Part shown: positions 1 through 64,000 of the stretch, piece by piece | Position numbering within the stretch: position 1 is the first letter of the stretch | How the letters are laid out: each line of letters opens with the position of its first letter | Sequence record: MK327941.1 | Length of the DNA: 64,000 bases | Reading direction: 5' to 3' (one strand) | Source of the DNA: Escherichia phage vB_EcoM_G37-3 | Translations under genes and position numbers: made by a program | The notes under the pieces: generated by a model | Seen by the model: the letters and a program-made list of their open reading frames with translations, nothing else | Told to the model about the DNA's origin: nothing | Databases searched by the model: none

Positions 1-2109
1 TTAAAATTTAACATTCTTAACCAGTTTCATAAAGTCTTGTGCGCGTTTGTCATTATGCAGAATACGATACCAGTTATCGACAATATCATACAGTAACGGG
101 CTATTCTCTTTAAACTTCGCACAAACTGCTTTAATTCGTTCGTTTGCTACCGTGAATTTTTCATCACAAATCTTTTTAGTTTCTTCGTCCATAATACAAC
201 GAGTACGAAGGAGTAACTTGGAAACCTCTTTATTATAATGACGACCGTACAGTCTGTCAATAAATTCTGGAACACAGCGTTCTAGTTCATCGTCATGAAA
301 CAACATAGTGATCACACCCAGATATTCGCCATACCCCAGATGATTGGTCTTAACCTTCTTAGCCAGACCAGCCAGCTTACCGCGAACAAATTCTAGCGCA
401 CATTCCAATTGTTCGTCAACGAGATATTTTTGTGTCTCGTTACGGGTAATAATATACTTTGTTACCCCGAAGTAGTCAAGCGCCGTGTGTAATGTATTTT
501 CATTATAGATCGATTGACGGCTACGGCTTTCGAATGCATCACCCACGCGGAACATGTGCAAGCCTGATAACTCGCGAATCTCTGCCGCTTTCATGTGATG
601 GCTGGTTTTATGCCAACTGTCACCAATCTTTTCCATAATATACACGTTAGGCAGCTTAGGAGTAGCTTCACGTTGTGTACGCTCGGTCTTCTCCGGTTTA
701 ACTGCTTTAGCACGCAGATCATCGGCCTCAGACACTTTAATCACGGTCATTTCAGAATCATCATAATACTGTTTGATGTACTCGAAAGTCTCCATATGTT
801 TTTCGTTGCGCTGACGGAACACCAGTACCTTTTTATTGATTCCGTATTCCTGGACCATGCCGTTAAGAGTCAGTGCACGCAGTTTCGGTTTATCGGTATC
901 ATCAATAAGACACGTAATATCTTCTTTATGCATCCATACAAAATGCGTAATGTTGTATTGACTGCTAACGAAAGCAGGGCGCAATTTACTGATTGTGTGA
1001 CGAGTACGATACAGAGTATACACCTGACCTTCTACGTCATTAGGCGAATCTTTACCCGCATTCACAAACTTATTATAGATTGCTACCGGATCGTCCCATT
1101 GTCCGATCTTACCCATCTTGCTAATAATATTGCGTTGCGTCGATGAATACCCGCTCATAAATTGAGCAAGTTTACGCTCTGTTTTAATGTTGGCGATCTT
1201 TTCTTTAACCTTTTCCAACATCATTTCATTGATTTCTGCAATGCGTTTTTCGATGTTCGCTTTAGTCTCAATTGACAAGTGAACTTCTTCACGCGATGGC
1301 ATAAGGTCCAGATCACCCAACTCAAAATTAATGTAAATGGTCTGGTGCTGGCGGTTTACAGCTTCTAACCATGTTCCGCGAACATATTCATACGGGATCG
1401 GATACTGGATCTTACCCATGATTGCATATACTACATAGGAATCGTTATCACGCCCATTACAAACATAATAATTATCAAAGCTAGGGAAATAATTAATTTC
1501 GATTGCATTGATATTAGGTTTGTGTTCCCCAAAATGACGCAGTACAAATTGCGCTTCTCGATGCCATGTCTGAATATCTTTTTCTTTCACCGGAATAGTG
1601 ATTTTCAGACCATTGTCTTCATAGGTCGGTTCGTCGAAAATCTGCACCATTTTCGGCATAGAGTTTTGCACAAATGCCGTAAAGCCATAAGCGCGACCAT
1701 TGTAATAGTTTACGATTGTAAAGGTGTCAGTGTAGCTATAAGCAGATTTCGCACCTAAACCAAAAGATCCGATATAATCATTAGTCTGGTCTTTTGTTGA
1801 TTCAAAGTAAACCGTAAACAGTTGTTCTAATTCTTTCTTAGACGGAATACCAGTACCATAATCGCGCACAGAAAAATACGGTTCGATTGCAGTCGGTAAA
1901 TGAATGTCAAACGGACGATCTAAGGTTCCGGCTTCTTTGTGAGTGTCGGTAGCATTGCACGAATACTCACGGACGCAAGCACGCTCACAATATTGATAAG
2001 TGTTCTTAGAAAGCACCATAAAAGCCTTGCTACTTGCTTTCAGTGAAAAATCAACCGCACCGCTCAAGTCACTGCCAAATACTTCTTCATTATCAATATG
2101 CATTTTCAT
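1..2109 (-). CDS. rIIA: rIIA protein (ATPase-like N-terminal region)
   Basis: 702-aa ORF with DYGTGIP and GSFGLGAKSAYSY motifs; ATG at 2109 behind GTGAGGA RBS; sits next to gp39 as in T4. Confidence 0.85.
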   Translation of the reverse strand: MKMHIDNEEVFGSDLSGAVDFSLKASSKAFMVLSKNTYQYCERACVREYSCNATDTHKEAGTLDRPFDIHLPTAIEPYFSVRDYGTGIPSKKELEQLFTVYFESTKDQTNDYIGSFGLGAKSAYSYTDTFTIVNYYNGRAYGFTAFVQNSMPKMVQIFDEPTYEDNGLKITIPVKEKDIQTWHREAQFVLRHFGEHKPNINAIEINYFPSFDNYYVCNGRDNDSYVVYAIMGKIQYPIPYEYVRGTWLEAVNRQHQTIYINFELGDLDLMPSREEVHLSIETKANIEKRIAEINEMMLEKVKEKIANIKTERKLAQFMSGYSSTQRNIISKMGKIGQWDDPVAIYNKFVNAGKDSPNDVEGQVYTLYRTRHTISKLRPAFVSSQYNITHFVWMHKEDITCLIDDTDKPKLRALTLNGMVQEYGINKKVLVFRQRNEKHMETFEYIKQYYDDSEMTVIKVSEADDLRAKAVKPEKTERTQREATPKLPNVYIMEKIGDSWHKTSHHMKAAEIRELSGLHMFRVGDAFESRSRQSIYNENTLHTALDYFGVTKYIITRNETQKYLVDEQLECALEFVRGKLAGLAKKVKTNHLGYGEYLGVITMLFHDDELERCVPEFIDRLYGRHYNKEVSKLLLRTRCIMDEETKKICDEKFTVANERIKAVCAKFKENSPLLYDIVDNWYRILHNDKRAQDFMKLVKNVKF

Positions 2110-2123
2110 AATATAATCCTCAC

Positions 2124-2381
2124 TTAATTAAAATCTTCTTTGTCCATCTCTGCGTAGATTACATCCCACGCCCATAAATCAATAAACGCATTATATGTCA
2201 CGGTGCAATCGTTATCAATCACTTCTTTCGCATATTTCTTGATGTTTTCGTAGGAAACTTGCGGATTAATTTTGTGTTTACGAAGATGCGCATATTCATA
2301 CCTCAAACACTCCATAAACAGGTCCATCGATTTCTTTTCTCGATGACACTTGGCGATCATAAAATCAAAACTTCGACTCAT
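2124..2381 (-). CDS. hypothetical protein (85 aa)
   Basis: ORF with AGGAG RBS 6 nt upstream of ATG at 2381. Confidence 0.5.
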   Translation of the reverse strand: MSRSFDFMIAKCHREKKSMDLFMECLRYEYAHLRKHKINPQVSYENIKKYAKEVIDNDCTVTYNAFIDLWAWDVIYAEMDKEDFN

Positions 2382-2391
2382 TTTCTACTCC

Positions 2392-2586
2392 TTATACATT
2401 TTCAATCACCCATTGCAGATGGGCTTCTGCGTCAACCAGTTCAGCGCGGCTTTTCTCTAAGCACTTGCTGTATTCTTTACGTTCCCAATCAGCTATTTCG
2501 TTTTTCAAGACTTCTTCATAGTAAGCAATTACGCCTTTCAGATCGGAAACTTTACGGCTTGCCAGTTCGATGTAATGGTTACGCAT
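2392..2586 (-). CDS. hypothetical protein (64 aa)
   Basis: ORF tightly packed between neighbours on the same strand. Confidence 0.4.
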   Translation of the reverse strand: MRNHYIELASRKVSDLKGVIAYYEEVLKNEIADWERKEYSKCLEKSRAELVDAEAHLQWVIENV

Positions 2587-2782
2587 TTTGATTCTCCTTT
2601 GTTACTAGATAACGAATTTGGTCTTGCATTGCGATCAGTTCCCAGCGTGCTACTTTCATCATGGAAACCGACTCTTTGAACATAATATTAGCTTTTTCCT
2701 TATTCCCTGTCAAGTAGATTTCTGCAATTTTTTCACAAAATTTTTGAGTTTCTTCATTCTTAAACGGTTTCATATAAGTCAA
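2579..2782 (-). CDS. hypothetical protein (67 aa)
   Basis: ATG at 2782 behind AAAGGTTGA RBS and its own early promoter. Confidence 0.5.
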   Translation of the reverse strand: MTYMKPFKNEETQKFCEKIAEIYLTGNKEKANIMFKESVSMMKVARWELIAMQDQIRYLVTKENQNA

Positions 2783-2802
2783 CCTTTTGTTTTCGATGGG
2801 GA

Positions 2803-2832
2803 CATTATGATATATCCCCGATCCAGTGTCAA
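2803..2832 (-). promoter_or_regulatory. sigma70-like early promoter (PeSL-type), TTGACA-N17-CATAAT
   Basis: -35 TTGACA and -10 CATAAT on minus strand; -10 flanked by inverted repeat GGGGA/TCCCC; coordinates approximate. Confidence 0.55.
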
Positions 2833-2839
2833 CAGATTT

Positions 2840-3139
2840 TTAATCTTTTTTCAATGCATCCATTACTCGCTCTGCGATCAGTTCTCGTAAGCACTGATAA
2901 CCATGATATTTGATGGCAATGTCACGCAGATCATTAACCAGTTCCCGTACTTCATGGTCTTTCAGATCGTCTCTGTATTTCGATTTAACCGTGTCTTTAG
3001 GTGGATTGTGGATAACCTGAAAACCTTGTTCTGCAATCAATGCGGCTTCGCGCTGGCGTTCATGCTGTACTGTATTTTTGATCAGGTCTGCTTCCATGAA
3101 CTTTGCCATACTCATCATCATGTTATTCTTTTTGCTCAT
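2840..3139 (-). CDS. hypothetical protein (99 aa)
   Basis: Internal ATG at 3139 behind GAGGA RBS; track start lacks an RBS. Confidence 0.5.
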   Translation of the reverse strand: MSKKNNMMMSMAKFMEADLIKNTVQHERQREAALIAEQGFQVIHNPPKDTVKSKYRDDLKDHEVRELVNDLRDIAIKYHGYQCLRELIAERVMDALKKD

Positions 3140-3173
3140 CGTTAAATCCTCATAAAAGAAAAGGGAGACTCCC

Positions 3174-3201
3174 ATTATAGAGAATCTCCCTTGTATGTCA
3201 A
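3174..3201 (-). promoter_or_regulatory. sigma70-like early promoter (PeSL-type), TTGACA-N16-TATAAT
   Basis: -35/-10 on minus strand with GGGAGA/TCTCCC inverted repeat around -10; approximate. Confidence 0.55.
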
Positions 3202-3761
3202 CTAAAATTTAAAGATGCAAACTCCCCGTGATGAATTTTTGCATATTCATCATATGCTCTAGCGGCTTCCTCCTGAGTAGCAAACGATCCTATGTATTTT
3301 CTGTATCCGTTTATCCTTATTTGTGCTTGCCACGGTCTTTTGCTAGATCCTTTGCGATGAGTAACACCATTATATATGCTCGTGCACCCGTCCATTTTCT
3401 TTTTATTGTACATGTTTTGTTGTTGTGTTGCCTCCCGTAAATTTGGTGGATTGTTGTTTTCTGGATTCCCGTCTATGTGGTCTATTACCTTAACCTGTGT
3501 TCCATATTCAAGAAACCAGACAATTCTATGTACAAGATATGTAGATGTTCTCTTTTTAACCTTATTGTAAACATCTATTGCCAAATGACCGTAATTTAAC
3601 TTTTTTGTTTTTACTTTATCACCGACTTGGTAGAAATATCCCTCTGGTAGACCATTAAAAGACGGACTATTTGTTTTGTGATATAGAACACCTTCCGTGT
3701 GTTCAAATCTGCGTTTTAATTCCTCTTGAATTTCAGTATTCCAAAATTTCGCACTTTTCAT
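3198..3761 (-). CDS. HNH homing endonuclease with C-terminal AP2 DNA-binding domain
   Basis: HNH motif HIDGNPENNNPPNL; AP2-like YNGVTHRKGSSKRPWQAQIRINGYRKYIGSFATQEEAARAYDEYA; directly downstream of gp39. Confidence 0.8.
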   Translation of the reverse strand: MKSAKFWNTEIQEELKRRFEHTEGVLYHKTNSPSFNGLPEGYFYQVGDKVKTKKLNYGHLAIDVYNKVKKRTSTYLVHRIVWFLEYGTQVKVIDHIDGNPENNNPPNLREATQQQNMYNKKKMDGCTSIYNGVTHRKGSSKRPWQAQIRINGYRKYIGSFATQEEAARAYDEYAKIHHGEFASLNFS

Positions 3762-3762
3762 A

Positions 3763-5586
3763 TTATGACGCCATCCATGCCTTCCTCATGTCTGAATCTT
3801 CGCTATAGAGCAAATCGAATAGCTCTTTATAGTTTTCCGGTAACGTGATGATCTCCATGACAGGATCGTTGATCACGCGATGATAATCTGATTCTGTGAG
3901 CGATGCTAAACCTTTGATATATCGAATGTTGTAACCTTTGATATTATCTCGGTCGTTCTCGAAATCTTCTAGGTCATAATACCATCGAACATCATCACCT
4001 TTCTTTGGTTCCGCAATGATAATAGGTGTTTTGATAAACCGGATTCGTCCATCTTCGAACAATTCAGGCCAACGTGCAAAGAAAGAGATCAGACTAGGTT
4101 TAATAGACCCGATCCCGTCAGTATCAGCGTCGGTCATAATCGCAATATTTTTGTATTGCATAACTTCCAATGCATCAACACCAAATTGCAAGCCAGTGAT
4201 CGCCATGATGTTAAAAATTTCGGCGTTCTTAACGATCTTTGCCTCCGGTTGTTCCCACGTTGTAAGAGTTTTGCCTCGCAACGGGAAACCTCCATGTAAA
4301 TCTTGATCACGTACAGAGATCAGATAGTTGATCGCGGAATCACCTTCCGTCAAAAACAGGGTAGTTTCTGCGTCAGTTCCAATAAGGTTAGCTTTAACGT
4401 GTTTTGCCACCTTAGCCCGTTTCGCTGCCTTTGCTGCCTTAGTCGCTGCCGCTTTATCTGCTGCCTCTTTGCGTGCCAGGACTACAGCAATAATAGGCAT
4501 GATAATGTTTTCTTTCTTAGCAATGACTTTAGCCAGCTTTTTAAAATCAAGATCAATATGACGCTTGATATCACCAGTCGGGTTAGTCAAGCGTTCTTTT
4601 GTCTGTGAATCAAAACGAAGGTTAGGCAATTCACGAACAATAAGAATACAGGTCAATCCAGACTTAACCGCAGCTTTAGTAACATCAACCTTATATTCTT
4701 TCTTGATTCGTTTTACAATCTCTTCACAAAGATCATCTGTCACATAATCAACGTGTGTTCCCCCGTTTTTGGTAAACAGACCGTTAGCAAAGGATACTGA
4801 TTTAAAACCTTCTCCCTCGACCGCAGGAACTAGGGCAAGTGAAAAGTTTTTATCTTCAATGACAAACGGATCATCATTGTATAGTTTAGCATAATCCTTG
4901 AACTTGCTGGTTATCTTTTTGCCATTAAACTTAAACGTGATCTTAGGAAAGATTACACTCAATGAATACATTCGATCGCAAATCACATCTGAAATTTCTT
5001 GTGACATGATCATACCTTCAAAATGATCGAAATCGGGGCAGAACGTAACCTTAGTTCCTTTCAGTTTTGACGGCTTAGATGACCAGCTAATATTTTCTGC
5101 ACCATTGGTACATTGAACGGTCAGTTCATTCTCTCCGTCACACGTCACACCAGTAAACCAGGACGAGAAAAATGATGTGAGCGCGCTTCCGATCCCATTC
5201 ATACCCATAGTAACACGATTTGTATCATCAAAGTTAGACCCTGCTTTAGCTCGTGTCCATGCAGCAACTGGTTGTGGAATCTGTTTCCCTTCTGGCGTCG
5301 TAACAATATGTTGCGGAATACCGCGACCATTATCTGTTACTGACACAATGTTATCTTTTATATCCACACTAATAACATTAGCGTACTCAAAATTCGTGCG
5401 GATCGCCTCGTCTACAGAGTTGTCGATAATTTCATCAATAATTTTAACTAGACCAGGAACATATGACACTTTGGTCCATTTTCCAAATAGGAAACGATTA
5501 TGTGATTCATAAGTCGTTGACCCGATGTACATTGAAGGTCTCTTAAGACAGTGAGCGCGATCATCTAACAGTAAAAATTCACTCAT
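3763..5586 (-). CDS. 39: DNA topoisomerase II large subunit gp39, unsplit (covers T4 gp39 plus gp60)
   Basis: 607-aa ORF; GHKL ATPase motifs IIDNSVDE, DNGRGIP, GGTHVDY, TOPRIM-like LFLTEGDSA; T4 has this split into genes 39 and 60. Confidence 0.9.
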   Translation of the reverse strand: MSEFLLLDDRAHCLKRPSMYIGSTTYESHNRFLFGKWTKVSYVPGLVKIIDEIIDNSVDEAIRTNFEYANVISVDIKDNIVSVTDNGRGIPQHIVTTPEGKQIPQPVAAWTRAKAGSNFDDTNRVTMGMNGIGSALTSFFSSWFTGVTCDGENELTVQCTNGAENISWSSKPSKLKGTKVTFCPDFDHFEGMIMSQEISDVICDRMYSLSVIFPKITFKFNGKKITSKFKDYAKLYNDDPFVIEDKNFSLALVPAVEGEGFKSVSFANGLFTKNGGTHVDYVTDDLCEEIVKRIKKEYKVDVTKAAVKSGLTCILIVRELPNLRFDSQTKERLTNPTGDIKRHIDLDFKKLAKVIAKKENIIMPIIAVVLARKEAADKAAATKAAKAAKRAKVAKHVKANLIGTDAETTLFLTEGDSAINYLISVRDQDLHGGFPLRGKTLTTWEQPEAKIVKNAEIFNIMAITGLQFGVDALEVMQYKNIAIMTDADTDGIGSIKPSLISFFARWPELFEDGRIRFIKTPIIIAEPKKGDDVRWYYDLEDFENDRDNIKGYNIRYIKGLASLTESDYHRVINDPVMEIITLPENYKELFDLLYSEDSDMRKAWMAS

Positions 5587-5685
5587 TATTAAACCTCTTC
5601 ATAACATAACCATAACTTACTGCAACCGCCACAAAGACGGCTGCAACAATCATATTAAAAATTGAGTGATTGTCAAGTATATGAC

Positions 5686-5859
5686 TCATGACACGCGCAC
5701 ATTTTTATCATAGTACCCGCCATTAATCCCGCGCGGGGCAGTTAATCCCTGTTTGCATTCTTTACCACATTCAGGGCATTCTGCCTTTTCACGTTCGGAA
5801 ATTTTGCGGATTTTCTGAAATTGACCGTGTTCTTCACAAGAATAATCATATAATGGCAT
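5686..5859 (-). CDS. FmdB-family zinc-ribbon protein (57 aa)
   Basis: MPLYDYSCEEHGQF...CPECG pattern; ATG at 5859 behind AAAGGGGA RBS, just after dexA stop. Confidence 0.5.
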   Translation of the reverse strand: MPLYDYSCEEHGQFQKIRKISEREKAECPECGKECKQGLTAPRGINGGYYDKNVRVS

Positions 5860-5860
5860 A

Positions 5861-6529
5861 TTATCCCCTTTGTTTCTTAACTGAATTTGGATCTGGATTT
5901 TCTGGCAAGTCTTCCAGACCCATAGCATAACGTTGTGCATAGATTAGCATAAGAATATCGCGAGCGCAATCATGAATTGCATCATGTGCGATAAAACCAT
6001 CTAGCGTACCCATTGGTAACGGACACTCACACATCCCGCGATGCATCAATGTACGCTCAATGGCGGTGCGAACATCTCGGATATTCCAGAATCGCACAGG
6101 TTCAAGGCTGAACGTCTCTCGTGTATTGTGTGCACGGCGGATCATATCAACTAGTAACGGAATATCAAACGCATTACCGCGTGACCACAATACGGATTTA
6201 ACCGGATCTACTCCTACGGCTTCACAGAATGCGTTAAAACGCGCTAAACCTTCTTTAGTTGATACTTCCGTACCATTTGTGATTAATTGCTTTCTCATGC
6301 CTTCTGAGGCGGTATTCTTCCACCATTCAACCACACCATGATCAAACACCCTTACACCTTTCTGAGAAGGAATATCAAATTTTACCAGAAAGGAATTGTC
6401 AACCAGTTCTTTAAATGTAGGTGGATTGTGCGGATCTTCTTTAAATCCGATTGCCGCCATATTGATAACCGCCCCATCAGGCGGATAACCTAAACTTTCA
6501 AAGTCAATCATTAAATCCACTGGAAGCAT
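5861..6529 (-). CDS. dexA: exonuclease A DexA (DEDD 3'-5' exonuclease)
   Basis: N-terminus MLPVDLMIDFESLGY matches T4 DexA; ATG at 6529 behind GGAGGA RBS; the first 24 codons of the track ORF are rejected as extension. Confidence 0.85.
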   Translation of the reverse strand: MLPVDLMIDFESLGYPPDGAVINMAAIGFKEDPHNPPTFKELVDNSFLVKFDIPSQKGVRVFDHGVVEWWKNTASEGMRKQLITNGTEVSTKEGLARFNAFCEAVGVDPVKSVLWSRGNAFDIPLLVDMIRRAHNTRETFSLEPVRFWNIRDVRTAIERTLMHRGMCECPLPMGTLDGFIAHDAIHDCARDILMLIYAQRYAMGLEDLPENPDPNSVKKQRG

Positions 6530-6530
6530 T

Positions 6531-6773
6531 TTAAATATCCTCCGCGATATGCCGGAACAACTCCAGATCGTTTTTATCCAGAATGAAACCGCTACAATCA
6601 ATAATCCCGTTACCGTAATTATCGGTTAACAGTCGTTCCGTTGCCATGTATGCGCGTACTTTGTTGTTAAAATTCATTACATGTTGTGCATAGTCACAAT
6701 GAATCTTTTGACGGTTCCACGCGACAATTGATTGTAGATGTATTACATTAGCCACATTATTAATAACAACCAT
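6531..6773 (-). CDS. hypothetical protein (80 aa)
   Basis: ATG at 6773 behind GAGGG RBS; track start is GTG without RBS. Confidence 0.45.
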   Translation of the reverse strand: MVVINNVANVIHLQSIVAWNRQKIHCDYAQHVMNFNNKVRAYMATERLLTDNYGNGIIDCSGFILDKNDLELFRHIAEDI

Positions 6774-6774
6774 A

Positions 6775-6951
6775 TCAAAACCCTCGCTTAGTGGAATGTT
6801 CTGGCATTTTATTGATACATTCAGCTTGGTAGTCACGAGATTTTTTTGACGAATTAAGAGCTACAGCCAAAAAATCCTGTAACTGTTCGTTTGTCATTTT
6901 TGGCTTACACCGCGTATCTAAACCCTTCGTTCTTCTAGCTTCATTAGCCAT
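6775..6951 (-). CDS. small protein (58 aa), tandem paralog A
   Basis: Below ORF-track cutoff; C-terminus YQAECINKMPEHSTKRGF; TGATATG junction to next gene. Confidence 0.4.
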   Translation of the reverse strand: MANEARRTKGLDTRCKPKMTNEQLQDFLAVALNSSKKSRDYQAECINKMPEHSTKRGF

Positions 6952-6952
6952 A

Positions 6953-7120
6953 TCAAAAACCTCGCTTAGTGAAATGCTCGATCATTTTATTGATACATGC
7001 AGCTTCACTATCGCCGGACACGTTCCAGCCGTATAGACCCCATCTAAAGCACATGGTAACAGTTCCATTGTGACGGCTTACCGTCACATCATTAAATTCT
7101 GGGATACTTCGCATAATCAT
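6953..7120 (-). CDS. small protein (55 aa), tandem paralog B
   Basis: Below ORF-track cutoff; C-terminus AACINKMIEHFTKRGF shared with paralog A; GAGGA RBS overlaps dda stop. Confidence 0.4.
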   Translation of the reverse strand: MIMRSIPEFNDVTVSRHNGTVTMCFRWGLYGWNVSGDSEAACINKMIEHFTKRGF

Positions 7121-7130
7121 AATAATTTCC

Positions 7131-8522
7131 TCAAATATAGTCTACTCGATACCTCGCACGGGTAACACCCACATATAATAACTGCATTGCCAATTCAAAG
7201 TCAACATTGTCTGTACACATGCAAGGAGTATACAGGAACACGCGGTCTACGCTGATCCCTTGTGACTTATGAATGGTGCAAGCTGGTAATGCTTTTACAT
7301 TCAAGAACATACGCTTCATCGTCCAGAATGAATCCCAATCTGGTTTAAATTTTGGATTCTCTTTCTTCATTTCGCGATATTGTCCGGCGACCGTATTCAG
7401 ATAGATAGAGAAAATGTTCTTCTGACGTTGTTCTGTCAGAATGTTGATTTCTACCAAATCCGGTTTATCTGTAGTGATTCCGACTGCATCTAAACCGACT
7501 TTCTGATTTAGGATTTCTTTGTCTTCGTCATCATCGACGCTTTCCACTTTCAGAGTATAGCCTAAAACTGGTTGCGGATCTACCCCCGTGCAACGTAATG
7601 TAAATTCACGCGGGATGACCTCTTTAACTCGGATCATCTCACCATTGTTAAAAATAACATTGGGAATCTTCTTCCCGCGTTCATCTCGCAGATATTCGAT
7701 CAATGGTTCCTGAGTAACCAGAATTTCATCTACAATCACTGGTTCATCGGTGTTATAAACGCGCTTACGTACAATTTCATTGAGTTTTTCGACGCTCTTG
7801 TTAGTGTAGGCCAGAATACGGTTTTCTAGAAGGTCTTCCGGCGTTTTAACGGTTTCGAAATAATGCTTCATAAACTCCGGCAGAGTTGAGCTATGGAATA
7901 CACCCTCGTTACCGCACTGCTTTTCGAATACCCATTTACCATTACGGACAGCGGTCGCCACATCAATTATTGGCGCATTAGATCGTTTAATCTCTGTAAG
8001 TTCTACATTCTGAAACCTTTCATCGGTGAAGAAAGGAGAGATCGACGTTGCACCGCTCGGATCAACTGGTCGTAACTGGTACAGATCACCCACGGCAATA
8101 ATAACAATTCGACCGTTGATACTCTTCATGAGAATATCAAATAGTTTCTTATCGACCATACTCGCTTCATCAACAATGATGATCTGAACATCATCTAGCT
8201 TAGGAGTATCTTTTTGTTCAAATACTTGAGTATCTTCATAGTTGGTCGGGTTAAGACGCAATAAAGCATGTAAAGTAAATGCTTGACGACCTACCGCCTT
8301 ACTCAAAACTTTTTTAGCCTGGTGGGTAGGCGTTGCCAAAACCACACCAGTTACACCACGGCGGACCATTTCCTGAACAATGAATTTCATCATTGCGGTT
8401 TTACCAGTACCCGCCGCACCCCGGACAGTTGTATGCTTCTTTTGTTCAATGCGTTTCATTAGAACATCAAAAGCATGTTTTTGCCCGTCTGTTAACATAT
8501 CGAAAGTTAATACTCTGCTCAT
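7131..8522 (-). CDS. dda: Dda DNA helicase (SF1)
   Basis: 463-aa ORF; Walker A GAAGTGKT; N-terminus aligns with T4 Dda. Confidence 0.9.
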   Translation of the reverse strand: MSRVLTFDMLTDGQKHAFDVLMKRIEQKKHTTVRGAAGTGKTAMMKFIVQEMVRRGVTGVVLATPTHQAKKVLSKAVGRQAFTLHALLRLNPTNYEDTQVFEQKDTPKLDDVQIIIVDEASMVDKKLFDILMKSINGRIVIIAVGDLYQLRPVDPSGATSISPFFTDERFQNVELTEIKRSNAPIIDVATAVRNGKWVFEKQCGNEGVFHSSTLPEFMKHYFETVKTPEDLLENRILAYTNKSVEKLNEIVRKRVYNTDEPVIVDEILVTQEPLIEYLRDERGKKIPNVIFNNGEMIRVKEVIPREFTLRCTGVDPQPVLGYTLKVESVDDDEDKEILNQKVGLDAVGITTDKPDLVEINILTEQRQKNIFSIYLNTVAGQYREMKKENPKFKPDWDSFWTMKRMFLNVKALPACTIHKSQGISVDRVFLYTPCMCTDNVDFELAMQLLYVGVTRARYRVDYI

Positions 8523-8836
8523 TATCCTAAAATCCTCACCTTGCGAACACAGATAGTATTGAGTTCTCGCCGTACCCGTTCTTTTTCATATTCAGGAATT
8601 TTATATTCGATACCATCCCGAACAATTTCAGAAGACCGGATTATGCCAAATTTTCGTTTAGGTACAACCTTGTATTTCGGTTCACCCGCCAATAGACTCT
8701 CACAATAATCTATCTGATCACACATTGACGCTAACGCAGCATCATGTGTTTCGCAAGTTAGGACGCGACCCTTCGCGTCCACTGAGTATTGAAAGAATCC
8801 GTCTTTATCACGATAACATACAGCAAATACATGCAT
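8522..8836 (-). CDS. hypothetical protein (104 aa)
   Basis: ORF whose stop overlaps dda start. Confidence 0.5.
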   Translation of the reverse strand: MHVFAVCYRDKDGFFQYSVDAKGRVLTCETHDAALASMCDQIDYCESLLAGEPKYKVVPKRKFGIIRSSEIVRDGIEYKIPEYEKERVRRELNTICVRKVRILG

Positions 8837-9591
8837 TATAAACCTACCTTCGCTTTCATCAATTCAATCCACGACGCATCAATCGGAAGCCCGTATTTCA
8901 CGCGTTCTTTTTGTGCTGGCGTTAAGTTCTCATACTTAGAAAGAGATTCAATCAAAACGCTGGTATATTTTAGCACGATTTCGGTATTGTTTGCAATAGC
9001 CTTAAGTTTTTCTTCTTTCTTGTTGATTTCGCTAAGGGCTTGCTTGAGATCTGCAATTTTCTGATAACGTTCTTCCATACGGAAGAGAGTATTTTTAATC
9101 GCTCGCTCGGCTGCCTCTGCTTTCTCCGGTTCGTTGTGCTTTTTATGGCGCTCGATTGCTAATTTCTTTTCTTCGATTGCCATTTCCTGATTTTTGATGC
9201 GATTCTCGTTAAGTTCGATCCACTCGATGTACTTCGCACGTAGGGCAATTTCATCATCAGAAAGTTTACCGTTAGTTCCTAGTTCCTGGATCTCTTTAAG
9301 AGATTCGATAGTGTGATTGCCACGGAAAGAATTATATTTCAGTTTAACCGGAATTACATTGCCATCAACATATCCCAGATTGCAATCAATGCGCTCTAAG
9401 GAGAGTCCGTCATCACCTTCACCGAAAGCCTCACCGGAATAGACGCAATGAGTCTGTCGGTAAATGTTACGCACAGTGACTAAGCTCATAGAGAAGTCTT
9501 TGTTGCGACGTGAAGCACCAGCCATGATAGAGTTCAGACGGAAAACAACCAGAGCCAATTCTTCGTTAGATTTAAAAGCAAACAGTTTCAT
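8836..9591 (-). CDS. hypothetical coiled-coil protein (251 aa); at the T4 srd position
   Basis: ATG at 9591 behind AAGGAGAATCAATT leader; Srd assignment is positional only. Confidence 0.45.
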   Translation of the reverse strand: MKLFAFKSNEELALVVFRLNSIMAGASRRNKDFSMSLVTVRNIYRQTHCVYSGEAFGEGDDGLSLERIDCNLGYVDGNVIPVKLKYNSFRGNHTIESLKEIQELGTNGKLSDDEIALRAKYIEWIELNENRIKNQEMAIEEKKLAIERHKKHNEPEKAEAAERAIKNTLFRMEERYQKIADLKQALSEINKKEEKLKAIANNTEIVLKYTSVLIESLSKYENLTPAQKERVKYGLPIDASWIELMKAKVGL

Positions 9592-9616
9592 AATTGATTC
9601 TCCTTAGTTGGTATGT

Positions 9617-9648
9617 GTGTATTATTGTCTATCTGGTTTGTGCTGTCA
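9617..9648 (-). promoter_or_regulatory. sigma70-like early promoter (PeSL-like)
   Basis: TTGACA on minus strand followed by an A/T-rich -10 candidate; approximate. Confidence 0.4.
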
Positions 9649-9652
9649 ACAC

Positions 9653-10156
9653 TTAAATTAAAGAAAATTTGTAAATCTCTATCAGATCGCCGTTACACGC
9701 GTAAACTTCCTCGATCTCATCAAGGATCATGGTCGTCCCTGTCTTGTATATGCACTCTCGCTCATCTGCCAACATAGCATACAAAGACAGTCGAGTAGTC
9801 GGATTGTCATACTCTTTAGACACCACTCTGTCAATAGCATGTTCGTAATAATTCATGCAAGGCTTGGTAGGTTTTATTGCAATAATCTTTCCTGTTGCAT
9901 AAACATCGGTTGCAAAGTCCTCTGCGGTTGATTGCAGTGGCGTAAAGCTCATAGGACGCTCTACAACGAAAGAATCACCTACAATTAAGGTATCCAGCTT
10001 ACGGCCTTCTCTTTTGCTCACACCGCGATACAAGGCTTCGTGATGCACTAACCGTTCAGTCTTTTCAATCAATCCATTAAGGATCGACATATCGATATTT
10101 TCTTTAGAGTTCATCACTTCATCAATGATGTTAAGTTCTTCTGGTGTAAATTGCAT
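9653..10156 (-). CDS. putative ADP-ribosyltransferase (ModA/ModB-like)
   Basis: R (LYRG), S-x-T (MSFT) and E-x-E (ADEREC) in the order of the R-S-EXE signature; lies at the T4 modA/modB position. Confidence 0.45.
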   Translation of the reverse strand: MQFTPEELNIIDEVMNSKENIDMSILNGLIEKTERLVHHEALYRGVSKREGRKLDTLIVGDSFVVERPMSFTPLQSTAEDFATDVYATGKIIAIKPTKPCMNYYEHAIDRVVSKEYDNPTTRLSLYAMLADERECIYKTGTTMILDEIEEVYACNGDLIEIYKFSLI

Positions 10157-10157
10157 A

Positions 10158-10189
10158 ATAAAAAAGCCTCCAATCTTTCGACGGGAGGC
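10158..10189 (-). terminator. intrinsic terminator hairpin that also contains the downstream RBS
   Basis: Minus strand GCCTCCCGTCGAAAGATTGGAGGC then T6, immediately before ATG at 10156. Confidence 0.5.
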
Positions 10190-10237
10190 ATAATAAAACC
10201 ATTATAGAGTAGTGTCAATCACAAAGTGTATGTGATC

Positions 10238-10245
10238 TATAAATA
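10238..10245 (+). promoter_or_regulatory. T4-type late promoter TATAAATA
   Basis: Exact TATAAATA about 30 nt upstream of plus-strand HNH ATG at 10275. Confidence 0.6.
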
Positions 10246-10274
10246 AGTTTGTTAGACCTAAAGGAGACCACAAA

Positions 10275-11204
10275 ATGAACTATAAACGTATTTATGATAA
10301 CCTGATTGAACGTGCTAAGACTCGAACTATCGACGGATATACAGAAAAGCATCACATCATACCACGTTGTATGAATGGAAGCGATGATGATAGCAATCTA
10401 GTTAGACTCACCCCAGAGGAACATTACATTGCTCACCTTCTGTTAGTTAAGATTTATCCAGATAACAGTAAATTGGTTTATGCTGCAAATATGATGTGCG
10501 TTTCTTCTGATTCACATAATGGAGAAAGACAGTCAAATAAACGTCATGGTTGGTTGCGTAGAAAAATGGCAGAGGCACATAGTAAAAGAATCCGCGATAG
10601 AATGGAGAACGATCCTGAATATAGAGCTAAGGTTTCGGAATGGGCTAGAAAAATGGGTAAAGCTATGAAAGGAGTTAAACGAGGACCGGAATTTAGCAGA
10701 AAGTTGGCAGAAAGAAACAGAAATACCGTGATGAAAGAAGAAACTAAACGTAAAATCGGGGAAGCCAACAAAGGAAGGAAACGTACAGAAGAATATAAAA
10801 GAAAACATAGTGAGCGGTATAAGGGTGAAGGTAATCCGATGTATGGTAAACGAGGAAAGGACCATCCGGCATATGGTACTAAACCGTGGAACAACCAAAC
10901 ATCATTTGTTGAGCAGAAAGCATGGTGGCGTTTCGCTGGCATGTTCTATGACTGGTATCAGAGAGATATTGACCGTGGAACACATAAACGCCACGGCCAT
11001 AAGAGAATGTTAGACGAGTTAGGTTTTGTTGGTTGGCGAGAAAAAGAGCCAGCCGCAGCAAGACGGTCAATTGAGATGTTCGCTAAAGGCTGGAATCCTT
11101 ATGAAGACCAAGAATGGTTAGATTATGTTAATACCCGCTTTCCAAACGACGATAGTTTTCCGCGTTCTTCAACATATACAAGACAAACAGATCTTTCGCA
11201 GTAA
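10275..11204 (+). CDS. HNH homing endonuclease with NUMOD3-like repeats
   Basis: HNH motif EKHHIIPRCMNGSDDDSNLVRLTPEEHYIAH; repeats GNPMYGKRGKDHPAYG; GGAG RBS; only sizeable plus-strand gene in the region. Confidence 0.85.
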   Translation: MNYKRIYDNLIERAKTRTIDGYTEKHHIIPRCMNGSDDDSNLVRLTPEEHYIAHLLLVKIYPDNSKLVYAANMMCVSSDSHNGERQSNKRHGWLRRKMAEAHSKRIRDRMENDPEYRAKVSEWARKMGKAMKGVKRGPEFSRKLAERNRNTVMKEETKRKIGEANKGRKRTEEYKRKHSERYKGEGNPMYGKRGKDHPAYGTKPWNNQTSFVEQKAWWRFAGMFYDWYQRDIDRGTHKRHGHKRMLDELGFVGWREKEPAAARRSIEMFAKGWNPYEDQEWLDYVNTRFPNDDSFPRSSTYTRQTDLSQ

Positions 11205-11646
11205 GCCCCAACGCCAAGAATTTACACATAATGAAATGGAGTTGGTCGACGGCTTCTAGGTATGTTTCCAAACGATCCGCCTCTGATAAATCACTAAAGA
11301 GGCGGTTTCGTGCTTCCATATGATTGGCTTTCCAGTGTTTCCACACCGCGCTAGCGTCTTTCCCGTTAGACATACCACCCAACGCAGTATACAGTTCTCG
11401 TGTTTCATCGTCAAGCGCATTGTCATTAGCTCGAATAAAATCTAAAATCTCTCCACACGTTTTCAATTCGTCAATTTTTGCTACCCACGGACGGTCCTTA
11501 GACACCTGATCCTGCAACGCTTTTTGCATATTCATCATATGCTGGAACGGGTTATCGCCGTTGGCGATAATTTCTTTATATTTTTCTTCTGCAAAATTCA
11601 GAGTTTCCGCATTTACTAAGTGTGCACAAGAATTAAATTCTGACAT
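11128..11646 (-). CDS. 56: dCTP pyrophosphatase gp56 (MazG-like)
   Basis: 172 aa from ATG at 11646 (track start is GTG); size and N-terminus fit T4 gp56. Confidence 0.75.
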   Translation of the reverse strand: MSEFNSCAHLVNAETLNFAEEKYKEIIANGDNPFQHMMNMQKALQDQVSKDRPWVAKIDELKTCGEILDFIRANDNALDDETRELYTALGGMSNGKDASAVWKHWKANHMEARNRLFSDLSEADRLETYLEAVDQLHFIMCKFLALGLTAKDLFVLYMLKNAENYRRLESGY

Positions 11647-11660
11647 ATTCACCTCATTAA

Positions 11661-12689
11661 TTAAAATTTACAATATTTCATAAACCGCATTTTAGCCATC
11701 AGACCTTGTACGGTGTTCTCTTTGATATATTCCATGATCTGGTCGCGTGTAGCGCCCTCGTCCTGAATCATGGCGTTAACGTCTTTAGAATGCCACGGGC
11801 AACGGTCCCACAATACAATCTTTTCCCCTGCATTGATAAACTTTTCCAGTCGGTGCATTGTATCGGCAGACCGTGGTTCCGCATCAAGTACAAACACTCG
11901 CTGGTTTGGGAAAGGGATTTCATCTAATCCCAAAGTACCGCCAGTAATTGCACACCCGTTATCAATAAACAATGAATCGATCGGACCTTCTAAGAAATAC
12001 ACTGGCCTACTCGGATCGGCGCGTTCAAGACCATAGACCTTACTCGCTAACTCATGAGTTTTAATCGTCATATATTTGGTCTTTCCGTAATCCTTTCTCA
12101 ATGCTCGCCCCTGAATGGATTCTATCTTGTTCTCGCGGTTAAAGATAGGAATCACTAAACGCGGTTCAGGTTGTGGATTCTTGAAAGTATCAGCTTTAAT
12201 GTGATTTGCTACCTTTTGCCATTCTCTCGTGAAATACAGAAGATCCCATTTATCGTGGGGAATGCAACGATCACTGACATACTTTATTATAGGATGATTA
12301 GCCGGAAGAGTATCTAACCTCTCGCAGAAAGGCAATGTTTGCACTTTCTTAATCTCCGGCTTTTCTACCTTTTTCAGTGGCTTGAACGTGGTGTTCTTGT
12401 TGTCGCCTTGTTCCTTCCGTCGTTCCATAAGCCATTCCCTGAATAGGTCCGGCTTATATTGTTTAAGAAATTCACCTAACGGCTGATTGTAGTTACAGTT
12501 GAAGCAACCACAACGCAAACTATCCTTATAGGTATAGATACGGAATCGCGCTTGAGTATGATTTTTCTTTGAGTCACCGCAGATCGGACAACTACAGACC
12601 AGCGTAAATGAGCTAGTATGCAACCGTTTAAAATTTCGTTCGCCGTATATGGCTTTTTCCGCTATTTCATAATCTGCGTAGTAAATCAT
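11661..12689 (-). CDS. 61: DNA primase gp61
   Basis: 342 aa; zinc ribbon CPICGDSKKNH...CFNCNY; TOPRIM-like EGPIDSLF; C-terminus aligns with T4 gp61. Confidence 0.9.
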   Translation of the reverse strand: MIYYADYEIAEKAIYGERNFKRLHTSSFTLVCSCPICGDSKKNHTQARFRIYTYKDSLRCGCFNCNYNQPLGEFLKQYKPDLFREWLMERRKEQGDNKNTTFKPLKKVEKPEIKKVQTLPFCERLDTLPANHPIIKYVSDRCIPHDKWDLLYFTREWQKVANHIKADTFKNPQPEPRLVIPIFNRENKIESIQGRALRKDYGKTKYMTIKTHELASKVYGLERADPSRPVYFLEGPIDSLFIDNGCAITGGTLGLDEIPFPNQRVFVLDAEPRSADTMHRLEKFINAGEKIVLWDRCPWHSKDVNAMIQDEGATRDQIMEYIKENTVQGLMAKMRFMKYCKF

Positions 12690-12698
12690 AATAACCTC

Positions 12699-12902
12699 TT
12701 ATAGCTCAAATTTCATGAAAGTTCCTACACTTTCATTTTCATTCTCTCCGTTTTCATCTAAGCCAAATTTGTAGACACTACCATCTGGCGATGTGTAAGA
12801 GAATACACGAAAACGGCCTACCGAATCAAGTTCTGTAAATTCATATTCTTTTCCGGCTTCAAAAAGTGCATATGTGCTTTTAAGACATTTCATCGTAATC
12901 AT
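12699..12902 (-). CDS. hypothetical protein (67 aa)
   Basis: ORF with ATGA start/stop overlap to upstream mini-ORF. Confidence 0.45.
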   Translation of the reverse strand: MITMKCLKSTYALFEAGKEYEFTELDSVGRFRVFSYTSPDGSVYKFGLDENGENENESVGTFMKFEL

Positions 12903-13042
12903 TTAAGCGCCACCGACAACAGAATGAGAACTACACCAACATACATTGTGATCTCGGATAACTTTTCTGTTTTTGTTTTGTGTCCAGATAATCCGAAAAC
13001 AACAACACCGATAATAGCGGACAGCAAGCCAACGATAAACAT
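12899..13042 (-). CDS. small membrane protein (47 aa)
   Basis: Below track cutoff; two hydrophobic segments; ATGA overlap with next gene. Confidence 0.35.
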   Translation of the reverse strand: MFIVGLLSAIIGVVVFGLSGHKTKTEKLSEITMYVGVVLILLSVALK

Positions 13043-13049
13043 GATGATA

Positions 13050-13226
13050 CTAAGCACCGTCTTTCTCCTTTTTGCGTTTTTCTTTACCCGCTACACTAGG
13101 TCCACGATTGGTAATAGATCCGCTCGTTTCACCTGCTGCGATCTTCTCAGGATTGCCGCCAGCATCGCCAGCGGTCATATCTTCTTTGAGTTTATTTTCT
13201 TCAACAAACTGTTTAAATCCAATCAT
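13050..13226 (-). CDS. small protein (58 aa)
   Basis: Below track cutoff; ATGA overlap with stop of 13223..13600. Confidence 0.35.
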   Translation of the reverse strand: MIGFKQFVEENKLKEDMTAGDAGGNPEKIAAGETSGSITNRGPSVAGKEKRKKEKDGA

Positions 13227-13600
13227 AGAATAATCTCTTTCAGTAAGTCAACAATCTGGTCTTTCGTCAGTTTATCCTGATTCTCTACAATCTTGATAAC
13301 ACAAGCATTAACATCTTTTCGAGTCACGCGGGAGATCGTTTTAATACGATGAAACGGTTCGTAGAAATATACTGCTTCATTATAGAGCGCAGCAATTTTT
13401 CGACGCATTTGATCTTTATCTGACAAGAAAACAAGTGCTGTTTTATGACCTTCTACACCCGACACGTTATATAGTTCAGCAACACCCCAGCGACCTTCCG
13501 GTTCAATCATTCCGGCGTGTTTACCGTCGATAAAAATAAGAATATCTCCGTTGAATGCGGTTTTAAATGCTACATCTTCCGGCGTAATCATATTTTTCAT
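13223..13600 (-). CDS. hypothetical protein (125 aa)
   Basis: ATG at 13600 behind AAGGAG RBS. Confidence 0.5.
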   Translation of the reverse strand: MKNMITPEDVAFKTAFNGDILIFIDGKHAGMIEPEGRWGVAELYNVSGVEGHKTALVFLSDKDQMRRKIAALYNEAVYFYEPFHRIKTISRVTRKDVNACVIKIVENQDKLTKDQIVDLLKEIIL

Positions 13601-13630
13601 AATATAGTCTCCTTAGAGTTTCATTATAGA

Positions 13631-14266
13631 TCAAGCGAATGTAGAAAGCAAATGTTTTGTTTCTTTCAGTTGTCGTTCAAGATCTTTGCGTTTCTCTTTA
13701 AGTTGCATTTTAGCATTATTTCGCTGTTTTTCAACATCTTTATCAATACTCTTATTCCAGTTATCAATATCAGAATAAGTTGGCATACCCAATTCTAGAC
13801 CTAATGCGGTTGGATACAGGGTAACAGTCCATAAACCGCTAATCTTCTTAAATAGGTCGGGGTGTAGTGTACTATCTACATCTTCCGGTGTCAACTCTTT
13901 TTCTTCTTTCAGTGGTGGGATCTCGTCATATGGTTCCAGTGCATTTACTTTAATATCAGATACCTCATCAAAGAATCCGCGTACATCCGCAGGAAATACA
14001 CAAGCAATTTCCCAACCGTGATCACGCAGAGAAGTAATATTTTTCACTCCCCCGCCATGTGTGATGATTGATGTGACATTGCCATCAAGGTCCACCGAAT
14101 TTACGAGAAATGGCTTATCGTCTGTCAGATCATTATAAAACTGTGCTTCGGCTGTAGTCATCTCCAGAAACAGATCTCGGATCGGACGACCATCAGGTGC
14201 GTTACCTTCCTTGAGAGTATAAAAGCGACTTACGATCCATTTTGGCGGTAAAGCATTAGCGATCAT
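13631..14266 (-). CDS. hypothetical protein (211 aa)
   Basis: ATG at 14266 behind AGGAG RBS. Confidence 0.55.
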   Translation of the reverse strand: MIANALPPKWIVSRFYTLKEGNAPDGRPIRDLFLEMTTAEAQFYNDLTDDKPFLVNSVDLDGNVTSIITHGGGVKNITSLRDHGWEIACVFPADVRGFFDEVSDIKVNALEPYDEIPPLKEEKELTPEDVDSTLHPDLFKKISGLWTVTLYPTALGLELGMPTYSDIDNWNKSIDKDVEKQRNNAKMQLKEKRKDLERQLKETKHLLSTFA

Positions 14267-14316
14267 GTTATATCTCCTATCAAATCATTCACCAGCGCCC
14301 CGCAGGGCGCATTTTA

Positions 14317-15729
14317 TTAGAAAGTCATGTTATTTGCTAGCTCGTCGAGTTTTTCTCGTTTCTCGGCTTGCTGTGCGCTTTGTGGTTTAACTTGTGCATT
14401 CTCCTGATCTGCGATCTGGTTTGGAACTTCATACCAACGCTGATTTCCTTTTTTCACACCAACGTTAAACCGTGAATAGTAGTTCTTATCGCCGTAACGA
14501 GACTTGATCTGCTTCATGAGTTGGACGCCCATTTTAGCCAGGTCTTCGGTTTCGATAACACCCAACATAAAATCTGCTGTAGCCGGAAGACCTGCTGATT
14601 CAGCGGTATCACTCATGTTAAGGTCTGACGCATCCCAACCCGCGCGGGTAGTCTGTGCCGCAGTCCAACCAACAACATCCCACTTAACAAAAAATCCTCG
14701 CAGTTCTTCCGCAATCGCCTTAACTAGTGTGTAACTATTTTCAGAGTATACACGCAAGCGAGACGATGCGCAAATCCCCAGATAGTCAACAATCACAACA
14801 TCAGGTTTAAACTGTTTCTTGAGTCGCAATTCATTCATTAACGCCTCAAAGTGATTGGAGTTCGCGCCACCAGTCGGATACTGCTTGATCATCAATTTTC
14901 CAACCGGACGATCTCCGATCTTCTTATTCTTAACACGCTTCATACGTGCGGAATATTCCGCAAAAGAAACATTACCATTATCCAATTCATCTAATGTAAT
15001 GTCAAGCAAGTTTGCGTCAATACGTTTGGCTACGACATGCTCTGCCATCTCCATTGAGATATACAATACATCATAACCACATTCCATATAATCCGCAGCA
15101 AGAGAACACAATCCAAGCGATTTACCAACATTTACACCAGCAAGCAACACATTTAGCGTTTTTCTTTCCGCCCCTCCTTTCGTGATTTTATTCAACATCG
15201 GCAGCTTAAACGGGATCTTATTCGCCTTAGTCTGATATAGCAAGAATCGTTTTTCAAAGTCATTAAACCAGTCATGACCTACATCAGAATCAAACGTAAT
15301 TGATAGTGCTTCCTGCATAATCTCAGGAATAGCTCCCTCGCCAGGCAATTTCTTATTCTGTTTCTCTTTTGGTAGTTGTGCGTTCGCCTGAATCTCTAGC
15401 GCCCGTGACATTGCATTATACATGGCACGGTCACGAATAAATTTTTCGGTTTCCTTCATCAACCAATCAAGGTCTTCCGGTGTATTCTCAAGCGAATCAA
15501 GAAGAGTTTTAGCCCCTTCATATGTTGTCTGATTGCCTCTCTCCTTGTCTAAAGCAATCTGTAATGCAGTTGGCGTAGGAATATTGGAATATTCGTCTAC
15601 GTGCTTTTTAATCAGCTTATAAATCAGTTTTTCTTCGTCTTCGGTGAAGTAGTCCGCTTTAAGGTGAGGCCATACATTCGTAAAGAATGCGCCATTGTAA
15701 ATCAACTGTGAAAAGATAGTTTTAATCAT
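14317..15729 (-). CDS. 41: replicative DNA helicase gp41 (DnaB-like)
   Basis: 470 aa; Walker A GVNVGKS; DnaB-family C-terminal RecA fold; at the T4 gene 41 position. Confidence 0.92.
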   Translation of the reverse strand: MIKTIFSQLIYNGAFFTNVWPHLKADYFTEDEEKLIYKLIKKHVDEYSNIPTPTALQIALDKERGNQTTYEGAKTLLDSLENTPEDLDWLMKETEKFIRDRAMYNAMSRALEIQANAQLPKEKQNKKLPGEGAIPEIMQEALSITFDSDVGHDWFNDFEKRFLLYQTKANKIPFKLPMLNKITKGGAERKTLNVLLAGVNVGKSLGLCSLAADYMECGYDVLYISMEMAEHVVAKRIDANLLDITLDELDNGNVSFAEYSARMKRVKNKKIGDRPVGKLMIKQYPTGGANSNHFEALMNELRLKKQFKPDVVIVDYLGICASSRLRVYSENSYTLVKAIAEELRGFFVKWDVVGWTAAQTTRAGWDASDLNMSDTAESAGLPATADFMLGVIETEDLAKMGVQLMKQIKSRYGDKNYYSRFNVGVKKGNQRWYEVPNQIADQENAQVKPQSAQQAEKREKLDELANNMTF

Positions 15730-15731
15730 AC

Positions 15732-16043
15732 TTAGCCCCCAACTACACGCATAACAAAGGTCTTGAGTTTATACCAGAAAGTTTCTTTTTTCAACTTTTC
15801 TTCTGCTTCTTTGATTTGCGCGGTTAACGCCTTAATGACGTGTGGATATACCACATCACGATCTGACGGCGTGGAGTAGTCGACCACAATACCTTTAGTG
15901 TCTGGATCGTATTCAACATTATGAATATAGACAATATGATGCTCTCCCTCTTCATCAACAATTATCAATTCCTGAATAACTGTCTTCATTGCTTCTTGAA
16001 TCAAGCCGTGTGCTTCTTCTAAACTTGTTGGTTTCTTATCCAT
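15732..16043 (-). CDS. hypothetical protein (103 aa) at the T4 gene 40 position
   Basis: ATG at 16043 behind GAGAGGA RBS; assignment by position only. Confidence 0.45.
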   Translation of the reverse strand: MDKKPTSLEEAHGLIQEAMKTVIQELIIVDEEGEHHIVYIHNVEYDPDTKGIVVDYSTPSDRDVVYPHVIKALTAQIKEAEEKLKKETFWYKLKTFVMRVVGG

Positions 16044-16062
16044 AATATAATCCTCTCTAGAT

Positions 16063-16088
16063 ATGAAAAAGGGGCACGTAGCCCCTTT
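16063..16088 (-). terminator. intrinsic terminator after uvsX
   Basis: Minus strand GC hairpin (AAAGGGGC...GCCCCTTT) followed by T-run. Confidence 0.55.
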
Positions 16089-16098
16089 ACTACCATTG

Positions 16099-17169
16099 TT
16101 ATGCTAACATATCTTCGATTTCTTTGTCAACTGCTTCGTCGCTGATCACTTGCCCCAGCTTATAATGATCGTTGATTGCTTCGTTAAACTTATCGTTTGT
16201 CAGAAGTGGTTTCCAGAACTCAATGCTATTGGTTTCTTTAGCACGGAACTTGCGTTCTTCGGTTTCCATCTCTCCGGTCTCGGTATTCAGGATTGAACGA
16301 GAATACCAGCCGTTTGACGGTTTCACTACCCAGCCTAACTCTACAGCCAATTCCAGCAAGCCAGAATAAGGATCGATACCACCGCTAAATGTTACGCTAA
16401 TCGGGAACTTAGATTTTTCTTTAACGGTTCGTGATTTTTCCGCATTCAGGATAAAATCATAACCAGTAATTTCGGTTCCTTCTTTCTGCTGACGACGACC
16501 AATAATGAAAACTTCATTGGCTGAATACATCGCGCCCGTACCGCCGGACATAACGGTCTTACTAAACATTTCTTGCGTTTCGTAAGTGTGGTTAATAGCG
16601 ATGCACGGGATATCATTCATAGTCAGATACGGCGTCACCATACGGAACAAGCCTTTAAGTGCTTTAGCTCGCGTCATATCCTGTGCGGATTTCTCATTAA
16701 TCGCGTCTTCAACTTCTTTTTTACTTGCTAAGTTACCGATTGAGTCAATAAAGATGATCACTTTATCTTCACGGGTAATTTGCTCAAGCTGGTTCATGAT
16801 TTCAAATTTAAGTTCTTCGATGTTCTTGATTGGAACATGCACCACGCGATCAGGATCTACACCCATAGATTCAAGATAAGCGGATGTAATACCGAACTCA
16901 GAATCAAAGAACAAACACGCCGCATCAGGATTCTGTTTCATGTATGCACTAACACAAGTTAATCCCATGTTTGATTTAAAGTGCTTAGACGGACCAGCAA
17001 AGAAAATCAGACCAGATTGAAAGCCTTTTTTAACATCACCCGAAAACGCAATATTCAGCATCGGGATCTTAGTGCGAGTATTTGTTTTTTCGTTAAAGAA
17101 GCTGGATTTAGACAGTACCGCAGTAGTTTTCAGTGTAGAGTTCTTTTTCAGTTTTTCCAGTACAGACAT
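16099..17169 (-). CDS. uvsX: UvsX recombinase (RecA-like)
   Basis: 356 aa; RecA-fold motifs; strong similarity to T4 UvsX. Confidence 0.92.
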   Translation of the reverse strand: MSVLEKLKKNSTLKTTAVLSKSSFFNEKTNTRTKIPMLNIAFSGDVKKGFQSGLIFFAGPSKHFKSNMGLTCVSAYMKQNPDAACLFFDSEFGITSAYLESMGVDPDRVVHVPIKNIEELKFEIMNQLEQITREDKVIIFIDSIGNLASKKEVEDAINEKSAQDMTRAKALKGLFRMVTPYLTMNDIPCIAINHTYETQEMFSKTVMSGGTGAMYSANEVFIIGRRQQKEGTEITGYDFILNAEKSRTVKEKSKFPISVTFSGGIDPYSGLLELAVELGWVVKPSNGWYSRSILNTETGEMETEERKFRAKETNSIEFWKPLLTNDKFNEAINDHYKLGQVISDEAVDKEIEDMLA

Positions 17170-17180
17170 TATTAATACCT

Positions 17181-17369
17181 CTATTCAGTTAATCCGTAAT
17201 ACTTTAATTGCTTCATTGTTATTCGATCTTTGTAGTGCTCTTGAATTAACTTTTTCATCGCATCAACATCGATCGTCACAAATACTTCGTTGCTGTGATT
17301 TCCGTGAACTTTCTTGAAATGCTCTATGCCTTCCTCACGTTCACGTTTAATCTTTTCAATGTCTCTCAT
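17181..17369 (-). CDS. hypothetical protein (62 aa)
   Basis: Internal ATG at 17369 just downstream of an early promoter; track start is GTG. Confidence 0.4.
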   Translation of the reverse strand: MRDIEKIKREREEGIEHFKKVHGNHSNEVFVTIDVDAMKKLIQEHYKDRITMKQLKYYGLTE

Positions 17370-17413
17370 AGTATATTTCTCACGTTGGCGGGTATCGTCA
17401 CACAACACCCGCC

Positions 17414-17441
17414 ATTATACACACTTTATCTTAAATGTCAA
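17414..17441 (-). promoter_or_regulatory. sigma70-like early promoter TTGACA-N16-TATAAT
   Basis: Near-consensus -35 and -10 on minus strand in the gp43 to uvsX intergenic region; approximate. Confidence 0.6.
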
Positions 17442-20109
17442 ACAGGTCAGTAAGCGATGCAACTTTTTCGTATTGCAGCTTTGCAGCCGTGGTAATGTTC
17501 TCCAGCGGTTTGACGAAAGTCTTATTAAACAACAAAGGCCAGTCTAACCACTTCAACACTTCTGATTCAATTTCTGGCGGAATACGAGTACCAGACAACC
17601 AACCAAAACAGATTTCTCCAAACGGATTTCGATCTTTAAGCGGTACAATCATAACCTTCTCGCCTTCACGAATCGGATCTAGTCCGAATTTTCTGGCATT
17701 ACGATTATAACACAATACACTCTTAACCGCATACGGACAACCCTTAATCGGATACCCGTTTGAATCGCTGTATTTCTGTAGGTTGTTTGCCGATGATACC
17801 GCAGCAACCTCAAGATAGTCAAGTTTTCGAAACTCTTGCTCAAAAATACCGTAGTATTCCTGCAATGACTCTTCCCCTTCCTGCAACATACGGCGAATAC
17901 ATTCTTTCAGTGATTTCTGACATGCTTTAGGGGTGGAGCTACGTTGCGTTTCCAAGCCCATGATTTTTAGCTTAGGTTCAGCAAAGCGCGTTCCTTCCAT
18001 ATCCCAAACATTAAGAGCATAACGCTTTTTGCCAGTCCAGAATCCACCGATACCCGCAGATTTCAACGGAGGACCAGCAATTGCCTCGCGGTCCATAAAC
18101 ATCAAGTGCTCGTAGTTGTTCATGTACTCGCATAACTCGCGATATCCCTTGTCGATAATAGGTTCCATTCGATGTTTACCGAAATTATCAAGGAAGTCAA
18201 CAAGTTTTTCGGTATCGTCGAAACGGTCTTCCCCGCCAACCTTATCAATAACATTGTTAACCAGCACATAAACGGAGTCAGTATCACAATAACGAACATA
18301 TGCAAAATCGGTTGTTCCGCAAAGATCGTTTAAGTATTCGTTAATCTTACGCTCAATCCACTGAATTGCAAGCTGACCGAACAGTGTGATCGCACTAGCG
18401 TTACGGAGATCATAAAAACGGAATTTAGGATTCCCCAACGCACCATAAAGGGAGTTGATCAAAACTTTTCGAGAAAGCTGGTTTGTATTGCACAAGATCG
18501 ACTCGTCTTTACATTCTTCCAGCAATTTCTCTAAGGCATCTTTACTTAATTCAGAAAGCATCGATTTAAACGCTTCATCAAAGTCGTGACGCACTTCAAC
18601 GCTATAGCTAATGGTTCCCCCATAAACATGATTTTCATCGTGTAGAATCGCTTTACAGAGTTCAGCATTGCGATCACATGCCAACATCATGTTTTTGTAC
18701 TGCTTACGCTGATCGAATACCTTTTTAATCTCAATCGGTACGATACCGTGAATATCTTTTCTATACATCCATCCGTTAGGCGAGCAAGAATACTCATCAC
18801 TCGGACGTGGTGCAGTTTTATTGATATACTCGTGCATCGGTGCAGCATCAAAAGATCCAGCGATTGTTTCAGGCGAAATATTAACCTGTCGAATAATAGA
18901 TGGGTACAGACTTGTTAAGTCAAAGCTCATCATCCAACGGTAAGCATTCGGCACAGGTTCTTTTACGAATGCGCCTGGATACGTCTGCTTAGGCTGTATC
19001 TTATTTTCCGGTACTACTTTACCCTCAGCTTTCAGAGATCCGAAGATAATAGCATCCCATACTTTCATTGGGTTATAAACATGGTTAAATTTAATCTTTG
19101 CATAGAAACATAGGCTATACACCAGATCAATAAAACCACGCTTTTTATCAATCGCCAGCACACGGTCAACGTCGCCGATGTTATAATCTATGTAAAGTTG
19201 ATGGTTGTCATCACGCAATTTCTTTAACGGACCATCATAATCAACCTTACCGATTCCGGTCTCATATTCAGCAACATAATCTAACGCATATGTTGGTTGA
19301 GTCGTAAAGCTAAATTTCTTGTACAGGTCAATATAATCAAGGCTTTCGATCCCCATGATCGTAAATGCTTCACGCTCGTTGCCAAAATCATCCTGTGAGA
19401 TTCGGGATTTAATCTTACCGCACGGGCTTAGACGGTTAGCGGTTCTACTTCCGAACTTATTACTGATACGTTTAATGATATACGGTATATCGAATGTTTC
19501 TGTGTTCCAGCCAGTGAAACCAACGGGTCGGTTTTCCTCAAAGAATCGGATGTATTCTAACAGCAATTCATCTTCTGTGTCGTAGACGTTATAAACAACG
19601 CGCTCTACAATATCAGGTCGAAGAATAGACTTGCTAGATTCCCAGATTTCACCGTTTTTTCCTTTCAAATCAAATACAAAGAAACGATCATGTACGGAAT
19701 CATAATGCGTAATTGCATCGATAGGATATTTCGCTTCTTCTGGTTTAGGAAATTCTGGGGCAGTGACCTCGATATCAACCCATGCTACACGGATTTTATT
19801 TCGGTCATATCGAATCTCGCCTTTATACGTATCAGACAGATAGGAGATGATAAAATCATCCATCCCTAGCGCCTCTTGCCCCATTTCTCCCATCTTTTTA
19901 CGCCATTTGTTGGCCTCGTTCATAGATGGGAATTTTTTAGCAATGCAAGGCTTGCCATAGATATCTTTATAATTCGTAACCATACCAGGCGCGGCATGAT
20001 GAAATAATGTTGGCGTATATTCAACGTAACGCTCTTGTTCTTGTCCAGCATCATCAATATAACGCTCGTAGATCTTATCACCTACTCGCTCACATGACAG
20101 AAAATACAT
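17431..20109 (-). CDS. 43: DNA polymerase gp43 (family B)
   Basis: About 892 aa from ATG at 20109 behind GAAGGAG RBS (track start is GTG); exonuclease and polymerase motifs match T4 gp43 along the whole length. Confidence 0.95.
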   Translation of the reverse strand: MYFLSCERVGDKIYERYIDDAGQEQERYVEYTPTLFHHAAPGMVTNYKDIYGKPCIAKKFPSMNEANKWRKKMGEMGQEALGMDDFIISYLSDTYKGEIRYDRNKIRVAWVDIEVTAPEFPKPEEAKYPIDAITHYDSVHDRFFVFDLKGKNGEIWESSKSILRPDIVERVVYNVYDTEDELLLEYIRFFEENRPVGFTGWNTETFDIPYIIKRISNKFGSRTANRLSPCGKIKSRISQDDFGNEREAFTIMGIESLDYIDLYKKFSFTTQPTYALDYVAEYETGIGKVDYDGPLKKLRDDNHQLYIDYNIGDVDRVLAIDKKRGFIDLVYSLCFYAKIKFNHVYNPMKVWDAIIFGSLKAEGKVVPENKIQPKQTYPGAFVKEPVPNAYRWMMSFDLTSLYPSIIRQVNISPETIAGSFDAAPMHEYINKTAPRPSDEYSCSPNGWMYRKDIHGIVPIEIKKVFDQRKQYKNMMLACDRNAELCKAILHDENHVYGGTISYSVEVRHDFDEAFKSMLSELSKDALEKLLEECKDESILCNTNQLSRKVLINSLYGALGNPKFRFYDLRNASAITLFGQLAIQWIERKINEYLNDLCGTTDFAYVRYCDTDSVYVLVNNVIDKVGGEDRFDDTEKLVDFLDNFGKHRMEPIIDKGYRELCEYMNNYEHLMFMDREAIAGPPLKSAGIGGFWTGKKRYALNVWDMEGTRFAEPKLKIMGLETQRSSTPKACQKSLKECIRRMLQEGEESLQEYYGIFEQEFRKLDYLEVAAVSSANNLQKYSDSNGYPIKGCPYAVKSVLCYNRNARKFGLDPIREGEKVMIVPLKDRNPFGEICFGWLSGTRIPPEIESEVLKWLDWPLLFNKTFVKPLENITTAAKLQYEKVASLTDLFDI

Positions 20110-20141
20110 AATATAAACTCCTTCATTTACGAAAGACACTC

Positions 20142-20170
20142 ATTATAGGGGAATCGACCTAGTTTGTCAA
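20142..20170 (-). promoter_or_regulatory. sigma70-like early promoter TTGACA-N17-TATAAT upstream of gene 43
   Basis: Consensus hexamers flanked by AGGGG/CCCCT inverted repeat; approximate. Confidence 0.6.
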
Positions 20171-20191
20171 TACCCCTATCCCATCAGTATC

Positions 20192-20554
20192 TTAGCGTCC
20201 GATCTGATATTTCTCGATCAGCGTCCACTCTTCTTTCTGTTTGAAAGACAGTACACGGAAATTATTAACTTCGGTAGTTTCAAAATCACTATCAATCAGG
20301 GTACACAGATTCCACTGCGCAAGAAGTTTTGCAATGTTATTACGGCGTAATTCATCTTCCCACGTCATTTTAACACTACGACCATCTAATTTCAACAACT
20401 CCTTGAAATGAACGATGTAATAGCGCCCTTTCTTCTGGAGAATATGACAAGACTGATACAGTGTCTTGTCACGATTGTTGGCAATGCCGCAGCGGGTTAA
20501 AGTTTCCTTAATTTTAAGGAAGTTTTCAGGACTAATCAAATTAATTTCAATCAT
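20192..20554 (-). CDS. regA: translational repressor RegA
   Basis: 120 aa; near-colinear with T4 RegA (TLTRCGIANN, YQSCHILQKKG, NNFRVLSFKQK). Confidence 0.9.
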   Translation of the reverse strand: MIEINLISPENFLKIKETLTRCGIANNRDKTLYQSCHILQKKGRYYIVHFKELLKLDGRSVKMTWEDELRRNNIAKLLAQWNLCTLIDSDFETTEVNNFRVLSFKQKEEWTLIEKYQIGR

Positions 20555-20555
20555 T

Positions 20556-21134
20556 TTACCACCTTTCTATAATCTTTTTAAGTCGTTTCCTTTCTGTCTG
20601 ATTCTTAGTAACACCCGCCAAAAGTTCATCGGTCGCATACGGTTTAATGTGCTTCAATAACTTGTCCATATATCCCTTTTCATTAGCCAAATCGAGATAA
20701 AACCGGGCGTCATCCATATTTACACAATATGCTTTCGCCACTGCCATTAAAACCAATTTTTGGTCCAATTCTTCTGTTAGTTTAGCCCATTTACCGTATC
20801 GTTTCCCCTTAGAAATACTCTGTAAGAGATAATCAAAATGCATTTGATCTGGGAGGCCATGACCGATTAAATTCATCACATACGCGCTATATAGACAATC
20901 TGCGTGCTGGGAAAGAGCGGTGTTAATCCATCTCTGGTTATATGCAGAATTGTTTCCCACATTAACGCGCTGTTTATCTAAGGTGATATGATCCATCAGA
21001 GCAAATAATGCATTGTCGGTTTTCTCGGTGAATGTGTCCGCTAGTTCAGACACTTTTTCCCAATCACGAGAGCGCCATGCAATTTCATGCTCGTTTAATT
21101 GTGTATCATCTTCACCGAAAAATTGACCTAACAT
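20556..21134 (-). CDS. 62: clamp loader small subunit gp62
   Basis: 192 aa; TAATG overlap with gp44 stop; at the T4 gene 62 position. Confidence 0.8.
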   Translation of the reverse strand: MLGQFFGEDDTQLNEHEIAWRSRDWEKVSELADTFTEKTDNALFALMDHITLDKQRVNVGNNSAYNQRWINTALSQHADCLYSAYVMNLIGHGLPDQMHFDYLLQSISKGKRYGKWAKLTEELDQKLVLMAVAKAYCVNMDDARFYLDLANEKGYMDKLLKHIKPYATDELLAGVTKNQTERKRLKKIIERW

Positions 21135-22108
21135 TATACAAACTCCAATTCAACCATTAATTGCATTAACAAAAAGACAATGTGAATCTCTTTATCAGCC
21201 GCGTGCGCAAACATCTGATTATTTTCACCGATAATCTCGGTCAGACGGATAATCGACGCTGGCTTAACTTGAGTATACAACTCATTATAAAGTTTCTTGA
21301 CAAATTGAGCGTATGTATTGGTATATCGCGGTGCAAGTTTACGCACATTAGCAAACTGTTTAGTTTTCAGTGCTTCCACCACATCGGTTACTTCGGTATT
21401 GCTACTTTCGATAACCATACTCAATACGCCAGCATCAATTTTACCATGTTTAGCGTAGCGGTCCAAAAGTTTCATTACGCGCCGGAAGTCTGGGAAGTTC
21501 TGCTTAACCAGTTCCGCTAATACGCGCATTTCTTCGACTGGCACACCTTCTTTATCAAGAATTGCTTTACACCGGACGATCATTTCTTTCATCATGCGAA
21601 GCTGATCATCTTTAGTCGGAGATCCAAACGTGATGGGATCAAAACGAGAACGTAACGCTGGGATAATACCTTCTAGATCGTTTGCTGTGATAATGAATGT
21701 CACGTTGTTTGAGTATGCCTCAGAGAAACTACGCAAGTGTCTTTGAGCGTCAGCCAACCCAGCTCGGTCATACTCATCGATAATAACAACTTTGCCTTTT
21801 TCTCGTTTTTCTTCATCGAGTGATACACTCTGCGCAAAGCGTGTAATCTCATCGCGGATAAAATCAATCTTACAATCTGCGCCGTTAACAAACAGATAAT
21901 CAACACCCACATCTTCGCAAAGCGCCTTAGCAACGGTTGTTTTACCAGTACCCGGCGATGGGCTATGCAGGATCATAGAAGGGATTCGGCCTTGCTTAAC
22001 AATCTGCGCGAAGATCTTTTTATCTGCTTCCGGCAGAATACATTCAGAAATTGATTTCGGACGGTATTTCTGTTCCCACTGAAACTCATTTTCATTAACA
22101 CTCAGCAT
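21134..22108 (-). CDS. 44: clamp loader ATPase gp44 (AAA+)
   Basis: ATG at 22108 behind GAGAGGTG RBS; Walker A SPSPGTGKTT, DEYD box; aligns with T4 gp44. Confidence 0.9.
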   Translation of the reverse strand: MLSVNENEFQWEQKYRPKSISECILPEADKKIFAQIVKQGRIPSMILHSPSPGTGKTTVAKALCEDVGVDYLFVNGADCKIDFIRDEITRFAQSVSLDEEKREKGKVVIIDEYDRAGLADAQRHLRSFSEAYSNNVTFIITANDLEGIIPALRSRFDPITFGSPTKDDQLRMMKEMIVRCKAILDKEGVPVEEMRVLAELVKQNFPDFRRVMKLLDRYAKHGKIDAGVLSMVIESSNTEVTDVVEALKTKQFANVRKLAPRYTNTYAQFVKKLYNELYTQVKPASIIRLTEIIGENNQMFAHAADKEIHIVFLLMQLMVELEFV

Positions 22109-22138
22109 ATAATCACCTCTCACAAATTACATCATTAA

Positions 22139-22162
22139 AACGGGGAGTATTTACACTCCCCA
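22139..22162 (-). terminator. hairpin (attenuator or terminator) between genes 45 and 44
   Basis: Minus strand GGGGAGTGTAAATACTCCCC followed by GTTTTAA. Confidence 0.45.
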
Positions 22163-22173
22163 CAAACATTATA

Positions 22174-22860
22174 TTAGTCGGTGTAGCTGGAGTCAAGGTC
22201 ACACGCGATCATATAAGATACGGTTTCACTTGCCAGCCATACAGCCTTACGGCGAGTGAAGCTCAGTTTGTAATCGCCGAAGTCAGTAGCAACCAGTTTC
22301 ATGTTATCTTTACGAATAAAGAAATGGAAGTCTGCGATTCCGGTATATTCGCCCATATCAAGACAAAACATCTCATTAGGATTATTTTTGTCAATCTCTT
22401 CCCAACCTTTGATCATCAGACGACCATCAATCGGAAGAAATTCAAGGCGATCCACTTTAAGCTGATTGCTCATTTTCATAAGCTGTTTCAGATCGTCGTT
22501 GCTCAGTTCGTAATCTACATCGCTTGCGGGTGGAGTAACTCGGCCTTTCGGTGATACGATAGCAGCAGCACTAGCACCAGGGTAATTAATTTTCAGACGA
22601 TCATTAGACACACGAATGTTACCAGTGCGGTCATCAACCGTAATATCTGCTTCATCGCCTACCAGATTCAGAATACCCAGGAAAGAGTTAAGATCATAGA
22701 TCCCGATTTCGTGTTCCAGTTCTTGATTCAGAGTCGCTTCACCATATACAACGTTTGTCATGTTTTTGGTGATCAGGACGTTTCCTTTTTTCAGGATGAT
22801 ACCTGGGTTAATAGCGGAAAAGTTTTTCAGGGTAGCAATGGTTTCTTTAGTCAGTTTCAT
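22174..22860 (-). CDS. 45: sliding clamp gp45
   Basis: 228 aa from ATG at 22860 behind AAGGTG RBS; aligns with T4 gp45. Confidence 0.88.
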   Translation of the reverse strand: MKLTKETIATLKNFSAINPGIILKKGNVLITKNMTNVVYGEATLNQELEHEIGIYDLNSFLGILNLVGDEADITVDDRTGNIRVSNDRLKINYPGASAAAIVSPKGRVTPPASDVDYELSNDDLKQLMKMSNQLKVDRLEFLPIDGRLMIKGWEEIDKNNPNEMFCLDMGEYTGIADFHFFIRKDNMKLVATDFGDYKLSFTRRKAVWLASETVSYMIACDLDSSYTD

Positions 22861-22890
22861 CAAATCACCTTTATCATGTTAATCAATTAA

Positions 22891-23268
22891 TTATGGGTTT
22901 ACTGCGTGTTCGTTACGAATCTTGAGCATTTTGTTTTGGAAGTTTTCCGCAGCTTGCTCATCAATAGCATGAGTATACTTAAATCCAATGTATGCTGTCA
23001 AGTATTGTTGCAGAGCATAGACAGTAACAGGATTCTTTGCGGTCTTCTTGCCTTCGAGATATATCAGATCACCACGAACATCAAACGCAAGTTTACGACG
23101 AATCACATTATCAACAAACTCATCAACAACAAAATGCCAAATGTTGCTATCGGTTCCAATATCAAAATTAACCACACATCCTCGTTTGACATAATCAAAC
23201 GGTATCGGGAATAGTTTATAGTCAAGTTCGATAAACATTAATTGTTCTTTTAGGCTCATACGTTTCAT
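22891..23268 (-). CDS. hypothetical protein (125 aa) at the T4 rpbA position
   Basis: Internal ATG at 23268 five nt after upstream stop; product by position only. Confidence 0.4.
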   Translation of the reverse strand: MKRMSLKEQLMFIELDYKLFPIPFDYVKRGCVVNFDIGTDSNIWHFVVDEFVDNVIRRKLAFDVRGDLIYLEGKKTAKNPVTVYALQQYLTAYIGFKYTHAIDEQAAENFQNKMLKIRNEHAVNP

Positions 23269-23272
23269 TCTA

Positions 23273-23650
23273 TCACTTCCCATCAGCAATTGCGATCAGA
23301 CGAGTTACTACGACGCCAGCGGCTTCAATCAGCAGTTCATCAGTGTCAATCTGATAACCCTTTTCGAGAATATCTTTACCTCGAATAGTTTTAGCGCCTT
23401 TAGCAATTGAATCATCGTAATACTTGCGCATTGCAGCGATCCATTCTTTTTGCACCATATCATCAATATGCGCGTACAGTTCAAAGCGTGCTTGCTGCGG
23501 GATAACCTTCATTTTAGCTTTCTCGCTTTCTGGCATTTGTAGTACCCACGCTTTACGGATCTTGTTCATTGCTCGGTCAAATTCGAGACTGGTTTTCTTG
23601 TTCTGAATGTCTGCTACAGTAATTTTAGCCAGGTTTGCGGAAGTAGTCAT
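23273..23650 (-). CDS. hypothetical protein (125 aa)
   Basis: ATG at 23650 behind GGAGA RBS. Confidence 0.45.
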   Translation of the reverse strand: MTTSANLAKITVADIQNKKTSLEFDRAMNKIRKAWVLQMPESEKAKMKVIPQQARFELYAHIDDMVQKEWIAAMRKYYDDSIAKGAKTIRGKDILEKGYQIDTDELLIEAAGVVVTRLIAIADGK

Positions 23651-23680
23651 AATATTAATCTCCAAAATAAAATCAGTATA

Positions 23681-23911
23681 TCACGTTCTAAAGTTTGTTG
23701 CAACCCCAGCATCAGGGTAATCAAGTTTATCAAAGTTGGGGACCAGCATAAACTCATGATGACGACAAGACAACATTTTTGTTATGTCTGCATCGCTGTA
23801 TATGCTGTTTTTCATATCCCCCATACTAACTACATATTCTTCACCGGAATATAGATTGATTAAGGTATACAATTCTAACTCCGGCTGCGTTACTCTGTCA
23901 AATGTTAACAT
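23681..23911 (-). CDS. hypothetical protein (76 aa)
   Basis: ORF overlapping the 3' end of gp46 by 14 nt. Confidence 0.4.
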   Translation of the reverse strand: MLTFDRVTQPELELYTLINLYSGEEYVVSMGDMKNSIYSDADITKMLSCRHHEFMLVPNFDKLDYPDAGVATNFRT

Positions 23912-25580
23912 TCATTTCAGTGAATCGCCCACGTTTAACCATCTTGAGATGACGGCTAAAATCATCAGGGTTATGGTCACGATGGCTGATAATATACACG
24001 TTATCATCTAACTTGTCAATGATGGAATCAAGTGCTTTTACGCCCTGAACGTCCGTAGCCCCATCATAAATTTCGTCGAGTACCAACAAAGAAATATTAG
24101 TACCAGATACTTTACCAGCAACATCACGCCATGTAAAGAGCATCGCAAGGTCAATACGTGCCTTTTCGCCTTGACTGAACGATGTATACGAAAACGATTC
24201 ACGCCCCCGTGATTTGATTGTTTCGTTAAACTCTTCATCTAGCGTAAAGATATAATCCGCTTCCATGATATCAAGATAATACGCAATCCGATCATTGAAA
24301 TATGGAATATATTTCTTGACGATAGACGCCTTAACACCGGAATCCTTCAACATTTCTGTTACAAATCCACGGTGATATTTTTCAAGAACTAGCTTTGATT
24401 TTTCATTAGTAATCTCTACCAGTTCGTGTTCCAGTTTAGCAAGTTCTTCGGAATTGTCAACCCTTTCTTTTTGTAATTCCTGAATTGCTTTCTGGATCTG
24501 TTTAGCCCGACCGACAGATGCCGTTAAATTCGCTCTCTGTGACTCTATAGCGCGTTTAATTTCCAAGACCTTAGTTTGTGCTGTCTGGAAAGAATTTGCT
24601 TTCTCTGCGTATTCTACGCGTTTCTCGTCAATAAGAGACAGTTTATGTTCCGCTTGTGCTTTTTGTTCGCGTACAGCCTGATCATTACCCTGAATGATCG
24701 GTTGTGTGCACGTAGGACAGATCCCGCCTTTCTCGTGCATATGGATAACACGGTCAAAGTTCTGGATCTGCGCACCAATCTGTGCGATAGCAGTATTAAT
24801 TTTAGCCAATGCCGCGCTAGGATCTTCCGGCATAACAACAGCCAATAGCTCATCGGTCAAGCGCGTTTCTTCGGCTTTAAATGCTTTAGCCGATTCTACC
24901 TCTTTATCATACATATTCTGTAAACGCTGGATATTCTCGGCACTCGCCTTGCTAGCGTCTTCTATGTACTTTTTATGAGTGTTGATTTGTTGCTGAACGT
25001 GATTAGCTTTCATTTCCTGCATTTGGATATTCTGGGTAATCTCGCGCACATACGCTTTATTCAGTTTATCCATTTCGCCTAGCGTAGCAATATCAAGCAA
25101 ATCCTCGACCAGTTTACGGCGACCCGCTGCCGGAAGACTCATAAACGGAACATAACCAGCAGTGCCTAAAACAACGATCTGTTTAAAGCTGGCTAGGTTC
25201 ATGCCTATGATACCTTCAAAATATTCCTGAAAGTCTTTGGTGCTTGCGCTCTCGTCGATCTTTTGACCGTCGCGATGCACTTCGAATACTTCCGGCTTTT
25301 GACCACGTTTGATATAAAACTCTTTCCCGTCCAGTTCAAACCAGACTTCGACTAACAGTTTCTTTTTGTTGACGCTGTTAATCAATTGGCCTTTCTTGAT
25401 ACTACGAAACGGTTTACCGAACAACACAAAGCAAAGCGCCTCAATCATTGTTGATTTACCAGCACCGTTAACACCAGTGATTAGTGTCTTTTTGAATCCG
25501 TCTAGCTGAATCTCAACAGGTTCAGCACCCACGCTCATTATATTTTGATAGCGCAAGGTTTTAAAATTTAACTTTGCCAT
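23898..25580 (-). CDS. 46: recombination nuclease subunit gp46 (Rad50/SbcC-like ATPase)
   Basis: 560 aa from ATG at 25580 behind GGAGTG RBS; Walker A GVNGAGKST, long coiled coil, C-terminal LVLDE; matches T4 gp46. Confidence 0.9.
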   Translation of the reverse strand: MAKLNFKTLRYQNIMSVGAEPVEIQLDGFKKTLITGVNGAGKSTMIEALCFVLFGKPFRSIKKGQLINSVNKKKLLVEVWFELDGKEFYIKRGQKPEVFEVHRDGQKIDESASTKDFQEYFEGIIGMNLASFKQIVVLGTAGYVPFMSLPAAGRRKLVEDLLDIATLGEMDKLNKAYVREITQNIQMQEMKANHVQQQINTHKKYIEDASKASAENIQRLQNMYDKEVESAKAFKAEETRLTDELLAVVMPEDPSAALAKINTAIAQIGAQIQNFDRVIHMHEKGGICPTCTQPIIQGNDQAVREQKAQAEHKLSLIDEKRVEYAEKANSFQTAQTKVLEIKRAIESQRANLTASVGRAKQIQKAIQELQKERVDNSEELAKLEHELVEITNEKSKLVLEKYHRGFVTEMLKDSGVKASIVKKYIPYFNDRIAYYLDIMEADYIFTLDEEFNETIKSRGRESFSYTSFSQGEKARIDLAMLFTWRDVAGKVSGTNISLLVLDEIYDGATDVQGVKALDSIIDKLDDNVYIISHRDHNPDDFSRHLKMVKRGRFTEMNVNI

Positions 25581-25824
25581 TAATCCACTCCGCAATCACA
25601 CATTCCATAATATTAAATGCTAACACATCTTCATCAATGTTGTAAACACTTGCCGCCTTCACTTTAACTAATGTGTCTCTGCGATCTGGCAACATGATCA
25701 CATAATCCAGTGTCGCCGGATCATATGTCATAAAGGGATCAACATAAATCCCTTTATTCAATGCCAGATATTCGCGAAGACCTTCTATAACCCTGTGTCT
25801 AAGGTAGGTCATCGATAGAATCAT
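25561..25824 (-). CDS. hypothetical protein (87 aa)
   Basis: ATGA overlap with upstream gene. Confidence 0.4.
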   Translation of the reverse strand: MILSMTYLRHRVIEGLREYLALNKGIYVDPFMTYDPATLDYVIMLPDRRDTLVKVKAASVYNIDEDVLAFNIMECVIAEWINGKVKF

Positions 25825-26381
25825 TTTAGTTTATGTTCCTCTAAAAATTCTTCAATTTCACCTTGCAGGTCTTCCGCTTGCTGTTCCAGAATATCGCGAA
25901 ATTCACCTACAGTCAAGCGGTAATCACATTTCACCAGTCGATGCGGGAGAATATACCCTTTATACATTGTCTCTGACGCTTCCAGGAATACCCCACTATG
26001 CATGACAGAGATCCAACCTGTTAGCGTCAATGGAGTATTCGGAAAATAATACTTGCTGGATTGTTTCCACTGGACGAAAGCACCATATACAATCGGATTA
26101 TATTCACCAACCACAATCTTAATAATGGATTCTACTTTGTCTTTTACAAAGTCGCCAATGTCCATAGTTATCATCAACTCTTTTGGATTAATGATTTTAA
26201 GGTAACGACGGTAGCCGTCATCATACCACATCTTAACAACTGACCGATCAATATTCGCTTTCAGATAACCATAGATCGGATTCTTGTAATATGATTGTTT
26301 TAGTGTGTATGTGTGCACCAATTTAATAAAATGTTCCATTACCAGCAAATCAGAATCAGCCGCGACCATAGTCGTATTCAT
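25821..26381 (-). CDS. hypothetical protein (186 aa)
   Basis: Internal ATG at 26381 behind GAGGA RBS. Confidence 0.5.
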   Translation of the reverse strand: MNTTMVAADSDLLVMEHFIKLVHTYTLKQSYYKNPIYGYLKANIDRSVVKMWYDDGYRRYLKIINPKELMITMDIGDFVKDKVESIIKIVVGEYNPIVYGAFVQWKQSSKYYFPNTPLTLTGWISVMHSGVFLEASETMYKGYILPHRLVKCDYRLTVGEFRDILEQQAEDLQGEIEEFLEEHKLK

Positions 26382-26673
26382 AATATGTTCCTCGTTCAAT
26401 TTCATATTGTTTCAGGTCTTCTAAAAGTTCATCCACTGCTTGTTTCAGCACATGACGCAGCGTAAAGTAATAGCTTTCATCAAATTCTATTTCCGCGCGA
26501 GGAATAGAGCGAAACTTGCACTTAACGGTAGTATCAGTGAGTCGCTTTTCGACCATCATCCGAACTTCTTCATGCTCTTTGGAATACCATACATCAACGG
26601 AGATCCCCTTGCGTCGAGCAAACATAGGCAATGCCGCATTAAATTCCATTACCTTTTGTGCAAGTGTTTTCAT
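26356..26673 (-). CDS. hypothetical protein (105 aa)
   Basis: ORF on the common strand. Confidence 0.45.
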   Translation of the reverse strand: MKTLAQKVMEFNAALPMFARRKGISVDVWYSKEHEEVRMMVEKRLTDTTVKCKFRSIPRAEIEFDESYYFTLRHVLKQAVDELLEDLKQYEIERGTYYEYDYGRG

Positions 26674-26921
26674 CGTACAGACTCCATAGACCCACGAGCA
26701 ATAACATTCTGGGTAATATCAGCAACCTTACGGGATACGATGTTTGTTAGCCCCTCTTTGGTGATATTTTCACGATCAAATGGGATTTCGTCATGAGTCC
26801 ACAAACCATAGTTAGACCGAAATGATAGCATATACTGACCATCTCGCACAACCTCAAATACATGGATCTTAGTGAATTTCGATAAACCTTCGTTGATTTC
26901 TTTCAGTGCATTAGTAATCAT
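26670..26921 (-). CDS. hypothetical protein (83 aa)
   Basis: ATG at 26921 behind GGAGG RBS; downstream of an early promoter. Confidence 0.45.
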   Translation of the reverse strand: MITNALKEINEGLSKFTKIHVFEVVRDGQYMLSFRSNYGLWTHDEIPFDRENITKEGLTNIVSRKVADITQNVIARGSMESVR

Positions 26922-26946
26922 AACAACCTCCAATCAATTTTTAGAG

Positions 26947-26975
26947 AGTATAACGGGGATTTCTCCCCGCGTCAA
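26947..26975 (-). promoter_or_regulatory. early promoter (PeSL-type) TTGACG-N17-TATACT
   Basis: Spacer is the hairpin CGGGGAGAAATCCCCG; approximate. Confidence 0.5.
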
Positions 26976-28001
26976 CTAACTTTTTGCGTTATTTACTTCG
27001 GCTAAAAGTTCATCAGAAATACGCTTGACCGCCGCAAGTTCTTCCGGTTCTAGGTTTTGTTCTTCCAGATATTCATAGACCATCTGAATAGTGCTTTTAA
27101 CTTCAATAACACCCGTTTCCTGTGATGCGCTACTCTCCAGTTTATGGACCACTTTTAGCTTGTGTACAACGGCCTCTAACGCGCTTTCTAACTTACTTAA
27201 CCCATTATCAGCGACCGTTGCGATAAGACGCACACTAAGCCCTTTAAAGCGTTCTACATCGATTTTATCATCTGACGGGTAAGTGATACGCGCATGATAA
27301 GTTTTGTCATTCTGAATAAACTCTTTTTTGTGTGTATCGGTATCGAATACCCAAAAACCACGCGGATCGTTTTCGTCACCCGCCGTTAGTGTGTATGGTG
27401 TACCAATATACGTTACGTTACCGCCATCACTGATAGTATGAAAGTGACCCGAAAACACTTCACGGTATTTCTTGAGGAAGTCCGCGCTATAACCTTCGGA
27501 TTTTAGCCCTTTATAGAAATAGTAACCGGACAATTCCCAATGGCCTACACAATATTCACTGAATGAGTTTTGAATAAACTCTAAAATCTCTGATTTATTG
27601 TCATCACAAAACCACGGGAACAGGTCAAATGATACACCATCAAAGGTAACTGTTTCCGGTTTATCGATAACCTTAATGCAATCATACTGGCTTAACACTT
27701 CACGCGGTGCGTTAGGCTGGATCTTGTTTCGTTTAAACATATCATGATTCCCGACCGTGGTATAACAAGTAATATCAGCCTCTTCCAGTAGCGGTATGAC
27801 CTTAGTACGGTTAAATTTCATGGTTTCATGGGTAATTGCTTTTCGGCAATCAAACCAATCCCCTGTTTGAATCCATGTCTTAATATTATGCTCTTTGGAG
27901 TATTCAACCGCTTTCTTGATGGTATCAAGAATATACTCATGCACCCACGGATCATCGCCACCGATACCAGTATGCAGATCACCTAAAAGCAAAATTTTCA
28001 T
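26976..28001 (-). CDS. 47: recombination nuclease subunit gp47 (Mre11/SbcD-like)
   Basis: 341 aa; calcineurin-like motifs LLLGDLH, GDWFD, GNHD, GHFH. Confidence 0.9.
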   Translation of the reverse strand: MKILLLGDLHTGIGGDDPWVHEYILDTIKKAVEYSKEHNIKTWIQTGDWFDCRKAITHETMKFNRTKVIPLLEEADITCYTTVGNHDMFKRNKIQPNAPREVLSQYDCIKVIDKPETVTFDGVSFDLFPWFCDDNKSEILEFIQNSFSEYCVGHWELSGYYFYKGLKSEGYSADFLKKYREVFSGHFHTISDGGNVTYIGTPYTLTAGDENDPRGFWVFDTDTHKKEFIQNDKTYHARITYPSDDKIDVERFKGLSVRLIATVADNGLSKLESALEAVVHKLKVVHKLESSASQETGVIEVKSTIQMVYEYLEEQNLEPEELAAVKRISDELLAEVNNAKS

Positions 28002-28043
28002 AGTCTCTTCCTCTCTTCGTTTTCGATGCTCTCACTATATCAC

Positions 28044-28069
28044 AGAAAAATAAAAAGGGAAACCCCTTT
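28044..28069 (-). terminator. intrinsic terminator
   Basis: Minus strand AAAGGGGTTTCCCTTT hairpin followed by TTATTTTTC. Confidence 0.5.
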
Positions 28070-28092
28070 CAGAGTCTCCCTTATAAAAGCCA

Positions 28093-28380
28093 TTACAGCA
28101 TACTTAATACCGTTTGCCGTGTACTGACCCACATAGCAGAAAGCAGTTCTGGCGTGTGTGGCTGTTTGTAGATATCACGTAATTTTCCGATAGCGTAGAT
28201 ATACGCATCACGATTATCATCGATGATAGCTTGTTCAGCCCACCGCTTAAGGCGTGCAATCTCTCGCGAGTTCTTACGCAAGATCTTTTCCGCTTTCTTA
28301 GCGGCTTTAGCCTCTAGTTCTGCTTGTACTTTGTCTACTTCATTCACTGCAATCTTGTCATGCTGTTCATCATAAGTCAT
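28093..28380 (-). CDS. hypothetical protein (95 aa)
   Basis: ORF on the common strand. Confidence 0.45.
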   Translation of the reverse strand: MTYDEQHDKIAVNEVDKVQAELEAKAAKKAEKILRKNSREIARLKRWAEQAIIDDNRDAYIYAIGKLRDIYKQPHTPELLSAMWVSTRQTVLSML

Positions 28381-28381
28381 G

Positions 28382-28615
28382 TTATTTTACCTCTGGGATA
28401 TAATCAATTATTAAAGAAAATTCATCTTCTGATACATTATAGCTATGTGAGATTGTACCCGTCAAGACCTCAAGATCCGGTGATTTGATATTGCACGGAT
28501 CGATAATCACCGGAACGCCGCAATCTCTCAAAAATAATTTGGCGAAATACGGCACGAGGTCAGTTTCAAACTCTGCTTCTTCCAGCAAACGGGAAATGTT
28601 AATTTTCAATCTCAT
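28382..28615 (-). CDS. hypothetical protein (77 aa)
   Basis: ORF overlapping the 3' end of gp55. Confidence 0.4.
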
Positions 28616-29132
28616 AAAATTGGTCCAGGCTAGGCAATTCCTCAGTCAATACATCTTCAACCTTTGGCGCTTTCGGTTTATTGACCGATTCCTCGTAGTT
28701 GTTGATTTTATCGTAAATGTCCTGTATGAATGCCTCATCAGCAATCTGGCACATATCAGCGTCGCGTTCGTCATATACATGATGCACAAAATATTTGTAT
28801 TTTGCGGCTGTCGCTGTTCTCTCTTTTTTAATGCGCTGTACAAAAGCATTAAAGCACGCTTGCGTGATGTAAGCATGAGGATTTTTATACTTTGTCTCGT
28901 CAAAATTAATCAAACCCTTGACCGCCGCTTCGATTCCGTCGTCGATCATTTCTTCGCGCCATGTTTGACTATAACCAGAAAAGTTAAAACGACGTGATAG
29001 ATTTTTAGAGATTTGCATAATTGCTAGGCCGATTTGATCGCTCATTGGAACTTGCCGACCTTCTGCTGCAATTCGTTGTTTCCAACGGCAAATTTCTTCG
29101 TAAAGCTCTTTATTGTTTACATAATCAGACAC
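28599..29132 (-). CDS. 55: late-transcription sigma factor gp55 (GTG start)
   Basis: 177 aa; [44 protein letters not shown] match T4 gp55; first codon reads GTG behind GAGGGTG RBS. Confidence 0.85.
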
Positions 29133-29172
29133 TTCGCACCCTCGCTATTATTTAGGAAATAACCCTTTCGGG

Positions 29173-30642
29173 CTATTCCCCATTACCATTATACTTTCTT
29201 TGCTTAGTTATCCACACTCTAACCATCTCTACAGATTCGCCGTCAGACGGATCAAGAGTTTTTCCCTTTTTCTTCATGCGGTACTTAAATCCGTTAAATC
29301 TTGCATTCTCTTGCTCGTTAAAATCGAACATCTTTTTAAATGATTTTCGCCCTTTACGCTCACCACATTCTAGCGGAATCATTCGGTCTGTTATTACATT
29401 GGCATTAGGTAGAAACGTTTTTAGATAATCTACCAACGCCCAATCAGGAACATATAGATTAACATTCTCCTTGCTCTCGTTGTCTCTCAGGTTACAACGC
29501 AAACATAATTGAAATGCTGGTTCCAGATAATCAGACACATGACGCGCTTTCAAAAACTCATTTGTCGGGAGATCACAACTATTAGCAAGACCTTTTAAAA
29601 TATCAATCTCCCATCGTTGAGGGTTAAAGCTGAACATCACAGCAACATTTTTATGATGAATGTAAGAGTTAAGACCATAAGATCCGTAAGGTATCCGCTC
29701 ACCAATACCATTTGTACACGCTTCTCGGTCCCGATTCACGGTATAAATGAAGTCATCACCACATTCATTTTTAACCATATCAACAAGACGTTCAAAGGTA
29801 TTGTTTGTTTCTGACTGGTGACGCGACCAGCGTTCGGAGTCTGTCATAAGGATGATATTAACTCTATCTGTATTTTTATACTCTTTGAAATATAGTCTGG
29901 ATTCTAGCGCACTCGGAACAAAATCGCAATTTGCATAGTATCGTAGATACTTCCCACTATATGTATCAAAGAGATTTGCACATGCTATCGTAACCTTTTT
30001 AAAGTCTCCCCACGTACCGTGTTTGTTATCGTTCAAGAAAACAATTTTCGACCCATTCTTCCGGTGTCCTTCGTTATGTTTTACCATAACGTTGATTTTC
30101 TTCTCTAATAACGCCTCATAAAGCCCTCTAAGAGAAGAATCGATCATATCAGTACCATCCTTTGCACTTTCTATCTTTTCTTTGATAGCGGCCTTCTCAG
30201 AGTCTTTTAGAACTAAGTTCTGTAGGCATTCCGATTCGTCGGCGATTGGTTCGCAATGCTTCGTGATAAGTTCAAGATTAGACTTAAACGGATACTCATT
30301 AAATTCAACCAGTTGAGGAACTTCATCAATGTAAAGAGCATATTCACCAAACATTTTTGAACGTTCCATATTAGATAACGCTGTATGTGTAATGAATATC
30401 ACATCAGCACCGTCTTTAACTGATTGCATTATCGACGCTTGCACTGTCTTAAGGCTTCTTAGTCTTGTGCTATCAATCAAGACAGCACGACCGCCCATTC
30501 TTTTAAACTTATTGTAAGATTGTTCACTTAAAACACGAGATGGCGAAGCAATAACCGCTTTTTCTTTTGTCTCTAGGACGTGGGAAAGTATAGCATCAGT
30601 TTTCCCCGCCGCTGGCAATGCGATTAATGTTTCAATCTTCAT
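29173..30642 (-). CDS. P-loop NTPase with SF2-helicase-like N-terminal motifs, function unknown
   Basis: 489 aa; motif I LPAAGKT, Ia-like ASPSRVLSEQ, II-like YIDEVPQ; no clear motif VI; not at a T4 core position. Confidence 0.55.
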   Translation of the reverse strand: MKIETLIALPAAGKTDAILSHVLETKEKAVIASPSRVLSEQSYNKFKRMGGRAVLIDSTRLRSLKTVQASIMQSVKDGADVIFITHTALSNMERSKMFGEYALYIDEVPQLVEFNEYPFKSNLELITKHCEPIADESECLQNLVLKDSEKAAIKEKIESAKDGTDMIDSSLRGLYEALLEKKINVMVKHNEGHRKNGSKIVFLNDNKHGTWGDFKKVTIACANLFDTYSGKYLRYYANCDFVPSALESRLYFKEYKNTDRVNIILMTDSERWSRHQSETNNTFERLVDMVKNECGDDFIYTVNRDREACTNGIGERIPYGSYGLNSYIHHKNVAVMFSFNPQRWEIDILKGLANSCDLPTNEFLKARHVSDYLEPAFQLCLRCNLRDNESKENVNLYVPDWALVDYLKTFLPNANVITDRMIPLECGERKGRKSFKKMFDFNEQENARFNGFKYRMKKKGKTLDPSDGESVEMVRVWITKQRKYNGNGE

Positions 30643-30929
30643 TAGAAACCCTTACGTCGTGCTTTCTGGCATTTCTTGATCATTTTATCAGAAATTTCGC
30701 GCTTAGGTGCAATCTCTTTCACACCGAAAGCACTAATGCCAAATTCAGAGAGAATATATTCAACCAACAATTCACGCACACGCGCTTTACCGATATTCAC
30801 GCCGTTATTTTTCAGATATGTCTGGCCTTCGACTTGCATCAGATCTAAATCCGCGTCGGTAATATTGATTTCTTCCATGCGCCCAAATCGAGAGTAAACC
30901 ATGTGTGCGATTGCATTGTGTACTAACAT
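30642..30929 (-). CDS. hypothetical protein (95 aa)
   Basis: Internal ATG at 30929 behind GAGGA RBS; basic C-terminus. Confidence 0.45.
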   Translation of the reverse strand: MLVHNAIAHMVYSRFGRMEEINITDADLDLMQVEGQTYLKNNGVNIGKARVRELLVEYILSEFGISAFGVKEIAPKREISDKMIKKCQKARRKGF

Positions 30930-30950
30930 AATATATTCCTCACTCAAGAA

Positions 30951-31109
30951 TTACTTAATGATACTTACTTTACCAGATCCGTGACAATGAGCGCAACACC
31001 CATCACCACGCAATCCTGTTCCGTTACAATGTTTACACTTCTTCAACGGTAAAGCCATTATAGCAAATAAAGCAATAATGAATACCGAAACTAAATTCTC
31101 AATAATCAT
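30951..31109 (-). CDS. small membrane-anchored zinc-ribbon peptide (52 aa)
   Basis: Below track cutoff; N-terminal hydrophobic helix then CKHCNGTG...CCAHCHGSG; start overlaps 3' end of nrdH. Confidence 0.35.
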   Translation of the reverse strand: MIIENLVSVFIIALFAIMALPLKKCKHCNGTGLRGDGCCAHCHGSGKVSIIK

Positions 31110-31368
31110 AAATCGCCCTCAGTTCTTTATAGCCTCCAATGTGCTCGTTGTCAATGAATATCTGGGGGTATACAAACCGGAGGCTCTTTGAGTTCAGCCT
31201 CCCAGCCAGTTCTTCAATCATATCACGGTCGGGAATAATGTCAACCCCGACCTGCTTGAATACTGGTTTAAGTGTATACGGAATACCCAGGTCATCCAGT
31301 AGCTTCATTGCACTAATACAACCATAACAATGATAAGCCTCTTTCGGTATGCCGTATATCTCGATCAT
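31099..31368 (-). CDS. nrdH: glutaredoxin-like protein NrdH
   Basis: 89 aa; redox motif CYGC near N-terminus; next to nrdG/nrdD. Confidence 0.7.
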   Translation of the reverse strand: MIEIYGIPKEAYHCYGCISAMKLLDDLGIPYTLKPVFKQVGVDIIPDRDMIEELAGRLNSKSLRFVYPQIFIDNEHIGGYKELRAIYDY

Positions 31369-31841
31369 TTCTCAGCCTTTAATCTTTCTAGTTCTTCTTC
31401 CAGTTCCTTGATCCGTTGGTCACGTTCAAAGTCACGCTGTAGCTTAGTGGCAAATACTCGCTTAAACTGATTGTAATCATCGATTTTAAACACTTCTTCT
31501 TCGCCATAGCGACGCACAGAAACTTCGTAGTTATTGAAGAATTGTTGCATCATTGCTTCGGATGATAGTTCTGCTGATACTACTTTAAAATATTGATCTT
31601 CGGTAGGTGAAAACCAATTGCAAGCATAAAGATAAACCTTTTCATTGTCTGGACACTGGTAAGCCTTACCATCGATTTCAATCACAGAAACATATTCAGG
31701 TATACTAGATGAATCAATAGCTAAGACTTTAAACGCACGGTCCCCGATAAACTCGGAGATCACACGATTCGCATCACTGGTTGCAAATGCTTTACGCGCT
31801 TGTTCGTTTTTCCACTGATAGGTCATACCAACAACAAACAT
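31365..31841 (-). CDS. paralog-family protein P1 (one beta-domain plus C-terminal helix)
   Basis: GMTYQWKNEQARKAF...AFKVLAIDS...IEIDGKAY...QYFKVV; ATG at 31841 behind GAGGT RBS. Confidence 0.55.
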   Translation of the reverse strand: MFVVGMTYQWKNEQARKAFATSDANRVISEFIGDRAFKVLAIDSSSIPEYVSVIEIDGKAYQCPDNEKVYLYACNWFSPTEDQYFKVVSAELSSEAMMQQFFNNYEVSVRRYGEEEVFKIDDYNQFKRVFATKLQRDFERDQRIKELEEELERLKAEK

Positions 31842-31842
31842 A

Positions 31843-32667
31843 TTACCAACCTCGCTCTTTACCAATCAAAAATTCAACTTCACGACGTTTAATGTCTTCT
31901 TGAAGGTCTTTAATCTTCTGGCGATCTTGCATGATTTCATCCATCTTGTCAAGTGCCGCAATGAAATCATCGAAACGTTCAAAGGTTTTACCTTCATTTG
32001 CTTCGCCAAATTTAACCATTGTCAGGCCGTAACGACTACTAAACAGACGTTTCAACTGTCCAACGATTTTAGAATCAGTGGTTATAATTTCCAATTCTTC
32101 TACTTCACGAAAGAATTTTCTATCAGAATCAATAAACCAGCTAGTTCCTTTATGGTCTCTATCTTCGGTTGCGCTCATTAGAGTATGGTCTTTACCATCA
32201 ATTTCAATTACATCAATTTGCCCACATGGACTAACATTTTTAACAGTAAAAGGTCTATAATTTATTGCTCGTGCAATAACATAATTAAGGTTAGATACGT
32301 TTTCAGCATAATGGCAGAAGTCGGTCATAGCATTCGCATCTTTCCAAGTATAAGTTTTACCAACTTCCCATTTCTGGGGAACTTCTTCAACTTCACGAAA
32401 GAATTTTCTATCGAATGGACTAAAGAAATATGTTGCAGTCCAAATGTCTTTTCCTGTAGCAGTTTTCGCCGTATGATAAACACCGTCTAGCTCTATTGCA
32501 TTAATCCAACCGTTACCCTCGATCTCGATGATGGTAAATGGCTTGTCACCAATAGCTGCACTAATATCGCTGTTAAGTGGAGAAAGAACACCTTCTCCGT
32601 TAGTAATAAACTCAGTTTTAGCGTTTTCATCTTTCCAGGTGTAAGTTTTACCAATTTCCCATTTCAT
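31843..32667 (-). CDS. paralog-family protein P2 (two tandem domains)
   Basis: Two copies of W-E-[IV]-GKTYTWKD...PFT[IV]...IEIDGK...DRKFFREVEE. Confidence 0.6.
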   Translation of the reverse strand: MKWEIGKTYTWKDENAKTEFITNGEGVLSPLNSDISAAIGDKPFTIIEIEGNGWINAIELDGVYHTAKTATGKDIWTATYFFSPFDRKFFREVEEVPQKWEVGKTYTWKDANAMTDFCHYAENVSNLNYVIARAINYRPFTVKNVSPCGQIDVIEIDGKDHTLMSATEDRDHKGTSWFIDSDRKFFREVEELEIITTDSKIVGQLKRLFSSRYGLTMVKFGEANEGKTFERFDDFIAALDKMDEIMQDRQKIKDLQEDIKRREVEFLIGKERGW

Positions 32668-32679
32668 AATATATTCCCC

Positions 32680-33165
32680 TTAACCGATTTTATCAAGTTC
32701 GTTTAATGCTTTCTCTGCTTCCTGTATAGCTTGCACTCTTTCCGGCATTTTGTCAAGAAAATCTTTCAACTCTTCAAAACTGGAGATATGACGCAAGGCA
32801 TTAGCACCGATAGCCGCATGTGATTTGCATTCAAAGCGGATTTTATAATTATCCATAGCCAATTTGAGAAGGTCTATTAGATCATATTCATGACCAGGCA
32901 ATAAAACTTCTTTGAAGCACGCTCGGTCGCCATCGGAAAACCATATATTATCACCAACATCGATAGAACTAATATAATCCCCTTCGTGATTATAGATTGA
33001 ACGTACATTACCCCAACGGTCTACCGTAGCGACAGTAAATGGTTTATCTAGATATGTAAACACACCATCAATATTAGGTTTTTGTTCGTAACGCCAACAA
33101 TCACGCAAAATGCGCTTTTCGTCCTCACCAACCAACTTATATGTCTTCCCTTCTTCCCATTTCAT
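32680..33165 (-). CDS. paralog-family protein P3
   Basis: MKWEEGKTYK...PFTVATVD...; C-terminal LKDFLDKMPERV helix; ATG at 33165. Confidence 0.55.
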   Translation of the reverse strand: MKWEEGKTYKLVGEDEKRILRDCWRYEQKPNIDGVFTYLDKPFTVATVDRWGNVRSIYNHEGDYISSIDVGDNIWFSDGDRACFKEVLLPGHEYDLIDLLKLAMDNYKIRFECKSHAAIGANALRHISSFEELKDFLDKMPERVQAIQEAEKALNELDKIG

Positions 33166-33169
33166 AATA

Positions 33170-33695
33170 TCATCTCTCATTTTTGATACGTGATTCTAAT
33201 TGGATCATACGGTCGCGCGTTTGCTTGTATTCTCGAATAGCACCGATCCGGCTAGGCATACCATCAAGCACGCTCTTAATCCCTTCTATGGTAGTGATTT
33301 TAGCAATGCTATTATGTAACCCCATCTTATCGATCAACTGAATGTCGTAGGCTTCCATAAGCAGACCCAGACGTTCTAAAGTTAGGTCTTCTTTTTTCTT
33401 CCGATTCTGGAATCTTAGGTTCAATAGTAACTTCGGTAAAGAAACGGCGCTCACCTGACCAAAACCACACACCGGAACAACCAATAGGGGATTCTTTTAG
33501 CGTCATAGAGTCGTAACCACTGCCGATAATAGTAATTTCTCTAACATCACCATCATCGTCAATGTCTTCTACCATAAAAGGGCGACCAGCCAACAAGTCA
33601 ACAATACATCTGTTAATAGACGACGAAAATTTAGTCAGTTCGGCTTTCGACGCTTCGCATTCAATCTTGTAAGTTTTACCAACTTCCCATTCCAT
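33170..33695 (-). pseudogene. paralog-family member P4 interrupted by a frameshift
   Basis: N-terminal domain in frame of 33327..33704, C-terminal helix (GMPSRIGAI) in frame of 33170..33484; frames meet at an A6 run near 33392..33397. Confidence 0.45.
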
Positions 33696-33705
33696 AATAA
33701 TCACC

Positions 33706-34209
33706 TCAAATAATTTTCACTGGAATACTATTAACAATCTTGTATTGTACTTGATTGTCAGACCCCCGCCACGGCTTCTTCGTTGGCATATCTTTAATAT
33801 AACGACCATCGATGAACATGTCAACTGATTCTACAATTTTTCTTTGCTCATCATTCAATTGGTCAAGGGTATAACCGGACCATAGCCAAATATCTTTATT
33901 TGGCATCCATGATTTTACTTCATCGATGATCCGCTGTACACCCTTTAAATTGCGTTTATACAGTGGATCGCCACCTAAGAATGTTAGCCCCTGAATAAAA
34001 TCAGGTCTAAGCAGATCCAGAATCAATCCCATTGTATCATCGGTGAATGGTTCCCCGTTCTTAGGATTGAGTATGCTAGCATTAAAGCAACCATCACATG
34101 CGTGTGAACATCCGGTAACGTAAAGGGAGACTCTCACTCCCTCACCGTTAACCATATCACAATCTTTAATATCGGCATAGCGTAGTTTGCCGTATGTATC
34201 AGAACTCAT
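33706..34209 (-). CDS. nrdG: anaerobic ribonucleotide reductase activating protein NrdG (radical SAM)
   Basis: CSHACDGC cluster, GGDPL motif; aligns with T4 NrdG; ATG at 34209. Confidence 0.85.
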   Translation of the reverse strand: MSSDTYGKLRYADIKDCDMVNGEGVRVSLYVTGCSHACDGCFNASILNPKNGEPFTDDTMGLILDLLRPDFIQGLTFLGGDPLYKRNLKGVQRIIDEVKSWMPNKDIWLWSGYTLDQLNDEQRKIVESVDMFIDGRYIKDMPTKKPWRGSDNQVQYKIVNSIPVKII

Positions 34210-34351
34210 ATTCAATTACCCCGAACTCGTTTACAATCTGCGCTTTATAGTAACCACCGCGAGATGCCAATAGATAAGCTGGGCTTAGGTATTCGTATTC
34301 ACGGATTTCTACTTGTGCGTTTTCAGTTTCCCAAATCAGTAAAGTCCACAT
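34199..34351 (-). CDS. small protein (50 aa)
   Basis: Below track cutoff; AGGAGAATCAAAT leader after an early promoter; stop overlaps nrdG start. Confidence 0.35.
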   Translation of the reverse strand: MWTLLIWETENAQVEIREYEYLSPAYLLASRGGYYKAQIVNEFGVIEYEF

Positions 34352-34393
34352 ATTTGATTCTCCTGTAAAGTTGTATCTCGTCTTGATGAATAT

Positions 34394-34422
34394 AGTATAG
34401 GGGATCTCGCGATCCCCGTCAA
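34394..34422 (-). promoter_or_regulatory. early promoter (PeSL-type) TTGACG-N17-TATACT
   Basis: Spacer hairpin GGGGATCGCGAGATCCCC; approximate. Confidence 0.5.
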
Positions 34423-34431
34423 GCGTTTATT

Positions 34432-34953
34432 TTAATTTTTTCGAATGTATTCAGACCATTCCTTCCCTGTCAGTTCGGTCCCATTCTGGAAACTGAAATA
34501 TTCATACGGCATCGAGTCAAGATAAAACAGGATCATACATCGCGCCATATAATACCAATCACGATTAAAGTAAACTACGTTATCACCATTACCATCAGCA
34601 CCTTTATCATAACCATCGCGGGTACGGGCAACCCATTGAATAGTATCATTTTTCTCACGGATAATAACAGGTTCCCAATATCCAGCACATCCAGCATGAC
34701 CACACGAACAAGTAAGGAAATATTGACCTTTTGCTTTGTTGTCATCCCATTCACGATGGATTGGTTCGATCTCGTGAAACAATGCCAAGCAATCATGATT
34801 ATGCAACACTGGCTTACCATCAATCAATGCATGGAATGTATACAAACGACCAGTAGACAGATAGCTATCCTCACGCTCAACCAGTTCAATAGCAATCTTT
34901 TTAGCTCGTTCTTTGTGTCGTTGTGCTTTACGCTTACGGTTTAATGATTTCAT
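34432..34953 (-). CDS. hypothetical Cys-rich protein (173 aa)
   Basis: Cluster CSCGHAGCAGYW; ATG at 34953 behind GGGGTG. Confidence 0.5.
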   Translation of the reverse strand: MKSLNRKRKAQRHKERAKKIAIELVEREDSYLSTGRLYTFHALIDGKPVLHNHDCLALFHEIEPIHREWDDNKAKGQYFLTCSCGHAGCAGYWEPVIIREKNDTIQWVARTRDGYDKGADGNGDNVVYFNRDWYYMARCMILFYLDSMPYEYFSFQNGTELTGKEWSEYIRKN

Positions 34954-34970
34954 ATTCACCCCACACATTA

Positions 34971-35510
34971 TCAAAGGTCGCGATATAGTACATTATGAAA
35001 ATGAGAACTTGCATTACCAATATTGTAGATAATAAATTCTTCATCCGGCGCTTGCGCTACAAATTGAGTATGAGCAACCGCCACAACCTTAAAAATACGA
35101 TCCGTGATCTTGTGTTTAATTTCTGCCCCTACTTCCATAGGAACATATTCATTTGTTTCTGTTTCAGTCGCAAAACAGCCATCTTCTTCATAAGCACGAA
35201 TAAATCGGTCGCAATCAGTACGCTTAACAAATTCAAGAGTATATAATTCTCGTGAATTGTCGGTATAGACCAATACAGAATTATTATGATAGCGAATCAC
35301 ATACAGGTTATTATCATCGTCAATTACGCAAAAGCTACGGATTCCTTCGCCTTGACTCCAGCAGATATTAACCACCGTTCCTCTAATAAAAAAACTTTCC
35401 TTTAAATTAAAACTAGCCAATGTGCTAGCGTGCATTTTAACAACAACACCATCACCAATTTCCAGTTTACGAAGTTTAACTTCTTTGCTCAGTACACAAA
35501 ACATCATCAT
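34971..35510 (-). CDS. hypothetical protein (179 aa)
   Basis: ATG at 35510 behind GAGAGGA RBS and early promoter. Confidence 0.5.
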   Translation of the reverse strand: MMMFCVLSKEVKLRKLEIGDGVVVKMHASTLASFNLKESFFIRGTVVNICWSQGEGIRSFCVIDDDNNLYVIRYHNNSVLVYTDNSRELYTLEFVKRTDCDRFIRAYEEDGCFATETETNEYVPMEVGAEIKHKITDRIFKVVAVAHTQFVAQAPDEEFIIYNIGNASSHFHNVLYRDL

Positions 35511-35539
35511 GTTGTCCTCTCGTTGTTTTCGATGTGAGC

Positions 35540-35567
35540 ATTATACATTAGCTAATCATGTTGTCAA
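35540..35567 (-). promoter_or_regulatory. sigma70-like early promoter TTGACA-N16-TATAAT
   Basis: Consensus hexamers on minus strand; approximate. Confidence 0.55.
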
Positions 35568-35576
35568 CACCCCAAA

Positions 35577-35605
35577 ACGAAAAAGCCGACCCTTTCGGAT
35601 CGGCT
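35577..35605 (-). terminator. intrinsic terminator after nrdD
   Basis: Minus strand AGCCGATCCGAAAGGGTCGGCT followed by TTTTCGTTTT. Confidence 0.6.
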
Positions 35606-35610
35606 GAAAT

Positions 35611-37473
35611 TTACATGTGCTTAACGCGGTTTACCATCTCGGAGTGTTTCCCGTGGTTGAATGGACGCAGATCAACAGATCCAAGATATCCACTAACGCG
35701 ACGGATAACATTCATCTTTTCCAGATTGTCATTACCGCAATCAGGACAAACAAAACCAGACTCGGTCGCTCTCATTTCCTTAGTGGATCCGCATACATGA
35801 CATACATCAGAAGGAGTATTAACACCGAAGTAGTGCAATTTATCCATTGCATAGTCTACTACAGTTTCAAGACCTTTCAGGTTGTTTTTCATGTCTGGGA
35901 ACTCAACATAAGAGATCATGCCACCGGACGCCAGCCAGTGATAATCTTTCTCAAAGTCGATTTTCTCAAATGGAGTGACTTTCCGGTCTACGTCAAGATG
36001 GAATGAGTTGGTGTACCAGTCTTTATCGGTAGCACCCTTAACAATACCAAATTGCTCTCGGTCCAGTCGATTAAATCGATAGCAAAGGCTCTCGGCTGGC
36101 GTACCGTAAAGACTAAACCCAAGTCCGGTTTCATCCTTCCATTTTTCAGTATAATGACGCAAGATCTTAAGAATATGTTTACCGTATCGCTGCGCATCTT
36201 CCGAATCAAACGGATGAACATCAAACAGGACGCTCAATACCTCATGTAAACCAATATATCCAAGAGAGATACTAGCGCGACCATCTTTCAGAACTTCCAA
36301 AATTTCATCGTTTTGATGAATACGGAAAAATGCACCTTCTGTATACAGTACAGGAGCAACATTGGCTTTAGCCCCTTTTAAAGCGTCTACGCGACTCATG
36401 AGCGCATCAAAGCAAATAGGCATACGATTAGCTAGCTCTTGTTCGAATAGCTCAATTCTGCGCATTACAGACGCTTTACCAGCACGACGCGCGGCAATAA
36501 GGGCAATACGCGGAAGATTTAGAGTCACAACACCTAAGTTATTACGTCCGTCTAATACTTCTTCGCCTTTCTCATTATGCCACACACCCAGGAAGCTACG
36601 ACAACCCATCGGGCTAACCGGAACACTAGATCCGGTGATACTACGGTTATTCTTCGCAGAGATATAATCAGGGTAAAGACGCTTACTCGAACATTCCAAT
36701 GCAAGTTGCTTAATGTCGTAGTTCGGATCTTCCGGTTTAAGGTTTAATCCTTCTTCTAAGAACATCACCAGCTTAGGAAACACCGGAGTGATACCATCTT
36801 TACCTAAACCTTTAGTTCGAACGTTCAGGATCGCTTTCTGAATCAGTTTTTCTTCCCAGCTAGTACCCATACCAAAGGTTAAAGTCACAAAAGGCGTTTG
36901 ACCGTTGGTGGAGAACAAAGTGTTGATTTCATATTCCAACGCTTGATACCCGTCTAAAGTTTCTTTTTCTGTCTTCTCTTGTGCATAGAGAGTATCAGCT
37001 TTGATTCCGTAGGTTTCGGCATCAGCAAGGTGTTTATGATATGTTTTCTCAACATACGGTGCTAACACCTGATCGATGTTTGCGATTGTGGTCCCGCCAT
37101 ATTGATGACTTGCCACCTGTGCGATAATTTGAGCGGTTACAGCACAAGCAACGCCGATTGATTTCGGACTTTCGATTTGTGCGCTACCCAATTTAAAACC
37201 ATTCTCTAACATGTCTTTTAGATTAACAAGACAGCAGTTAGTAAACGGCATAGCGGGTGCATAATCCATATCATGATAATGAATATCACCGTCTACATGC
37301 GCTTTATAGATGTGCTCAGGTAACACGGTTTTAGCAATCTGTTTAGACACAGCACCAGCAATCAGATCTCGACGTGTCGGGAATGTTCGCGCGTCTTTGT
37401 TCGCGTTCTCTTTGCTTACTTCGTTTTCTTTACCCGTTGCGATCTCTGTAATGTCTTTGATTAGTTTTTCCAT
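35611..37473 (-). CDS. nrdD: anaerobic ribonucleoside-triphosphate reductase NrdD (class III)
   Basis: 620 aa; C-terminal zinc ribbon CHVCGS...CPDCG and glycyl radical motif RVSGYLG; continuous ORF, no intron. Confidence 0.92.
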   Translation of the reverse strand: MEKLIKDITEIATGKENEVSKENANKDARTFPTRRDLIAGAVSKQIAKTVLPEHIYKAHVDGDIHYHDMDYAPAMPFTNCCLVNLKDMLENGFKLGSAQIESPKSIGVACAVTAQIIAQVASHQYGGTTIANIDQVLAPYVEKTYHKHLADAETYGIKADTLYAQEKTEKETLDGYQALEYEINTLFSTNGQTPFVTLTFGMGTSWEEKLIQKAILNVRTKGLGKDGITPVFPKLVMFLEEGLNLKPEDPNYDIKQLALECSSKRLYPDYISAKNNRSITGSSVPVSPMGCRSFLGVWHNEKGEEVLDGRNNLGVVTLNLPRIALIAARRAGKASVMRRIELFEQELANRMPICFDALMSRVDALKGAKANVAPVLYTEGAFFRIHQNDEILEVLKDGRASISLGYIGLHEVLSVLFDVHPFDSEDAQRYGKHILKILRHYTEKWKDETGLGFSLYGTPAESLCYRFNRLDREQFGIVKGATDKDWYTNSFHLDVDRKVTPFEKIDFEKDYHWLASGGMISYVEFPDMKNNLKGLETVVDYAMDKLHYFGVNTPSDVCHVCGSTKEMRATESGFVCPDCGNDNLEKMNVIRRVSGYLGSVDLRPFNHGKHSEMVNRVKHM

Positions 37474-37484
37474 TGTATCACCTA

Positions 37485-37509
37485 TGAAAAAGCGGGATTT
37501 TCTCCCGCT
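37485..37509 (-). promoter_or_regulatory. GC hairpin plus T-run about 12 nt upstream of nrdD start (attenuator or operator candidate)
   Basis: Minus strand AGCGGGAGAAAATCCCGCT then TTTTTC, running into the nrdD RBS. Confidence 0.4.
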
Positions 37510-37518
37510 CGTTGATAG

Positions 37519-38013
37519 TTATTTTACCAGTTCTGCTAATTCTTTTTCCGCCGATTCCAGTTCAGCCTTAAGCTGTTTAATCTCTTGTCGCTTCTTATTA
37601 GCGGCTTCCTGCTTACTATTTCGGATAACCTGATCTAGATACAACTCCCAATCCTGAATATTTTTGATAATGTAACCGTCAACATTAATTGGTCGGAGAT
37701 TCAGTAAAGCTTCCAGTTTAGTCGCAAAAACTTTAATTGCTGGTGTGAAGTATTCATATTCGTTATCTTCAAACCAATAACCTAGACTTGCATTATCAAT
37801 ACGAAGACGAAGTTCAAGATCAAGGTCTTTATCTTCGGTGTAAAGATCTTTCACCTGACCCAGCGAACTAACAACAACTTTAAAACGAATTTTATCTACA
37901 CCACCAAACACATCAGTAAGTATACCAGCAATTGAGCTATTAGCGCAAGATTGGTCGCTGAATGCGTCAAGGTTTTCTTTAGTTACAGTATACCAAACAT
38001 CTTGTACCCACAT
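37519..38013 (-). CDS. paralog-family protein P0 (divergent)
   Basis: KIRFKVVVSS...GYWFEDNEYEYF and C-terminal coiled coil resemble the P1-P7 family. Confidence 0.45.
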   Translation of the reverse strand: MWVQDVWYTVTKENLDAFSDQSCANSSIAGILTDVFGGVDKIRFKVVVSSLGQVKDLYTEDKDLDLELRLRIDNASLGYWFEDNEYEYFTPAIKVFATKLEALLNLRPINVDGYIIKNIQDWELYLDQVIRNSKQEAANKKRQEIKQLKAELESAEKELAELVK

Positions 38014-38043
38014 AATATAATCCTCTCGTTGTTAAGTGGGAGT

Positions 38044-38071
38044 ATTATAGCATACTCCCTTCGCATGTCAA
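38044..38071 (-). promoter_or_regulatory. early promoter (PeSL-type) TTGACA-N17-TATAAT
   Basis: -10 inside inverted repeat GGGAGTA/TACTCCC; approximate. Confidence 0.55.
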
Positions 38072-39246
38072 GCACTAACTTTTTTCTTTACTGCTTTCAC
38101 CTTCTGGCGAATTGCTCGAATCTCTTCGATCTCTTTTTCAGTATCTTTAACAATTTCTTTGCGATTCTGAATATCTTTATCGAGATTATCATCAAGTTTA
38201 GGCAGCATGTCAATCAAGAACTTTTTAAAGTCTTTCAGGTTTCGGATAACAGCACCTTCACCCATTACCGCCACGCCTACACCATCCGGCAGGTCGCCAA
38301 ACAGTTTAACCAGTTCAGACAGATGATCATGATCTTCTAGTGCTTCTTCCGGTTCAGATGGCAGTTCCACAAAGTAATAACGTTCATCATTGCTGATCAG
38401 GTGATACCAGCAAAGCCCAAAAGATTTAGGAGTATATTCTACACCACCAACTTCAACTGCGTCAACACTTCCGAAAGAATCTACTTTAGTTACCTTAAAT
38501 CCATGTTCCAGCGTTTTAATAATTTCAATAACATGACTGGATACGGTTTCAGTATTAAACCAATGAGGCAAATTATGTGGATTTGGCTTGTATCGTTCGC
38601 CTACTTTAAATCTCTGACCACGCTCTTGCATACGGACATATTCAACTCGCGTGATTTCCGCGAAGTATTCAAATTCGCCACCGTCAAACACAGAAGCCCA
38701 TTGATCACAAAAACGATCTGCCTTAACAGTTTCACCTTTCGCGGTGATCATGGTAGCTGATCCGTGCAATTCTTCTTCAACTAAAAAGCCATATTCGACA
38801 AAATCAACAAGTTTCATAGCTTCTTTGTGATCTGGATCATGCTCTCCCCAGAATCGCTTAAATTCTTGCAAACCTTCTGGGGTAAACGAATAACATTTAC
38901 CTTTTTCAAAGTAAGTCGGCATTGCATCCTCTTTCTTGTTCATCGCTTCGTATGCCTCTTTTGAGATGCGTTTAAAGTATTTACGCTCATTGTGCATAAT
39001 CATAGTAGCCCAATAATCAACAATATCATTAGCGGAATAAACTACATCTCCAGCTTCAATAGTAATAACATGACCGTGGTCATCTTTTTCTAATACTTTA
39101 AAGCCCTTTTCTACGATTTCAGCAACACGAATATGACCACGGCGCGAAGCATCGGTCAGAATAATTGAATAGCGAGAAAAGTCTAGAAACTCATCTTTAC
39201 CGCCTTCACGGAATGCATAGTAATGACCTTCAAAGAATTTAGCCAT
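38068..39246 (-). CDS. paralog-family protein P5 (three tandem domains)
   Basis: Three G-F-[KL]-V...ERKYF-like repeats plus C-terminal coiled coil; GAGAGGATTATATT leader. Confidence 0.6.
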   Translation of the reverse strand: MAKFFEGHYYAFREGGKDEFLDFSRYSIILTDASRRGHIRVAEIVEKGFKVLEKDDHGHVITIEAGDVVYSANDIVDYWATMIMHNERKYFKRISKEAYEAMNKKEDAMPTYFEKGKCYSFTPEGLQEFKRFWGEHDPDHKEAMKLVDFVEYGFLVEEELHGSATMITAKGETVKADRFCDQWASVFDGGEFEYFAEITRVEYVRMQERGQRFKVGERYKPNPHNLPHWFNTETVSSHVIEIIKTLEHGFKVTKVDSFGSVDAVEVGGVEYTPKSFGLCWYHLISNDERYYFVELPSEPEEALEDHDHLSELVKLFGDLPDGVGVAVMGEGAVIRNLKDFKKFLIDMLPKLDDNLDKDIQNRKEIVKDTEKEIEEIRAIRQKVKAVKKKVSA

Positions 39247-39277
39247 AATATAATCCTCTCGTTGTTTAGATGGGAGT

Positions 39278-39306
39278 ATCTTACTACTCCCGTTTCATCA
39301 TGTCAA
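39278..39306 (-). promoter_or_regulatory. early promoter (PeSL-type) TTGACA-N17-TAAGAT
   Basis: -10 inside inverted repeat GGGAGTA/TACTCCC; approximate. Confidence 0.5.
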
Positions 39307-39869
39307 GCGTTAAATGACTTTTGGATCTCTTTCAGTTCAGCTACTTTATCGGCGCTATATTTTGCTTGATGTTCCATGCGCTTAAGCTCACCTTTGATAT
39401 AGGTTTCTAGCTTAGGTTTATTCTCAATCAGAAAATCTTTCAAGTCATCGGCATTTTTAAAGTATAGCTGATTATCAAAGCTAAAATCTTCCAGCGTCAA
39501 TGATACCAAAGAAGACTTCGCAAACAAGTTAATCAGATCTTCCAGAGATTCTTCTTTCTTAATTGGTTTCATTTCTTCAAACTGCTTTTTAGTGATGCGT
39601 TTAAAGTATTTTCGCTCGTTTGCAGCAATCAGAACAGATGCACCTTCATACTCATGAGTTTCTACCAGATACACACGCCCCATCGCATCAACAGTGAGAA
39701 CTTTAAAGCCGTTACAAAGCACGTCATACAAGAACTTATTATGTTGCGGACATCGTTTGATAAATTCTGCGACTGTTTCTGCACTACGGAAAGTATAGTA
39801 ACGACCTCGTTCAAAAACAGCGTCATTGGGTGACTTAACCGAATATACTTTGTATGTTTTCTGTACCAT
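39303..39869 (-). CDS. paralog-family protein P6
   Basis: GFKVLTVDAMGRVYLVE...ERKYFKRI; C-terminal LKDFLIENKPKL; ATG at 39869. Confidence 0.55.
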   Translation of the reverse strand: MVQKTYKVYSVKSPNDAVFERGRYYTFRSAETVAEFIKRCPQHNKFLYDVLCNGFKVLTVDAMGRVYLVETHEYEGASVLIAANERKYFKRITKKQFEEMKPIKKEESLEDLINLFAKSSLVSLTLEDFSFDNQLYFKNADDLKDFLIENKPKLETYIKGELKRMEHQAKYSADKVAELKEIQKSFNA

Positions 39870-39883
39870 AATATAATCCTCTA

Positions 39884-40156
39884 TCATTTCACTAATTGAA
39901 CAGCACGGAACAGAATGCGGTCACACGGAAGCAGCATAAATTCCCAACGCGGATCAAAGTCTTTAGCGGTATATGTTTTCCCATCAACCGAGATTTCACT
40001 TACATAACCAATAGGTGACACTTTAAGAACAGTAAATCCATTCTTGATGACTTCGTAGGTATCTTTCAATCCTTCGTAGTCATCCTCTAGGAAGTCTTTA
40101 CGTGCTTGCTCAGATTTAAAAACATAGGCCACACCGGATTTAAACATCTTACGCAT
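39884..40156 (-). CDS. paralog-family protein P7 (single domain, 90 aa)
   Basis: GFTVLKVSPIGYVSEISVDGKTY...RILFRAV; AAGGAGAATCAACA leader. Confidence 0.5.
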   Translation of the reverse strand: MRKMFKSGVAYVFKSEQARKDFLEDDYEGLKDTYEVIKNGFTVLKVSPIGYVSEISVDGKTYTAKDFDPRWEFMLLPCDRILFRAVQLVK

Positions 40157-40187
40157 TGTTGATTCTCCTTCTTGATTAGATGGGAGT

Positions 40188-40216
40188 ATTTTACTACTCC
40201 CATTTCATGTTGTCAA
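40188..40216 (-). promoter_or_regulatory. early promoter (PeSL-type) TTGACA-N17-TAAAAT
   Basis: -10 inside GGGAGTA/TACTCCC inverted repeat; approximate. Confidence 0.5.
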
Positions 40217-40219
40217 CCA

Positions 40220-40693
40220 CTATCTTAATCTTTGTATGAATTGTTTCTTATACTTCTTCGTGATCTCTTCTCTTGTATCCGCGTCACAGTAATCGAAACC
40301 TTCTGCGTCCATAATAGCAACCATCTCCGCTCGTGTCAAGCGTGAAAATCGTTTTACTTTATCAACAGCATATTGAGGATGTAAATGATTGTTGGTGTAG
40401 TCTCCTTTGATGTAATTAACATAGTTTGTAGCCCAAACAACGAAATCAGCACCTAAAGCACCAACACCAAACCGTTTAAAGTCTCCGGTCAACGATCCTT
40501 CTAGGCGGTTGCAACACGAATGAAGCAATCCCCTTACGCGGCCTTGCCCTTTCCCATCTAGATCGTGGTCGTGGTCAAGATGGTTTTTGCTCATATCCTC
40601 AAAAAGTGGCAATTGACAAAGGGGGCAAATGCCCCCCTGTTTTTCGAATAGTTCTTGTTTGTACTCTTTAGCACTCTTAGCAGTCAGTAACAT
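40220..40693 (-). CDS. 49: endonuclease VII gp49 (Holliday junction resolvase)
   Basis: 157 aa from ATG at 40693; zinc motif CPLCQ...HLDHDHDLDG...RGLL, aligns with T4 gp49. Confidence 0.88.
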   Translation of the reverse strand: MLLTAKSAKEYKQELFEKQGGICPLCQLPLFEDMSKNHLDHDHDLDGKGQGRVRGLLHSCCNRLEGSLTGDFKRFGVGALGADFVVWATNYVNYIKGDYTNNHLHPQYAVDKVKRFSRLTRAEMVAIMDAEGFDYCDADTREEITKKYKKQFIQRLR

Positions 40694-40717
40694 AAATTCA
40701 CCCTCCAAAGAAGGTAT

Positions 40718-40999
40718 TTAACCATTAATCTTGTTTTTGACTACAAAGGATCGGAACTCATCAAAACCACCGATATAATCACCATCATAGAAAATCTGCG
40801 GCATGGTGGCAATAACTTCTACCCCTGCGCGATCCTGAATATCGGCAATGATAGAATCAATCTTTACCGGACGACCGTTTTCGTCCACACCATCATTAAC
40901 CGGAATGTAGATGTAAGGGATCTTACGCGCTTCACAAAGGCGCTTTGCATTCTGGCAATACTTACAGTTGTAACCTTCAAAACCAAAAATTTCTACCAT
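40718..40999 (-). CDS. nrdC: thioredoxin/glutaredoxin NrdC
   Basis: 93 aa; active site CKYC; MPQIFYDGDYIGGFDEF matches T4 NrdC. Confidence 0.8.
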   Translation of the reverse strand: MVEIFGFEGYNCKYCQNAKRLCEARKIPYIYIPVNDGVDENGRPVKIDSIIADIQDRAGVEVIATMPQIFYDGDYIGGFDEFRSFVVKNKING

Positions 41000-41007
41000 G
41001 TTATACC

Positions 41008-41820
41008 TCAATCTACGTTAGTTACATAAACTTCTTGCGTATCAGAAGACTTACCACCTGAACGATCTAGGCAATAGGTCTTATTCAACAGGACGCAGTT
41101 TAAATCATTCCGCTTGATAAAGTCAAGGAGATGATCATTTACCTTTCCCTTATGATGCGTGACATTACTGATACCAAACTGAAAACCACGCGCCATAATC
41201 GATTCTACCCACTGATAGAATTTAATCTCTTCCTCGTCACTCCAGAACTTATTATATTCCGCAGAAGTGATAAGGTACGGCGGGTCCAAATAAACGAAAT
41301 CACCTGGCAAGATCTCGATCTCGTCATAGCGACCAGACGTAAAACTGATTCGACCGTCTTTGTTTTCTTCCTTAAAATTCAGGACACGCTCTACCGCGTT
41401 TTCGTTAAAAGTCCGGCGACCAAAATTAGCATTAAATTCTCCCTTCCTGTTATGGCGGTTAATGTTGCTAAAACTGTGCTGAATCAGAACAAACAGAGAT
41501 AGCGGATCTGGATTCTCATTATACTTCTTGCGGAATGCCATATAAGAATCTTTATCATCACGAGACAAACCATTCTCGGCAATAATCAGCTTGATCGTAG
41601 AAACCGGATCAGGACACTCGTCAATCGCTTTGTACGCGTCAATTAAGCGGTGATCATAGTCATTAGCCAGAACACCCCCTTCGACGTACAGAGACACGCT
41701 CAAGCCACCACAAAAGGCATCAACAAAGCGGTTATAGTGCTTAGGGAAATACTTACTAACACTTGGCAATAACTTTTCCTTATTGCCAGTATAGGGAATT
41801 AAACCTAATGCTTTCTTCAT
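41008..41820 (-). CDS. dam: DNA adenine methyltransferase Dam
   Basis: 270 aa; FCGG (motif I) and DPPY (motif IV); close match to T4 Dam. Confidence 0.9.
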   Translation of the reverse strand: MKKALGLIPYTGNKEKLLPSVSKYFPKHYNRFVDAFCGGLSVSLYVEGGVLANDYDHRLIDAYKAIDECPDPVSTIKLIIAENGLSRDDKDSYMAFRKKYNENPDPLSLFVLIQHSFSNINRHNRKGEFNANFGRRTFNENAVERVLNFKEENKDGRISFTSGRYDEIEILPGDFVYLDPPYLITSAEYNKFWSDEEEIKFYQWVESIMARGFQFGISNVTHHKGKVNDHLLDFIKRNDLNCVLLNKTYCLDRSGGKSSDTQEVYVTNVD

Positions 41821-42251
41821 TATCCCTTCCTCAAATAAGTTCGCTCAATCTCTACCAGTTCGAAAAATTCATCCCAATCACACGGAAAATTGCAGTTTCC
41901 AAAATGGTCTTCATTGTAAAGCTCTTTACCGGATGGCAACTTAATATCTGTTACAGTATACCAACCGCAACAATCACAATCACCCTCAACAACAGAAACT
42001 TTCGTCGGAATTTGCATCATTGCCAGATAGGTCGGCACGTCAGACTGTTCAAAGATCATGTAACCTTCATTGTCAAACGAAACAAAATTATCATCGCCCA
42101 AAAAAGGGATATAGTGGTCATAATCGGTTACAGGTTGACCGTGCAATTCCCATTCTACAATTTTAACATTACCACTAAACTTGATACCCATCATATCAAC
42201 CATAAAATGAGTATCGTCAATGTAAATCTTACTAGGAGTTGGATAAACCAT
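41820..42251 (-). CDS. hypothetical Cys-rich protein (143 aa)
   Basis: GDCDCCGW and CNFPCDW clusters; GAGGATTATATA leader. Confidence 0.5.
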   Translation of the reverse strand: MVYPTPSKIYIDDTHFMVDMMGIKFSGNVKIVEWELHGQPVTDYDHYIPFLGDDNFVSFDNEGYMIFEQSDVPTYLAMMQIPTKVSVVEGDCDCCGWYTVTDIKLPSGKELYNEDHFGNCNFPCDWDEFFELVEIERTYLRKG

Positions 42252-42261
42252 TATATAATCC

Positions 42262-42558
42262 TCATATCTCAGAGAATAGAATCTCTGTTAGCTTCACTGA
42301 CTGCTCTCTGAATGTTAGCGTATACTCGAAAGGAAAGTCAACACCTAATTTCAGAAGAGAATAGCCTACCGCCTCTTTATGCTTATCTGTTAGGGCAATC
42401 CTAACCAATTCCAGTTGAATCTCTTTAGGCGGTGAATGGATAGTAACACGGGTATCATGCAATGTCCAGTCACCATTACGAATCAAGATTAACGGTTTAT
42501 CGTCATTGAAGATCACCGACCCCTTTCCGGTCGGTGAGTGTTTTATACTAATCATCAA
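42262..42558 (-). CDS. hypothetical protein (98 aa)
   Basis: ORF on the common strand. Confidence 0.45.
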   Translation of the reverse strand: MMISIKHSPTGKGSVIFNDDKPLILIRNGDWTLHDTRVTIHSPPKEIQLELVRIALTDKHKEAVGYSLLKLGVDFPFEYTLTFREQSVKLTEILFSEI

Positions 42559-42769
42559 ATTCTAAGAAATATTCTGGAACGATATAACCGTTAAAGTCAT
42601 TGCACTTATAAAAATGTGGTGCATTTAATGCTGGATGAGCGTTTGTAAAGAGTTTACCCTCTAGAAACAGAATGTAATTAATAGGTCTAATACCTACAGA
42701 ATCAGGGTCTAAACCTTTTTCTTTCAGTTCAGCCAGCGTTAAAACTCGTCCAGATCGTAACTTAGCCAT
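42548..42769 (-). CDS. hypothetical protein (73 aa)
   Basis: ORF on the common strand. Confidence 0.4.
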   Translation of the reverse strand: MAKLRSGRVLTLAELKEKGLDPDSVGIRPINYILFLEGKLFTNAHPALNAPHFYKCNDFNGYIVPEYFLEFDD

Positions 42770-43055
42770 GATTTACCCCTAATTCATCAAGATTATGTCG
42801 CAGCATTTCAGAGTATTTTTCTACTTCCTTGATCTTAGTGTGGATCTCCACGATCTCATCTTCACTATCAGAAAGTTTAATAGCAATCGCGAGCGTGCTT
42901 TTACCAGCTTTCATAGTCTCTTTCCGTTCAACCAATAGATCCGCGTGTTTCAATAGCAATTCTTCACGTCGAACATAAGCGACGGTCAAAGCCTCATCAG
43001 CGATTTCTAAAGCATTTTCAGCGACACCAACAACCATTTTACGAGTAGACAGCAT
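42762..43055 (-). CDS. hypothetical protein (97 aa)
   Basis: ORF on the common strand. Confidence 0.45.
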   Translation of the reverse strand: MLSTRKMVVGVAENALEIADEALTVAYVRREELLLKHADLLVERKETMKAGKSTLAIAIKLSDSEDEIVEIHTKIKEVEKYSEMLRHNLDELGVNHG

Positions 43056-43069
43056 AAATTCACCTCACA

Positions 43070-43378
43070 TTATTTCACGTTAACGCCGTCATAAATCCAG
43101 CCGACGCTATTTGGTTTAACAGTTTTACCATAGGATGCATACTTAATCAAGCATGGGTTAACATCATTATCAAATCTTCCTAAACGTACTCCCAAATCAG
43201 GAATATCCATGTATGCGGCTTTATATCCCCATGTGCCATATTCAGAATCAATCTCAACCGGACGGCCTTTAAAAGCATACACTACACCGTGACGGTCAAC
43301 GATAACATAACAATAACCAGCCGGAAGATACACAGTTTCGCCGTAAACTTTAACTGGAGTAGCAGAAGAGATAAACAT
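43070..43378 (-). CDS. hypothetical protein (102 aa)
   Basis: Internal ATG at 43378 behind GTGAGGATTATATT leader and early promoter. Confidence 0.45.
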   Translation of the reverse strand: MFISSATPVKVYGETVYLPAGYCYVIVDRHGVVYAFKGRPVEIDSEYGTWGYKAAYMDIPDLGVRLGRFDNDVNPCLIKYASYGKTVKPNSVGWIYDGVNVK

Positions 43379-43402
43379 AATATAATCCTCACATCGTTCA
43401 TT

Positions 43403-43441
43403 TGATGCGGTCATTATATGATAACCGCATTTTCATGTCAA
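43403..43441 (-). promoter_or_regulatory. early promoter (PeSL-type) TTGACA-N17-TATAAT
   Basis: -10 inside GCGGT/ACCGC inverted repeat; approximate. Confidence 0.5.
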
Positions 43442-43447
43442 CAGTTT

Positions 43448-43756
43448 TTAAAAATCTTCTTCCGGTTTATATCGACCGTCATCAACTGGTTTTGGGCTGA
43501 ATCCGGTATGTTTGCGCGGCTTCGCTTCCGGTTTCCCCGCAATCATCAAACCAAAACATTTCAGCCCCTTATAACACATAACAATATCAACCACGGTCCA
43601 CGTTATAGGCCATACGATTGCAGCAATACAAAATGCTCCTGTATCGACCTCTTTGGTGTCCTTGTCGAATCTGGCGTACAAGCAGAATACTAGATACGAG
43701 ATCATTGCACCCGTAGTCCAGATATAAAGCACACTGACAATATCTTGTGTTGTCAC
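43448..43756 (-). CDS. membrane protein (about 102 aa, two TM segments; GTG start)
   Basis: AAGGAGGA RBS 5 nt before an in-frame GTG at 43756, directly after upstream stop. Confidence 0.45.
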   Translation of the reverse strand: MTTQDIVSVLYIWTTGAMISYLVFCLYARFDKDTKEVDTGAFCIAAIVWPITWTVVDIVMCYKGLKCFGLMIAGKPEAKPRKHTGFSPKPVDDGRYKPEEDF

Positions 43757-43766
43757 GTTATCCTCC

Positions 43767-44045
43767 TTACATGTCTTGCAGTGCATAAAAGCATTTTTCT
43801 TCATAGTCATAGAAAATGTCAAAGTATGCTTTTTCTACATACTCACCATTGATCCAAGCGGCAGTAACAATCAGAGTGGTCCAGTTCGATCCGCTCTCAA
43901 CGGTAAAGGTTTTAATACCCAGCTTCGCTGCCAAGTCGAACGCAAACCGGACGCAACCACGGCAGGAAGTGATATTTGAAGTTTTGATTTTAAAGCCACC
44001 GCGAGTTTTGGTAATTTCTACTTTAGCGAAAGACAGGTTGCTCAT
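43767..44045 (-). CDS. hypothetical protein (92 aa)
   Basis: AAGGAGAATCAAA leader after an early promoter. Confidence 0.5.
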   Translation of the reverse strand: MSNLSFAKVEITKTRGGFKIKTSNITSCRGCVRFAFDLAAKLGIKTFTVESGSNWTTLIVTAAWINGEYVEKAYFDIFYDYEEKCFYALQDM

Positions 44046-44087
44046 TTTGATTCTCCTTAAGAAAGTGTGTTTCGTTTTGATGTGTGT

Positions 44088-44116
44088 AGTATAGGGGATA
44101 TGTGATCCCCTGTCAA
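44088..44116 (-). promoter_or_regulatory. early promoter (PeSL-type) TTGACA-N17-TATACT
   Basis: Spacer hairpin GGGGATCACATATCCCC; approximate. Confidence 0.5.
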
Positions 44117-44123
44117 CAACTTT

Positions 44124-44333
44124 TTATGATTTTAGTGAATTAACCACTACATCAAAATGATGTACAGAGTACACCTTATTAAACACATATTCATCGTGTT
44201 TAGGAATAGCCCCTAATCGCTCTATTTCGCTCGCTGACACGATAAACCGTTTATCCGGTGCATTTACCTTATATGCTTCAACAACGCACGGAAAACGCGT
44301 TTTAGCGAGTTCGGGATAGTTTTCTGACTCCAT
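44124..44333 (-). CDS. hypothetical protein (start uncertain)
   Basis: Track ORF 44124..44453 overlaps the upstream ORF by 100 nt; internal Met at 44333 chosen, no RBS support. Confidence 0.3.
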   Translation of the reverse strand: MESENYPELAKTRFPCVVEAYKVNAPDKRFIVSASEIERLGAIPKHDEYVFNKVYSVHHFDVVVNSLKS

Positions 44334-44352
44334 CAGGACAATGAATACCCTG

Positions 44353-44694
44353 TTACATTGATTGTAGAATCCTGTTTTTGATTTCATCAAGTTTTCTTCT
44401 ATGTTCAAGTCGTGCAATCTTCTTTTCATGATTTCGTTGGTTCTTGTCTTCACAGTTTACCCACTCAACAAGATCTTTACCTAACTCGAAAGCCCATTCT
44501 CGGTCTTGCTTTACGTTTTGTAGGTATGGACTTTCTGACACTCTACGAAGTGATGTTGTCGTAACAAGAATGATCCCAGGAATGGTCGGATGTTCCTTTC
44601 CATATACAATCGGACGGGAATCACTTTCGACACCTTGTAAGAAGGTGTATCCTGAATCATTCAGCAACAAATACATTTTCGGTTCGTTCATCAC
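44353..44694 (-). CDS. hypothetical protein (113 aa)
   Basis: ORF on the common strand. Confidence 0.45.
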   Translation of the reverse strand: MMNEPKMYLLLNDSGYTFLQGVESDSRPIVYGKEHPTIPGIILVTTTSLRRVSESPYLQNVKQDREWAFELGKDLVEWVNCEDKNQRNHEKKIARLEHRRKLDEIKNRILQSM

Positions 44695-44948
44695 AGATTC
44701 CTCAACCAGTTATTAAAGCGAGCAAAGCATGATTCTTTTCGTGCTTTTTCTGCTTTACGGGCAAATCTATCCAAGAAACACCATTCATAATCATCATTGT
44801 AAATTCCCTCAAAGGAAGCTCCAGCTTTGCGTAATTCTTTGGTTGTTACCAAGAAACTATCATAGAAGGGAGTTCCTCTAACAATGATCGGAAGTTTAAC
44901 ACCTTTCAAGAAAGAATAATCGGCATCATTAATAATTTCAATTTTCAT
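44691..44948 (-). CDS. hypothetical protein (85 aa)
   Basis: ORF with stop/start overlap to neighbours. Confidence 0.45.
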   Translation of the reverse strand: MKIEIINDADYSFLKGVKLPIIVRGTPFYDSFLVTTKELRKAGASFEGIYNDDYEWCFLDRFARKAEKARKESCFARFNNWLRNL

Positions 44949-45193
44949 TTTACATTATCTCCATAGATCTTTCCAGCAATATCAATTTCACCAGCACGAA
45001 CATCTAGGATAAGATGCGGTAGGTGTATGCAGTTTTCCCACCCTACGCGCTTCATTTCTTCTACGGTAACGTAAGCCCACCCGTTAGCTGTAATAACGTC
45101 TACTTCAACCTTGAGAGGAAAGCAAGACTTTTCTATGTCTTCGAATCCGACAATATGTTTTGTTGTTGAATATGGAATATATCCTGTGATCAT
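44945..45193 (-). CDS. hypothetical protein (82 aa)
   Basis: ORF with stop/start overlap to neighbours. Confidence 0.45.
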   Translation of the reverse strand: MITGYIPYSTTKHIVGFEDIEKSCFPLKVEVDVITANGWAYVTVEEMKRVGWENCIHLPHLILDVRAGEIDIAGKIYGDNVK

Positions 45194-45435
45194 TTTGTGA
45201 TCTCCTTATACTCAACACACCATAAGCGGGTAGCCCATGATAAACGCTCATACCGCTGGCAGAAATCGGACCATAGATATTGTGTACCGTCTTGCATGGT
45301 TGAAATATGCGTTTTCTCACCTACTTTCACGAAAGAAGTATTCGATTTTGTGATCTCGACCGGAGTATATCCGAAAGCTGTCGGTATTACTGATTCGTTG
45401 GTCTTCATTCTATATTCCTCACTCTTCTGTTTCAT
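45190..45435 (-). CDS. hypothetical protein (81 aa; start uncertain)
   Basis: ORF with overlap to neighbours. Confidence 0.4.
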   Translation of the reverse strand: MKQKSEEYRMKTNESVIPTAFGYTPVEITKSNTSFVKVGEKTHISTMQDGTQYLWSDFCQRYERLSWATRLWCVEYKEITK

Positions 45436-45616
45436 TTCTTTTATATGGTACTATAACAGGATTAATACAGCAAGCACCAATTACGTTATGAGCACCACAA
45501 TTTAAGCATTTATAATCATGGAACTTATTAAGGAATCGCCCGAACTCATAACCGACTAACGCCGCGTGTACTTGAGTCTCGATCTCATCCATATCAGCCA
45601 ATGTTTTAACCTTCAT
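45419..45616 (-). CDS. small Cys-rich protein (65 aa)
   Basis: CLNCGAHNVIGACC cluster; GAGGATTATATT leader before ATG at 45616. Confidence 0.4.
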   Translation of the reverse strand: MKVKTLADMDEIETQVHAALVGYEFGRFLNKFHDYKCLNCGAHNVIGACCINPVIVPYKRNETEE

Positions 45617-45626
45617 AATATAATCC

Positions 45627-45917
45627 TCAAATACTGGTTTTGCGAAGATGGTCATTACATGCTTTTAATGCATCAGTCGAGGTGTCATAGCGAGTATTAT
45701 CATAGCACCAGTAACCATCTGTCAACTGATAAATTAATCCATCCTTTTTAGCGTCGATGAAAGACAATTCTTTGAAAGTTTCTACTTTCTTTGCTGATAC
45801 TCCACGGTCACGGCGTTTATAGAGTTTAGCTAAAACGCGTTCAGCTTGTTCCTCTTTATCGCCAGACAGATCCCAGATGACGTTTCTGATATGCTTGATT
45901 AATTGTTCAGTGGTCAT
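45627..45917 (-). CDS. hypothetical protein (96 aa)
   Basis: AAGGAGAATCAAAT leader after an early promoter. Confidence 0.5.
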   Translation of the reverse strand: MTTEQLIKHIRNVIWDLSGDKEEQAERVLAKLYKRRDRGVSAKKVETFKELSFIDAKKDGLIYQLTDGYWCYDNTRYDTSTDALKACNDHLRKTSI

Positions 45918-45947
45918 ATTTGATTCTCCTTAGTTGGTATGGTTATC

Positions 45948-45975
45948 ATTATACGGGGATTTCTCCCCGTGTCAA
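45948..45975 (-). promoter_or_regulatory. early promoter (PeSL-type) TTGACA-N16-TATAAT
   Basis: Spacer hairpin CGGGGAGAAATCCCCG, the same hairpin as at 26947..26975; approximate. Confidence 0.55.
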
Positions 45976-45978
45976 CAA

Positions 45979-46200
45979 TTAAATGATCTCTGCTTCACCG
46001 TTAAGGAAGAAAGACCATGTTTTGTTAGGATAACGAAGCGCCCATGATTCAGCAGTTTTAACACCAGCTTCGAACAATTGACGGCTGGTTACTTTAGCCA
46101 TACCATCTTCGATGGCAACGTTTTCAATAATCATCGGGTACTTAGCACCACGCATGAAACCGAAGCCAGCGGAAGATTTGATAATTTTAACAGTTGCCAT
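45979..46200 (-). CDS. hypothetical protein (73 aa)
   Basis: Internal ATG at 46200 behind AGGAGAATCAAAA leader. Confidence 0.45.
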   Translation of the reverse strand: MATVKIIKSSAGFGFMRGAKYPMIIENVAIEDGMAKVTSRQLFEAGVKTAESWALRYPNKTWSFFLNGEAEII

Positions 46201-46239
46201 TTTTGATTCTCCTAGAAAGTGTCGTGTTTCGATGGGTGT

Positions 46240-46268
46240 ATTATGCAATAACACCGGATCGCTGTCAA
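46240..46268 (-). promoter_or_regulatory. early promoter (PeSL-type) TTGACA-N17-CATAAT
   Basis: Hexamers on minus strand with conserved ACACCCATCGAAAC leader; approximate. Confidence 0.5.
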
Positions 46269-46286
46269 CACTTTCTAAGAAAAATT

Positions 46287-46571
46287 TTAAATTAATCGAA
46301 TATAACCAAGAATTTCAGCGCCTTTAGCCAGTCCTAAAACTTCCCATTCAAGGTCGCCGTAGTCATAATTTGCAACCATCAACTGACCATTTTTCATGCA
46401 GCAATCATGAGAGAAAATTTTCCCCGTATAAACTACGATAGTAATAAACTTTCCTGATTCTGGCGGTGTGGAAGACAAAGCGACCATATGACCATTCAGC
46501 TTAGTCACCAGTGATGGAACAATAAAATTCGGGCTTACCTGAATACCGTTAAATTCGTTTGTGTCTTTCAT
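46287..46571 (-). CDS. hypothetical protein (94 aa)
   Basis: ORF on the common strand. Confidence 0.45.
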   Translation of the reverse strand: MKDTNEFNGIQVSPNFIVPSLVTKLNGHMVALSSTPPESGKFITIVVYTGKIFSHDCCMKNGQLMVANYDYGDLEWEVLGLAKGAEILGYIRLI

Positions 46572-46918
46572 GCCAGACCTCGCAAAACACTAATAGCATA
46601 ATCATGCTGGTTATTCATAATATCAATTGCATTGTGATAACGAGCTAAACCATCAAGGATAAATTCTTGTTTATCCTGTTTCAGTTTTGTATCACGCGCA
46701 GCCATAAGAGCATCAAGAACAGGTCCAAAGTGATTATCTAATTCATCTTCGGTTGCAATGTTTCCTATTGCCTCGTCGATCCGTGATTCTAATGCTTGCT
46801 TTTCGTTGATCACTTGCTGGGTATATTCCAACACATCAAGAATATCGCGGGTAACGTCGCCATGATAAGGTATTCCCGCATGAAAATGATCAATTAATCG
46901 CTGAATATCAATGTTCAT
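46568..46918 (-). CDS. hypothetical protein (116 aa)
   Basis: ORF with ATGA-type overlap. Confidence 0.45.
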   Translation of the reverse strand: MNIDIQRLIDHFHAGIPYHGDVTRDILDVLEYTQQVINEKQALESRIDEAIGNIATEDELDNHFGPVLDALMAARDTKLKQDKQEFILDGLARYHNAIDIMNNQHDYAISVLRGLA

Positions 46919-47253
46919 TTGTAACCCTCCTCTGAAAGCACATCCCAGATCGTTGCGTCAAGATGCATTAAATTCCACATAATAGAGTCATAACTACCGA
47001 AGCCAGAAGTAAAAATTACATCACACTGGCGATATGTCTTATGAAAATCGGTGGCTGTCTCTGCATCAATCGGCATATCGTCACCGGAAAGCACCAGACA
47101 TTTAAGAATCATAACTCTGTTAGCCGTTGGCGCTTGCTTAGTCTTTTCAGCATATTTTTCGATGATCCGTTTTGCCTTTTCTTCTTTGATACGTCCAGAC
47201 CAAATCCGGTTTCGGTATTGATTCATAATAATTTCAATCACATCATTTTGCAT
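46915..47253 (-). CDS. hypothetical protein (112 aa)
   Basis: ORF with overlap to neighbours. Confidence 0.45.
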   Translation of the reverse strand: MQNDVIEIIMNQYRNRIWSGRIKEEKAKRIIEKYAEKTKQAPTANRVMILKCLVLSGDDMPIDAETATDFHKTYRQCDVIFTSGFGSYDSIMWNLMHLDATIWDVLSEEGYK

Positions 47254-47452
47254 TCTTCACGGTCTCCATAATTGTTTTGTAAGCCAGCTTAAGATGATCA
47301 CCGAAAAACTTTGCAGTGTTACCCTTCGGATCGCGGAGCATGGTTTCTACGATCTCATCGGCAGTAACAATTTCTCCTTTCTTTGCTGCATGTTCTACCA
47401 TATACTTCAAAGTTTCTTCGGAAGCAAGTGCTGCGGCTACTGGATTAATCAT
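47243..47452 (-). CDS. hypothetical protein (69 aa)
   Basis: AAAGGAGAACCAAA leader after an early promoter. Confidence 0.45.
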   Translation of the reverse strand: MINPVAAALASEETLKYMVEHAAKKGEIVTADEIVETMLRDPKGNTAKFFGDHLKLAYKTIMETVKNAK

Positions 47453-47481
47453 TTTGGTTCTCCTTTGTTGTCGATGTGTGC

Positions 47482-47510
47482 ATTATGCTATACCCTATTC
47501 CTGTTGTCAA
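47482..47510 (-). promoter_or_regulatory. early promoter (PeSL-type) TTGACA-N17-CATAAT
   Basis: Hexamers on minus strand; approximate. Confidence 0.5.
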
Positions 47511-47520
47511 CACCTAAAAA

Positions 47521-47551
47521 CGAAAAAGCCACCCTTTCGGATGGCTTTTTG
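47521..47551. terminator. bidirectional intrinsic terminator hairpin
   Basis: AAAAAGCCACCCTTTCGGATGGCTTTTT with A/T runs on both sides. Confidence 0.6.
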
Positions 47552-47780
47552 ATTATATTTTATTCACGTCCATTTGTATAGTAGTGTTTGAATCGACCTT
47601 TGCTAAACTAGTTAAACATAGTAACCAATTCACCATCCCTTTCCAATGATAACCCTTCCTCGTCTTAGACGGGTCTTCCGATTCGGCAGTAATTGAACAC
47701 GCGAAAGTATGAGGAAGCCAAATAGTTGTGTTAATGCTAGTATTCTTTTACTTCTGGTATGCATCCCACGGTGACTAACA

Positions 47781-48179
47781 TTAAGCCAGTTGAGTGAGTT
47801 TATAAATTGTTTTAAAGCATAGAGCTTTGATATCGTCTAAAACACTCTGTAACGAGCTATCAACATCATTATAAATCTCACTAGCCATTTGCGTTAACTC
47901 TTGCAAATAGGCAATTTCGCTAATCTCCTTGCGGACGACCAACTTTGGCTGATAACGACCAGTGATCCCAATATTGGTTTCAGTGAAATTATCAACCAAT
48001 TCTTGCATTTCAAGATAGAACTCTTCTAGAGCCTTATGTTTTGCATAAGATCCAGGACCAGTTACCCCAAAATGCGCAGAATGCATATAAGTAACACTCA
48101 TCAGACATTCACCGATAAAGCGGTCAACTTTATTAGCCTTTCCCTCTTCGGACGTCTTTAGAAAATCACTGAATTTCAT
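47781..48179 (-). CDS. Dps-like (ferritin superfamily) protein
   Basis: 132 aa from ATG at 48179 behind GGAGA RBS; ferroxidase-type spacing H-x12-H-x15-D-x3-E (SAHFGVTGPGSYAKHKALEEFYLEMQELVDNFTE). Confidence 0.55.
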   Translation of the reverse strand: MKFSDFLKTSEEGKANKVDRFIGECLMSVTYMHSAHFGVTGPGSYAKHKALEEFYLEMQELVDNFTETNIGITGRYQPKLVVRKEISEIAYLQELTQMASEIYNDVDSSLQSVLDDIKALCFKTIYKLTQLA

Positions 48180-48468
48180 GTTCTCGATTCTCCATATTAT
48201 GCAACAGAACAAATTGTTGTGCGGCATATCCCCCCATAATAAAACACTGCCTAGAATCCATACATTTACTACGAGCATACATCTTCATAATATGGGCATG
48301 AAATTTCTGGCTGGTTTCAATGGAAGGAGATATTTTGTTTACATATACTATCATTGCGCCGTCGAAATAATCAGTAAAGTCACCAGTTGGATCATATTGA
48401 TCAGCACTGACACTTCCGACCGCAGTCAAGCATATTGCCGCTGTTAGAGTTTTACGAATAAATGACAT
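48166..48468 (-). CDS. secreted/periplasmic protein (100 aa) with N-terminal signal peptide
   Basis: MSFIRKTLTAAICLTAVGSVSA signal-like N-terminus; GGGGGA RBS. Confidence 0.5.
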   Translation of the reverse strand: MSFIRKTLTAAICLTAVGSVSADQYDPTGDFTDYFDGAMIVYVNKISPSIETSQKFHAHIMKMYARSKCMDSRQCFIMGGYAAQQFVLLHNMENREHEIQ

Positions 48469-48502
48469 AAGTCATTCCCCCAGATTGAAAATATTCAGTT
48501 AT

Positions 48503-48510
48503 ATTTATAA
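48503..48510 (-). promoter_or_regulatory. T4-type late promoter TATAAATA
   Basis: Minus-strand TATAAATA in the loop of a 9-bp inverted repeat CCCCAGATT/AATCTGGGG, between tk and the secreted-protein gene. Confidence 0.45.
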
Positions 48511-48536
48511 TCTGGGGCTTTATTTATGATTAACTC

Positions 48537-49133
48537 TTATTTGGTAGTACCGTCAATAAAATGTTTACGGCACACAGAAACATATTTATCCTCTGCGCCG
48601 ACTTCTATTTGAGCACCATCGCGAATAACATTACCCTCTTTATCTACACGAAGGACCATTGTTGCTTTCTTGCCACAATGACAAATACCTTTCATTTCGA
48701 CCAGTTTATCAGCAAGTGCCATCAATGCCGCAGATCCTTCAAATAGATTGCCCTGAAAGTCAGTGCGAAGGCCATAGCACAGTACAGGGATATTTGCATC
48801 ATCGACAAGCGCACACAAGCCTAAAACATGCTCTTTAGTCATAAATTGGGCTTCGTCTACAAAAACTGCATCTGGACGCCATCGATCCGGTCTACGTTTA
48901 CCTAACGATTCACGATAAACCAAATCGAAAAGATCATCCGATTTAGTGAAGGTGATCGCTGGAGCACTTAGACCAATTCGGGAAACAACTTCACTTTCTG
49001 AATATCGATTATCAATCGCTGGCTTAAGAATTAATACTCGCATATCACGTTCGGTATAGTTATAAGCACTTTGTAACAGAGAAGTTGATTTGCCAGCGTT
49101 CATAGATGCATAGTAGAAATATAATTGCGCCAT
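48537..49133 (-). CDS. tk: thymidine kinase
   Basis: 198 aa; P-loop NAGKST, zinc ribbon CHCGKKA...VCRKH; colinear with T4 Tk. Confidence 0.92.
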   Translation of the reverse strand: MAQLYFYYASMNAGKSTSLLQSAYNYTERDMRVLILKPAIDNRYSESEVVSRIGLSAPAITFTKSDDLFDLVYRESLGKRRPDRWRPDAVFVDEAQFMTKEHVLGLCALVDDANIPVLCYGLRTDFQGNLFEGSAALMALADKLVEMKGICHCGKKATMVLRVDKEGNVIRDGAQIEVGAEDKYVSVCRKHFIDGTTK

Positions 49134-49426
49134 TAATTAATCTCCAAAAATCCAGCAAGACCTAAACCGATATAAGTCCAGATACCAATAAAAAAGATGT
49201 TAATGCTCATGACAAGGATAAACCCTTTTAGCGTTTTAGGATATCCGACCCAATATTCCCGACCATCTTCTAACCGGATCAACTTATTTCCTTGCGAGTC
49301 CATATCAACCACAACATGTTTATTTCGAGATTGCAATAGATATTGTTTTACAATCTCCACACCCGCCATAATAACAATAACGAAAATAAAAGTCCACACA
49401 ACAAGATTAATGATAGTCTCAAGCAT
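49133..49426 (-). CDS. membrane protein (97 aa, two TM segments)
   Basis: Hydrophobic N- and C-terminal segments; TAATG overlap with tk. Confidence 0.5.
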   Translation of the reverse strand: MLETIINLVVWTFIFVIVIMAGVEIVKQYLLQSRNKHVVVDMDSQGNKLIRLEDGREYWVGYPKTLKGFILVMSINIFFIGIWTYIGLGLAGFLEIN

Positions 49427-49661
49427 TTTCTATCACCTCCACCCAATCAGGTGTTTCCTGAAAGACTCCTTCACCTTCATGATGGTCGCAACCTTTATTG
49501 CTGCAATACATCCACCAATCCCACATTCCCCACGGTAAACGCTGCATATCGTCGTTACAGCAAGTGAATATAATAGGCCAACCACATCTAACACATCGGC
49601 AGTTTTCCTTCATGTGTGCGGTATTAGGCTTCTTCATAGATGACTCCAATATAATCGACAT
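49419..49661 (-). CDS. small Cys-rich protein (80 aa; start uncertain)
   Basis: CRCVRCG...CCNDD...CSNKGCDHHEGEG. Confidence 0.4.
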   Translation of the reverse strand: MSIILESSMKKPNTAHMKENCRCVRCGWPIIFTCCNDDMQRLPWGMWDWWMYCSNKGCDHHEGEGVFQETPDWVEVIENA

Positions 49662-49828
49662 TTACATTTAGGGCAATGCGGTTCTTTAATATAATACCCG
49701 TCTGTCTTTGGAACACTAACAGGAGCGGTTTTTATATTGTATTCAGTGAAACAACGAAAACAAGTTACGTTTTCTACAGACTGACGTTTCACCCAATCAC
49801 CGGAATATAGATCATTTTTATTTGTCAT
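49634..49828 (-). CDS. small zinc-ribbon-like protein (64 aa)
   Basis: CFRCF...CPKCKC; internal ATG at 49828. Confidence 0.4.
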   Translation of the reverse strand: MTNKNDLYSGDWVKRQSVENVTCFRCFTEYNIKTAPVSVPKTDGYYIKEPHCPKCKCRLYWSHL

Positions 49829-50273
49829 ATTCAACCACCACAATGTTAATGTCTGGAGTAGCAATATTAATGATCTCTTCTACACATTCCCACTCAAGGC
49901 CACCGATACCGCAACCGATTTTAGGAATATAGAAAGGCTGTATAGCACCTTCAAAAACATCATTGATAGTCTCAAATCCTTTCAGGATAGCACCATATTC
50001 AGCATTTGGACCCGGTCGGAATTGGGTATAGAGATTCACCCCGCACCAGTTATAACCATTAACTTGATGCGTCCAGACACTAAACCCACCCAGCTTTTCT
50101 ACCTTACCGCGAGAAGTTTGCTTGTCAATCTCTAACGCTTGCGGGAACTCTTTCGCGATCTTTGCAGCAATACCAGCGCCCATAGTATGAAAACAATTAC
50201 AACCATGAATTAAATGACCGTTTCCTTGTTTAAACAGGGCGATGAGATCGCCCTTTACAGTATCAATAATCAT
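49818..50273 (-). CDS. macrodomain protein, TARG1/OARD1-like (putative ADP-ribosyl hydrolase)
   Basis: VKGDLIALFKQGNGHLIHGCNCFHTMGAGIAAKIAKEF matches the OARD1/TARG1 GDLF...HC.S.D..MGAGIA signature; GAGAGGTTTATATT leader. Confidence 0.7.
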   Translation of the reverse strand: MIIDTVKGDLIALFKQGNGHLIHGCNCFHTMGAGIAAKIAKEFPQALEIDKQTSRGKVEKLGGFSVWTHQVNGYNWCGVNLYTQFRPGPNAEYGAILKGFETINDVFEGAIQPFYIPKIGCGIGGLEWECVEEIINIATPDINIVVVEYDK

Positions 50274-50288
50274 AATATAAACCTCTCA

Positions 50289-50648
50289 TTAGTCACGGGA
50301 AGACAACCCAGCCATAAAACGGCTTAACAGTGTGTCGCGATAAGCAAAGCATAATTGCTTATCAGGGGCAGTATCACAAAGGTTGCGTTTTGTTTTAGCA
50401 AAGCTGGCAATACTCAGATCCCACGCTCGATTTTTTCGTTTTTCGTCTCGACCTTGTTTGTATGCTTCATCAAGTTCGAGCGCGATAAAATCACTACACA
50501 TGTTATCATCATCACAGAAAGTTTTAATGATCTTTTTGTTGATCTCAAATCCTTTGTATTCGAACTTTGGATAAGGGCGCTCATTACTAGCAAGCGCACC
50601 AGCAGAGAACATCATAGCAATCATAGCAATTATTGTCAACTTTTTCAT
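50289..50648 (-). CDS. secreted/periplasmic protein (119 aa) with signal peptide and 4 Cys
   Basis: MKKLTIIAMIAMMFSAGALA signal-like N-terminus. Confidence 0.5.
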   Translation of the reverse strand: MKKLTIIAMIAMMFSAGALASNERPYPKFEYKGFEINKKIIKTFCDDDNMCSDFIALELDEAYKQGRDEKRKNRAWDLSIASFAKTKRNLCDTAPDKQLCFAYRDTLLSRFMAGLSSRD

Positions 50649-50655
50649 ATATTCC

Positions 50656-51246
50656 TCAATAGCGTTTAGTCTTAAGAATGCCTTTACTCTTTAGATGGTT
50701 AGCCTTTTTTAGTACGTCATCAGCATAACCTAATCCGGCTTTATAGTTCCATCCAGCATTGTAAGAAGCTAGCGCGAGTCGGATATTACCGTTTCGAACA
50801 TCCAGCCAGTATGCTAACTCATCCATCGCGTAGAATGCAGAAACCTCGCGATTCATGATAAAGTTGATAGTCTGGCGATCACTCATTTTAACACCGCGCT
50901 TTGCATTTTTCGCTTTCACCGTTTTAAGGTAATTTTGAAATAATCCATAAGCATGATGATTTTTCTTTGGTGCTAAGTTTGCACCCGCGCTTGATTCTTG
51001 CCATGCGATACCCGCCAGGATGTGACCTAAACCCTTTCCGTTATAGCGAATATTCGGATGGTACTTTTTCAACTTACCGCTTTTCTCAAATTGCTCGCCG
51101 TATTGATAGGCGAAATGTAAATTATCTAGTTGGTGTGGTGTAAAGTTGTCTATCGGCGCTTTTTTGATCGGTGCGCTAGTCGATGCGTGTGTAGCACCAA
51201 CGGCTAGTGACAGACTCAATACTATCGCTTTTAGAACTTTTAACAT
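50656..51246 (-). CDS. secreted lytic transglycosylase (SLT domain)
   Basis: Signal-like N-terminus MLKVLKAIVLSLSLAVGATHA; SLT motifs GIAWQESS and AYGLFQ. Confidence 0.65.
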   Translation of the reverse strand: MLKVLKAIVLSLSLAVGATHASTSAPIKKAPIDNFTPHQLDNLHFAYQYGEQFEKSGKLKKYHPNIRYNGKGLGHILAGIAWQESSAGANLAPKKNHHAYGLFQNYLKTVKAKNAKRGVKMSDRQTINFIMNREVSAFYAMDELAYWLDVRNGNIRLALASYNAGWNYKAGLGYADDVLKKANHLKSKGILKTKRY

Positions 51247-51332
51247 TAATTTCTCCTGTTTGGCTTAACTTTCTGATTCCATAATATAGCCCTATCACCA
51301 GAAAGTCAAGCATTATTTTTAACCAATTTCCA

Positions 51333-51755
51333 TTATTGGTCTACCTTCAAAACAACCGCCGACATTTTACCCGCCAGTCGTTTTGGATTCTCTATAATCA
51401 TTCGGCAGCATAGACCGTGATATGGCTTACCCTCTTCGATTAGATCTACTGTCATCCCGATCCACATGTTACCGTCAGTAATTTCTAATCGATTCGGTCG
51501 GTCTTCCATTTTCAGGAAGTCGAAGATCTCCGGCAAACGAGTTTCTATCTTATTGAATAGTTCCATTGTCTTATGTTCATCGATATGACGATCGGTTAGA
51601 CGGTCGATCATATGCGGACTAAAGCGAATGAAAATATACTCACCATAACCATCATTCAAGCACTTTTCTTTGATCTTCGCATTGGTTTTGCGCATTTCGG
51701 TTTCGAAGAATCTACGCAGCTTACTACGGCGAACATGTACGTTAATTGTTTCCAT
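51333..51755 (-). CDS. hypothetical protein (140 aa)
   Basis: Internal ATG at 51755 behind AAGGA RBS. Confidence 0.45.
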   Translation of the reverse strand: METINVHVRRSKLRRFFETEMRKTNAKIKEKCLNDGYGEYIFIRFSPHMIDRLTDRHIDEHKTMELFNKIETRLPEIFDFLKMEDRPNRLEITDGNMWIGMTVDLIEEGKPYHGLCCRMIIENPKRLAGKMSAVVLKVDQ

Positions 51756-51759
51756 TTTA

Positions 51760-52095
51760 TTATCCTTTCTTAAACAAATTGCGAATCCAGTATACAAACG
51801 GGATTTCTTTAAACTTGAACTTGTCAATAGTTAATTCTTTAGTAGCAAGATGAATACCATAAGCATCATGTGTCACGATATGCCATTTTCTATAGTCCAA
51901 ATGTGAACAACCGTCTGGATCTAGGTTAATAAGAGTTTCTCGCTCACTAGGATTATTTTTCCACAATTTTGTAATAGGATCGCACATAATTCGACCTAGC
52001 GTACCATGAATAATCTCACAACGGTAAAGTTTTCCAGCAGTGAGATAGGCGCACCCGTCATAGTCTGTATAAACAAACACTTCTTTAACACTCAT
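51760..52095 (-). CDS. small protein, GCSHL-motif tandem paralog A
   Basis: DPDGCSHLDYRKWHIV; AAGGAGTATTAAA leader after an early promoter. Confidence 0.45.
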   Translation of the reverse strand: MSVKEVFVYTDYDGCAYLTAGKLYRCEIIHGTLGRIMCDPITKLWKNNPSERETLINLDPDGCSHLDYRKWHIVTHDAYGIHLATKELTIDKFKFKEIPFVYWIRNLFKKG

Positions 52096-52123
52096 TTTAA
52101 TACTCCTTTGTTTCGATGGGGGT

Positions 52124-52152
52124 ATATTACTACCCCCGTTTTGTTGTGTCAA
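52124..52152 (-). promoter_or_regulatory. early promoter (PeSL-type) TTGACA-N17-TAATAT
   Basis: -10 inside GGGGGTA/TACCCCC inverted repeat; approximate. Confidence 0.5.
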
Positions 52153-52398
52153 CTACTTTTTCAAGATTTTTTTAATTGCGTTCCAAAGACCTTTATTCTC
52201 AGGTTGTTTTGGTTCTTCGATCAGTGTCCAGGTTCGACCGTCTAAGTGTGCACAATTTTTAAGACAAATAAAAATCTGGTGTCCTTTATCATCACGGATA
52301 TAACCACTATTCGCAAATCTTTCATGTGGTGTATATTCATACAGTGTATTTGGTGTAATATACTTGCGGTTACTATAAGGTGTCATCACATACATCAT
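52153..52398 (-). CDS. small protein, GCSHL-motif tandem paralog B
   Basis: ICLKNCAHLDGRTWTLI; ATGA overlap with paralog C. Confidence 0.45.
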   Translation of the reverse strand: MMYVMTPYSNRKYITPNTLYEYTPHERFANSGYIRDDKGHQIFICLKNCAHLDGRTWTLIEEPKQPENKGLWNAIKKILKK

Positions 52399-52589
52399 GG
52401 TACTAACTCCCATTTATCACCGCGAAGATGAGAACATCCACCATCAAGAAGGATCGTAATACGAAACCCCGCATCATCTTCAATATACCCGATAGTCGGT
52501 GGATTTTCGTCGTCTCGTGTCGGGGTAAAATCATACATCTTTCCGGGCGTAATATCTTGTCCTTTATTACTATTGGTATAAACTTGCAT
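52395..52589 (-). CDS. small protein, GCSHL-motif tandem paralog C
   Basis: LLDGGCSHLRGDKWELV; GGAGA RBS. Confidence 0.45.
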   Translation of the reverse strand: MQVYTNSNKGQDITPGKMYDFTPTRDDENPPTIGYIEDDAGFRITILLDGGCSHLRGDKWELVP

Positions 52590-52610
52590 TTTCTTAATCT
52601 CCTATATTAA

Positions 52611-53309
52611 CTAACCACGGGTATAGTGTTCCAGAACAACGGTCAGATGAATATATTCTAATAAATCCTTCCAAAAGTCAACATCTGGTTCTTCCGGCAT
52701 ACCGTTTTTCTTTGCCTCTTCACGCGCGAGTTTAACACGCTCGTAGAGATCTTTCAATTCTTCCCGCACATTATCAAAGGTTCTTTCTCCTAACTTACAC
52801 GCTAAAATAGAAGAACGTCGCGCGAGCGGGAATTGTAGATCACCAGTTTGATAGATTTCAAGTAGCTGATAACCAACACGCAGAGCATGAGAAAGATCTT
52901 TCCAGTTACTGAAATACTTTTCAGATTTTGCTACCTGCTTTTTGAGATAACCAGACAAACCCCACATCCCAACATGATAGAATTTATCGCGATGTGTTCT
53001 GATGTATTCCCATTCTCTGGAGGATTCAATCAACATGTTACTAGGCGCGTGCACCATGTCAATAGCGCCGATATCGCCTTTACATGCCAGATTGATAAAC
53101 CGTTTTAGACTGAACATATTAACGTCAATATCGTCTTTGGTGTTCTTGATACCTTGACCGCTAGTGCTTTGGTCATAGTGTTCTTTCATCGATCCTAAGA
53201 TAATTTCTTTCGCAGTCGGAACAAAGATACCACGATAATCTTTATCTGAATTTTCAGTATCAAGGCCGTATAAGTGAGATCCGAAGACCATTTTAACCAT
53301 AGTATGCAT
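52611..53309 (-). CDS. Pol-beta superfamily nucleotidyltransferase, function unknown
   Basis: 232 aa; NTase signature GS-x9-DxD (FGSHLYGLDTENSDKDY) and downstream DIDV; helical C-terminal half; GAGGG RBS. Confidence 0.6.
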   Translation of the reverse strand: MHTMVKMVFGSHLYGLDTENSDKDYRGIFVPTAKEIILGSMKEHYDQSTSGQGIKNTKDDIDVNMFSLKRFINLACKGDIGAIDMVHAPSNMLIESSREWEYIRTHRDKFYHVGMWGLSGYLKKQVAKSEKYFSNWKDLSHALRVGYQLLEIYQTGDLQFPLARRSSILACKLGERTFDNVREELKDLYERVKLAREEAKKNGMPEEPDVDFWKDLLEYIHLTVVLEHYTRG

Positions 53310-53327
53310 AATTAAACCCTCAGTTGA

Positions 53328-53921
53328 TTAAACGTATTCAGCGACAACATTGTGTTTAAAATTACCACTTCTTTTTGGATTTGGATTTTTCAATCGACTA
53401 TGTATTAAATTTTTGTTATATCCGGTTGCTTTAGACGCTTCTCCAATACTTTGATAAACAACACCATCAACACGAATCGGACGAGACTTATTAAACAGTT
53501 TATTCAATCCGGTATCATATGCATGGTTTTGGTTTTCTTGTCTTGTTGCGATCTCAAGATTCCAAACACAATTACAAGATTTTACCCCACTTTTATGATT
53601 AATTTCAAGCCCTTCACAATCACCTATAAAGTGTTCAGCGACTAGTCTATGAATATAGCGATATTTCTTAGTTTCCCCGTCATGCAAGCATACATTATAA
53701 TAACCATCACCAGCGCGTTTAGGTCGGAGTAGTTTACCTTTAACACGTTTTATAGTAGGGAACTCACCAAATTGATTTCGCTGGATAAAAGGAATCTCTC
53801 GGTCAAGTGAACGGATTCGACCATAGTTAGATACTTGATAAAACCCCCCATAGCCCTTAATCTGCTTCCATATCTCGGGGATTTCAACACCATCAATAAC
53901 AACAAGTTTAAGTTCTTCCAT
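53328..53921 (-). CDS. HNH homing endonuclease (NUMOD4-like plus HNH_3-type)
   Basis: YQVSNYGRIRS, HRLVAEHF...NHKSG...NLEIATRQENQNH; GAGGTG RBS. Confidence 0.85.
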   Translation of the reverse strand: MEELKLVVIDGVEIPEIWKQIKGYGGFYQVSNYGRIRSLDREIPFIQRNQFGEFPTIKRVKGKLLRPKRAGDGYYNVCLHDGETKKYRYIHRLVAEHFIGDCEGLEINHKSGVKSCNCVWNLEIATRQENQNHAYDTGLNKLFNKSRPIRVDGVVYQSIGEASKATGYNKNLIHSRLKNPNPKRSGNFKHNVVAEYV

Positions 53922-53933
53922 ATATCACCTCAT

Positions 53934-53964
53934 AAAAATAAAGCCAACCCTTTCGGATTGGCTT
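53934..53964 (-). terminator. intrinsic terminator
   Basis: Minus strand AAGCCAATCCGAAAGGGTTGGCTT followed by TATTTTTAT. Confidence 0.6.
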
Positions 53965-53969
53965 GTGTA

Positions 53970-54386
53970 TTACATAGATTCCGTAAAGGTACGGGTGATA
54001 ATATCAAGTTGCTGTTCGCGTGTCAAGGCATTGAAGCGGGTAGCATAACCACTGATTCGAATTGTAAGCTGCGGGTACTTTTCAGGATTTTCTAACGCAT
54101 CAAGAAGAGTCTCCCGACGCAGTACGTTCGCGTTTAGGTGCATTCCCCCTTCGATAATCGGTTTACCCGCATCGATTTCGCAAATTCGAAAATTGGTCTT
54201 ATGCAGCGCCAGCGAATCGACGTCTTCTGCGGTGATCACATGGTCTTCTGCGAAAGTTTTACTAACAATTACTTTAGCGCCGATCAGTGCTTTCGGTTCG
54301 GATACCAGAATCATAGGCGCGAAGTGTCCACCAATAATAGTACCTTTATGCTCACCTTTCATGATTTGAATTGCTTTAAATTCCAT
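53970..54386 (-). CDS. autonomous glycyl radical cofactor (GrcA/YfiD-like; T4 Y06I-type)
   Basis: C-terminal [15 protein letters not shown]...[37 protein letters not shown] is near-identical to the GrcA glycyl radical domain. Confidence 0.85.
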
Positions 54387-54396
54387 AATTCACCTC

Positions 54397-54522
54397 TTAT
54401 AGATCAGGACGTTCGTCATTAATTTTACCAACCAAAACACCATAGAGTTTATCAGGTTGGATTTTACGATTCTTTTTAATTGTAGCACGAAATCGACGAG
54501 CTACGCTATCTTTATTTTTCAT
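54397..54522 (-). CDS. small basic protein (41 aa)
   Basis: Below track cutoff; TAATG overlap with upstream stop; Lys/Arg-rich. Confidence 0.3.
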   Translation of the reverse strand: MKNKDSVARRFRATIKKNRKIQPDKLYGVLVGKINDERPDL

Positions 54523-55013
54523 TAGTTGATACCTAAGCCAATGAAAATAGGTTGGTCTTCTACACTACCCCTTCCAACACTAAATCGATTCAATTCTAAA
54601 AACTGCAATACGCTGTCAGTAAATCCGCGCATGGTAGTATCTAGGATAAAAATTGTTTTGTCAAGACTACGACCTCGCCATGTGATCGGATTCAGGAAAG
54701 TTCGGATCGACGTACAATCTACATTTGAAATATTTACATTTTCACCGCGACCGCGATCTCGGATCGTTTTGGCATGTTCCCGCGTCGTTGAAACGATAAA
54801 GACACTATAGCCTTTTCTCGTATAATGGTCATATAACTTGATTGTAGCGTCTGTATGCCCTGTCTGACGTCCTAAATTGATTGAGACAATGGAATCTAGG
54901 TCATCAGCAAAATTGCGTCGCTTACGACGTTCTATGATGCCATTTACGGCAGATACACACGCAGCATAAATCAAATCTTTACTTTCTAATTCTAAATCAA
55001 TGTCAATATTCAT
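54522..55013 (-). CDS. hypothetical protein (163 aa)
   Basis: ORF with GGAGA RBS downstream of a GC hairpin. Confidence 0.5.
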   Translation of the reverse strand: MNIDIDLELESKDLIYAACVSAVNGIIERRKRRNFADDLDSIVSINLGRQTGHTDATIKLYDHYTRKGYSVFIVSTTREHAKTIRDRGRGENVNISNVDCTSIRTFLNPITWRGRSLDKTIFILDTTMRGFTDSVLQFLELNRFSVGRGSVEDQPIFIGLGIN

Positions 55014-55075
55014 GGTAAAGTCTCCAGTGAACGGGGAGAGATCCTTAGATTGTCTCCCCGTTGATGGTTAATATT

Positions 55076-55465
55076 TTATTTTGGATCTGGGTATTTGCTG
55101 TGTGGTAGCTGAAAATGAACACCGTCTTTAAACGATACCCAATCCCCACCCCATTCAACAGGAACACCCAATTCTCGACCAGCTTGTTTAAATGCATCCG
55201 CGATCATGCGGTAGTATTTCATGTTCCATGTATCCTTATCTTTCGGATACGCTACAACATCAACCGCGAAACCGTGAAGATGACGAGATTTCATAGTCTT
55301 AGATTTACCTTCCGCAACATATTTCTTTTGCGTTTCTAGACTACGCACACCTTCCGTAATACCAAAATCGACCAGAGTCAGTTCTAACGCACGATGAACG
55401 ACTTTTACCAGATCAGGATGTACACCAACAAGCCGATCTTTGCTTCTTTGAGATAATTTAAACAT
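55076..55465 (-). CDS. endolysin, peptidase M15 family (L-alanyl-D-glutamate peptidase type)
   Basis: 129 aa; zinc-binding motifs SRHLHGFAVDV and DGVHFQL; AGGGGGTG RBS. Confidence 0.75.
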   Translation of the reverse strand: MFKLSQRSKDRLVGVHPDLVKVVHRALELTLVDFGITEGVRSLETQKKYVAEGKSKTMKSRHLHGFAVDVVAYPKDKDTWNMKYYRMIADAFKQAGRELGVPVEWGGDWVSFKDGVHFQLPHSKYPDPK

Positions 55466-55493
55466 TATTCACCCCCTTTGTGAGTGATAATAT

Positions 55494-55685
55494 TTAGATT
55501 CCGGCGATCCTGCATATAGTTCTTGTATTAGCACCAATCAGGATCGCATTAACGACAACCATTCCCCAATCAACCCACTGATTATTATAAATGCTAAACC
55601 CGTTTGCAAGACCAAATACAAGCATTCCGGTACACATACTCAGAGCAATAATCAACATCACGGTAAAACCAAATGCAAATCTCAT
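55494..55685 (-). CDS. small membrane protein (63 aa)
   Basis: Two hydrophobic segments; immediately upstream of endolysin. Confidence 0.45.
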   Translation of the reverse strand: MRFAFGFTVMLIIALSMCTGMLVFGLANGFSIYNNQWVDWGMVVVNAILIGANTRTICRIAGI

Positions 55686-55686
55686 A

Positions 55687-55902
55687 TTATTTTCCTTTTC
55701 TCTGTTTACGTTTATAAAAGTAATACATTACCTCATCGCGTCCGGTGATCCAACATGCTAGGGCGGTAAACAGGTTTACAATTCCCAACACACCTACTGA
55801 CGCGGCGCTGTCAACAGACATAGGAACAGTAAAGGCCATAGCTAACATAGCAACGCCACAAATGACATTAAGCACCATTATAATAAGACCGAAGAAAACC
55901 AT
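55687..55902 (-). CDS. small membrane protein (about 71 aa)
   Basis: Internal ATG at 55902 behind GGAGGA RBS; two to three hydrophobic segments, basic C-terminus. Confidence 0.45.
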   Translation of the reverse strand: MVFFGLIIMVLNVICGVAMLAMAFTVPMSVDSAASVGVLGIVNLFTALACWITGRDEVMYYFYKRKQRKGK

Positions 55903-55904
55903 TG

Positions 55905-56084
55905 TCAATCCTCCGACACAAGAAAACCAACAATCACGCCAGTGATAAGACATGATGCACCGCTAATCAGACAACCCGCGCCCATAGTTTCCCACCAGAT
56001 CAGAGAAGCGACAATAACACAGAATCCCCATACTACCGCAATCACAACATAGGCAAGGGTCGCCCAAAACATATATTTGTTCAT
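55905..56084 (-). CDS. small membrane protein (59 aa)
   Basis: ATGA overlap with upstream gene; two hydrophobic segments. Confidence 0.45.
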   Translation of the reverse strand: MNKYMFWATLAYVVIAVVWGFCVIVASLIWWETMGAGCLISGASCLITGVIVGFLVSED

Positions 56085-56269
56085 AATAAATCCCATTCAC
56101 CAAACAAATAAGAAAAAAGCCATATCAACAGAAACGAGGCAATTGATCCGGCAAGCAAAATGATATTAGAGAATCCGCCGTCTATCCAGGCGACAAAACA
56201 GAATACGCCAGTATAGAAGCATAAACCCATTACAAAGCATACTATAAGCAACCATAGACAAAACTCCAT
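56081..56269 (-). CDS. small membrane protein (62 aa)
   Basis: GGAGGG RBS; hydrophobic throughout. Confidence 0.45.
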   Translation of the reverse strand: MEFCLWLLIVCFVMGLCFYTGVFCFVAWIDGGFSNIILLAGSIASFLLIWLFSYLFGEWDLL

Positions 56270-56321
56270 AGAAAGCCCTCCAGCGAGATAAATTAGTGCG
56301 GGTAGTGGAATGTACTACCCG

Positions 56322-56489
56322 CTTTGTTAATCAACGCAGAGCTTCTTCTAGCGCGATCCCAAACCATCCACAAACAACGCCCATACAGACAGCTACAAGA
56401 AGATTCATTCTCTCTTTAGGGATCATTGCAATCATAACAACAACCATACAGAAAGCCATTACCATTGAAGTTAACATTTGTTCAACCAT
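56322..56489 (-). CDS. small membrane protein (55 aa)
   Basis: Below track cutoff; AAGGTG RBS; hydrophobic. Confidence 0.35.
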
Positions 56490-56491
56490 TA

Positions 56492-56830
56492 TCACACCTT
56501 TAAAGTCATAGACGCATAAACATTAATGCCAGGCCAGTTAGGATCGCAATTATACTCAACATCCCACAAATAAAGCGGTTTAGATGTATCAGCCAAGTTT
56601 TTAAAATCTTCTACCCACATTTCAAGGCTATATGATGGATAAACTAGGCTATCATATCCGCCGTAACGTTGGCCTACTGGTCGGTCAGTAAAAACTACCT
56701 CAAGATCCGGTAATTCTTTTTCAAGGATAACCGCCAGCGCATAAATCAGACGGTCTTCCTTGTTACGCTGCCGAAGGACCGTTGTCAATTGGTTTTTCTG
56801 GTTCACTAGCAAGCACCTACACATTTTCAC
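56492..56830 (-). CDS. hypothetical protein (112 aa)
   Basis: ORF on the common strand. Confidence 0.45.
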   Translation of the reverse strand: MKMCRCLLVNQKNQLTTVLRQRNKEDRLIYALAVILEKELPDLEVVFTDRPVGQRYGGYDSLVYPSYSLEMWVEDFKNLADTSKPLYLWDVEYNCDPNWPGINVYASMTLKV

Positions 56831-57083
56831 AGAATGAAATTTTCACAGACACAATTTTACCATAAGTGAAGAATGAATATACATTATCGAGATATTCAAC
56901 GTCACCTACAATCACATCAAACTGCGGATCAGCCACTGCCGCAACATATTCTACCAGTTCATCAAGAGAATGCAACTTAATTTCATCAATTCGGCTGTAT
57001 TTGGTTGCATCTTTGATTTTAAAACCACGTTCTTTCAGCTTATCAATCAGAATTTCACGCGGAGTTTCAAACAGTTTGCTCAT
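56817..57083 (-). CDS. hypothetical protein (88 aa)
   Basis: GAGGATTATATT leader. Confidence 0.45.
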   Translation of the reverse strand: MSKLFETPREILIDKLKERGFKIKDATKYSRIDEIKLHSLDELVEYVAAVADPQFDVIVGDVEYLDNVYSFFTYGKIVSVKISFCENV

Positions 57084-57104
57084 AATATAATCCTCACATT
57101 AAAT

Positions 57105-57302
57105 CTAAAATTTGTTAACGACGAATTGCATAATTAGACTAATCACAAACATTGCAAACCAAGTATAAATGCAACAGATAAAAGCTACATACAATTCAAT
57201 CTGGTCAGAGAATACACCGGGTAAAAGCATTAGCAAAATAACAACAGTAAAGACGCTAGCGATACCCGCAACAAAACCAATATCATTTTTACTAATCGTC
57301 AT
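57105..57302 (-). CDS. small membrane protein (65 aa)
   Basis: GGTGA RBS before ATG at 57302; two hydrophobic segments. Confidence 0.45.
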   Translation of the reverse strand: MTISKNDIGFVAGIASVFTVVILLMLLPGVFSDQIELYVAFICCIYTWFAMFVISLIMQFVVNKF

Positions 57303-57502
57303 CAAGTCACCGTTTTGTAAAGAAACACAATAAAATCCAAGACAAGAAAGACAGTGTAAATGATCATCGTCAAGACAGTAAACACTGTCAAATTTTCATC
57401 GTTAGTTAATTCATAGTCGCCCATCCATACAATCACAAGATATAGCATTGAAAGAATGGAAGCACCTACGAAGTTAAAAAAAACATATTCTTGAGCGTCA
57501 TA

Positions 57503-57685
57503 TTAACAACCATCGCGGCTTAAGTCAACAGCAATTGCATACAGCATAATGAATATGCTAGCAGATCCGAGAATCAATGCACCATCACATTTTGAAACTC
57601 GCTCATCAAAATGTAACATTATCCATCCGAGGATGTTAAAGGCGCAGACCGCGCCTATGTTCGCTAACCAATTAATCTTTTTCAT
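57503..57685 (-). CDS. small membrane protein (60 aa)
   Basis: AAGGT RBS; hydrophobic segments. Confidence 0.45.
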   Translation of the reverse strand: MKKINWLANIGAVCAFNILGWIMLHFDERVSKCDGALILGSASIFIMLYAIAVDLSRDGC

Positions 57686-57693
57686 AATATACC

Positions 57694-58020
57694 TTAGAAA
57701 GAAACAGTTTTCAAGAAATCCAGATTTTTAGTACCGAAAACAGAAAAGTAGTGTTTTCCTTTTTCGGTTTTAGAGAAAGCGATTGTCTTCTCTACATGGT
57801 GACGGAAGCCAGACAGACGATCACCCAGGTCAAGGCGGCAAGCGTAAGTAGTGCCGTTTTCGAAAGTAACCTCGATTTGAGTTTTGTCATATTCGCTTTC
57901 ATAGGCTTTTGCTGCCGCGTCCTGTGCTTTACGCTCGAAGTCTTCGAAGTGGAATACTTCGTTTGCGTTAGCGAATACAGAAGATTCAGAGAAGATAACT
58001 TTAACAGATACTGGTTTCAT
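57694..58020 (-). CDS. hypothetical protein (108 aa)
   Basis: AAGGAGTATCAAA leader after an early promoter. Confidence 0.5.
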   Translation of the reverse strand: MKPVSVKVIFSESSVFANANEVFHFEDFERKAQDAAAKAYESEYDKTQIEVTFENGTTYACRLDLGDRLSGFRHHVEKTIAFSKTEKGKHYFSVFGTKNLDFLKTVSF

Positions 58021-58043
58021 TTTGATACTCCTTAGTAGTTCGT

Positions 58044-58073
58044 GTTTCGTTTCGATGGGTGTATTATGCTATA
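58044..58073 (-). repeat. PeSL core repeat copy 1 (GTTTCGTTTCGATGGGTGTATTATGCTATA)
   Basis: Near-identical 30-mer recurs at about 59022 and 61012; approximate. Confidence 0.6.
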
Positions 58074-58091
58074 CACCCTCTCGCGTGTCAA
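58063..58091 (-). promoter_or_regulatory. early promoter (PeSL-type) TTGACA-N17-CATAAT
   Basis: -10 inside GGGTGTA/TACACCC inverted repeat; approximate. Confidence 0.55.
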
Positions 58092-58099
58092 CAACTTTT

Positions 58100-58288
58100 T
58101 TAGTCTTTTTTCATAATTTCTAGAGCAGTTTCTACAGCACCTTTCCAACCTTCCCACATAATGGACATAGTAAGGAAGTTAAAGCACCCGCAGGAATCAA
58201 CCTTTTTAGAGATAAACCATTCTACAAACGCTTCGCTCATACCATGCTCTTTAGCGGATTCGCGTAATTGTTCAATTTGGTCTTCCAT
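58100..58288 (-). CDS. hypothetical protein (62 aa)
   Basis: ORF on the common strand. Confidence 0.4.
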   Translation of the reverse strand: MEDQIEQLRESAKEHGMSEAFVEWFISKKVDSCGCFNFLTMSIMWEGWKGAVETALEIMKKD

Positions 58289-58310
58289 AGTATCACCTCA
58301 ACACTTAACG

Positions 58311-58505
58311 TTATTCAAACTCAAACGGTCTATTCAACCTATTGTAAAAGTACATATAACAAGCAAAATTATGCTTTGGCTGTACCGTATCAGATAGACA
58401 CGCTTTTACAGCCTCGCGGTCCGATGGGTCTACACCCTCAGCTTTAAGTAATGCTAAAATCTGGTTATAGCGTACTCTTAGTTGTACTAATGGTTTATCC
58501 CCCAT
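58311..58505 (-). CDS. hypothetical protein (64 aa)
   Basis: ORF on the common strand. Confidence 0.4.
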   Translation of the reverse strand: MGDKPLVQLRVRYNQILALLKAEGVDPSDREAVKACLSDTVQPKHNFACYMYFYNRLNRPFEFE

Positions 58506-58514
58506 ATTACCCCC

Positions 58515-58742
58515 TTATAGTTGATCAGCAATGTATGCGGTGCATTTGCGGAGTTTAGCCATAGCACCACCTTTCATGTCGCTTGCGCCTACAATGTTCA
58601 TGATCTCTAAGCGATCAGCCGGATTCAGTCTAGTAGCCAAGATCTGGTTAGCCAGTTCCATTTTACCCATCTGCGGTTCCATCTCAAACATTTCACGCTC
58701 AAAGTCGATAATTTCTTTTGCTGCGTCTTTAAAGTTAATCAT
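58515..58742 (-). CDS. hypothetical protein (75 aa)
   Basis: GGGAGGACCAAA leader after an early promoter. Confidence 0.45.
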   Translation of the reverse strand: MINFKDAAKEIIDFEREMFEMEPQMGKMELANQILATRLNPADRLEIMNIVGASDMKGGAMAKLRKCTAYIADQL

Positions 58743-58771
58743 TTTGGTCCTCCCGTTTCGTTGATGGTTGT

Positions 58772-58800
58772 ATTGTAGGGGAGTTATCCTCCCCTGTCAA
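58772..58800 (-). promoter_or_regulatory. early promoter (PeSL-type) TTGACA-N17-TACAAT
   Basis: Spacer hairpin GGGGAGGATAACTCCCC; approximate. Confidence 0.5.
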
Positions 58801-58808
58801 CACTTTTA

Positions 58809-58994
58809 TCAGAAATATGCAATATAGTTTGCCAGTCCTACAGAGTCATCATTCGGCATTGCTTTTACCGCCAGTTCAAACCCTGCTTCAACTTTCTGTT
58901 TAGCGGATTCTTCGTTATAACCCCAGATGACCAGAATAGCTACTACGTTTTCTTTGCTTACTGCTTTCAGTGCTTTAGTGATGCGACGTGCCAT
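58809..58994 (-). CDS. hypothetical protein (61 aa)
   Basis: ACGGAGAATCAAAT leader after an early promoter. Confidence 0.45.
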   Translation of the reverse strand: MARRITKALKAVSKENVVAILVIWGYNEESAKQKVEAGFELAVKAMPNDDSVGLANYIAYF

Positions 58995-59021
58995 AATTTG
59001 ATTCTCCGTTTAAGAAAGTGT

Positions 59022-59050
59022 GTTTCGTTTCGATGGGTGTATTATGCTAT
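59022..59050 (-). repeat. PeSL core repeat copy 2
   Basis: Same 30-mer as at 58044 and 61012; approximate. Confidence 0.6.
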
Positions 59051-59069
59051 AGGCGTGATCTGGTGTCAA
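59041..59069 (-). promoter_or_regulatory. early promoter (PeSL-type) TTGACA-N17-CATAAT
   Basis: Hexamers on minus strand; approximate. Confidence 0.55.
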
Positions 59070-59094
59070 CAACTTTTTTAAAAAATTTTAGGCA

Positions 59095-59266
59095 ATAAAA
59101 AAGCCACTCCGAAGAGTGGCTTATAGGGAAGGTAGCGAATCTTCCTTATCTCCAACCTGCTAGCGGCCTAGCAAGTGAATGCTTTAGCGTACCGGATCAC
59201 CCCCATACGCTGTAATAAATGCGGCTAGGTGACGTCCAAATCATTCTAACCGCGCTGTCTTTAGTT
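59095..59266 (-). ncRNA. candidate structured small RNA (about 170 nt) behind a late promoter
   Basis: No ORF longer than 14 codons; four predicted hairpins (GCGGTTAG/CTAGCCGC, AGCGTA/TACGCT, GCTAG/CTAGC, GGAAG/CTTCC); ends in terminator GCCACTCTTCGGAGTGGC plus T-run. Confidence 0.4.
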
Positions 59267-59271
59267 CACTA

Positions 59272-59490
59272 TTATTTATATCGCTTTCTCTCGCGACGTT
59301 TTTGATCTTCTTCCTTGATAGAGTTAAACGCATCAAAAAGACACATGACACTAATAATAAACATAACCGTATTTTCTACGATATCCCACGGCTTCGCATC
59401 GGTACAGATTCCCCAAACTGTAAGAAATGCAAATAGTGCAGAAGAGATCACAAGCATGATACTTGCTAAGATATAAAAAGTCATTTTCAT
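59272..59490 (-). CDS. small membrane protein (72 aa)
   Basis: Two hydrophobic segments, basic C-terminus; ATGA overlap with upstream gene. Confidence 0.45.
   Translation of the reverse strand: MKMTFYILASIMLVISSALFAFLTVWGICTDAKPWDIVENTVMFIISVMCLFDAFNSIKEEDQKRRERKRYK
59273..59280 (-). promoter_or_regulatory. T4-type late promoter TATAAATA
   Basis: Exact TATAAATA on minus strand overlapping the last codons (Y-K-stop) of the upstream gene. Confidence 0.5.
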
Positions 59491-59669
59491 GGTTTTACCT
59501 CAATTCTTCGATATTCATCACACATCCACGCAGTAAGCAAGAATCCCAACACATAAGCAACAAAATACGTTAATGCTTCTTCTGGTTTCGTGCTATGTAT
59601 CATCAGTAAACCAGCGAGAACGGTCTTAACAATTGCATTTAAAATAATTAACCACGCAAATAATTTCAT
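59487..59669 (-). CDS. small membrane protein (about 60 aa)
   Basis: Internal ATG at 59669 forms ATGA overlap with upstream stop. Confidence 0.45.
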   Translation of the reverse strand: MKLFAWLIILNAIVKTVLAGLLMIHSTKPEEALTYFVAYVLGFLLTAWMCDEYRRIEVKP

Positions 59670-59890
59670 CGTTTGCCCCATTTCGGTCGAGTCTTTTCAA
59701 ACTTATACATTCCGTAACAATCTCGAATCATCCACGTAACAAGAGCACCAGTCAACACAGACAATACACAGAAGAAGTAAAACGGTCCGGTTGCATTATC
59801 AACATGAGCAAGCCAGGTAAAGAAAACACATGCAAGGAATGTAAAGAACATCATAAAACACAAGAAAGCAAAATATTTTATGCTACTCAT
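59666..59890 (-). CDS. small membrane protein (about 74 aa)
   Basis: Track start reads TTG; internal ATG at 59890 preferred; two hydrophobic segments. Confidence 0.4.
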   Translation of the reverse strand: MSSIKYFAFLCFMMFFTFLACVFFTWLAHVDNATGPFYFFCVLSVLTGALVTWMIRDCYGMYKFEKTRPKWGKR

Positions 59891-59993
59891 AGCGCCACCA
59901 TACAACAGATCATAAGAAAACCCAACGCAATAAGAATTGCATCAAATTTAGTGAACTCAGATCCACCTATCAACATCATTCGTTCCTGTTCAT

Positions 59994-60236
59994 TCATAGA
60001 TCACAGAGCCATCTTAAAGCACCACATAAAGCGATCAAAAGACTAGGTATAAACGAGACTAAAACAAGACTACAAAAATCATCTAAGGTAACGCCGGAAT
60101 AGCTACCTACTGTAACAACACCGATCATCAGACACAGAAAGAAAACAAATGCAATCAGAAACAAAGTATTGCTAAACAGTTTAGTGATCATTAGACACCC
60201 CACGACGATCAATTTCAAAAACTTTTTTACCATCAA
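59994..60236 (-). CDS. small membrane protein (start uncertain)
   Basis: Hydrophobic ORF overlapping upstream ORF; track start reads TTG. Confidence 0.4.
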   Translation of the reverse strand: MMVKKFLKLIVVGCLMITKLFSNTLFLIAFVFFLCLMIGVVTVGSYSGVTLDDFCSLVLVSFIPSLLIALCGALRWLCDL

Positions 60237-60384
60237 CGAAGCATGTCACAACTGCCTCGTTGACTTCCGCAAATTGTTGTGTTACCCACTTAAGGTCAGA
60301 GCGAAACAATGTTCTATTAATAACAAATGTTTTACCTTTCTTATCCATACCCATAAATTTTGCTTTAACCATATCCAATTCCAT
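60181..60384 (-). CDS. hypothetical protein (67 aa)
   Basis: ORF on the common strand. Confidence 0.4.
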   Translation of the reverse strand: MELDMVKAKFMGMDKKGKTFVINRTLFRSDLKWVTQQFAEVNEAVVTCFVDGKKVFEIDRRGVSNDH

Positions 60385-60393
60385 ATTATCACC

Positions 60394-60552
60394 TTATTTG
60401 CTAATCGCTAAACCCAATCCGAAGAGAGCACCCGATGCTACAGTATACCCGAAAGTTTCAAAGGAAGTAAAGATATCTAAGCCGCCAGCTAACAGAGTTG
60501 CTGTAAACAGAGTACCAGCTACGAACATAAAAGTTTTACCGATAAATTTCAT
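60394..60552 (-). CDS. small membrane protein (52 aa)
   Basis: Below track cutoff; AAGGAGAATCAAA leader after an early promoter; Gly-rich hydrophobic. Confidence 0.35.
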   Translation of the reverse strand: MKFIGKTFMFVAGTLFTATLLAGGLDIFTSFETFGYTVASGALFGLGLAISK

Positions 60553-60583
60553 TTTGATTCTCCTTTCGTTTGTTTGTGGGGGT

Positions 60584-60612
60584 ATCTTACTACCCCCGTT
60601 TCATGTTGTCAA
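60584..60612 (-). promoter_or_regulatory. early promoter (PeSL-type) TTGACA-N17-TAAGAT
   Basis: -10 inside GGGGGTA/TACCCCC inverted repeat; approximate. Confidence 0.5.
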
Positions 60613-60618
60613 CTATTT

Positions 60619-60993
60619 TTAAGAATATTTTACTTCGTCTACAATATCTTTCATGACATTGATTTCCATTCCGGTCAGAACACGTTGGAACATGTGCTGC
60701 ACATACGCTTTCAGGTATTCATTTGATGGCTTGCTATCGAAAGTCTTTTTAGTGTAGTAGTCATCACCGAAAGCTACTGTAATTACATTTTCGTCGTCGT
60801 TCCAAGCGATATAAGCAAATTTGCCGTTATCCCAGAAGCGAGCACTAATTGCTACTTTTGTTGAATCGAATCCTACTTCGCTGTGAGATTCAAGAACTAC
60901 TTGCGTGCCAGTTTCTTTATGAATGTAGTAGCGGGATACTAAGTCAAAGTTACGGGTGTAGTGACATTCAAATTTATCTTTAAACATCATCAT
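60619..60993 (-). CDS. hypothetical protein (124 aa)
   Basis: ATG at 60993 behind TAGGAGAATCAAA leader; upstream part of track ORF overlaps the promoter. Confidence 0.5.
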   Translation of the reverse strand: MMMFKDKFECHYTRNFDLVSRYYIHKETGTQVVLESHSEVGFDSTKVAISARFWDNGKFAYIAWNDDENVITVAFGDDYYTKKTFDSKPSNEYLKAYVQHMFQRVLTGMEINVMKDIVDEVKYS

Positions 60994-61011
60994 TTTGATT
61001 CTCCTAAGTGT

Positions 61012-61041
61012 GTTTCGTTTCGATATGTGCATTATGCTATA
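61012..61041 (-). repeat. PeSL core repeat copy 3
   Basis: Same 30-mer as at 58044 and 59022 with two substitutions; approximate. Confidence 0.6.
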
Positions 61042-61059
61042 GTCGTTTATGGTTGTCAA
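61031..61059 (-). promoter_or_regulatory. early promoter (PeSL-type) TTGACA-N17-CATAAT
   Basis: Hexamers on minus strand; approximate. Confidence 0.55.
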
Positions 61060-61102
61060 CACCTAAAAACAAAAAACCCCGAAAATTTTTCGGGGTATAA
61101 AA

Positions 61103-61573
61103 TTACAGTTTGGTCGTCCACTCCAGGTCTAGATCTTCGACATACTCATGAGATCGGACAATCTCTAAATCGAACTCTAGGTCAGTGCCAAATTTACGCG
61201 CACCAACATCATAAGAAAGCGTGATATGCGGTACATATTCAGGATAATCCCACGTCGCACCTAAAGCAGTGCCGATATCGTGTCTGAATTGCATGTAGTC
61301 GCTTTCAAATGCCAACACAAGTGCATTAGTACCGGATTGAGTTTCAAACACTTTCAGATGACACAGAGAGCCTAAGAACTTCTCCCCTTCTTCTGGGATA
61401 AACGGAACATAGACACGAGAATATAAGATAGTGCTATGCAGTTTATCACGAGGAACGGCATTAGGCAGATCGTAGAACTCCTGCAATTTTTCAATGCGGT
61501 CTAGTGTATCCTCAGTGAATTTAACCGCCGCATATGTACCTTTAACGGATTCTCTAAACGGGGTCATAATCAA
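61103..61573 (-). CDS. 57B: 2H phosphoesterase, T4 gene 57B (Acb1) homolog
   Basis: 156 aa; two H-x-[TS]-x motifs (HSTIL, HITLS); sits downstream of 57A and gene 1 as in T4. Confidence 0.7.
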   Translation of the reverse strand: MIMTPFRESVKGTYAAVKFTEDTLDRIEKLQEFYDLPNAVPRDKLHSTILYSRVYVPFIPEEGEKFLGSLCHLKVFETQSGTNALVLAFESDYMQFRHDIGTALGATWDYPEYVPHITLSYDVGARKFGTDLEFDLEIVRSHEYVEDLDLEWTTKL

Positions 61574-61836
61574 GCCTCCGTGATCAGTTCTACTTCCTCT
61601 TCTGCGTCTTCCGCTGCTTCGTCTTTAGGGAGAAGTGCTTTCACTTCTTCGACAATAGCATCAAGGGAAACAGTCCCGTTTTCGTCTGGCTGAATACCCA
61701 GAATGCGTACCAGTTCCATCAATACACGCTCACGATCTTTCAGTTGGCCTTCTAAGAATGCGGCCTTTTCTTGAGTGTCAAACAGACGTACTTTCAGGAC
61801 ATTAATCATTTGTTCATGCTGATTGGACATATTCAC
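61570..61836 (-). CDS. 57A: tail fibre assembly chaperone gp57A-like coiled-coil protein
   Basis: 88 aa, heptad-rich acidic coiled coil; between gene 1 and 57B. Confidence 0.55.
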   Translation of the reverse strand: MNMSNQHEQMINVLKVRLFDTQEKAAFLEGQLKDRERVLMELVRILGIQPDENGTVSLDAIVEEVKALLPKDEAAEDAEEEVELITEA

Positions 61837-61862
61837 ATCTCCTACTTGTTGATAACTTTTTA

Positions 61863-62519
61863 TTAAATGTTCGCGAGAATCGCGCTTTCAAATTCTTCTA
61901 ATGTACCATTATTTATGATAATGGTTTCACCGTCAATAGGCAAAATTCCTTTTTCGGTGGAGTGAGTCGATACAATACCAGTATCACGATGAATATGCAA
62001 CACCTTAGCACCCATAGCACGCATGAGAGCAATTTCAATAGGCTGACGCACATCAACCACTACAAAATACCCTTCTTCATTTTTGCGCTTCATAAACTCA
62101 TTCACGAAGAGATTACACCAATAAAGCGGATTGATCAAGTTAACCATTATATCAGTACCGAGAGTGGTTAACATGAGACGAATAGACCAGACGTTATTAT
62201 GTTTTTCGCCGATCTCATTAACGACCTTGTAAATCTCAGCCAGACGATCACAAGTAAAGGAACTACCGCCATACTTCGAATCTAGCATAAGCAGACACTG
62301 AATAAACCACTTATGCGCGGTATAGGTATCAATACCTAGATCGGCTTCTCTGTCACGCCCCAACCCGTCAAAGTCAAGATAAGTCAGACCTAAGTCTGGT
62401 TGACATTCGCACAATATTTCTTTGATCGGTGCTGCCAGTTGATAACTATGTCCATCAATGATTAACGCGGCAGTGTCTTTTCCTACTCGCTTTTTACCAC
62501 AAAGTGCAATCAATTTCAT
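61863..62519 (-). CDS. 1: deoxynucleoside monophosphate kinase (gene 1)
   Basis: 218 aa; P-loop GKKRVGKDT; colinear with T4 gp1. Confidence 0.88.
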   Translation of the reverse strand: MKLIALCGKKRVGKDTAALIIDGHSYQLAAPIKEILCECQPDLGLTYLDFDGLGRDREADLGIDTYTAHKWFIQCLLMLDSKYGGSSFTCDRLAEIYKVVNEIGEKHNNVWSIRLMLTTLGTDIMVNLINPLYWCNLFVNEFMKRKNEEGYFVVVDVRQPIEIALMRAMGAKVLHIHRDTGIVSTHSTEKGILPIDGETIIINNGTLEEFESAILANI

Positions 62520-62534
62520 TATATAAGCCTCTTA

Positions 62535-63125
62535 TTACTTTCTAAAAGCAGGGTGCATAGCTTTAATACCTTCCACCCTCTGACGATCCGCCGCCTGAAT
62601 TGCTGGGCGAGGAACGATCAGTTGACCATCACGTTCAATGCTCATTGTTTTAAAGGGAAGAATTGCAGTACACACCAGAGATTCATGCATATCATCGGTG
62701 TATGTTAACTCAAGTTCCCCCAATTGTGAACACCAACAACCATAAAAGTTAAAAGTGCACACAATGTTACGTCGTTCGTTGTCCATCATGTGAACTTGAA
62801 CGGCTTCCGGCATTGAATCCTTCCACGCAGTGGAGTTACCGTTATTGTAGTCTACTATAGAAAGCATCCATGTGTAAAGGTTTAGATAGCTTTCCAAATG
62901 CTCATCGACAATAAACCGGACTACCAACGGGTCAAACTCCACATGACTAGACGGATAATCAGCGACCGCCAAACCATATTGTCCAGCAACTTGCTTAGTC
63001 GGTGGAATGGTTATAGCCGGAAGTGTAACACCTTGAGCATTTAAAGTAAAGCCTTTTGTTAGTTGTCCATCTGGAATATTGATCTGCCAGTTGCTGGGGT
63101 TAGCATAGTTAAAGAGATTAGACAT
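62535..63125 (-). CDS. hypothetical protein (196 aa), possibly gp3-like tail completion protein by position
   Basis: Lies where T4 has gene 3 next to gene 1; late-promoter-like TAATAAATA upstream; no motif recognised. Confidence 0.35.
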   Translation of the reverse strand: MSNLFNYANPSNWQINIPDGQLTKGFTLNAQGVTLPAITIPPTKQVAGQYGLAVADYPSSHVEFDPLVVRFIVDEHLESYLNLYTWMLSIVDYNNGNSTAWKDSMPEAVQVHMMDNERRNIVCTFNFYGCWCSQLGELELTYTDDMHESLVCTAILPFKTMSIERDGQLIVPRPAIQAADRQRVEGIKAMHPAFRK

Positions 63126-63315
63126 TACTGATTCCTCAAATGAAAATATTTATTAACAATTGTCGCTTTGCGACGTGCCGGAGGCATTGACTACTTTTTA
63201 ACCGAAACAAATTTTCTATTATTCTAAAGATCTTTCTTCGTTTTGGTTATGTTTTAACCAATAACTATATTTTTATACAGTAATAAATAAAACGGGTACT
63301 ATACGAGGACTTCTT

Positions 63316-63570
63316 ATGACAGAAGACATTTTGTTAAAACTCTATGATCGTCTGGATAACGAATTAGCAACATTGCGGGGTGAAGTTCTCTATTTGTCTA
63401 AATGCAATACAGATCTGCTTAAGCAGATTGCAGAAAGGGATGATCAAATAAAATCCCTTTCAGGTGCATTACGTGATCGCGACAAGGCATTAGAGATTTT
63501 ACAGCGTGTTACCAATAAGGAAGAATTAAAAGACTTCTTACATGGTTATGCTCATGCTATCGATCTATAA
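63316..63570 (+). CDS. hypothetical coiled-coil protein (84 aa), plus strand
   Basis: AGGA RBS; AT-rich upstream region; followed by a terminator hairpin. Confidence 0.55.
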   Translation: MTEDILLKLYDRLDNELATLRGEVLYLSKCNTDLLKQIAERDDQIKSLSGALRDRDKALEILQRVTNKEELKDFLHGYAHAIDL

Positions 63571-63571
63571 T

Positions 63572-63600
63572 AAAAAAGCCCGTCATTGACGGGCTTAATC
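63572..63600. terminator. bidirectional intrinsic terminator
   Basis: AAGCCCGTCATTGACGGGCTT hairpin with T/A runs on both strands, between convergent genes. Confidence 0.6.
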
Positions 63601-64000
63601 TTAACTATTGATCATATCAATGACGTTTTGTAGCTCTGATATGGATAGCGTTTCTGTATATCCATCGGGCATATCTTCTTTACTAACATAGAAACCTTTA
63701 TACTTTTTCTTTATTGCACATTCCATAGAAAGAGCATCATCACCGTTATCGTATTTTTTATAAAATGTCAACTCATGACGAAATATAGATTTTGAAGATT
63801 GGTTTTGTATTCTTTTTATTAATCTGTTGTTGGTTATACCAAATTTTATAGCAACCGCAACATCTTCTTTGTATAAAGTTTGTACATAAATGTATGCAGG
63901 TTTATTCCTCTTAAATCCATGATTGCTACACATAGGGCAACCGCTATTTTTTGATACGTAGTCTCCTAAGTTTGGCGTAAATTCATGTCCGCTACTACAA
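63601..64000 (-). CDS. GIY-YIG-like domain protein, 5'-partial (runs off window edge)
   Basis: AYIYVQT...KFGITNN resembles a GIY/YIG pair; reading frame stays open upstream of Met at 63933 to position 64000. Confidence 0.4.
   Translation of the reverse strand, partial: CSSGHEFTPNLGDYVSKNSGCPMCSNHGFKRNKPAYIYVQTLYKEDVAVAIKFGITNNRLIKRIQNQSSKSIFRHELTFYKKYDNGDDALSMECAIKKKYKGFYVSKEDMPDGYTETLSISELQNVIDMINS

Follow-up and report, generated by a model that had tools for sequence, protein, structure and literature searches.

Paralogous members of the GoF/Frd.2 family of T4 early proteins, with exchangeable barrel domains, near the anaerobic ribonucleotide reductase genes of a Krischvirus

Nine genes in a 64,000-nucleotide stretch of the genome of Escherichia phage vB_EcoM_G37-3 (MK327941.1; hereafter the window) are identified by sequence profiles as paralogous Krischvirus members of the family of T4 early proteins GoF and Frd.2, and their 12 barrel domains are exchangeable cassettes, with old, divergent alleles recombined into otherwise near-identical genomes. 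The explanation that we favor overall, with slightly better than even confidence, is that the genes encode early GoF/Frd.2 paralogues with swappable barrels that act on mRNA fate. The family was named only in 2025, when Kim et al. defined it as the GoF/Frd.2/MotB.1 early proteins with an ‘LSm-like fold’ (PMC12152347), and it has no known wild-type function; that paper makes no mention of barrel-cassette polymorphism, RB49, paralogues, or duplication. Compared to T4, RB49-type phages are the richer natural experiment, with single, double, and triple barrels, a barrel-only form, and discrete alleles on isogenic backgrounds, and seven ‘hypothetical proteins’ per Krischvirus genome become assignable to the GoF/Frd.2 family.

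Gene content and order

The source genome is that of an RB49-like coliphage (Straboviridae, genus Krischvirus) with 97–99% identity to G5211, GEC-3S, and Phi1. A sequence-only reading of the window had described eight paralogous genes holding about eleven copies of an unfamiliar domain, and all eight ORFs (g1 to g8, the counterparts of Phi1 ORF048-051 and ORF057-060) were found on the minus strand with a count of 11 barrel copies (1+2+1+1+1+3+1+1). An additional member (g9) with a twelfth copy lies outside the region covered by that reading, and the near-identical genome of G5211 has no further members in its other 100 kb. The features of the nine genes are as follows.

31365..31841, minus strand: g1; barrel followed by C-terminal domain and E/K-rich helix; its stop and the start of nrdH overlap
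31843..32667, minus strand: g2; two tandem barrels (32380-32667, 32086-32376; domain matches 1e-39, 5e-42), then C-terminal domain and helix
32680..33165, minus strand: g3; barrel, C-terminal domain (LKDFLDKMP), and helix; the AlphaFold2-modelled protein
33170..33695, minus strand: g4; barrel and C-terminal domain, split by a frameshift (barrel ORF 33327-33695, C-terminal frame 33170-33484); phrog_5347 matches both halves
37519..38013, minus strand: g5; the most divergent barrel, then a helical tail; phrog_3710 E 2.4e-4
38068..39246, minus strand: g6; three tandem barrels (38953-39246, 38641-38922, 38347-38619; three domain matches), then C-terminal domain and E/K-rich helix; phrog_8944 E 1.7e-209, phrog_622 E 6.5e-20 over three stretches
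39303..39869, minus strand: g7; one barrel (aa ~15-104), then C-terminal domain (LKDFLIENKP) and long helix; phrog_8944 E 1e-93; its ortholog Phi1 ORF059 is ‘goF mRNA metabolism modulator’ in RefSeq
39884..40156, minus strand: g8; 90 aa, barrel alone, without C-terminal domain; trained HMM E 2.8e-27; phrog_16115, which cross-matches phrog_5347 and phrog_622
13631..14266, minus strand: g9 (dc2 in RB49's record); immediately downstream of the gene 41 helicase; one barrel with a long tail; phrog_5347 E 0.004; 93.8–100% identity across 58 genomes

Two ORFs between nrdG and nrdD (ORF054 and ORF055) and a 67-aa ORF at 12699-12902 were considered as members and rejected (E 0.34 and 0.44, other PHROGs).

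The copies had been described as bracketing the anaerobic ribonucleotide reductase (RNR) genes; the flanking is real, but the exact placement differs, with the left cluster lying between nrdG and nrdH in a tight nrdG-g4-g3-g2-g1-nrdH run and the right cluster (g8-g5) between gene 49 and nrdD. In a comparison of seven genomes (the source, five further isolates, and one metagenomic genome), the layout of the eight genes was unchanged in Phi1, G5211, JSE, UPWr_E1, and Brandy, and the metagenomic genome differed solely by a single-barrel g2.

Homology and family identity

Similarity among the genes is significant and not compositional: paralogue pairs share 25–36% identity by blastp, an HMM built from six clear copies recovered untrained members from among the 647 window ORFs (g6, E 7.9e-16; g9, 3.1e-6; g7, 1e-5; g5, 3.3e-3), and independent PHROG profiles cross-match between family members. 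The N-terminal, central, and [DE]RK[FY]F.EV motif blocks of the sequence-only reading are visible in the barrel alignment, where columns Y9, F43, and F89 are invariant. The domain alignment is without any conserved stretch of 7–10 columns.

That reading had assigned the domain to no named family, which did not hold. A profile of the 12 window barrels matches residues 4-91 of T4 GoF (E 3.7e-11) and residues 2-87 of T4 Frd.2 (E 4.5e-5), neither of which was in the model. Both T4 proteins belong to phrog_622 (4.6e-38 and 4.1e-46), which is matched by all of the eight noted genes except g5 (E 6.5e-20 to 3e-4), and T4 GoF also matches phrog_5347, the family of g1-g4, over residues 4-137. RefSeq orthologs of g6 and g7 carry frd.2/goF labels, those of g6 in Phi1, RB49, and JSE. 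A match to a well-characterised family had been named as the outcome that would count against the sequence-only reading, and this applies only by half because the GoF/Frd.2 family is named but poorly characterised. Pfam and NCBIfam have no model for the domain, and scans of the nine products returned sub-threshold noise. Word-indexed homolog searches using g3, the domain alignment, and g6 as queries found matches only among close Krischvirus relatives, and an exhaustive profile search found only 75 matching cluster representatives among 1.84 billion. Approximately nine of these 75 are long and match only partially, over many short segments; we took them to be unrelated repeats.

The third branch of the published family, T4 MotB.1, is said to have the barrel fold in common and matches phrog_622 weakly (E 0.0013), but the window profile does not match it significantly (E 0.42); profile similarity places the window genes in the GoF/Frd.2 branch and not the MotB.1 branch. 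With T4 GoF (ComC-alpha) and Frd.2, they share a homologous N-terminal five-strand barrel of ~90 aa, the succession of one barrel, acidic linker, and small C-terminal domain in the case of g1, g3, g4, g5, g7, and g9, and residence, in T4-type phages, in regions of dispensable genes that are early or predicted to be so. They differ in number (nine genes with 12 barrels, vs three single-barrel genes in T4), in the presence of two- and three-barrel polypeptides, in long E/K-rich terminal helices that are absent from T4 GoF and Frd.2, and in the clustering of most copies about nrdD, nrdG, and nrdH; Krischvirus, moreover, stands outside the subfamily Tevenvirinae in the current taxonomy.

Domain architecture and predicted fold

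In eight of the nine genes, the barrel or barrels lead into a small alpha/beta domain at the C-terminus and then a long charged helix, as seen in the alignments or modelled: g1, g3, g4, g5, g7, and g9 have one barrel, g2 has two, and g6 has three, whereas g8 lacks the C-terminal domain. All eight g6 orthologs from metagenomes are 391–392 aa long. An LKDF..MP motif in the tail helix had been attributed to most members; only g3, g6, and g7 have it in strict form, g4 and g2 have looser versions, and g8 is without a tail. A profile of the C-terminal domains of g2, g3, g4, g6, and g7 finds g1 (E 0.005) and g5 (E 0.19) and does not find g9, and the C-terminal domain of T4 GoF has no match to this profile.

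The domain is confidently predicted to be an SH3-like (‘LSm-like’) beta-barrel of ~90 aa. The fold evidence comes from a single modelled paralogue, g3, the AlphaFold2 model of which (pLDDT 80 overall, ~90 in the barrel) has five strands (8-11, 43-48, 54-58, 64-66, and 84-87), helices inserted between strands 1 and 2, and no N-terminal helix; a model of the three-barrel g6, made with nine close orthologs, reached a pLDDT of 48.5 and was not used. Foldseek returned no match below E 0.18 against the PDB, and the closest solved folds are all weak (Mib repeat, FeoA, Tudor), the FeoA/SH3-topology group being closest as in the family of Kim et al. Against BFVD there were 41 matches at E<=1e-3, of which those with a name are all phage proteins that lack characterisation, chiefly from T4-like phages. 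The name given to the published family alludes to the fold of Hfq and Sm/LSm proteins, which likewise have a small barrel formed by a bent five-strand beta-sheet, but the window barrels differ in the lack of an N-terminal helix, in the helices between strands 1 and 2, and in being mostly acidic; Hfq and Sm proteins are absent among the structural neighbours of the g3 model, and the nine products gave no Pfam LSM/Hfq match at E<=1. Multimer prediction by Kim et al. for the GoF/Frd.2/MotB.1 family did not yield confident models (PMC12152347). FeoA (PF04023) and the DtxR/IdeR-type SH3-like domain are weak structural matches, with no metal ligands noted and no sequence-family match in the Pfam scan.

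The disrupted copy and the barrel alleles

The one disrupted copy reported in the sequence-only reading is g4, in which a 2-bp deletion at 33392-33397(-) relative to the intact Phi1 ORF051 (GAAGAAAAGGAAGAAG -> GAAGAAAAAAGAAG) spares the barrel and shifts the C-terminal domain to the +1 frame. The frameshift occurs in none of 51 phage records (best identity 97.8%, each aligned with a 2-nt gap); it is thus private to the source genome and uninformative on family dynamics.

At g1-g5, the barrels come in sharply separate allelic forms, with 42–67% amino acid identity, beside C-terminal domains that are 85–100% identical and within surrounding core genes that are 97–100% identical. The g3 barrel falls into two classes, 28 vs 30 among 58 genomes, with no intermediates, and g1, g4, and g5 have similar discrete classes at intermediate frequency. 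Across Krischvirus populations, two to four discrete, anciently diverged alleles segregate at g1, the second barrel of g2 (g2b), g3, g4, and g5, in combinations that differ per strain among genomes that are otherwise near-identical. The allele boundaries coincide with domain borders within genes and not with promoter/stem-loop cassettes. In-genome gene conversion was rejected as the source of the divergent alleles, each alternative being closest to its positional ortholog. Barrel number also varies in g2, which has one or two barrels by strain (AV108, ELT4, and a number of metagenomes have one); the three barrels that g2 seemed to have in Makalu phages (a 1,174-nt tblastn span) were rejected as an artefact of joining g2 and g1, the locus being normal.

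Divergent barrels have a dN/dS of 0.2–0.35, compared to 0.02–0.2 in the C-terminal domains. Given that dS is saturated and dN/dS is ~0.3, positive selection on the barrels is not demonstrable, and the alleles are best regarded as old and under purifying selection. The duplications are likewise old, since the paralogues are only 20–50% identical. Tandem amplification with rapid turnover, as the sequence-only reading had it, therefore stands in part: barrel segments are swapped for divergent alleles and g2 varies in barrel number, but gene number and order are fixed in the seven genomes compared and the frameshift is private. The host-interaction or anti-defence role to which that reading alluded would be consistent with such a pattern.

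Expression signals

Three putative promoter cassettes lie upstream of genes of the right cluster.

40182..40216, minus strand: PeSL-like cassette upstream of g8, in which a GGGAGTA/TACTCCC stem-loop encloses the -10 box of a sigma-70-type promoter
39272..39306, minus strand: sigma-70 promoter/stem-loop cassette, upstream of g6
38038..38071, minus strand: sigma-70 promoter/stem-loop cassette with a perfect TTGACA-16-TGcTATAAT, upstream of g5 and nrdD

All three are TTGACA-N16/17-TATAAT-like promoters that overlap GGGAGTA..TACTCCC stems, for which the chance expectation is zero matches. They resemble the PeSL cassettes of RB49/Phi1 (Arbiol et al. 2010, PMC2839356) in the fusion of a sigma-70 consensus promoter to a stem-loop within a variable region of an RB49-type genome, and differ in that the stem is GGGAGTA/TACTCCC around the -10 box, vs a poly-G/poly-C stem beside the promoter; on their sequence, the cassettes of g8, g6, and g5 fit the PeSL description of a promoter plus stem-loop in a variable region. 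These consensus motifs suggest early expression of family members. The left cluster, g4-g1, runs head-to-tail between nrdG and nrdH and is therefore probably co-transcribed with them.

Proposed function and alternatives

T4 GoF is an early, non-essential protein present at ~20,000 copies per cell as monomers and dimers. Mutations in goF were found to relieve rho-restricted growth, and there is a genetic interaction between goF and rho; GoF(D25Y) stabilises gene 41 mRNA, and the RNA stabilisation occurs after transcription. A reporter RNA was stabilised only by GoF D25Y, wild-type GoF and MotB.1 being without effect. Among the ‘Fit’ genes of a genome-wide CRISPRi-ART knock-down screen of T4, frd.2 alone had no known function (PMC11879866). 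By homology to these proteins, the most likely role of the window genes would be that of early, non-essential host-takeover proteins affecting mRNA fate or host proteins. The nine products would be abundant and individually dispensable, with the barrel serving as a target-recognition module and the conserved C-terminal part mediating self-association, as the T4 GoF dimers suggest, and they would act post-transcriptionally on mRNA fate through the pathway of the goF rho-restriction suppressors and GoF(D25Y).

Ten of the 12 barrels are acidic, with a net negative charge (pI 4.3–6.2), and direct RNA binding is therefore a poor fit. This favors an alternative in which the barrels bind proteins instead, as early adaptors or inhibitors directed at RNA polymerase, Rho, RNase E, or variable defence proteins, with allele diversity reflecting an arms race with host variation, an account that we consider plausible but clearly less probable than action on mRNA fate. 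It would accommodate the lack of an RNA effect of wild-type GoF, the goF-rho genetic interaction, the protein-binding SH3/Tudor character of the nearest solved folds (Mib repeat, FeoA, and the RNAP-binding Tudor of CarD, UvrD, and PcrA), and the intermediate-frequency allele classes beside C-terminal domains and core genes of 85–100% identity. Against it, a GoF pull-down from uninfected E. coli yielded GoF alone, the fold matches are all weak, and the dN/dS values indicate purifying selection on old alleles; the unrelated neighbouring ORFs at 34432-35510 also have a mosaic structure, which may simply reflect a region prone to recombination. The related proposal that the barrel is a diversified recognition module whose polymorphism selection maintains in response to varying host factors or defences is more tentative still. 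Were this so, the array would act as a combinatorial set of tools that shields phage mRNA or counteracts host factors, and tandem barrels on a self-associating tail would provide multivalency.

Two further accounts appear very improbable. The lack of a Pfam or NCBIfam model, the tandem genes of which some have two or three barrels, the frameshifted g4, and the strain-dependent barrel number of g2 could suit an unnamed domain family in rapid tandem amplification and decay, as in the sequence-only reading, but the domain is the published N-terminal domain of GoF/Frd.2, the eight-gene layout is shared by five isolates and a metagenomic genome, and both the age of the duplications and the private frameshift speak against it. 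A role as accessory factors of the anaerobic RNR or of iron handling, in which FeoA-like barrels would aid the Fe-S activase NrdG, draws on the embedding of the left cluster between nrdG and nrdH, on the right cluster abutting nrdD, and on FeoA ranking among the top structural neighbours. The placement also recurs in two divergent T4-like contigs, as a gene with two barrels located upstream of an nrdH-like gene and an array of five genes adjoining 49/nrdD; T4-type variable regions, however, habitually lie between conserved metabolic genes, and we give this account very little credence.

RB49-type phages vary naturally at the two residues whose suppressor substitutions in T4 give rise to RNA-stabilising activity. 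An equally tentative extension of the recognition-module proposal is that several paralogues may, judging from these residues, be naturally occurring counterparts of the gain-of-function form of GoF that stabilises mRNA. An aromatic residue occupies the GoF D25 column in four barrels and K or R occupies the G84 column in five; at the D25Y and G84R columns, respectively, g2b has Y and K, g4 has F and R, and the first barrel of g6 (g6a) has F and K.

Gene layout and copy number

The 10-kb region is 96–99% identical to RB49-type coliphages including G5211, GEC-3S, Phi1, and RB49 (Krischvirus, Straboviridae). The eight paralogous genes g1–g8 and their nrd neighbors lie on the minus strand throughout, and a ninth family gene (g9) was found elsewhere in the window:

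31365–31841 (-), g1
31843–32667 (-), g2, with successive barrel domains g2a and g2b
32680–33165 (-), g3
33170–33695 (-), g4, frameshifted
37519–38013 (-), g5
38068–39246 (-), g6, with successive barrel domains including g6a and g6b
39303–39869 (-), g7
39884–40156 (-), g8, barrel only, without a C-terminal domain
13631–14266 (-), g9, recorded as dc2 for RB49, immediately downstream from the helicase gene 41 (14317–15729)

The transcription order is gene 49, g8, g7, g6, g5, nrdD, three small ORFs, nrdG, g4, g3, g2, g1, and nrdH, the family genes corresponding to Phi1 ORF060–057 and ORF051–048. From nrdG to nrdH the gaps are 1–12 nt and stop and start codons overlap, so the left cluster (g4–g1) looks co-transcribed with nrdG and nrdH. 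It is the mRNA of gene 41, the neighbor of g9, that T4 GoF(D25Y) stabilizes.

The sequence-only reading had described a paralogous family with about eleven domain copies in eight genes, an observation that is confirmed and extended here. The ~90-aa repeated unit (the barrel) is 25–36% identical among the products in pairwise blastp, and PHROG profiles gave independent cross-matches between members. A family HMM trained on six obvious copies and searched against the 647 ORFs of the window recovered the untrained members g6 (E 7.9e-16), g7 (1e-5), and g5 (3.3e-3), as well as g9 (3.1e-6), which lies outside the original finding. Eleven barrels were counted in g1–g8 and 12 with g9 included, and the rest (100 kb) of G5211, a near-identical genome, gave no further copy at E ≤ 1. 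A 67-aa ORF at 12699–12902 (-) (phrog_9181) begins with an 'FEAGKEYEF' segment like the family's first strand, the match not being significant (E 0.44).

The architecture of the products is modular. The LKDF..MP motif attributed to their C-terminal tails takes a strict form in g3, g6, and g7, and g4 and g2 have a looser version; a profile built from these five tails matched g1 at E 0.005 and g5 at 0.19 and did not match g9.

Barrel genes also adjoin nrd genes in two divergent T4-like contigs: in one, a two-barrel gene immediately precedes an nrdH-like gene, and in the other, five adjoining multi-barrel genes lie beside a gp49-like gene and nrdD. As the T4 homologs sit away from the nrd genes, we take this adjacency to reflect a variable region whose synteny is conserved and not a functional link. 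On L013, a divergent T4-like metagenomic contig, positions 5920–11569 carry five adjacent genes of 143–354 aa, in each of which the barrel was matched two or three times, weakly to clearly. A GIY-YIG/EndoVII-dimerisation fusion and nrdD come just downstream of the five, and SIR2, NADAR, RlaP, and HD-domain genes precede them by a few kb. The nrdD of L013 is split by an I-HmuI-like endonuclease and that of phage JSE is likewise interrupted by a homing-endonuclease insertion (L006 5109–7731), while the nrdD of the window (35611–37473) is uninterrupted.

Family assignment and predicted structure

The domain had been regarded as unnamed, and Pfam and NCBIfam indeed hold no model for it, but matches to T4 proteins and PHROG families overturn that reading. 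A profile built from window sequences only matched T4 GoF over residues 4–91 (E 3.7e-11) and T4 Frd.2 over residues 2–87 (4.5e-5), and MotB.1 at E 0.42 only. Both T4 GoF and T4 Frd.2 are assigned to phrog_622, which is matched by seven of the eight genes (all but g5; E 6.5e-20 to 3e-4); phrog_5347, the family of g1–g4, covers nearly the whole length of T4 GoF; and RefSeq labels the g6 and g7 orthologs 'frd.2 / goF mRNA metabolism modulator'. The products of g1–g9 are thus very probably members of the GoF/Frd.2 family, for which Kim et al. (2025; PMC12152347) defined an 'LSm-like fold' together with MotB.1 without mention of RB49, paralogues, or duplications. They represent an expanded new member set of a recently named, functionally obscure phage family and not a new domain.

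An AF2 model of g3 (22-row alignment; mean pLDDT 80, ~90 in the barrel) predicts a five-stranded barrel in which two inserted helices separate strands 1 and 2. Behind the barrel come an alpha-beta-beta-alpha C-terminal domain, modeled at lower confidence, and a long helix at the end; the predicted fold is that of this one paralogue. Foldseek gave no match in PDB below E 0.18. The nearest bacterial fold to the barrel was FeoA, the same outcome as in Kim et al. (PMC12152347), and Hfq and Sm proteins were absent from both structural-neighbor lists; we file the genes in the GoF/Frd.2 family and not in the Sm/LSm superfamily.

Against BFVD, Foldseek returned 41 matches at E ≤ 1e-3, those that carry a name being uncharacterized phage proteins; the hosts named include Aeromonas, Proteus, Citrobacter, Morganella, Serratia, Acinetobacter, Klebsiella, Edwardsiella, and Pectobacterium. 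Of 1.84 billion cluster representatives, an exhaustive profile search matched only 75, some of which are further two- and three-barrel forms, and the family appears small and phage-restricted. Five long metagenomic proteins (P0034, P0064, P0078, P0080, and P0090; 800–1,640 aa) matched the central 30 residues of the barrel profile 8–9 times each and probably belong to an unrelated repeat family with a common D..G.V..I strand motif.

Turnover and exchange of barrels

The interpretation of the array as tandemly amplified and rapidly turning over, with one disrupted copy, was only partly supported. The disrupted copy is g4, in which a 2-bp deletion at 33392–33397 (-) changes GAAGAAAAGGAAGAAG to GAAGAAAAAAGAAG relative to intact Phi1 ORF051. 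G5211, JSE, Brandy, and Makalu_002 have an intact 528-nt gene, and UPWr_E1 and a metagenomic genome have a divergent allele of 489 nt that is also intact. As the deletion occurs in none of 51 phage records (best match 97.8% with a 2-nt gap), it is a private mutation or sequencing error and says nothing about family dynamics. The barrel is spared, so that what remains would be similar to g8, a natural barrel-only member. The deletion also creates GAA GAA AAA AGA AGA, in which an A6 run precedes the rare Arg codon AGA; that a +1 ribosomal slip there might restore the wild-type frame minus one Glu is pure speculation, and sequencing error is equally possible.

Gene number and order are the same in Phi1, G5211, JSE, UPWr_E1, Brandy, and a 170-kb metagenomic genome, and the duplications are old, given that the paralogues are 20–50% identical; the array is not rapidly amplifying. 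What varies is the barrel. Between strains, amino acid identity is 96–100% for nrdG, nrdD (except the intron-split JSE gene), gp49, and nrdC and 80–100% for the C-terminal domains of g1–g5, and falls to 42–67% for the barrels of g1, g2b, g3, g4, and g5 in some strains, the affected barrels differing from strain to strain (nucleotide identity 53–75% versus 95–100% in the flanks). Conversion from in-genome paralogues was ruled out as the source of the alternative alleles, since each is closest to its own positional ortholog. With saturated dS (0.9–2) and dN/dS of 0.22–0.35, they are old alleles under purifying selection, imported by recombination. A census of the 58 matching Krischvirus records showed that the barrel alleles are discrete.

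Table. Identity to the window among Krischvirus records
g1 barrel: 36 at ≥95%, 9 at 60–80%, 13 below 60%
g3 barrel: 28 at ≥90%, 30 at <60% (~43% in the examples listed), no intermediate values
g4 barrel (with one extra, non-Krischvirus match): 51 at ≥90%, 8 below 80%
g5 barrel: 52 at ≥90%, 1 at 80–90%, 5 below 60%
g9: 93.8–100% in all 58, unlike g1–g5

Isolates AV108 and ELT4 and several metagenomes carry a single-barrel g2, the junctions of the loss falling within the repeated KWE.GKTYTWKD or DRKFFREVEE motifs. Rapid turnover is therefore better replaced by the picture of an array that is stable in layout, exchanges its barrels like cassettes, and now and then loses a repeat.

Two ORFs between nrdG and nrdD that are unrelated to the barrel family (34432–34974 and 34971–35510, (-); Phi1 ORF054 and ORF055; phrog_8242 and phrog_14838) are mosaic too, with counterparts at 49–77% amino acid identity in JSE, UPWr_E1, and the metagenome; alleles are thus replaced by recombination outside the family as well. 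The pattern in g7 is opposite to that in g1–g5, its C-terminal domain being divergent (55–58% amino acid identity in JSE, UPWr_E1, and Brandy) and its barrel ~79% identical in all strains but G5211.

Function and regulation

The sole functional handle on the family is the T4 data. T4 goF D25Y and G84R are suppressors of rho-restricted growth, GoF is early, abundant, and dimerizes, and GoF(D25Y), not the wild type, stabilizes gene 41 mRNA after transcription (PMC12152347); frd.2 is fitness-relevant in CRISPRi-ART (PMC11879866). The products of g1–g9 may be early-expressed, abundant, individually dispensable host-takeover proteins, in which the barrel would recognize the target and the conserved C-terminal part would mediate self-association.

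A role in RNA fate is a possibility that we hold tentatively. In two independent alignments, the GoF D25 column holds Y in g2b and F in g4, g6a, and g6b, and the G84 column holds K in g2a, g2b, g6a, and g7 and R in g4, so some natural paralogues already have suppressor-like states, the D25 equivalence being approximate because this column lies beside a loop rich in indels. Most barrels (10 of 12) are acidic, a poor fit to direct RNA binding that favors protein targets; the rival reading, in which the barrels bind proteins or take part in an arms race with the host, we hold about as tentatively, at slightly lower probability. As far as the searchable literature shows, the barrel-allele polymorphism and natural suppressor-like residues are undescribed, and they make the family's function experimentally approachable.

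Sigma-70 consensus promoters lie upstream of g8, g6, and g5, and in all three a GGGAGTA/TACTCCC stem-loop encloses the -10 box. No other such stem occurs in the 64 kb, and the three promoters resemble the PeSL cassettes of RB49 and Phi1 (PMC2839356). A strong terminator-like hairpin (35584–35605 (-); nine pairs, six of them G-C, then a T-run) directly follows nrdD, and a perfect TTGACA-16-TATAAT is located at 35567–35540, between this hairpin and ORF055.

Follow-up and report, generated by a model that had tools for sequence, protein, structure and literature searches.

A frameshift at a run of six adenines splits one of four tandem paralogues between nrdG and nrdH in the Krischvirus vB_EcoM_G37-3

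Main finding

On the minus strand of the genome of Escherichia phage vB_EcoM_G37-3, the gene located just downstream of nrdG is broken at a run of six adenines at positions 33392..33397 of the window, the term being used here for the whole stretch of 64,000 nucleotides that was analysed. Sequence comparisons with related phages suggest that the break is probably (at roughly 60%) a real, recent and non-programmed frameshift mutation in this one phage lineage. The lesion is of an ordinary kind, namely a lineage-specific frameshift, or possibly an assembly slip, in an accessory paralogue.

Two reading frames encode the parts of one protein

The minus-strand letters around the A6 run (33397..33392) are ...CCAGAATCGGAAGAAAAAAGAAGACCTAAC..., and two open reading frames meet at this junction. 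The zero-frame ORF (33327..33695, minus strand) specifies 122 aa when translation starts at the ATG codon at 33695, which is preceded by the Shine-Dalgarno sequence GAGGTGA, and 125 aa when it starts at the alternative GTG codon at 33704. Up to the lesion the deduced protein reads MEWEVGKTY...TIEPKIPESEEK, after which the codons AAA AGA AGA CCT... follow; the complete zero-frame product consists of MEWEVGKTY...IPESEEK and the subsequent sequence RRPNFRTSGSAYGSLRHSVDR and ends at a premature TAA stop codon (33327-33329) that falls 160 nt before the next gene. This ORF includes a complete N-terminal domain, the start of the linker and 22 out-of-frame residues. The +1 frame is open from position 33484 to the TGA stop codon at 33170-33172 and reads ...KKEDLTLERLGLLMEAYDIQL...QLESRIKNER, with the part from the A run onwards encoding EDLTLERLGLLMEAYDIQLIDKMGLHNSIAKITTIEGIKSVLDGMPSRIGAIREYKQTRDRMIQLESRIKNER. 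The segment specifying the C-terminal helical domain (EDLTLERLG...RIKNER; 33170..33391, minus strand) is now located in this +1 frame. The initial annotation, which had placed the N-terminal domain and the conserved C-terminal helix in two frames meeting at the A6 run, was accordingly correct in its coordinates as well as in its letters.

Removal of one A in silico joined the two frames and yielded a protein of 174 aa. Residues 1-170 of the rejoined protein matched the profile of phrog_5347 at positions 1-165 of 165 (E 6.6e-66), and over 100% of its length the protein shared 97% identity with intact proteins of 174-175 aa deduced from public assemblies. Homology that continues across the frame change at 97% identity is far beyond chance. 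In the C-terminal segment no start codon is accompanied by a ribosome-binding site, and separate expression of the C-terminal half was rejected, as the two in-frame ATG codons (within LLMEAY and DKMGL) are without an upstream Shine-Dalgarno sequence.

The disrupted gene is part of a tandem array

The upstream and co-directional neighbour of the disrupted gene is nrdG (33706..34215, minus strand), which encodes the activase of the anaerobic ribonucleotide reductase and anchors the synteny with related phages. The interval from nrdG to nrdH represents a tandem array of four paralogues, with five N-domains in all. Paralogue 2 (32680..33165, minus strand) is intact, encodes 161 aa from the ATG at 33165 and matches phrog_5347 with E 3.2e-59; every one of its homologue clusters is full length. 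Paralogue 3 (31843..32667, minus strand) is likewise intact and specifies a protein of 274 aa, in which two N-domains are combined with a single C-terminal domain and which matches phrog_5347 in two stretches (E 5.1e-92) and additionally the 'goF mRNA metabolism modulator' profiles phrog_2980 (E 5e-10) and phrog_13003 (E 2e-9). The array is completed by the intact paralogue 4 (31365..31841, minus strand), which encodes 158 aa from the ATG at 31841, matches phrog_5347 with E 1.4e-60 and sits just upstream of nrdH (31099..31368). With three downstream genes matching the same PHROG as the disrupted gene (phrog_5347, E 3e-59 to 5e-92), the earlier assignment of this gene to a family of paralogues was borne out.

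The frameshifted gene is the orthologue of ORF051 of phage Phi1 (phi1p051) and of G5211_00053. Its PHROG matches are confined to the families 5347, 622, 5804 and 3710, all of which are of unknown function, and searches of Pfam and NCBIfam yielded no match. A Foldseek search of the PDB with an AlphaFold model returned no significant hit, the best E value being 0.18 and the structures found being SH3-like barrels (Mib repeat, FeoA, Tudor). Homologues detectable at the BLAST level were restricted to Krischvirus. With regard to the GoF (comC-alpha) protein of phage T4, paralogues 3 and 4 match the GoF-labelled profiles phrog_2980, phrog_13003 and phrog_8944 through their N-domains, with E values of 1e-6 to 5e-10, whereas the frameshifted gene itself has no match to a GoF profile at E below 0.01 and is tied to GoF only via the shared phrog_5347. 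The match to the GoF-labelled phrog_2980 covers residues of the N-domain only, and the conserved C-terminal domain did not align.

Alleles at the site in related phages

The phage is a Krischvirus, that is, an RB49-like T4-type coliphage, and is 98.9% identical to vB_EcoM_G5211 over 20 kb, with the window starting at the same genome coordinate as G5211; many other relatives are 96-97% identical over 20 kb. The orthologue is a single intact ORF of 528 nt in both G5211 (G5211_00053) and Phi1 (phi1p051) and an ORF of 522 nt in W115, which differs only in the last residues, and all three carry GAAGAAAAAGAAGAAGAC or a near variant of it within the one intact frame. The relatives read GAA TCG GAA GAA AAA GAA GAA GAC CTA at the site, and the corresponding part of the window reads GAATCGGAAGAAAAAAGAAGACCTA and is 2 nt shorter. 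The same letters as in the relatives are present in ECD7, in which the frame is intact at the site and broken further downstream.

The comparison with related phage genomes that had been proposed in the initial annotation was carried out with a 121-nt query centred on the site, and 52 phage records were found to align across it. One open frame is kept in all 52 spanning records, and the A6 run is present in none of them. Relative to the window, the aligned span is 2 nt longer in 50 of the 52 records (allele GAAGAAAAAGAAGAAGAC), 1 nt shorter in phiS and 20 nt longer in JK32. The phiS allele GAAGAAAAAGAAGAC represents an in-frame loss of one GAA and is 3 nt shorter than the common allele, and the linker of JK32 is in frame and 18 nt longer than the common allele. 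At the position of the A6 run, the relatives contain A5, with GAAGAAGAC next to it in the long allele and GAAGAC in the short allele of phiS. The exact allele of the window was absent from IMG/VR and the JGI metagenomes in exact-match scans, the truncated product was absent from the protein collection in its 122-aa and 125-aa forms in an exact look-up, and no near-identical sibling genome was found by which the event could be dated.

As judged from the aligned letters, the split and the A6 run are a derived state that is private to this genome. This state could have originated either through the loss of GA from GAAGAAAAAGAAGAAGAC or through an additional A in the A5 run of a short allele like that of phiS. 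Since phiS does not share the flanking SNPs of the window, the route via the short allele and an added A needs an extra, independent GAA contraction.

The lesion lies in a variable interdomain linker

An AlphaFold2 model was built for the close orthologue P0002 from an alignment of 38 sequences. The model comprises an N-domain at residues 1-92 (pLDDT about 90), a disordered linker at residues 93-103 (pLDDT below 50) and a mostly helical C-terminal domain at residues 104-174 (pLDDT 60-80), in which residues 136-173 form a long helix. According to this prediction, the lesion falls within the disordered acidic linker between the two folded domains. The linker is encoded by the purine-rich, low-complexity tract GAATCGGAAGAAAAAAGAAGAC (33386..33407, minus strand), which is an indel hotspot among the orthologues. 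The linker ranges in length from 0 to 15 residues among the orthologues (36 in the alignment), and its forms include none (KAPDL), ESEEKEDL, ESEEKEEDL and ESEEDKEQDL, up to EPEEKEEDKEQEPDL. All 36 aligned orthologue clusters are full length (162-182 aa); their C-terminal domain is nearly invariant, the N-domain varies, and in some of the orthologues an N-domain of quite another kind precedes this C-terminal domain.

Four further records (FL04, LF73P4, KMB43 and UPWr_E1) align with the query only from the A run or from just after it and contain a different N-domain. Their N-domain is P0035-like (67% identity overall), the acidic linker is missing, and the C-terminal domain is near-identical. 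FL04 (PP358550, 1240-1728), the one record that was fetched among these four, contains an intact ORF of 162 aa. Since the DNA similarity of the records with a swapped N-domain starts at or just after the A run, the linker constitutes a domain-swap junction. The variable linker and the exchanged N-domains together mark the purine-rich linker tract as a natural hotspot of indels and recombination.

Independent breaks of the same gene

The orthologous gene is also disrupted in other assemblies, by other and independent changes. The genome of ECD7 (KY683735) carries a 1-nt deletion at about 3025-3030 (GAAGGG to GAAGG, that is, GGG to GG); as a result the final 38 residues, with the long C-terminal helix among them, are exchanged for others, and the CDS (2606-3097) is annotated as a hypothetical protein of 163 aa. 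A Logan contig of SRR24962600 (1278-1803) shows a contraction of a GT repeat by 2 nt (GGTGTGTGG to GGTGTGG) that leaves ORFs of 80 aa and 100 aa; the two-N-domain paralogue on this contig is only 177 aa long. The sequence P0040 reads as a +2 expansion of the same GT repeat, and P0041 and P0042 read as changes from C4 to C3 on two different sequence backgrounds. The sequence P0043, encoded on a contig of Logan SRR11185258 (L010, 2501-3438), is a chimera of 154 aa that combines the N-terminus of the gene with the C-terminus of the 274-aa paralogue; the array of this contig has collapsed, presumably through unequal recombination between paralogues. Where the last paralogue would be expected, the contig has two overlapping ORFs (64 and 105 aa) that possibly reflect a further frameshift.

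A cluster search yielded 37 full-length and 5 fragment clusters for the frameshifted gene, and 6 clusters with 189 members, all of them full length, for the adjacent paralogue, which had been sampled to a similar extent. The higher number of fragments is suggestive but statistically modest, and assembly noise as well as the limits of the word-index search could have contributed to it. In view of the different and independent frameshifts in other assemblies, the gene looks dispensable and often broken.

Indels and other differences between the window and G5211

An indel census of the window versus G5211 covered an alignment of 61.4 kb, 93.4% of it coding and 6.6% intergenic. The census comprised 11 indel events with a net length that is not a multiple of three: six are intergenic, three are located within 12 nt of a gene start or stop, and two fall into gene bodies, namely the lesion described here and a change from T6 to T8 at 57476-57483. 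Random errors would not be expected to avoid gene bodies in this way, whereas real mutations filtered by selection would leave just such a distribution. On the basis of this census the notion of an assembly riddled with errors was rejected, and the selection-shaped pattern favours a real mutation over an assembly error. Downstream of the shift, the gene shows three differences from G5211, two of which are synonymous and one of which is an exchange of L to I that is already polymorphic in the relatives. With the C-terminal segment free of further lesions, the event is either recent or an artefact. The word decaying in the initial annotation overstates the condition of a gene whose C-terminal segment is without further lesions.

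The second gene-body event is located at a run of A8 on the plus strand, corresponding to T8 on the coding minus strand (57476-57483) and to T6 in G5211; no other A/T run in the window is as long. The event affects the orthologue of G5211_00112 and phi1p111, a small hydrophobic protein of 69 aa (MVVNMTLKNMFFNFVG...), of which T8 leaves an ORF of 48 aa (57302..57448) that starts at an internal Met. According to the alignment span lengths, most deposited Krischvirus genomes contain T6 at this position, T7 is found in PTE-Eco09 and ELT4, and T5 in 011D4, W115, FL20, JK32, TB34, GoldenSnicker, SAP and LF73P4. The run may be either a real hypervariable tract or the site of a recurrent sequencing error.

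Larger differences from G5211 were observed as well. An ORF of 309 aa with an HNH motif (10275..11204, plus strand) is absent from G5211 and is located on the opposite strand between a modB-like gene (9653..10156) and the gene for the gp56 dCTPase (11128..11652); by its sequence it looks like a free-standing homing endonuclease. The window is devoid of the G5211 segments 5591-6338, which contains a putative endonuclease gene, and 18567-19687, which contains an intron-like ORF splitting the DNA polymerase gene gp43. Additionally, the window contains an intergenic insertion of 15 nt at 44066 and a net insertion of 19 nt at 58310-58346, near the 3' end of the G5211_00116 orthologue.

Mutation or assembly error

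A sequencing or assembly artefact, in which the true allele would be in frame (either the long allele or the phiS-like GAAGAAAAAGAAGAC) and bases would have been miscounted in the A/G tract, is a less probable but by no means negligible explanation of the split, and one that the initial annotation had offered in the form of a sequencing error in a homopolymer. Set against the phiS-type allele, the window contains one additional A in the A5 run, as a homopolymer overcall would look; set against the flank-matched alleles of the G5211/ECD7 type, however, the change amounts to 2 nt and is unlike the usual plus-or-minus-1 miscall of a homopolymer, and the deviating flanking SNPs of phiS burden the overcall with the additional independent GAA contraction. 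The only other gene-body frameshift is also located at a homopolymer, the T8 run at 57476-57483 that varies from T5 to T8 among deposited genomes, although 61 kb of sequence align with G5211 without a scatter of homopolymer errors in coding regions. The allele is seen nowhere else and no extra lesions have accumulated downstream of it, both of which would fit an artefact, but the independent and different frameshifts of the gene in other assemblies make a real breakage plausible.

If the split is the real mutation that we favour, the A6 run would have been generated by replication slippage in the purine-rich (GAA/AAA) linker tract, with 2 bp (GA) lost from the ancestral GAAGAAAAAGAAGAAGAC. Ribosomes would then synthesize the product of 122 aa, composed of an intact N-terminal domain and 22 junk residues, and the conserved C-terminal helical domain would not be made, save in rare accidental +1 events. 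In such events a ribosome paused at the tandem rare Arg codons AGA_AGA might let its tRNA-Lys move from one AAA to the AAA overlapping it; alternatively, loss of one A by the RNA polymerase would have the same effect. The mutation would be tolerated because the gene is one of four tandem paralogues in a genus-specific accessory family.

A mutation of this kind would place the gene beside the ordinary frameshift-inactivated accessory genes of T4-like phages, with which it shares an intact orthologue in close relatives, a small derived indel at a simple repeat and the nature of a non-core, genus-restricted, multi-copy ORF among nrd genes in the variable early region. Unlike those pseudogenes, it shows no secondary decay yet, and its truncated product is predicted to keep a complete folded N-domain, so that it may be a shortened protein and not a dead gene.

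Programmed recoding and accidental bypass

The initial annotation had also considered a programmed ribosomal or transcriptional slip, and this proposal is effectively refuted, since the split is not conserved: all 52 spanning records are in a single frame and the A6 run is private to the window. A programmed +1 ribosomal frameshift or transcriptional slippage, selected to yield two products from one gene, is accordingly very improbable. What speaks for it are the local letters, that is, a slippery AAA A with rare Arg codons behind it, and two long ORFs that overlap. The zero-frame AAA codon (33394-33392) overlaps an AAA codon of the +1 frame and allows re-pairing in the P site, the next zero-frame codons being AGA_AGA, and the shift-prone motif AAA_AGA_AGA was made by the mutation itself. 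The intact orthologues all encode a single protein of 162-182 aa, and stimulators of recoding were missing on both sides of the site: downstream, the folding of the adjoining 92 nt was not significant (z-score -1.2; 31 of 200 shuffled sequences folded as well), and inspection by eye of about 15 nt upstream revealed no AGGAGG-like sequence that could serve as a Shine-Dalgarno-like stimulator. Bacterial transcriptional slippage typically takes place at A/T homopolymers of 8-9 nt or more, and the run at the site is an A6 unique to the window instead of a long conserved run. Its length is also below that usually needed for slippage (PMC5009743). Known programmed sites, such as the +1 site of prfB, the A_AAA_AAG -1 site of dnaX and slippage sites at long A/T runs, likewise comprise two overlapping ORFs that meet at an A-rich motif; the site described here differs from them by its lack of conservation, by the lack of a Shine-Dalgarno-like or structural stimulator and by the shortness of its run (6 A). 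A -1 frameshift as at A_AAA_AAG was likewise rejected, as the shift needed is +1 (or -2), which is the wrong direction when compared with dnaX, and an AGA codon in the A site cannot re-pair in the -1 frame.

It is unlikely, too, that a real indel is partly reversed in expression, with about 1-10% of the ribosomes shifting by +1 at AAA_AGA_AGA or the RNA polymerase dropping one A, so that mostly an N-domain-only protein and a little full-length protein would be made, or that simple-repeat tracts serve as on/off switches in the manner of contingency loci. The P-site AAA can re-pair perfectly with the overlapping +1 AAA ahead of the tandem AGA_AGA, a sequence reported to be shift-prone in E. coli with an efficiency depending on the mRNA or expression level (PMC5009743); no stop codon interrupts the +1 frame within the overlap, and no tRNA genes were found in the window. 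The AGA codon is, however, not especially rare, accounting for 5.3 per 1000 codons in the long ORFs of the window; the A6 run is short for slippage of RNA polymerase, and neither conservation nor a stimulatory element (upstream Shine-Dalgarno-like sequence; downstream fold, z -1.2) supports a bypass. Switching, for its part, would fit the independent frameshift alleles at short repeats of the gene ((GT)n, C4 and G3), none of which occur in the adjacent paralogue, but the excess of fragments is small (7 of about 223 member sequences versus 0 of 189 for the neighbour) and could be assembly noise. Runs of A6/T6 are otherwise about 3.4-fold depleted in the window, with 45 observed versus 155 expected (155 plus or minus 16 for runs of six or more, from dinucleotide-preserving shuffles). 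This depletion suggests a general avoidance of slippery homopolymers in the genome.

Accidental +1 frameshifting is known from tandem rare Arg codons of E. coli (AGG_AGG or AGA_AGA), where it has been described as adventitious and dependent on the expression level (PMC5009743). The site described here resembles this system in its AAA_AGA_AGA motif, from which a +1 shift enters the correct C-terminal frame, and differs from it in that the phage uses AGA fairly often and that the site bears no sign of selection. From its letters, the AAA_AGA_AGA context could permit at most a low, accidental output of full-length protein (...EEK-EDL... or ...EEKR-DL...). A comparable situation is the G run of the herpesvirus thymidine kinase gene, a 'savior indel plus low-level compensatory frameshifting' for which a selective advantage and residual product were demonstrated (PMC5009743). 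As in that case, an indel in a homopolymer would remove most of the expression, and traces of full-length protein made by slippage could persist here.

Implications for annotation and for the biology of the family

In the annotation, a single frameshift-disrupted gene, the orthologue of phi1p051 and a member of phrog_5347, should take the place of the two ORFs 33327..33695 and 33170..33484, which are neither two genes nor a recoding site. The case also cautions against over-calling programmed frameshifts wherever an A run joins two ORFs, a question that is settled here by about 50 relatives.

Among the proteins encoded in the array, the N-domain of the frameshifted gene is the most diversified, with 37 clusters at 90% identity versus 6 for the neighbouring paralogue, and it is swapped wholesale at the linker. 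A diversified and swapped N-domain along with repeated breaks is consistent with conflict between the phage protein and a host factor, which could for instance be a defence system sensing the protein. That the gene is a hot spot of adaptive on/off variation, with recurrent, independent frame breaks in different Krischvirus isolates at its short repeats ((GT)3, C4, G3 and the GAA/A-run linker), is a doubtful proposition, and a role of these repeats as recurrent switches under host conflict is weakly suggested by the data. If it were true, loss or truncation of the protein would be selected, and the AAA_AGA_AGA motif would leave a trickle of full-length protein.

The genes between nrdG and nrdH represent a genus-specific tandem family with a hypervariable linker, swappable N-domains and a near-invariant C-terminal domain, one member of which is repeatedly broken. 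Accordingly, the array has the appearance of a dispensable and fast-evolving accessory module, which may be of interest to studies of phage-host conflict.

What the first reader, a model, noticed from the sequence alone, without database searches (positions are those of the whole stretch)
47781..48179. Dps-like mini-ferritin with intact ferroxidase spacing
The ORF from the internal ATG at 48179 (132 aa) carries the Dps helix A/B pattern with His, His, Asp and Glu at the spacing of the Dps di-iron site (H-x12-H-x15-D-x3-E). I do not recall Dps-type proteins as part of the T4 core set. It could protect DNA or manage iron and oxidative stress during infection; it sits with secreted proteins next to tk.
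Basis: partly seen in the sequence, partly recalled or inferred. Interest (0 to 1): 0.6.

Follow-up and report, generated by a model that had tools for sequence, protein, structure and literature searches.

The report
Phage T4 rI.-1 gene: compact Dps-like protein
The ORF is a real gene, this phage's copy of the T4 gene rI.-1, and it encodes a small ferritin-fold protein distantly related to bacterial Dps that keeps the Dps iron-site residues, a resemblance databases already label but nobody has tested.

Summary
The window is Escherichia phage vB_EcoM_G5211, a Krischvirus. ORF 47781-48179(-) encodes 132 aa with H36-x11-H48-x14-D63-x3-E67. The motif occurs once in the six-frame translation of the window and in 31 of 200,000 shuffles of the protein.

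The gene is the ortholog of T4 rI.-1 (Pfam DUF5856, PHROG 858), so T4 itself has it. It overlaps the stop of the rI antiholin gene, lies downstream of a TATAAATA late promoter and is followed by a terminator.

- **Sequence:** PDB searches hit only Dps-type proteins at E of 1e-4 to 8e-6, with the four residues on the ferroxidase ligands.
- **Conservation:** the four positions are kept in almost all of about 170 diverse family members.
- **Against membership:** Pfam Ferritin is not hit, the BC helix and the Trp are missing, and the oligomeric state is unknown.

Most likely it is a divergent Dps-like metal-binding or ferroxidase protein that acts at least as a dimer. This is untested. RefSeq already names it "starvation-inducible transcriptional regulator", probably a garbled Dps label, while the papers I could search call it function unknown. 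Interest is moderate.

The parts
47781..48179 (-). CDS of the rI.-1 ortholog (G5211_00085), 132 aa plus stop; DUF5856 / PHROG 858; compact Dps-like four-helix bundle
   Evidence: ORF and sequence. Pfam DUF5856 at E = 1e-20 and PHROG 858 at E = 4e-43. Annotated as rI.-1 in JSE and in the source record. AF2 pLDDT 87-92.
47979..48083 (-). Segment encoding the putative intersubunit metal site. Codons: H33 48083-48081, H36 48074-48072, H48 48038-48036, E52, Y55 48017-48015, D63 47993-47991, E67 47981-47979.
   Evidence: Alignments to Dps chains and to E. coli Dps. Uniqueness and shuffle test. Family conservation.
48190..48193 (-). Shine-Dalgarno-like GGAG 10 nt upstream of the ATG, inside the 3' end of rI
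   Evidence: Read directly from the sequence.
48166..48468 (-). rI antiholin (lysis-inhibition) gene. Its stop overlaps the start of rI.-1 by 14 nt, so the two are probably translationally coupled and co-transcribed.
   Evidence: Pfam Antiholin at E = 3e-23, PHROG 1246 lysis inhibition, JSE annotation.
48502..48509 (-). T4-type late promoter box TATAAATA in the tk-rI intergenic region
   Evidence: One of only 3 matches in the window. The position matches the T4 late promoter upstream of the rI operon described in PMC2962797. The count in the window is not itself above chance.
47523..47550 (-). Intrinsic terminator hairpin (12-bp stem, T-run) about 230 nt downstream of the rI.-1 stop; end of the transcription unit
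   Evidence: Terminator scan. Also annotated by ARNOLD in MK327947.
48537..49133 (-). Thymidine kinase gene tk, upstream neighbour (context only)
   Evidence: ORF and annotation.

Best explanation
**What it is.** The ORF is the Krischvirus ortholog of T4 rI.-1. It is the last gene of the tk-rI-rI.-1 unit and is translationally coupled to the rI antiholin gene. In T4 the rI operon (there rI.1, rI and rI.-1) is reported to be read from early and late promoters. Here only a late-type TATAAATA box was located, and rI.1 is absent.

**What it encodes.** The product is a 15-kDa acidic protein (pI 5.2) that folds as a compact ferritin-like four-helix bundle. It is a divergent, phage-specific homolog of bacterial Dps.

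**Inferred mechanism.** As in Dps, H36 at the end of helix A and H48 at the start of helix B lie about 22-28 Å along helix B from D63 and E67. They therefore cannot form one site within a monomer. Two subunits packing antiparallel would build two intersubunit metal sites, with H36/H48 from one chain and D63/E67 from the other, and with the conserved Y55 between them. The protein would bind Fe(II), or another divalent metal, and oxidise it with H2O2 or O2. That would lower Fenton damage to phage DNA and to the infected cell. This could matter most during the prolonged, lysis-inhibited infection controlled by the neighbouring rI.

**Shown:** the gene, its homology, its fold, the placement of the residues and their conservation.

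**Inferred:** dimer or dodecamer assembly, the identity of the metal, ferroxidase chemistry and the physiological role.

My confidence that it is a Dps-homologous ferritin-fold protein with a conserved metal site is about 0.85. My confidence that iron detoxification is its role is about 0.45. The confidence given below, 0.55, is for the whole statement.
For: - **Identity and context:** the window is 100% identical to MK327947. The gene is annotated as rI.-1. T4 RI.-1 aligns with all five residues.
- **Homology to Dps:** a single-sequence phmmer search of PDB returns almost only Dps-type proteins among its 20 hits at E <= 10, the best at E = 1.2e-4. The 129-member family profile finds S. aureus Dps at 7.7e-6 and HP-NAP at 2.4e-5. 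hhalign against E. coli Dps alone gives E = 1.1e-3. The second-best PHROG hit is PHROG 3636, 'DNA binding protein', at E = 7.6e-7.
- **Residue placement:** H36/H48/D63/E67 align with Dlp-2 H28/H40/D55/E59 and with E. coli H51/H63/D78/E82. E52 falls on E. coli D67. Y55 falls on the conserved Dps Tyr.
- **Selection on the site:** the four ligand positions are kept in 169 of the 171 family proteins that cover them (172 family proteins plus the query were aligned). That includes all 42 long fusion proteins. In the 129-member alignment H36, E67 and Y126 are invariant.
- **Family size:** 1930 clusters at 50% identity and 1422 phage genomes.
- **Physiology hint:** over-expressing T4 rI.-1 slightly prolongs lysis inhibition and relieves the growth defect caused by RIII (PMC2962797).
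Against: - No Pfam Ferritin (PF00210) hit for this protein at E <= 10, nor for any of 129 members at E <= 0.01. The NCBIfam Dps model gives only 15 bits against a cut-off of 114. hhalign probability against a single E. coli Dps sequence is only 20%.
- The protein is 15-35 residues shorter than Dps. The model has a 14-residue loop where Dps has the BC helix, and a short helix C.
- The Trp next to the first ligand is Phe here and Leu or Phe in most members.
- Most family members have an A-B loop three residues shorter, so the H36-H48 spacing is x8 rather than x11 in them. The site geometry may therefore differ from Dps.
- The domain sits inside proteins of 687-1934 aa, which is hard to reconcile with a closed 12-mer cage.
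- No metal binding, oligomer or activity data exist. The N-terminal tail is not basic and the pI is 5.2, so Dps-style DNA binding is unlikely.
Confidence: 0.55

Rival explanations
1. It is a lysis-inhibition accessory protein. The ferritin-like bundle would be a scaffold, possibly metal- or redox-sensing, that acts with RIII and the cytoplasmic domain of holin T to stabilise lysis inhibition. It would not be an iron-detoxifying enzyme.
For: - The gene overlaps the rI stop and is co-transcribed with rI.
- The rI - rI.-1 adjacency is kept across Straboviridae genera: T4, JSE and a Klebsiella phage, and many rows.
- Over-expressing rI.-1 slightly delays the collapse of lysis inhibition and acts synergistically with rIII (PMC2962797; review PMC6832632).
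Against: - The family is common in phages without rI, T holin or RIII. Ackermannviridae place it next to primase and 'structural' genes. The jumbo phage RaK2 has a homolog but no T, RI or RIII (PMC3622015). Metagenomic contigs show unrelated neighbours.
- Near-invariance of four metal-ligand residues argues for chemistry rather than a mere scaffold.
- The effects reported by Golec et al. are small and come from over-expression.
Confidence: 0.18
2. It is a virion-associated protein, inside the capsid or co-injected, that sequesters metal to protect packaged or incoming DNA.
For: - The Limestonevirus homolog is 117 aa and 13.15 kDa. It matches LIMEstone1 ORF78, an 'unknown structural protein' of 13.15 kDa found by virion ESI-MS/MS with 3 peptides and 28% coverage. 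The paper says all such unknown proteins have structural counterparts in ViI (PMC3296691).
- Foldseek against viral models finds Dps-like domains fused to proteins named prohead protease, ParB or NUDIX.
- DUF5856 occurs inside giant proteins of 687-1934 aa.
Against: - The same MS study also found ligase, gp44, PhoH and rIIB in virions, so carry-over of soluble proteins is plausible.
- A dense cage-like oligomer could co-purify with phage.
- This protein has no (L/I)xE prohead-protease site in its N-terminus (read from the sequence).
- From my own knowledge, RI.-1 is not listed in the T4 head proteome.
- The names of the fused partners were not verified.
Confidence: 0.1
3. It is a metal chaperone or store that supplies iron or manganese to phage metalloproteins, such as the di-iron NrdB subunit of ribonucleotide reductase or the iron-binding long-tail-fibre tip, rather than acting against oxidative stress.
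For: - The metal-site evidence is the same as for the best explanation.
- The gene lies in the nucleotide-metabolism neighbourhood, next to tk.
- From my own knowledge, T4-type phages encode a di-iron RNR, and T4 gp37 coordinates iron.
Against: No consistent linkage to nrd or tail-fibre genes was seen in the contexts sampled. There is no precedent among Dps proteins for directed metal delivery.
Confidence: 0.1
4. It is a DNA-binding transcription regulator, as the RefSeq and PHROG product name 'starvation-inducible transcriptional regulator' states.
For: The product name appears in PHROG 858 and in the RefSeq records of T4, JSE and many other phages.
Against: - There is no helix-turn-helix or other DNA-binding domain in Pfam.
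- The fold is ferritin-like.
- The protein is acidic, with pI 5.2, and its N-terminal tail is not basic.
- The name is most simply a garbled transfer of an old Dps description, 'starvation-inducible DNA-binding protein' (my inference).
Confidence: 0.03
5. The motif arose by chance in an unrelated helical protein, or the ORF is not a real gene.
For: Helical bundles give weak Foldseek E-values of about 1e-2, and there is no Pfam Ferritin hit.
Against: - The gene is conserved in 1422 phage genomes.
- The motif is unique in the window and appears in 31 of 200,000 shuffles.
- PDB sequence hits are almost exclusively Dps-type proteins.
- The motif residues are nearly invariant across the family.
Confidence: 0.01

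Closest known systems
Bacterial Dps mini-ferritins (E. coli Dps, Listeria innocua Dps, B. anthracis Dlp-1/Dlp-2, H. pylori NAP)
   Same: - Ferritin-like four-helix bundle.
- His at the end of helix A, His at the start of helix B, and Asp-x3-Glu further along helix B, with identical spacing in this protein.
- A conserved Tyr seven residues after the second His, and an acidic residue four residues after it.
- The A-B turn reads VTGP as in Dlp-2.
   Different: - About 15-35 residues shorter, with no predicted BC helix and a short helix C.
- Phe or Leu replaces the ligand-adjacent Trp.
- Below the thresholds of the Pfam Ferritin and NCBIfam Dps models.
- The 12-mer cage, iron core and DNA binding are untested. 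The protein is acidic and has no basic tail.
- It is encoded by lytic phages.
T4 RI.-1 (rI.-1, also called MobD.6; Pfam DUF5856; PHROG 858; PHA02604)
   Same: It is the ortholog. It has the same position downstream of rI, the same MKFSDF N-terminus and a similar length (128 against 132 aa), with about 31-35% identity in the two alignments, and the same five conserved residues.
   Different: - The Krischvirus lineage has a 3-residue insertion (G41-P42-G43) in the A-B loop, which restores the exact Dps loop length. T4 and most of the family lack it.
- This phage has no rI.1 gene between tk and rI.
Recognised phage-encoded Dps proteins (Lactobacillus plantarum myophages; 'Gratiaviridae' and other gut phages)
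   Same: They are phage-borne ferritin-superfamily proteins proposed to limit oxidative or iron damage during infection (PMC6669764, PMC8008677). They appear as weaker structural neighbours in BFVD.
   Different: Those are full-length Dps proteins of about 150-180 aa that ordinary Dps profiles detect. DUF5856 is a separate, more divergent and far larger family. It was not counted in those surveys, and Benler et al. state that DPS-like enzymes had been seen in only seven Lactobacillus phages.
Dimeric Dps-like proteins (for example P. aeruginosa PA4880, PDB 8w1d, dimeric form)
   Different: There is no detectable sequence relationship beyond the fold, and the oligomeric state of the phage protein is unknown.

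Membership tests
Pfam DUF5856 / PHROG 858 / T4 RI.-1 family | Significant match to the family profiles above the curated threshold | tested here: met
   DUF5856 scores 75.1 bits against a cut-off of 34.6, E = 1e-20. PHROG 858 gives E = 4e-43 over residues 1-131.
Pfam DUF5856 / PHROG 858 / T4 RI.-1 family | Orthologous position: immediately downstream of rI and tk in Straboviridae | tested here: met
   The order tk - rI - rI.-1 is found on the same strand, with the rI stop overlapping the rI.-1 start. The same order occurs in JSE, T4 and a Klebsiella phage.
Ferritin-like superfamily (fold level) | Up-down-down-up four-helix bundle with a long B-C crossover | tested here: met
Dps (mini-ferritin) family | Intersubunit ferroxidase ligands His, His, Asp, Glu with spacing H-x11-H-x14-D-x3-E (Listeria 31/43/58/62; E. 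coli 51/63/78/82) | tested here: met
   H36/H48/D63/E67 align to these positions in HMMER and MAFFT alignments. They are nearly invariant in the family. In most other family members the first spacing is x8, or x11 counted from H33.
Dps (mini-ferritin) family | Match to the curated Dps/ferritin profiles (Pfam PF00210 Ferritin; NCBIfam Dps equivalogs) | tested here: not met
   No PF00210 hit at E <= 10, and none in 129 members at E <= 0.01. NF006975 scores 15 bits against a cut-off of 114, E = 0.019. Only direct comparison with Dps sequences of solved structures is significant.
Dps (mini-ferritin) family | Conserved Trp next to the first His ligand (E. coli W52, Listeria W32) and Tyr seven residues after the second His in many Dps proteins | tested here: inconclusive
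   The Trp position is F37 here. Across the family it is L in 74, F in 45 and W in 9 of 129. The Tyr is present (Y55, 125/129) and aligns with the Dps Tyr. Neither residue is a metal ligand.
Dps (mini-ferritin) family | Short BC helix in the B-C loop, contributing to the two-fold interface | tested here: not met
   Both AF2 models show residues 74-87 as a loop without a helix, with pLDDT about 85-94. This is a prediction only.
Dps (mini-ferritin) family | Assembly into a hollow dodecamer with 23 symmetry and acidic three-fold pores | not testable with these tools
   No multimer prediction or model coordinates were available. Conserved acidic residues D107, D115 and D/E116 at the start of helix D are compatible with pores. 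Occurrence of the domain inside 687-1934-aa proteins argues against an obligatory closed cage.
Dps (mini-ferritin) family | Fe(II) binding and oxidation by H2O2/O2; iron core formation | not testable with these tools
   This needs biochemistry. No published data were found.
Dps (mini-ferritin) family | Basic N- or C-terminal tail for DNA binding (in DNA-binding Dps such as E. coli) | tested here: not met
   Residues 1-17 contain 4 Lys and 3 acidic residues. The whole protein has pI 5.17. The tail is variable or absent in the family. Not all Dps proteins bind DNA, so this is not disqualifying.

The most novel reading that the evidence does not exclude
DUF5856/RI.-1 would be a very large, phage-specific clade of miniaturised Dps whose conserved intersubunit metal site is catalytically active. 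It has at least 1930 clusters at 50% identity and occurs in T4 itself. Phages would use it as an infection-stage or virion-borne antioxidant and iron trap.

In T4-like phages it would be wired to the rI lysis-inhibition operon, to keep the long-lived infected cell and the accumulating phage DNA intact. In Ackermannviridae, and in giant or prohead-protease fusion proteins, it would be carried in the particle. That would be loosely analogous to ferritin-like cargo in encapsulins, which have an HK97-fold shell.

If so, the third gene of the classic rI operon would gain a biochemical function, and oxidative or iron stress management would turn out to be a widespread, overlooked phage function.
Probability: 0.2. 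Interest if true: 0.7.

Novelty: new variant of a known kind. Interest (0 to 1): 0.45.

Why it matters
rI.-1 is a gene of the classic T4 rI operon. It is conserved in more than 1400 sequenced phages, yet the searchable literature still lists its function as unknown or as a vague lysis-inhibition accessory.

Annotation pipelines have attached a Dps-derived but misleading name, "starvation-inducible transcriptional regulator". Surveys of phage Dps-like genes did not count this family.

The Dps ferroxidase ligands are almost invariant across this large, divergent family. That turns a DUF into a directly testable hypothesis: a metal-binding or ferroxidase protein acting at least as a dimer. It also suggests a concrete link between prolonged infection, or virion stability, and iron or peroxide chemistry.

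For genome annotation, the practical point is that the product name should read "Dps-like ferritin-fold protein RI.-1", not "transcriptional regulator".

Tried and rejected
- **Longer reading frame.** The 165-aa ORF from 48278 is rejected. It lies inside rI in another frame, and the homologs start at MKFSDF.
- **Pfam Ferritin and NCBIfam Dps profiles.** No usable hit. Membership by curated profile therefore fails, and homology rests on the PDB sequence searches and the fold.
- **BLASTP against E. coli Dps.** Nothing (E = 6.3). hhalign of the family against the single E. coli sequence gives only 20% probability and E = 1e-3. In that alignment E. coli H51 falls on H33 rather than H36, which reflects the 3-residue shorter loop of most members.
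- **The search for related loci on bacterial genomes.** It failed twice, with A2 and A4, because no stretch was conserved enough. Whether cellular genomes or prophages carry DUF5856 was not determined.
- **Genomic context of distant members.** Searches show no recurrent functional neighbour, with no nrd, iron or catalase genes. This gives no guilt-by-association clue.
- **Pfam and PHROG scans of the long fusion proteins.** No second recognisable domain was found, apart from DUF3008 in one protein.
- **Rfam scan of 47200-48600.** Only sub-threshold hits driven by the terminator.
- **Literature searches.** Searches for DUF5856, for Dps-like with T4-like, and for phage Dps with ferroxidase found no characterisation of this family.
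- **Dimer prediction.** I considered predicting a linked dimer to test the interface.
- **Capsid-targeting idea.** MKFSDF resembles the T4 capsid-targeting sequence MKTYQEFIAE only loosely, and there is no (L/I)xE cleavage site. I did not pursue it.
Full report
**1. The observation**

The window is 100% identical to Escherichia phage vB_EcoM_G5211 (MK327947), a Krischvirus of the RB49/JSE group in the Straboviridae. On the minus strand an ORF runs from the ATG at 48179 to the TAA at 47781-47783 and encodes 132 aa. A GGAG lies 10 nt upstream of the ATG. The start overlaps the stop of the preceding gene by 14 nt.

The mechanically longest ORF, 165 aa from 48278, lies inside that preceding gene in another frame. 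It is not the gene, because the homologs, including T4 RI.-1, begin MKFSDF.

The protein has three histidines in all: H33, H36 and H48. With D63 and E67 they give H36-x11-H48-x14-D63-x3-E67. The true spacing is the canonical Dps spacing: position differences of 12, 15 and 4, as in E. coli Dps H51/H63/D78/E82, which I counted on the sequence fetched.

The pattern occurs exactly once in the six-frame translation of the 64-kb window, at 47979-48074(-). It occurs in 31 of 200,000 shuffles of the protein.

**2. What the gene is**

Pfam assigns the protein to DUF5856 (E = 1e-20). PHROGs assigns it to family 858 (E = 4e-43), whose name is "starvation-inducible transcriptional regulator".

- The source record annotates it as a hypothetical protein with the conserved domain "rI.-1 PHA02604".
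- In phage JSE the orthologous gene is named rI.-1.
- The upstream neighbour (48166-48468, -) is the RI antiholin (Pfam Antiholin E = 3e-23, PHROG lysis inhibition).
- Upstream of that lies tk (48537-49133, -).
- T4 has the same arrangement, tk - rI.1 - rI - rI.-1. Its 128-aa RI.-1 aligns over the full length, at about 31-35% identity in the two alignments, with H33, H36, H48, D63 and E67 all conserved.

T4 itself carries this gene. A tblastn search finds it in 1422 phage records. These are mostly Straboviridae of Escherichia, Klebsiella, Salmonella, Shigella, Enterobacter and Aeromonas, but they also include Ackermannviridae.

A T4-type late-promoter box, TATAAATA, sits at 48502-48509(-) between tk and rI. 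A strong intrinsic terminator lies at 47550-47523(-), about 230 nt after the stop. This matches the published T4 description of an rI operon read from an upstream early promoter and a late promoter downstream of tk (PMC2962797).

**3. Is it related to Dps?**

*Sequence.* phmmer of the single protein against all PDB chains returns 20 hits at E <= 10, and nearly all of them are Dps-family proteins. The best are B. anthracis Dlp-2 (E = 1.2e-4), B. brevis Dps and Dlp-1 (2.3e-4) and S. aureus Dps (3.1e-4). A profile of 129 diverse family members gives S. aureus Dps 7.7e-6 and H. pylori NAP 2.4e-5.

In every printed alignment H36 falls on the His of the Dps "HW" motif and H48 on the second His. D63 and E67 fall on the Asp-x3-Glu pair. 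Y55 falls on the conserved Dps Tyr seven residues after the second His. The A-B turn reads VTGP, as in Dlp-2. A MAFFT alignment with the host's own Dps is ungapped across this region. It pairs H36/H48/E52/D63/E67 with E. coli H51/H63/D67/D78/E82.

*Structure.* AlphaFold2 gives a confident four-helix bundle. With 18 sequences pLDDT is 87.3, and with 129 sequences it is 91.7 with pTM 0.85. The helices span 3-37, 44-73, 88-105 and 108-130.

- In Foldseek against PDB, nearly all of the top 50 hits are Dps chains, with TM 0.55-0.76 and probability 1.0. E-values are only about 1e-2, as is usual for helical bundles.

*Limits.* Curated profiles do not recognise the protein. There is no Pfam Ferritin hit at E <= 10 for it, or at E <= 0.01 for any of 129 members. 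The NCBIfam Dps equivalog scores 15 bits against a cut-off of 114. BLASTP against E. coli Dps finds nothing. hhalign of the family against that single sequence gives E = 1e-3 but only 20% probability.

The family is therefore a distant offshoot of Dps, not a Dps by database criteria.

**4. Is the site under selection?**

An exhaustive profile search of 1.84 billion cluster representatives finds 1930 DUF5856 clusters at E <= 1e-3 and 294 at E <= 1e-10. In an alignment of 129 of the best 150 plus close relatives, H36, E67 and Y126 are invariant. The other counts out of 129 are:

| Position | Conserved in |
|---|---|
| H48 | 128 |
| D63 | 128 |
| Y55 | 125 |
| H33 | 123 |
| G71 | 122 |
| T124 | 120 |
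| D115 | 116 |

Aligning all 172 retrieved proteins plus the query to the family HMM, 169 of the 171 that cover all four ligand positions keep them. That includes all 42 proteins longer than 165 aa. Position 33 is His in 148 and Trp in 19.

Mean column identity is only 23%, so this is strong purifying selection on exactly the Dps ligand set.

One subtlety concerns the A-B loop. Only the Krischvirus-type lineage has the three extra loop residues G41-P42-G43: the query and 7 of the 172 other proteins aligned. In all other members the loop is three residues shorter. There H36 to H48 is x8, and H33 to H48 is x11. The window's protein thus happens to reproduce the Dps spacing exactly. The family as a whole keeps both His residues of the HxxH pair, so site geometry in the family may not be identical to Dps.

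**5. Mechanism**

*Shown:* H36 ends helix A. H48, Y55, D63 and E67 lie on one continuous helix B.

*Inferred from helix geometry:* at 1.5 Å per residue, H48 is about 22 Å from D63 and about 28 Å from E67. A single chain therefore cannot bring all four residues together.

From established knowledge of Dps (Grant et al. 1998 for E. coli, Ilari et al. 2000 for Listeria), the ferroxidase centre is built across the two-fold interface. The two His residues come from one subunit and Asp and Glu from the other.

The simplest reading is that RI.-1 forms at least an antiparallel homodimer with two such sites. Y55 would sit near the dyad. It would bind Fe(II) or another divalent metal and oxidise it with H2O2 or O2.

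Whether dimers go on to form a 12-mer cage is open. Several features differ from Dps:

- The protein is 15-35 residues shorter than Dps.
- Both models lack the BC helix.
- Helix C is short.
- The ligand-adjacent Trp is Phe here and mostly Leu or Phe in the family.
- The domain occurs at the N-terminus of 200-300-aa proteins and inside proteins of 687-1934 aa with no other recognisable domain.

These features are more compatible with a dimeric unit than with an obligatory closed shell. The protein is acidic (pI 5.17) and has no basic tail. Direct DNA binding of the E. coli Dps type is therefore unlikely. Protection would come from removing Fe(II) and peroxide.

**6. Biological role**

Published work on T4 rI.-1 consists of over-expression experiments. 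rI.-1 alone slightly delays the collapse of lysis inhibition. With rIII the delay is larger, and rI.-1 relieves the growth inhibition caused by RIII. The protein is described as hydrophilic, 129 aa, pI 5.6, function unknown. The paper makes no mention of Dps, ferritin or iron (PMC2962797; review PMC6832632).

The rI - rI.-1 pairing is conserved in T4, JSE, this phage and a 178-kb Klebsiella phage. However, the family is not restricted to phages with lysis inhibition.

- Ackermannviridae carry it next to primase, with no rI.
- The jumbo phage RaK2 has a homolog but no T, RI or RIII (PMC3622015).
- Metagenomic contexts are heterogeneous.

I therefore favour a general metal and oxidative-stress function that T4-like phages co-express with rI. 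It would plausibly be useful when the infected cell must survive for hours. I rank a dedicated lysis-inhibition accessory role as the main rival.

**7. A lead seen on the way**

The Limestonevirus homolog (Dickeya phage JA15 ASD51263) is 117 aa and 13.15 kDa. It matches LIMEstone1 ORF78, an "unknown structural protein" of 13.15 kDa. That protein was detected in purified virions by ESI-MS/MS with 3 unique peptides and 28% coverage.

ORF78 belongs to a small cluster of virion proteins, ORF78-85. Two of its neighbours match by mass too (20.28 and 22.75 kDa). The authors state that all 12 unknown structural proteins have structural counterparts in phage ViI (PMC3296691; gene order).

Foldseek against viral models also finds Dps-like domains within proteins named prohead protease, ParB/sulfiredoxin and NUDIX hydrolase.

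This raises the possibility that some family members are carried in the particle. The evidence is weak. The same MS run detected ligase, gp44, PhoH and rIIB. An oligomeric cage could co-purify with virions. The N-terminus of the window's protein has no prohead-protease (L/I)xE site.

**8. Comparison with what is known, and novelty**

The gene is not new. It is rI.-1, a named T4 gene with a Pfam DUF and a PHROG.

The resemblance to Dps is implicit in database labels. The PHROG and RefSeq name is "starvation-inducible transcriptional regulator". One JGI label reads "DNA-binding ferritin-like protein". The first label is probably a corrupted Dps description, and as a functional statement it is unsupported: there is no DNA-binding domain, and the fold is ferritin-like.

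I found no analysis or experiment treating RI.-1 as a Dps-like protein in the literature I could search. A 2021 survey states that DPS-like enzymes had been seen in only seven Lactobacillus phages. It adds the "Gratiaviridae" and 36 other genomes (PMC8008677; PMC6669764). So this far larger family went uncounted there.

I file it as a divergent, phage-specific variant of the Dps kind. The fold and the ligand set are met. The curated-profile match, the BC helix and the Trp are not met. Cage assembly and activity are untested.

**9. Verdict**

The homology and the ligand placement are right. The "mini-ferritin" cage and the function are untested. The impression that T4-type phages lack such a protein is wrong.
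- Interest is moderate, at 0.45. A specialist would not be astonished, since the pipelines already hint at it. But the analysis makes the unknown function of rI.-1, a long-known T4 gene, directly testable.

Noticed in passing
window 47453-47780 (- strand): About 330 nt without an annotated gene lie between the rI.-1 stop and the next CDS (47243-47452). The stretch holds a strong terminator hairpin (47550-47523), followed at once by a near-consensus sigma-70 promoter, TTGACA-17-CATAAT (47510-47482, 11/12). Upstream of the terminator is about 230 nt of untranslated tail containing only a 44-aa ORF (47630-47764). The Rfam scan gave only sub-threshold hits.
   Followed up: partly
window 48469-48536 (tk-rI intergenic region): This phage, like JSE, has no rI.1 gene between tk and rI, whereas T4 does. 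The 68-nt spacer holds the TATAAATA late-promoter box (48502-48509). The source record also annotates a putative terminator here, at window 48478-48517.
   Followed up: partly
window 48047-48055 (codons G43, P42, G41, - strand): A 3-residue insertion, G-P-G, in the A-B loop is found only in the query and 7 of the 172 other proteins aligned, those of the Krischvirus-type lineage. It restores the exact Dps loop length and the Dlp-2-like 'VTGP' turn. Most DUF5856 proteins have the shorter loop.
   Followed up: yes
P0089 (1934 aa, L009 8001-13805), P0155 (1439 aa), P0133, P0132, P0098: The DUF5856 domain, with intact H/H/D/E residues, is embedded in giant phage proteins that have no other Pfam or PHROG domain. 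P0098 carries a long acidic, low-complexity linker before the domain. There are also many 200-300-aa proteins with the domain at the N-terminus and variable C-terminal extensions.
   Followed up: partly
L002 5983-6336 (Dickeya phage JA15 ASD51263); L014 2516-2869 (Salmonella phage dinky): The Ackermannviridae homolog equals LIMEstone1 ORF78, which was detected in purified virions by MS at 13.15 kDa with 3 peptides. It sits in a small cluster of MS-detected 'unknown structural proteins' next to the primase gene.
   Followed up: partly
BFVD hits A0A6J7XDU5, A0A6J7WIS1, A0A6J7WPK9, A0A6J5LAB8, A0A8S5MNG7: These viral proteins are named prohead protease, ParB/sulfiredoxin or NUDIX hydrolase and contain a Dps-like four-helix domain that resembles the model structurally. 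Neither the names nor the domain boundaries were verified.
   Followed up: no
Phage records OM912978.1 (Salmonella phage CF-SP2) and JX181825.1 (STML-198), rows H73 and H74: In these S16-like Salmonella phages the tblastn match covers only residues 1-87 of the protein. The gene may be truncated, split or diverged in its C-terminal half.
   Followed up: no
L005 and L011 (metagenomic T4-like contigs): In two distant T4-like contigs the DUF5856 gene lies downstream of tk, a DUF1190 gene and a glutathionylspermidine-synthase-like (GSP_synth) gene rather than directly after rI. GSP_synth is itself linked to thiol and redox metabolism, which may or may not be meaningful.
   Followed up: no
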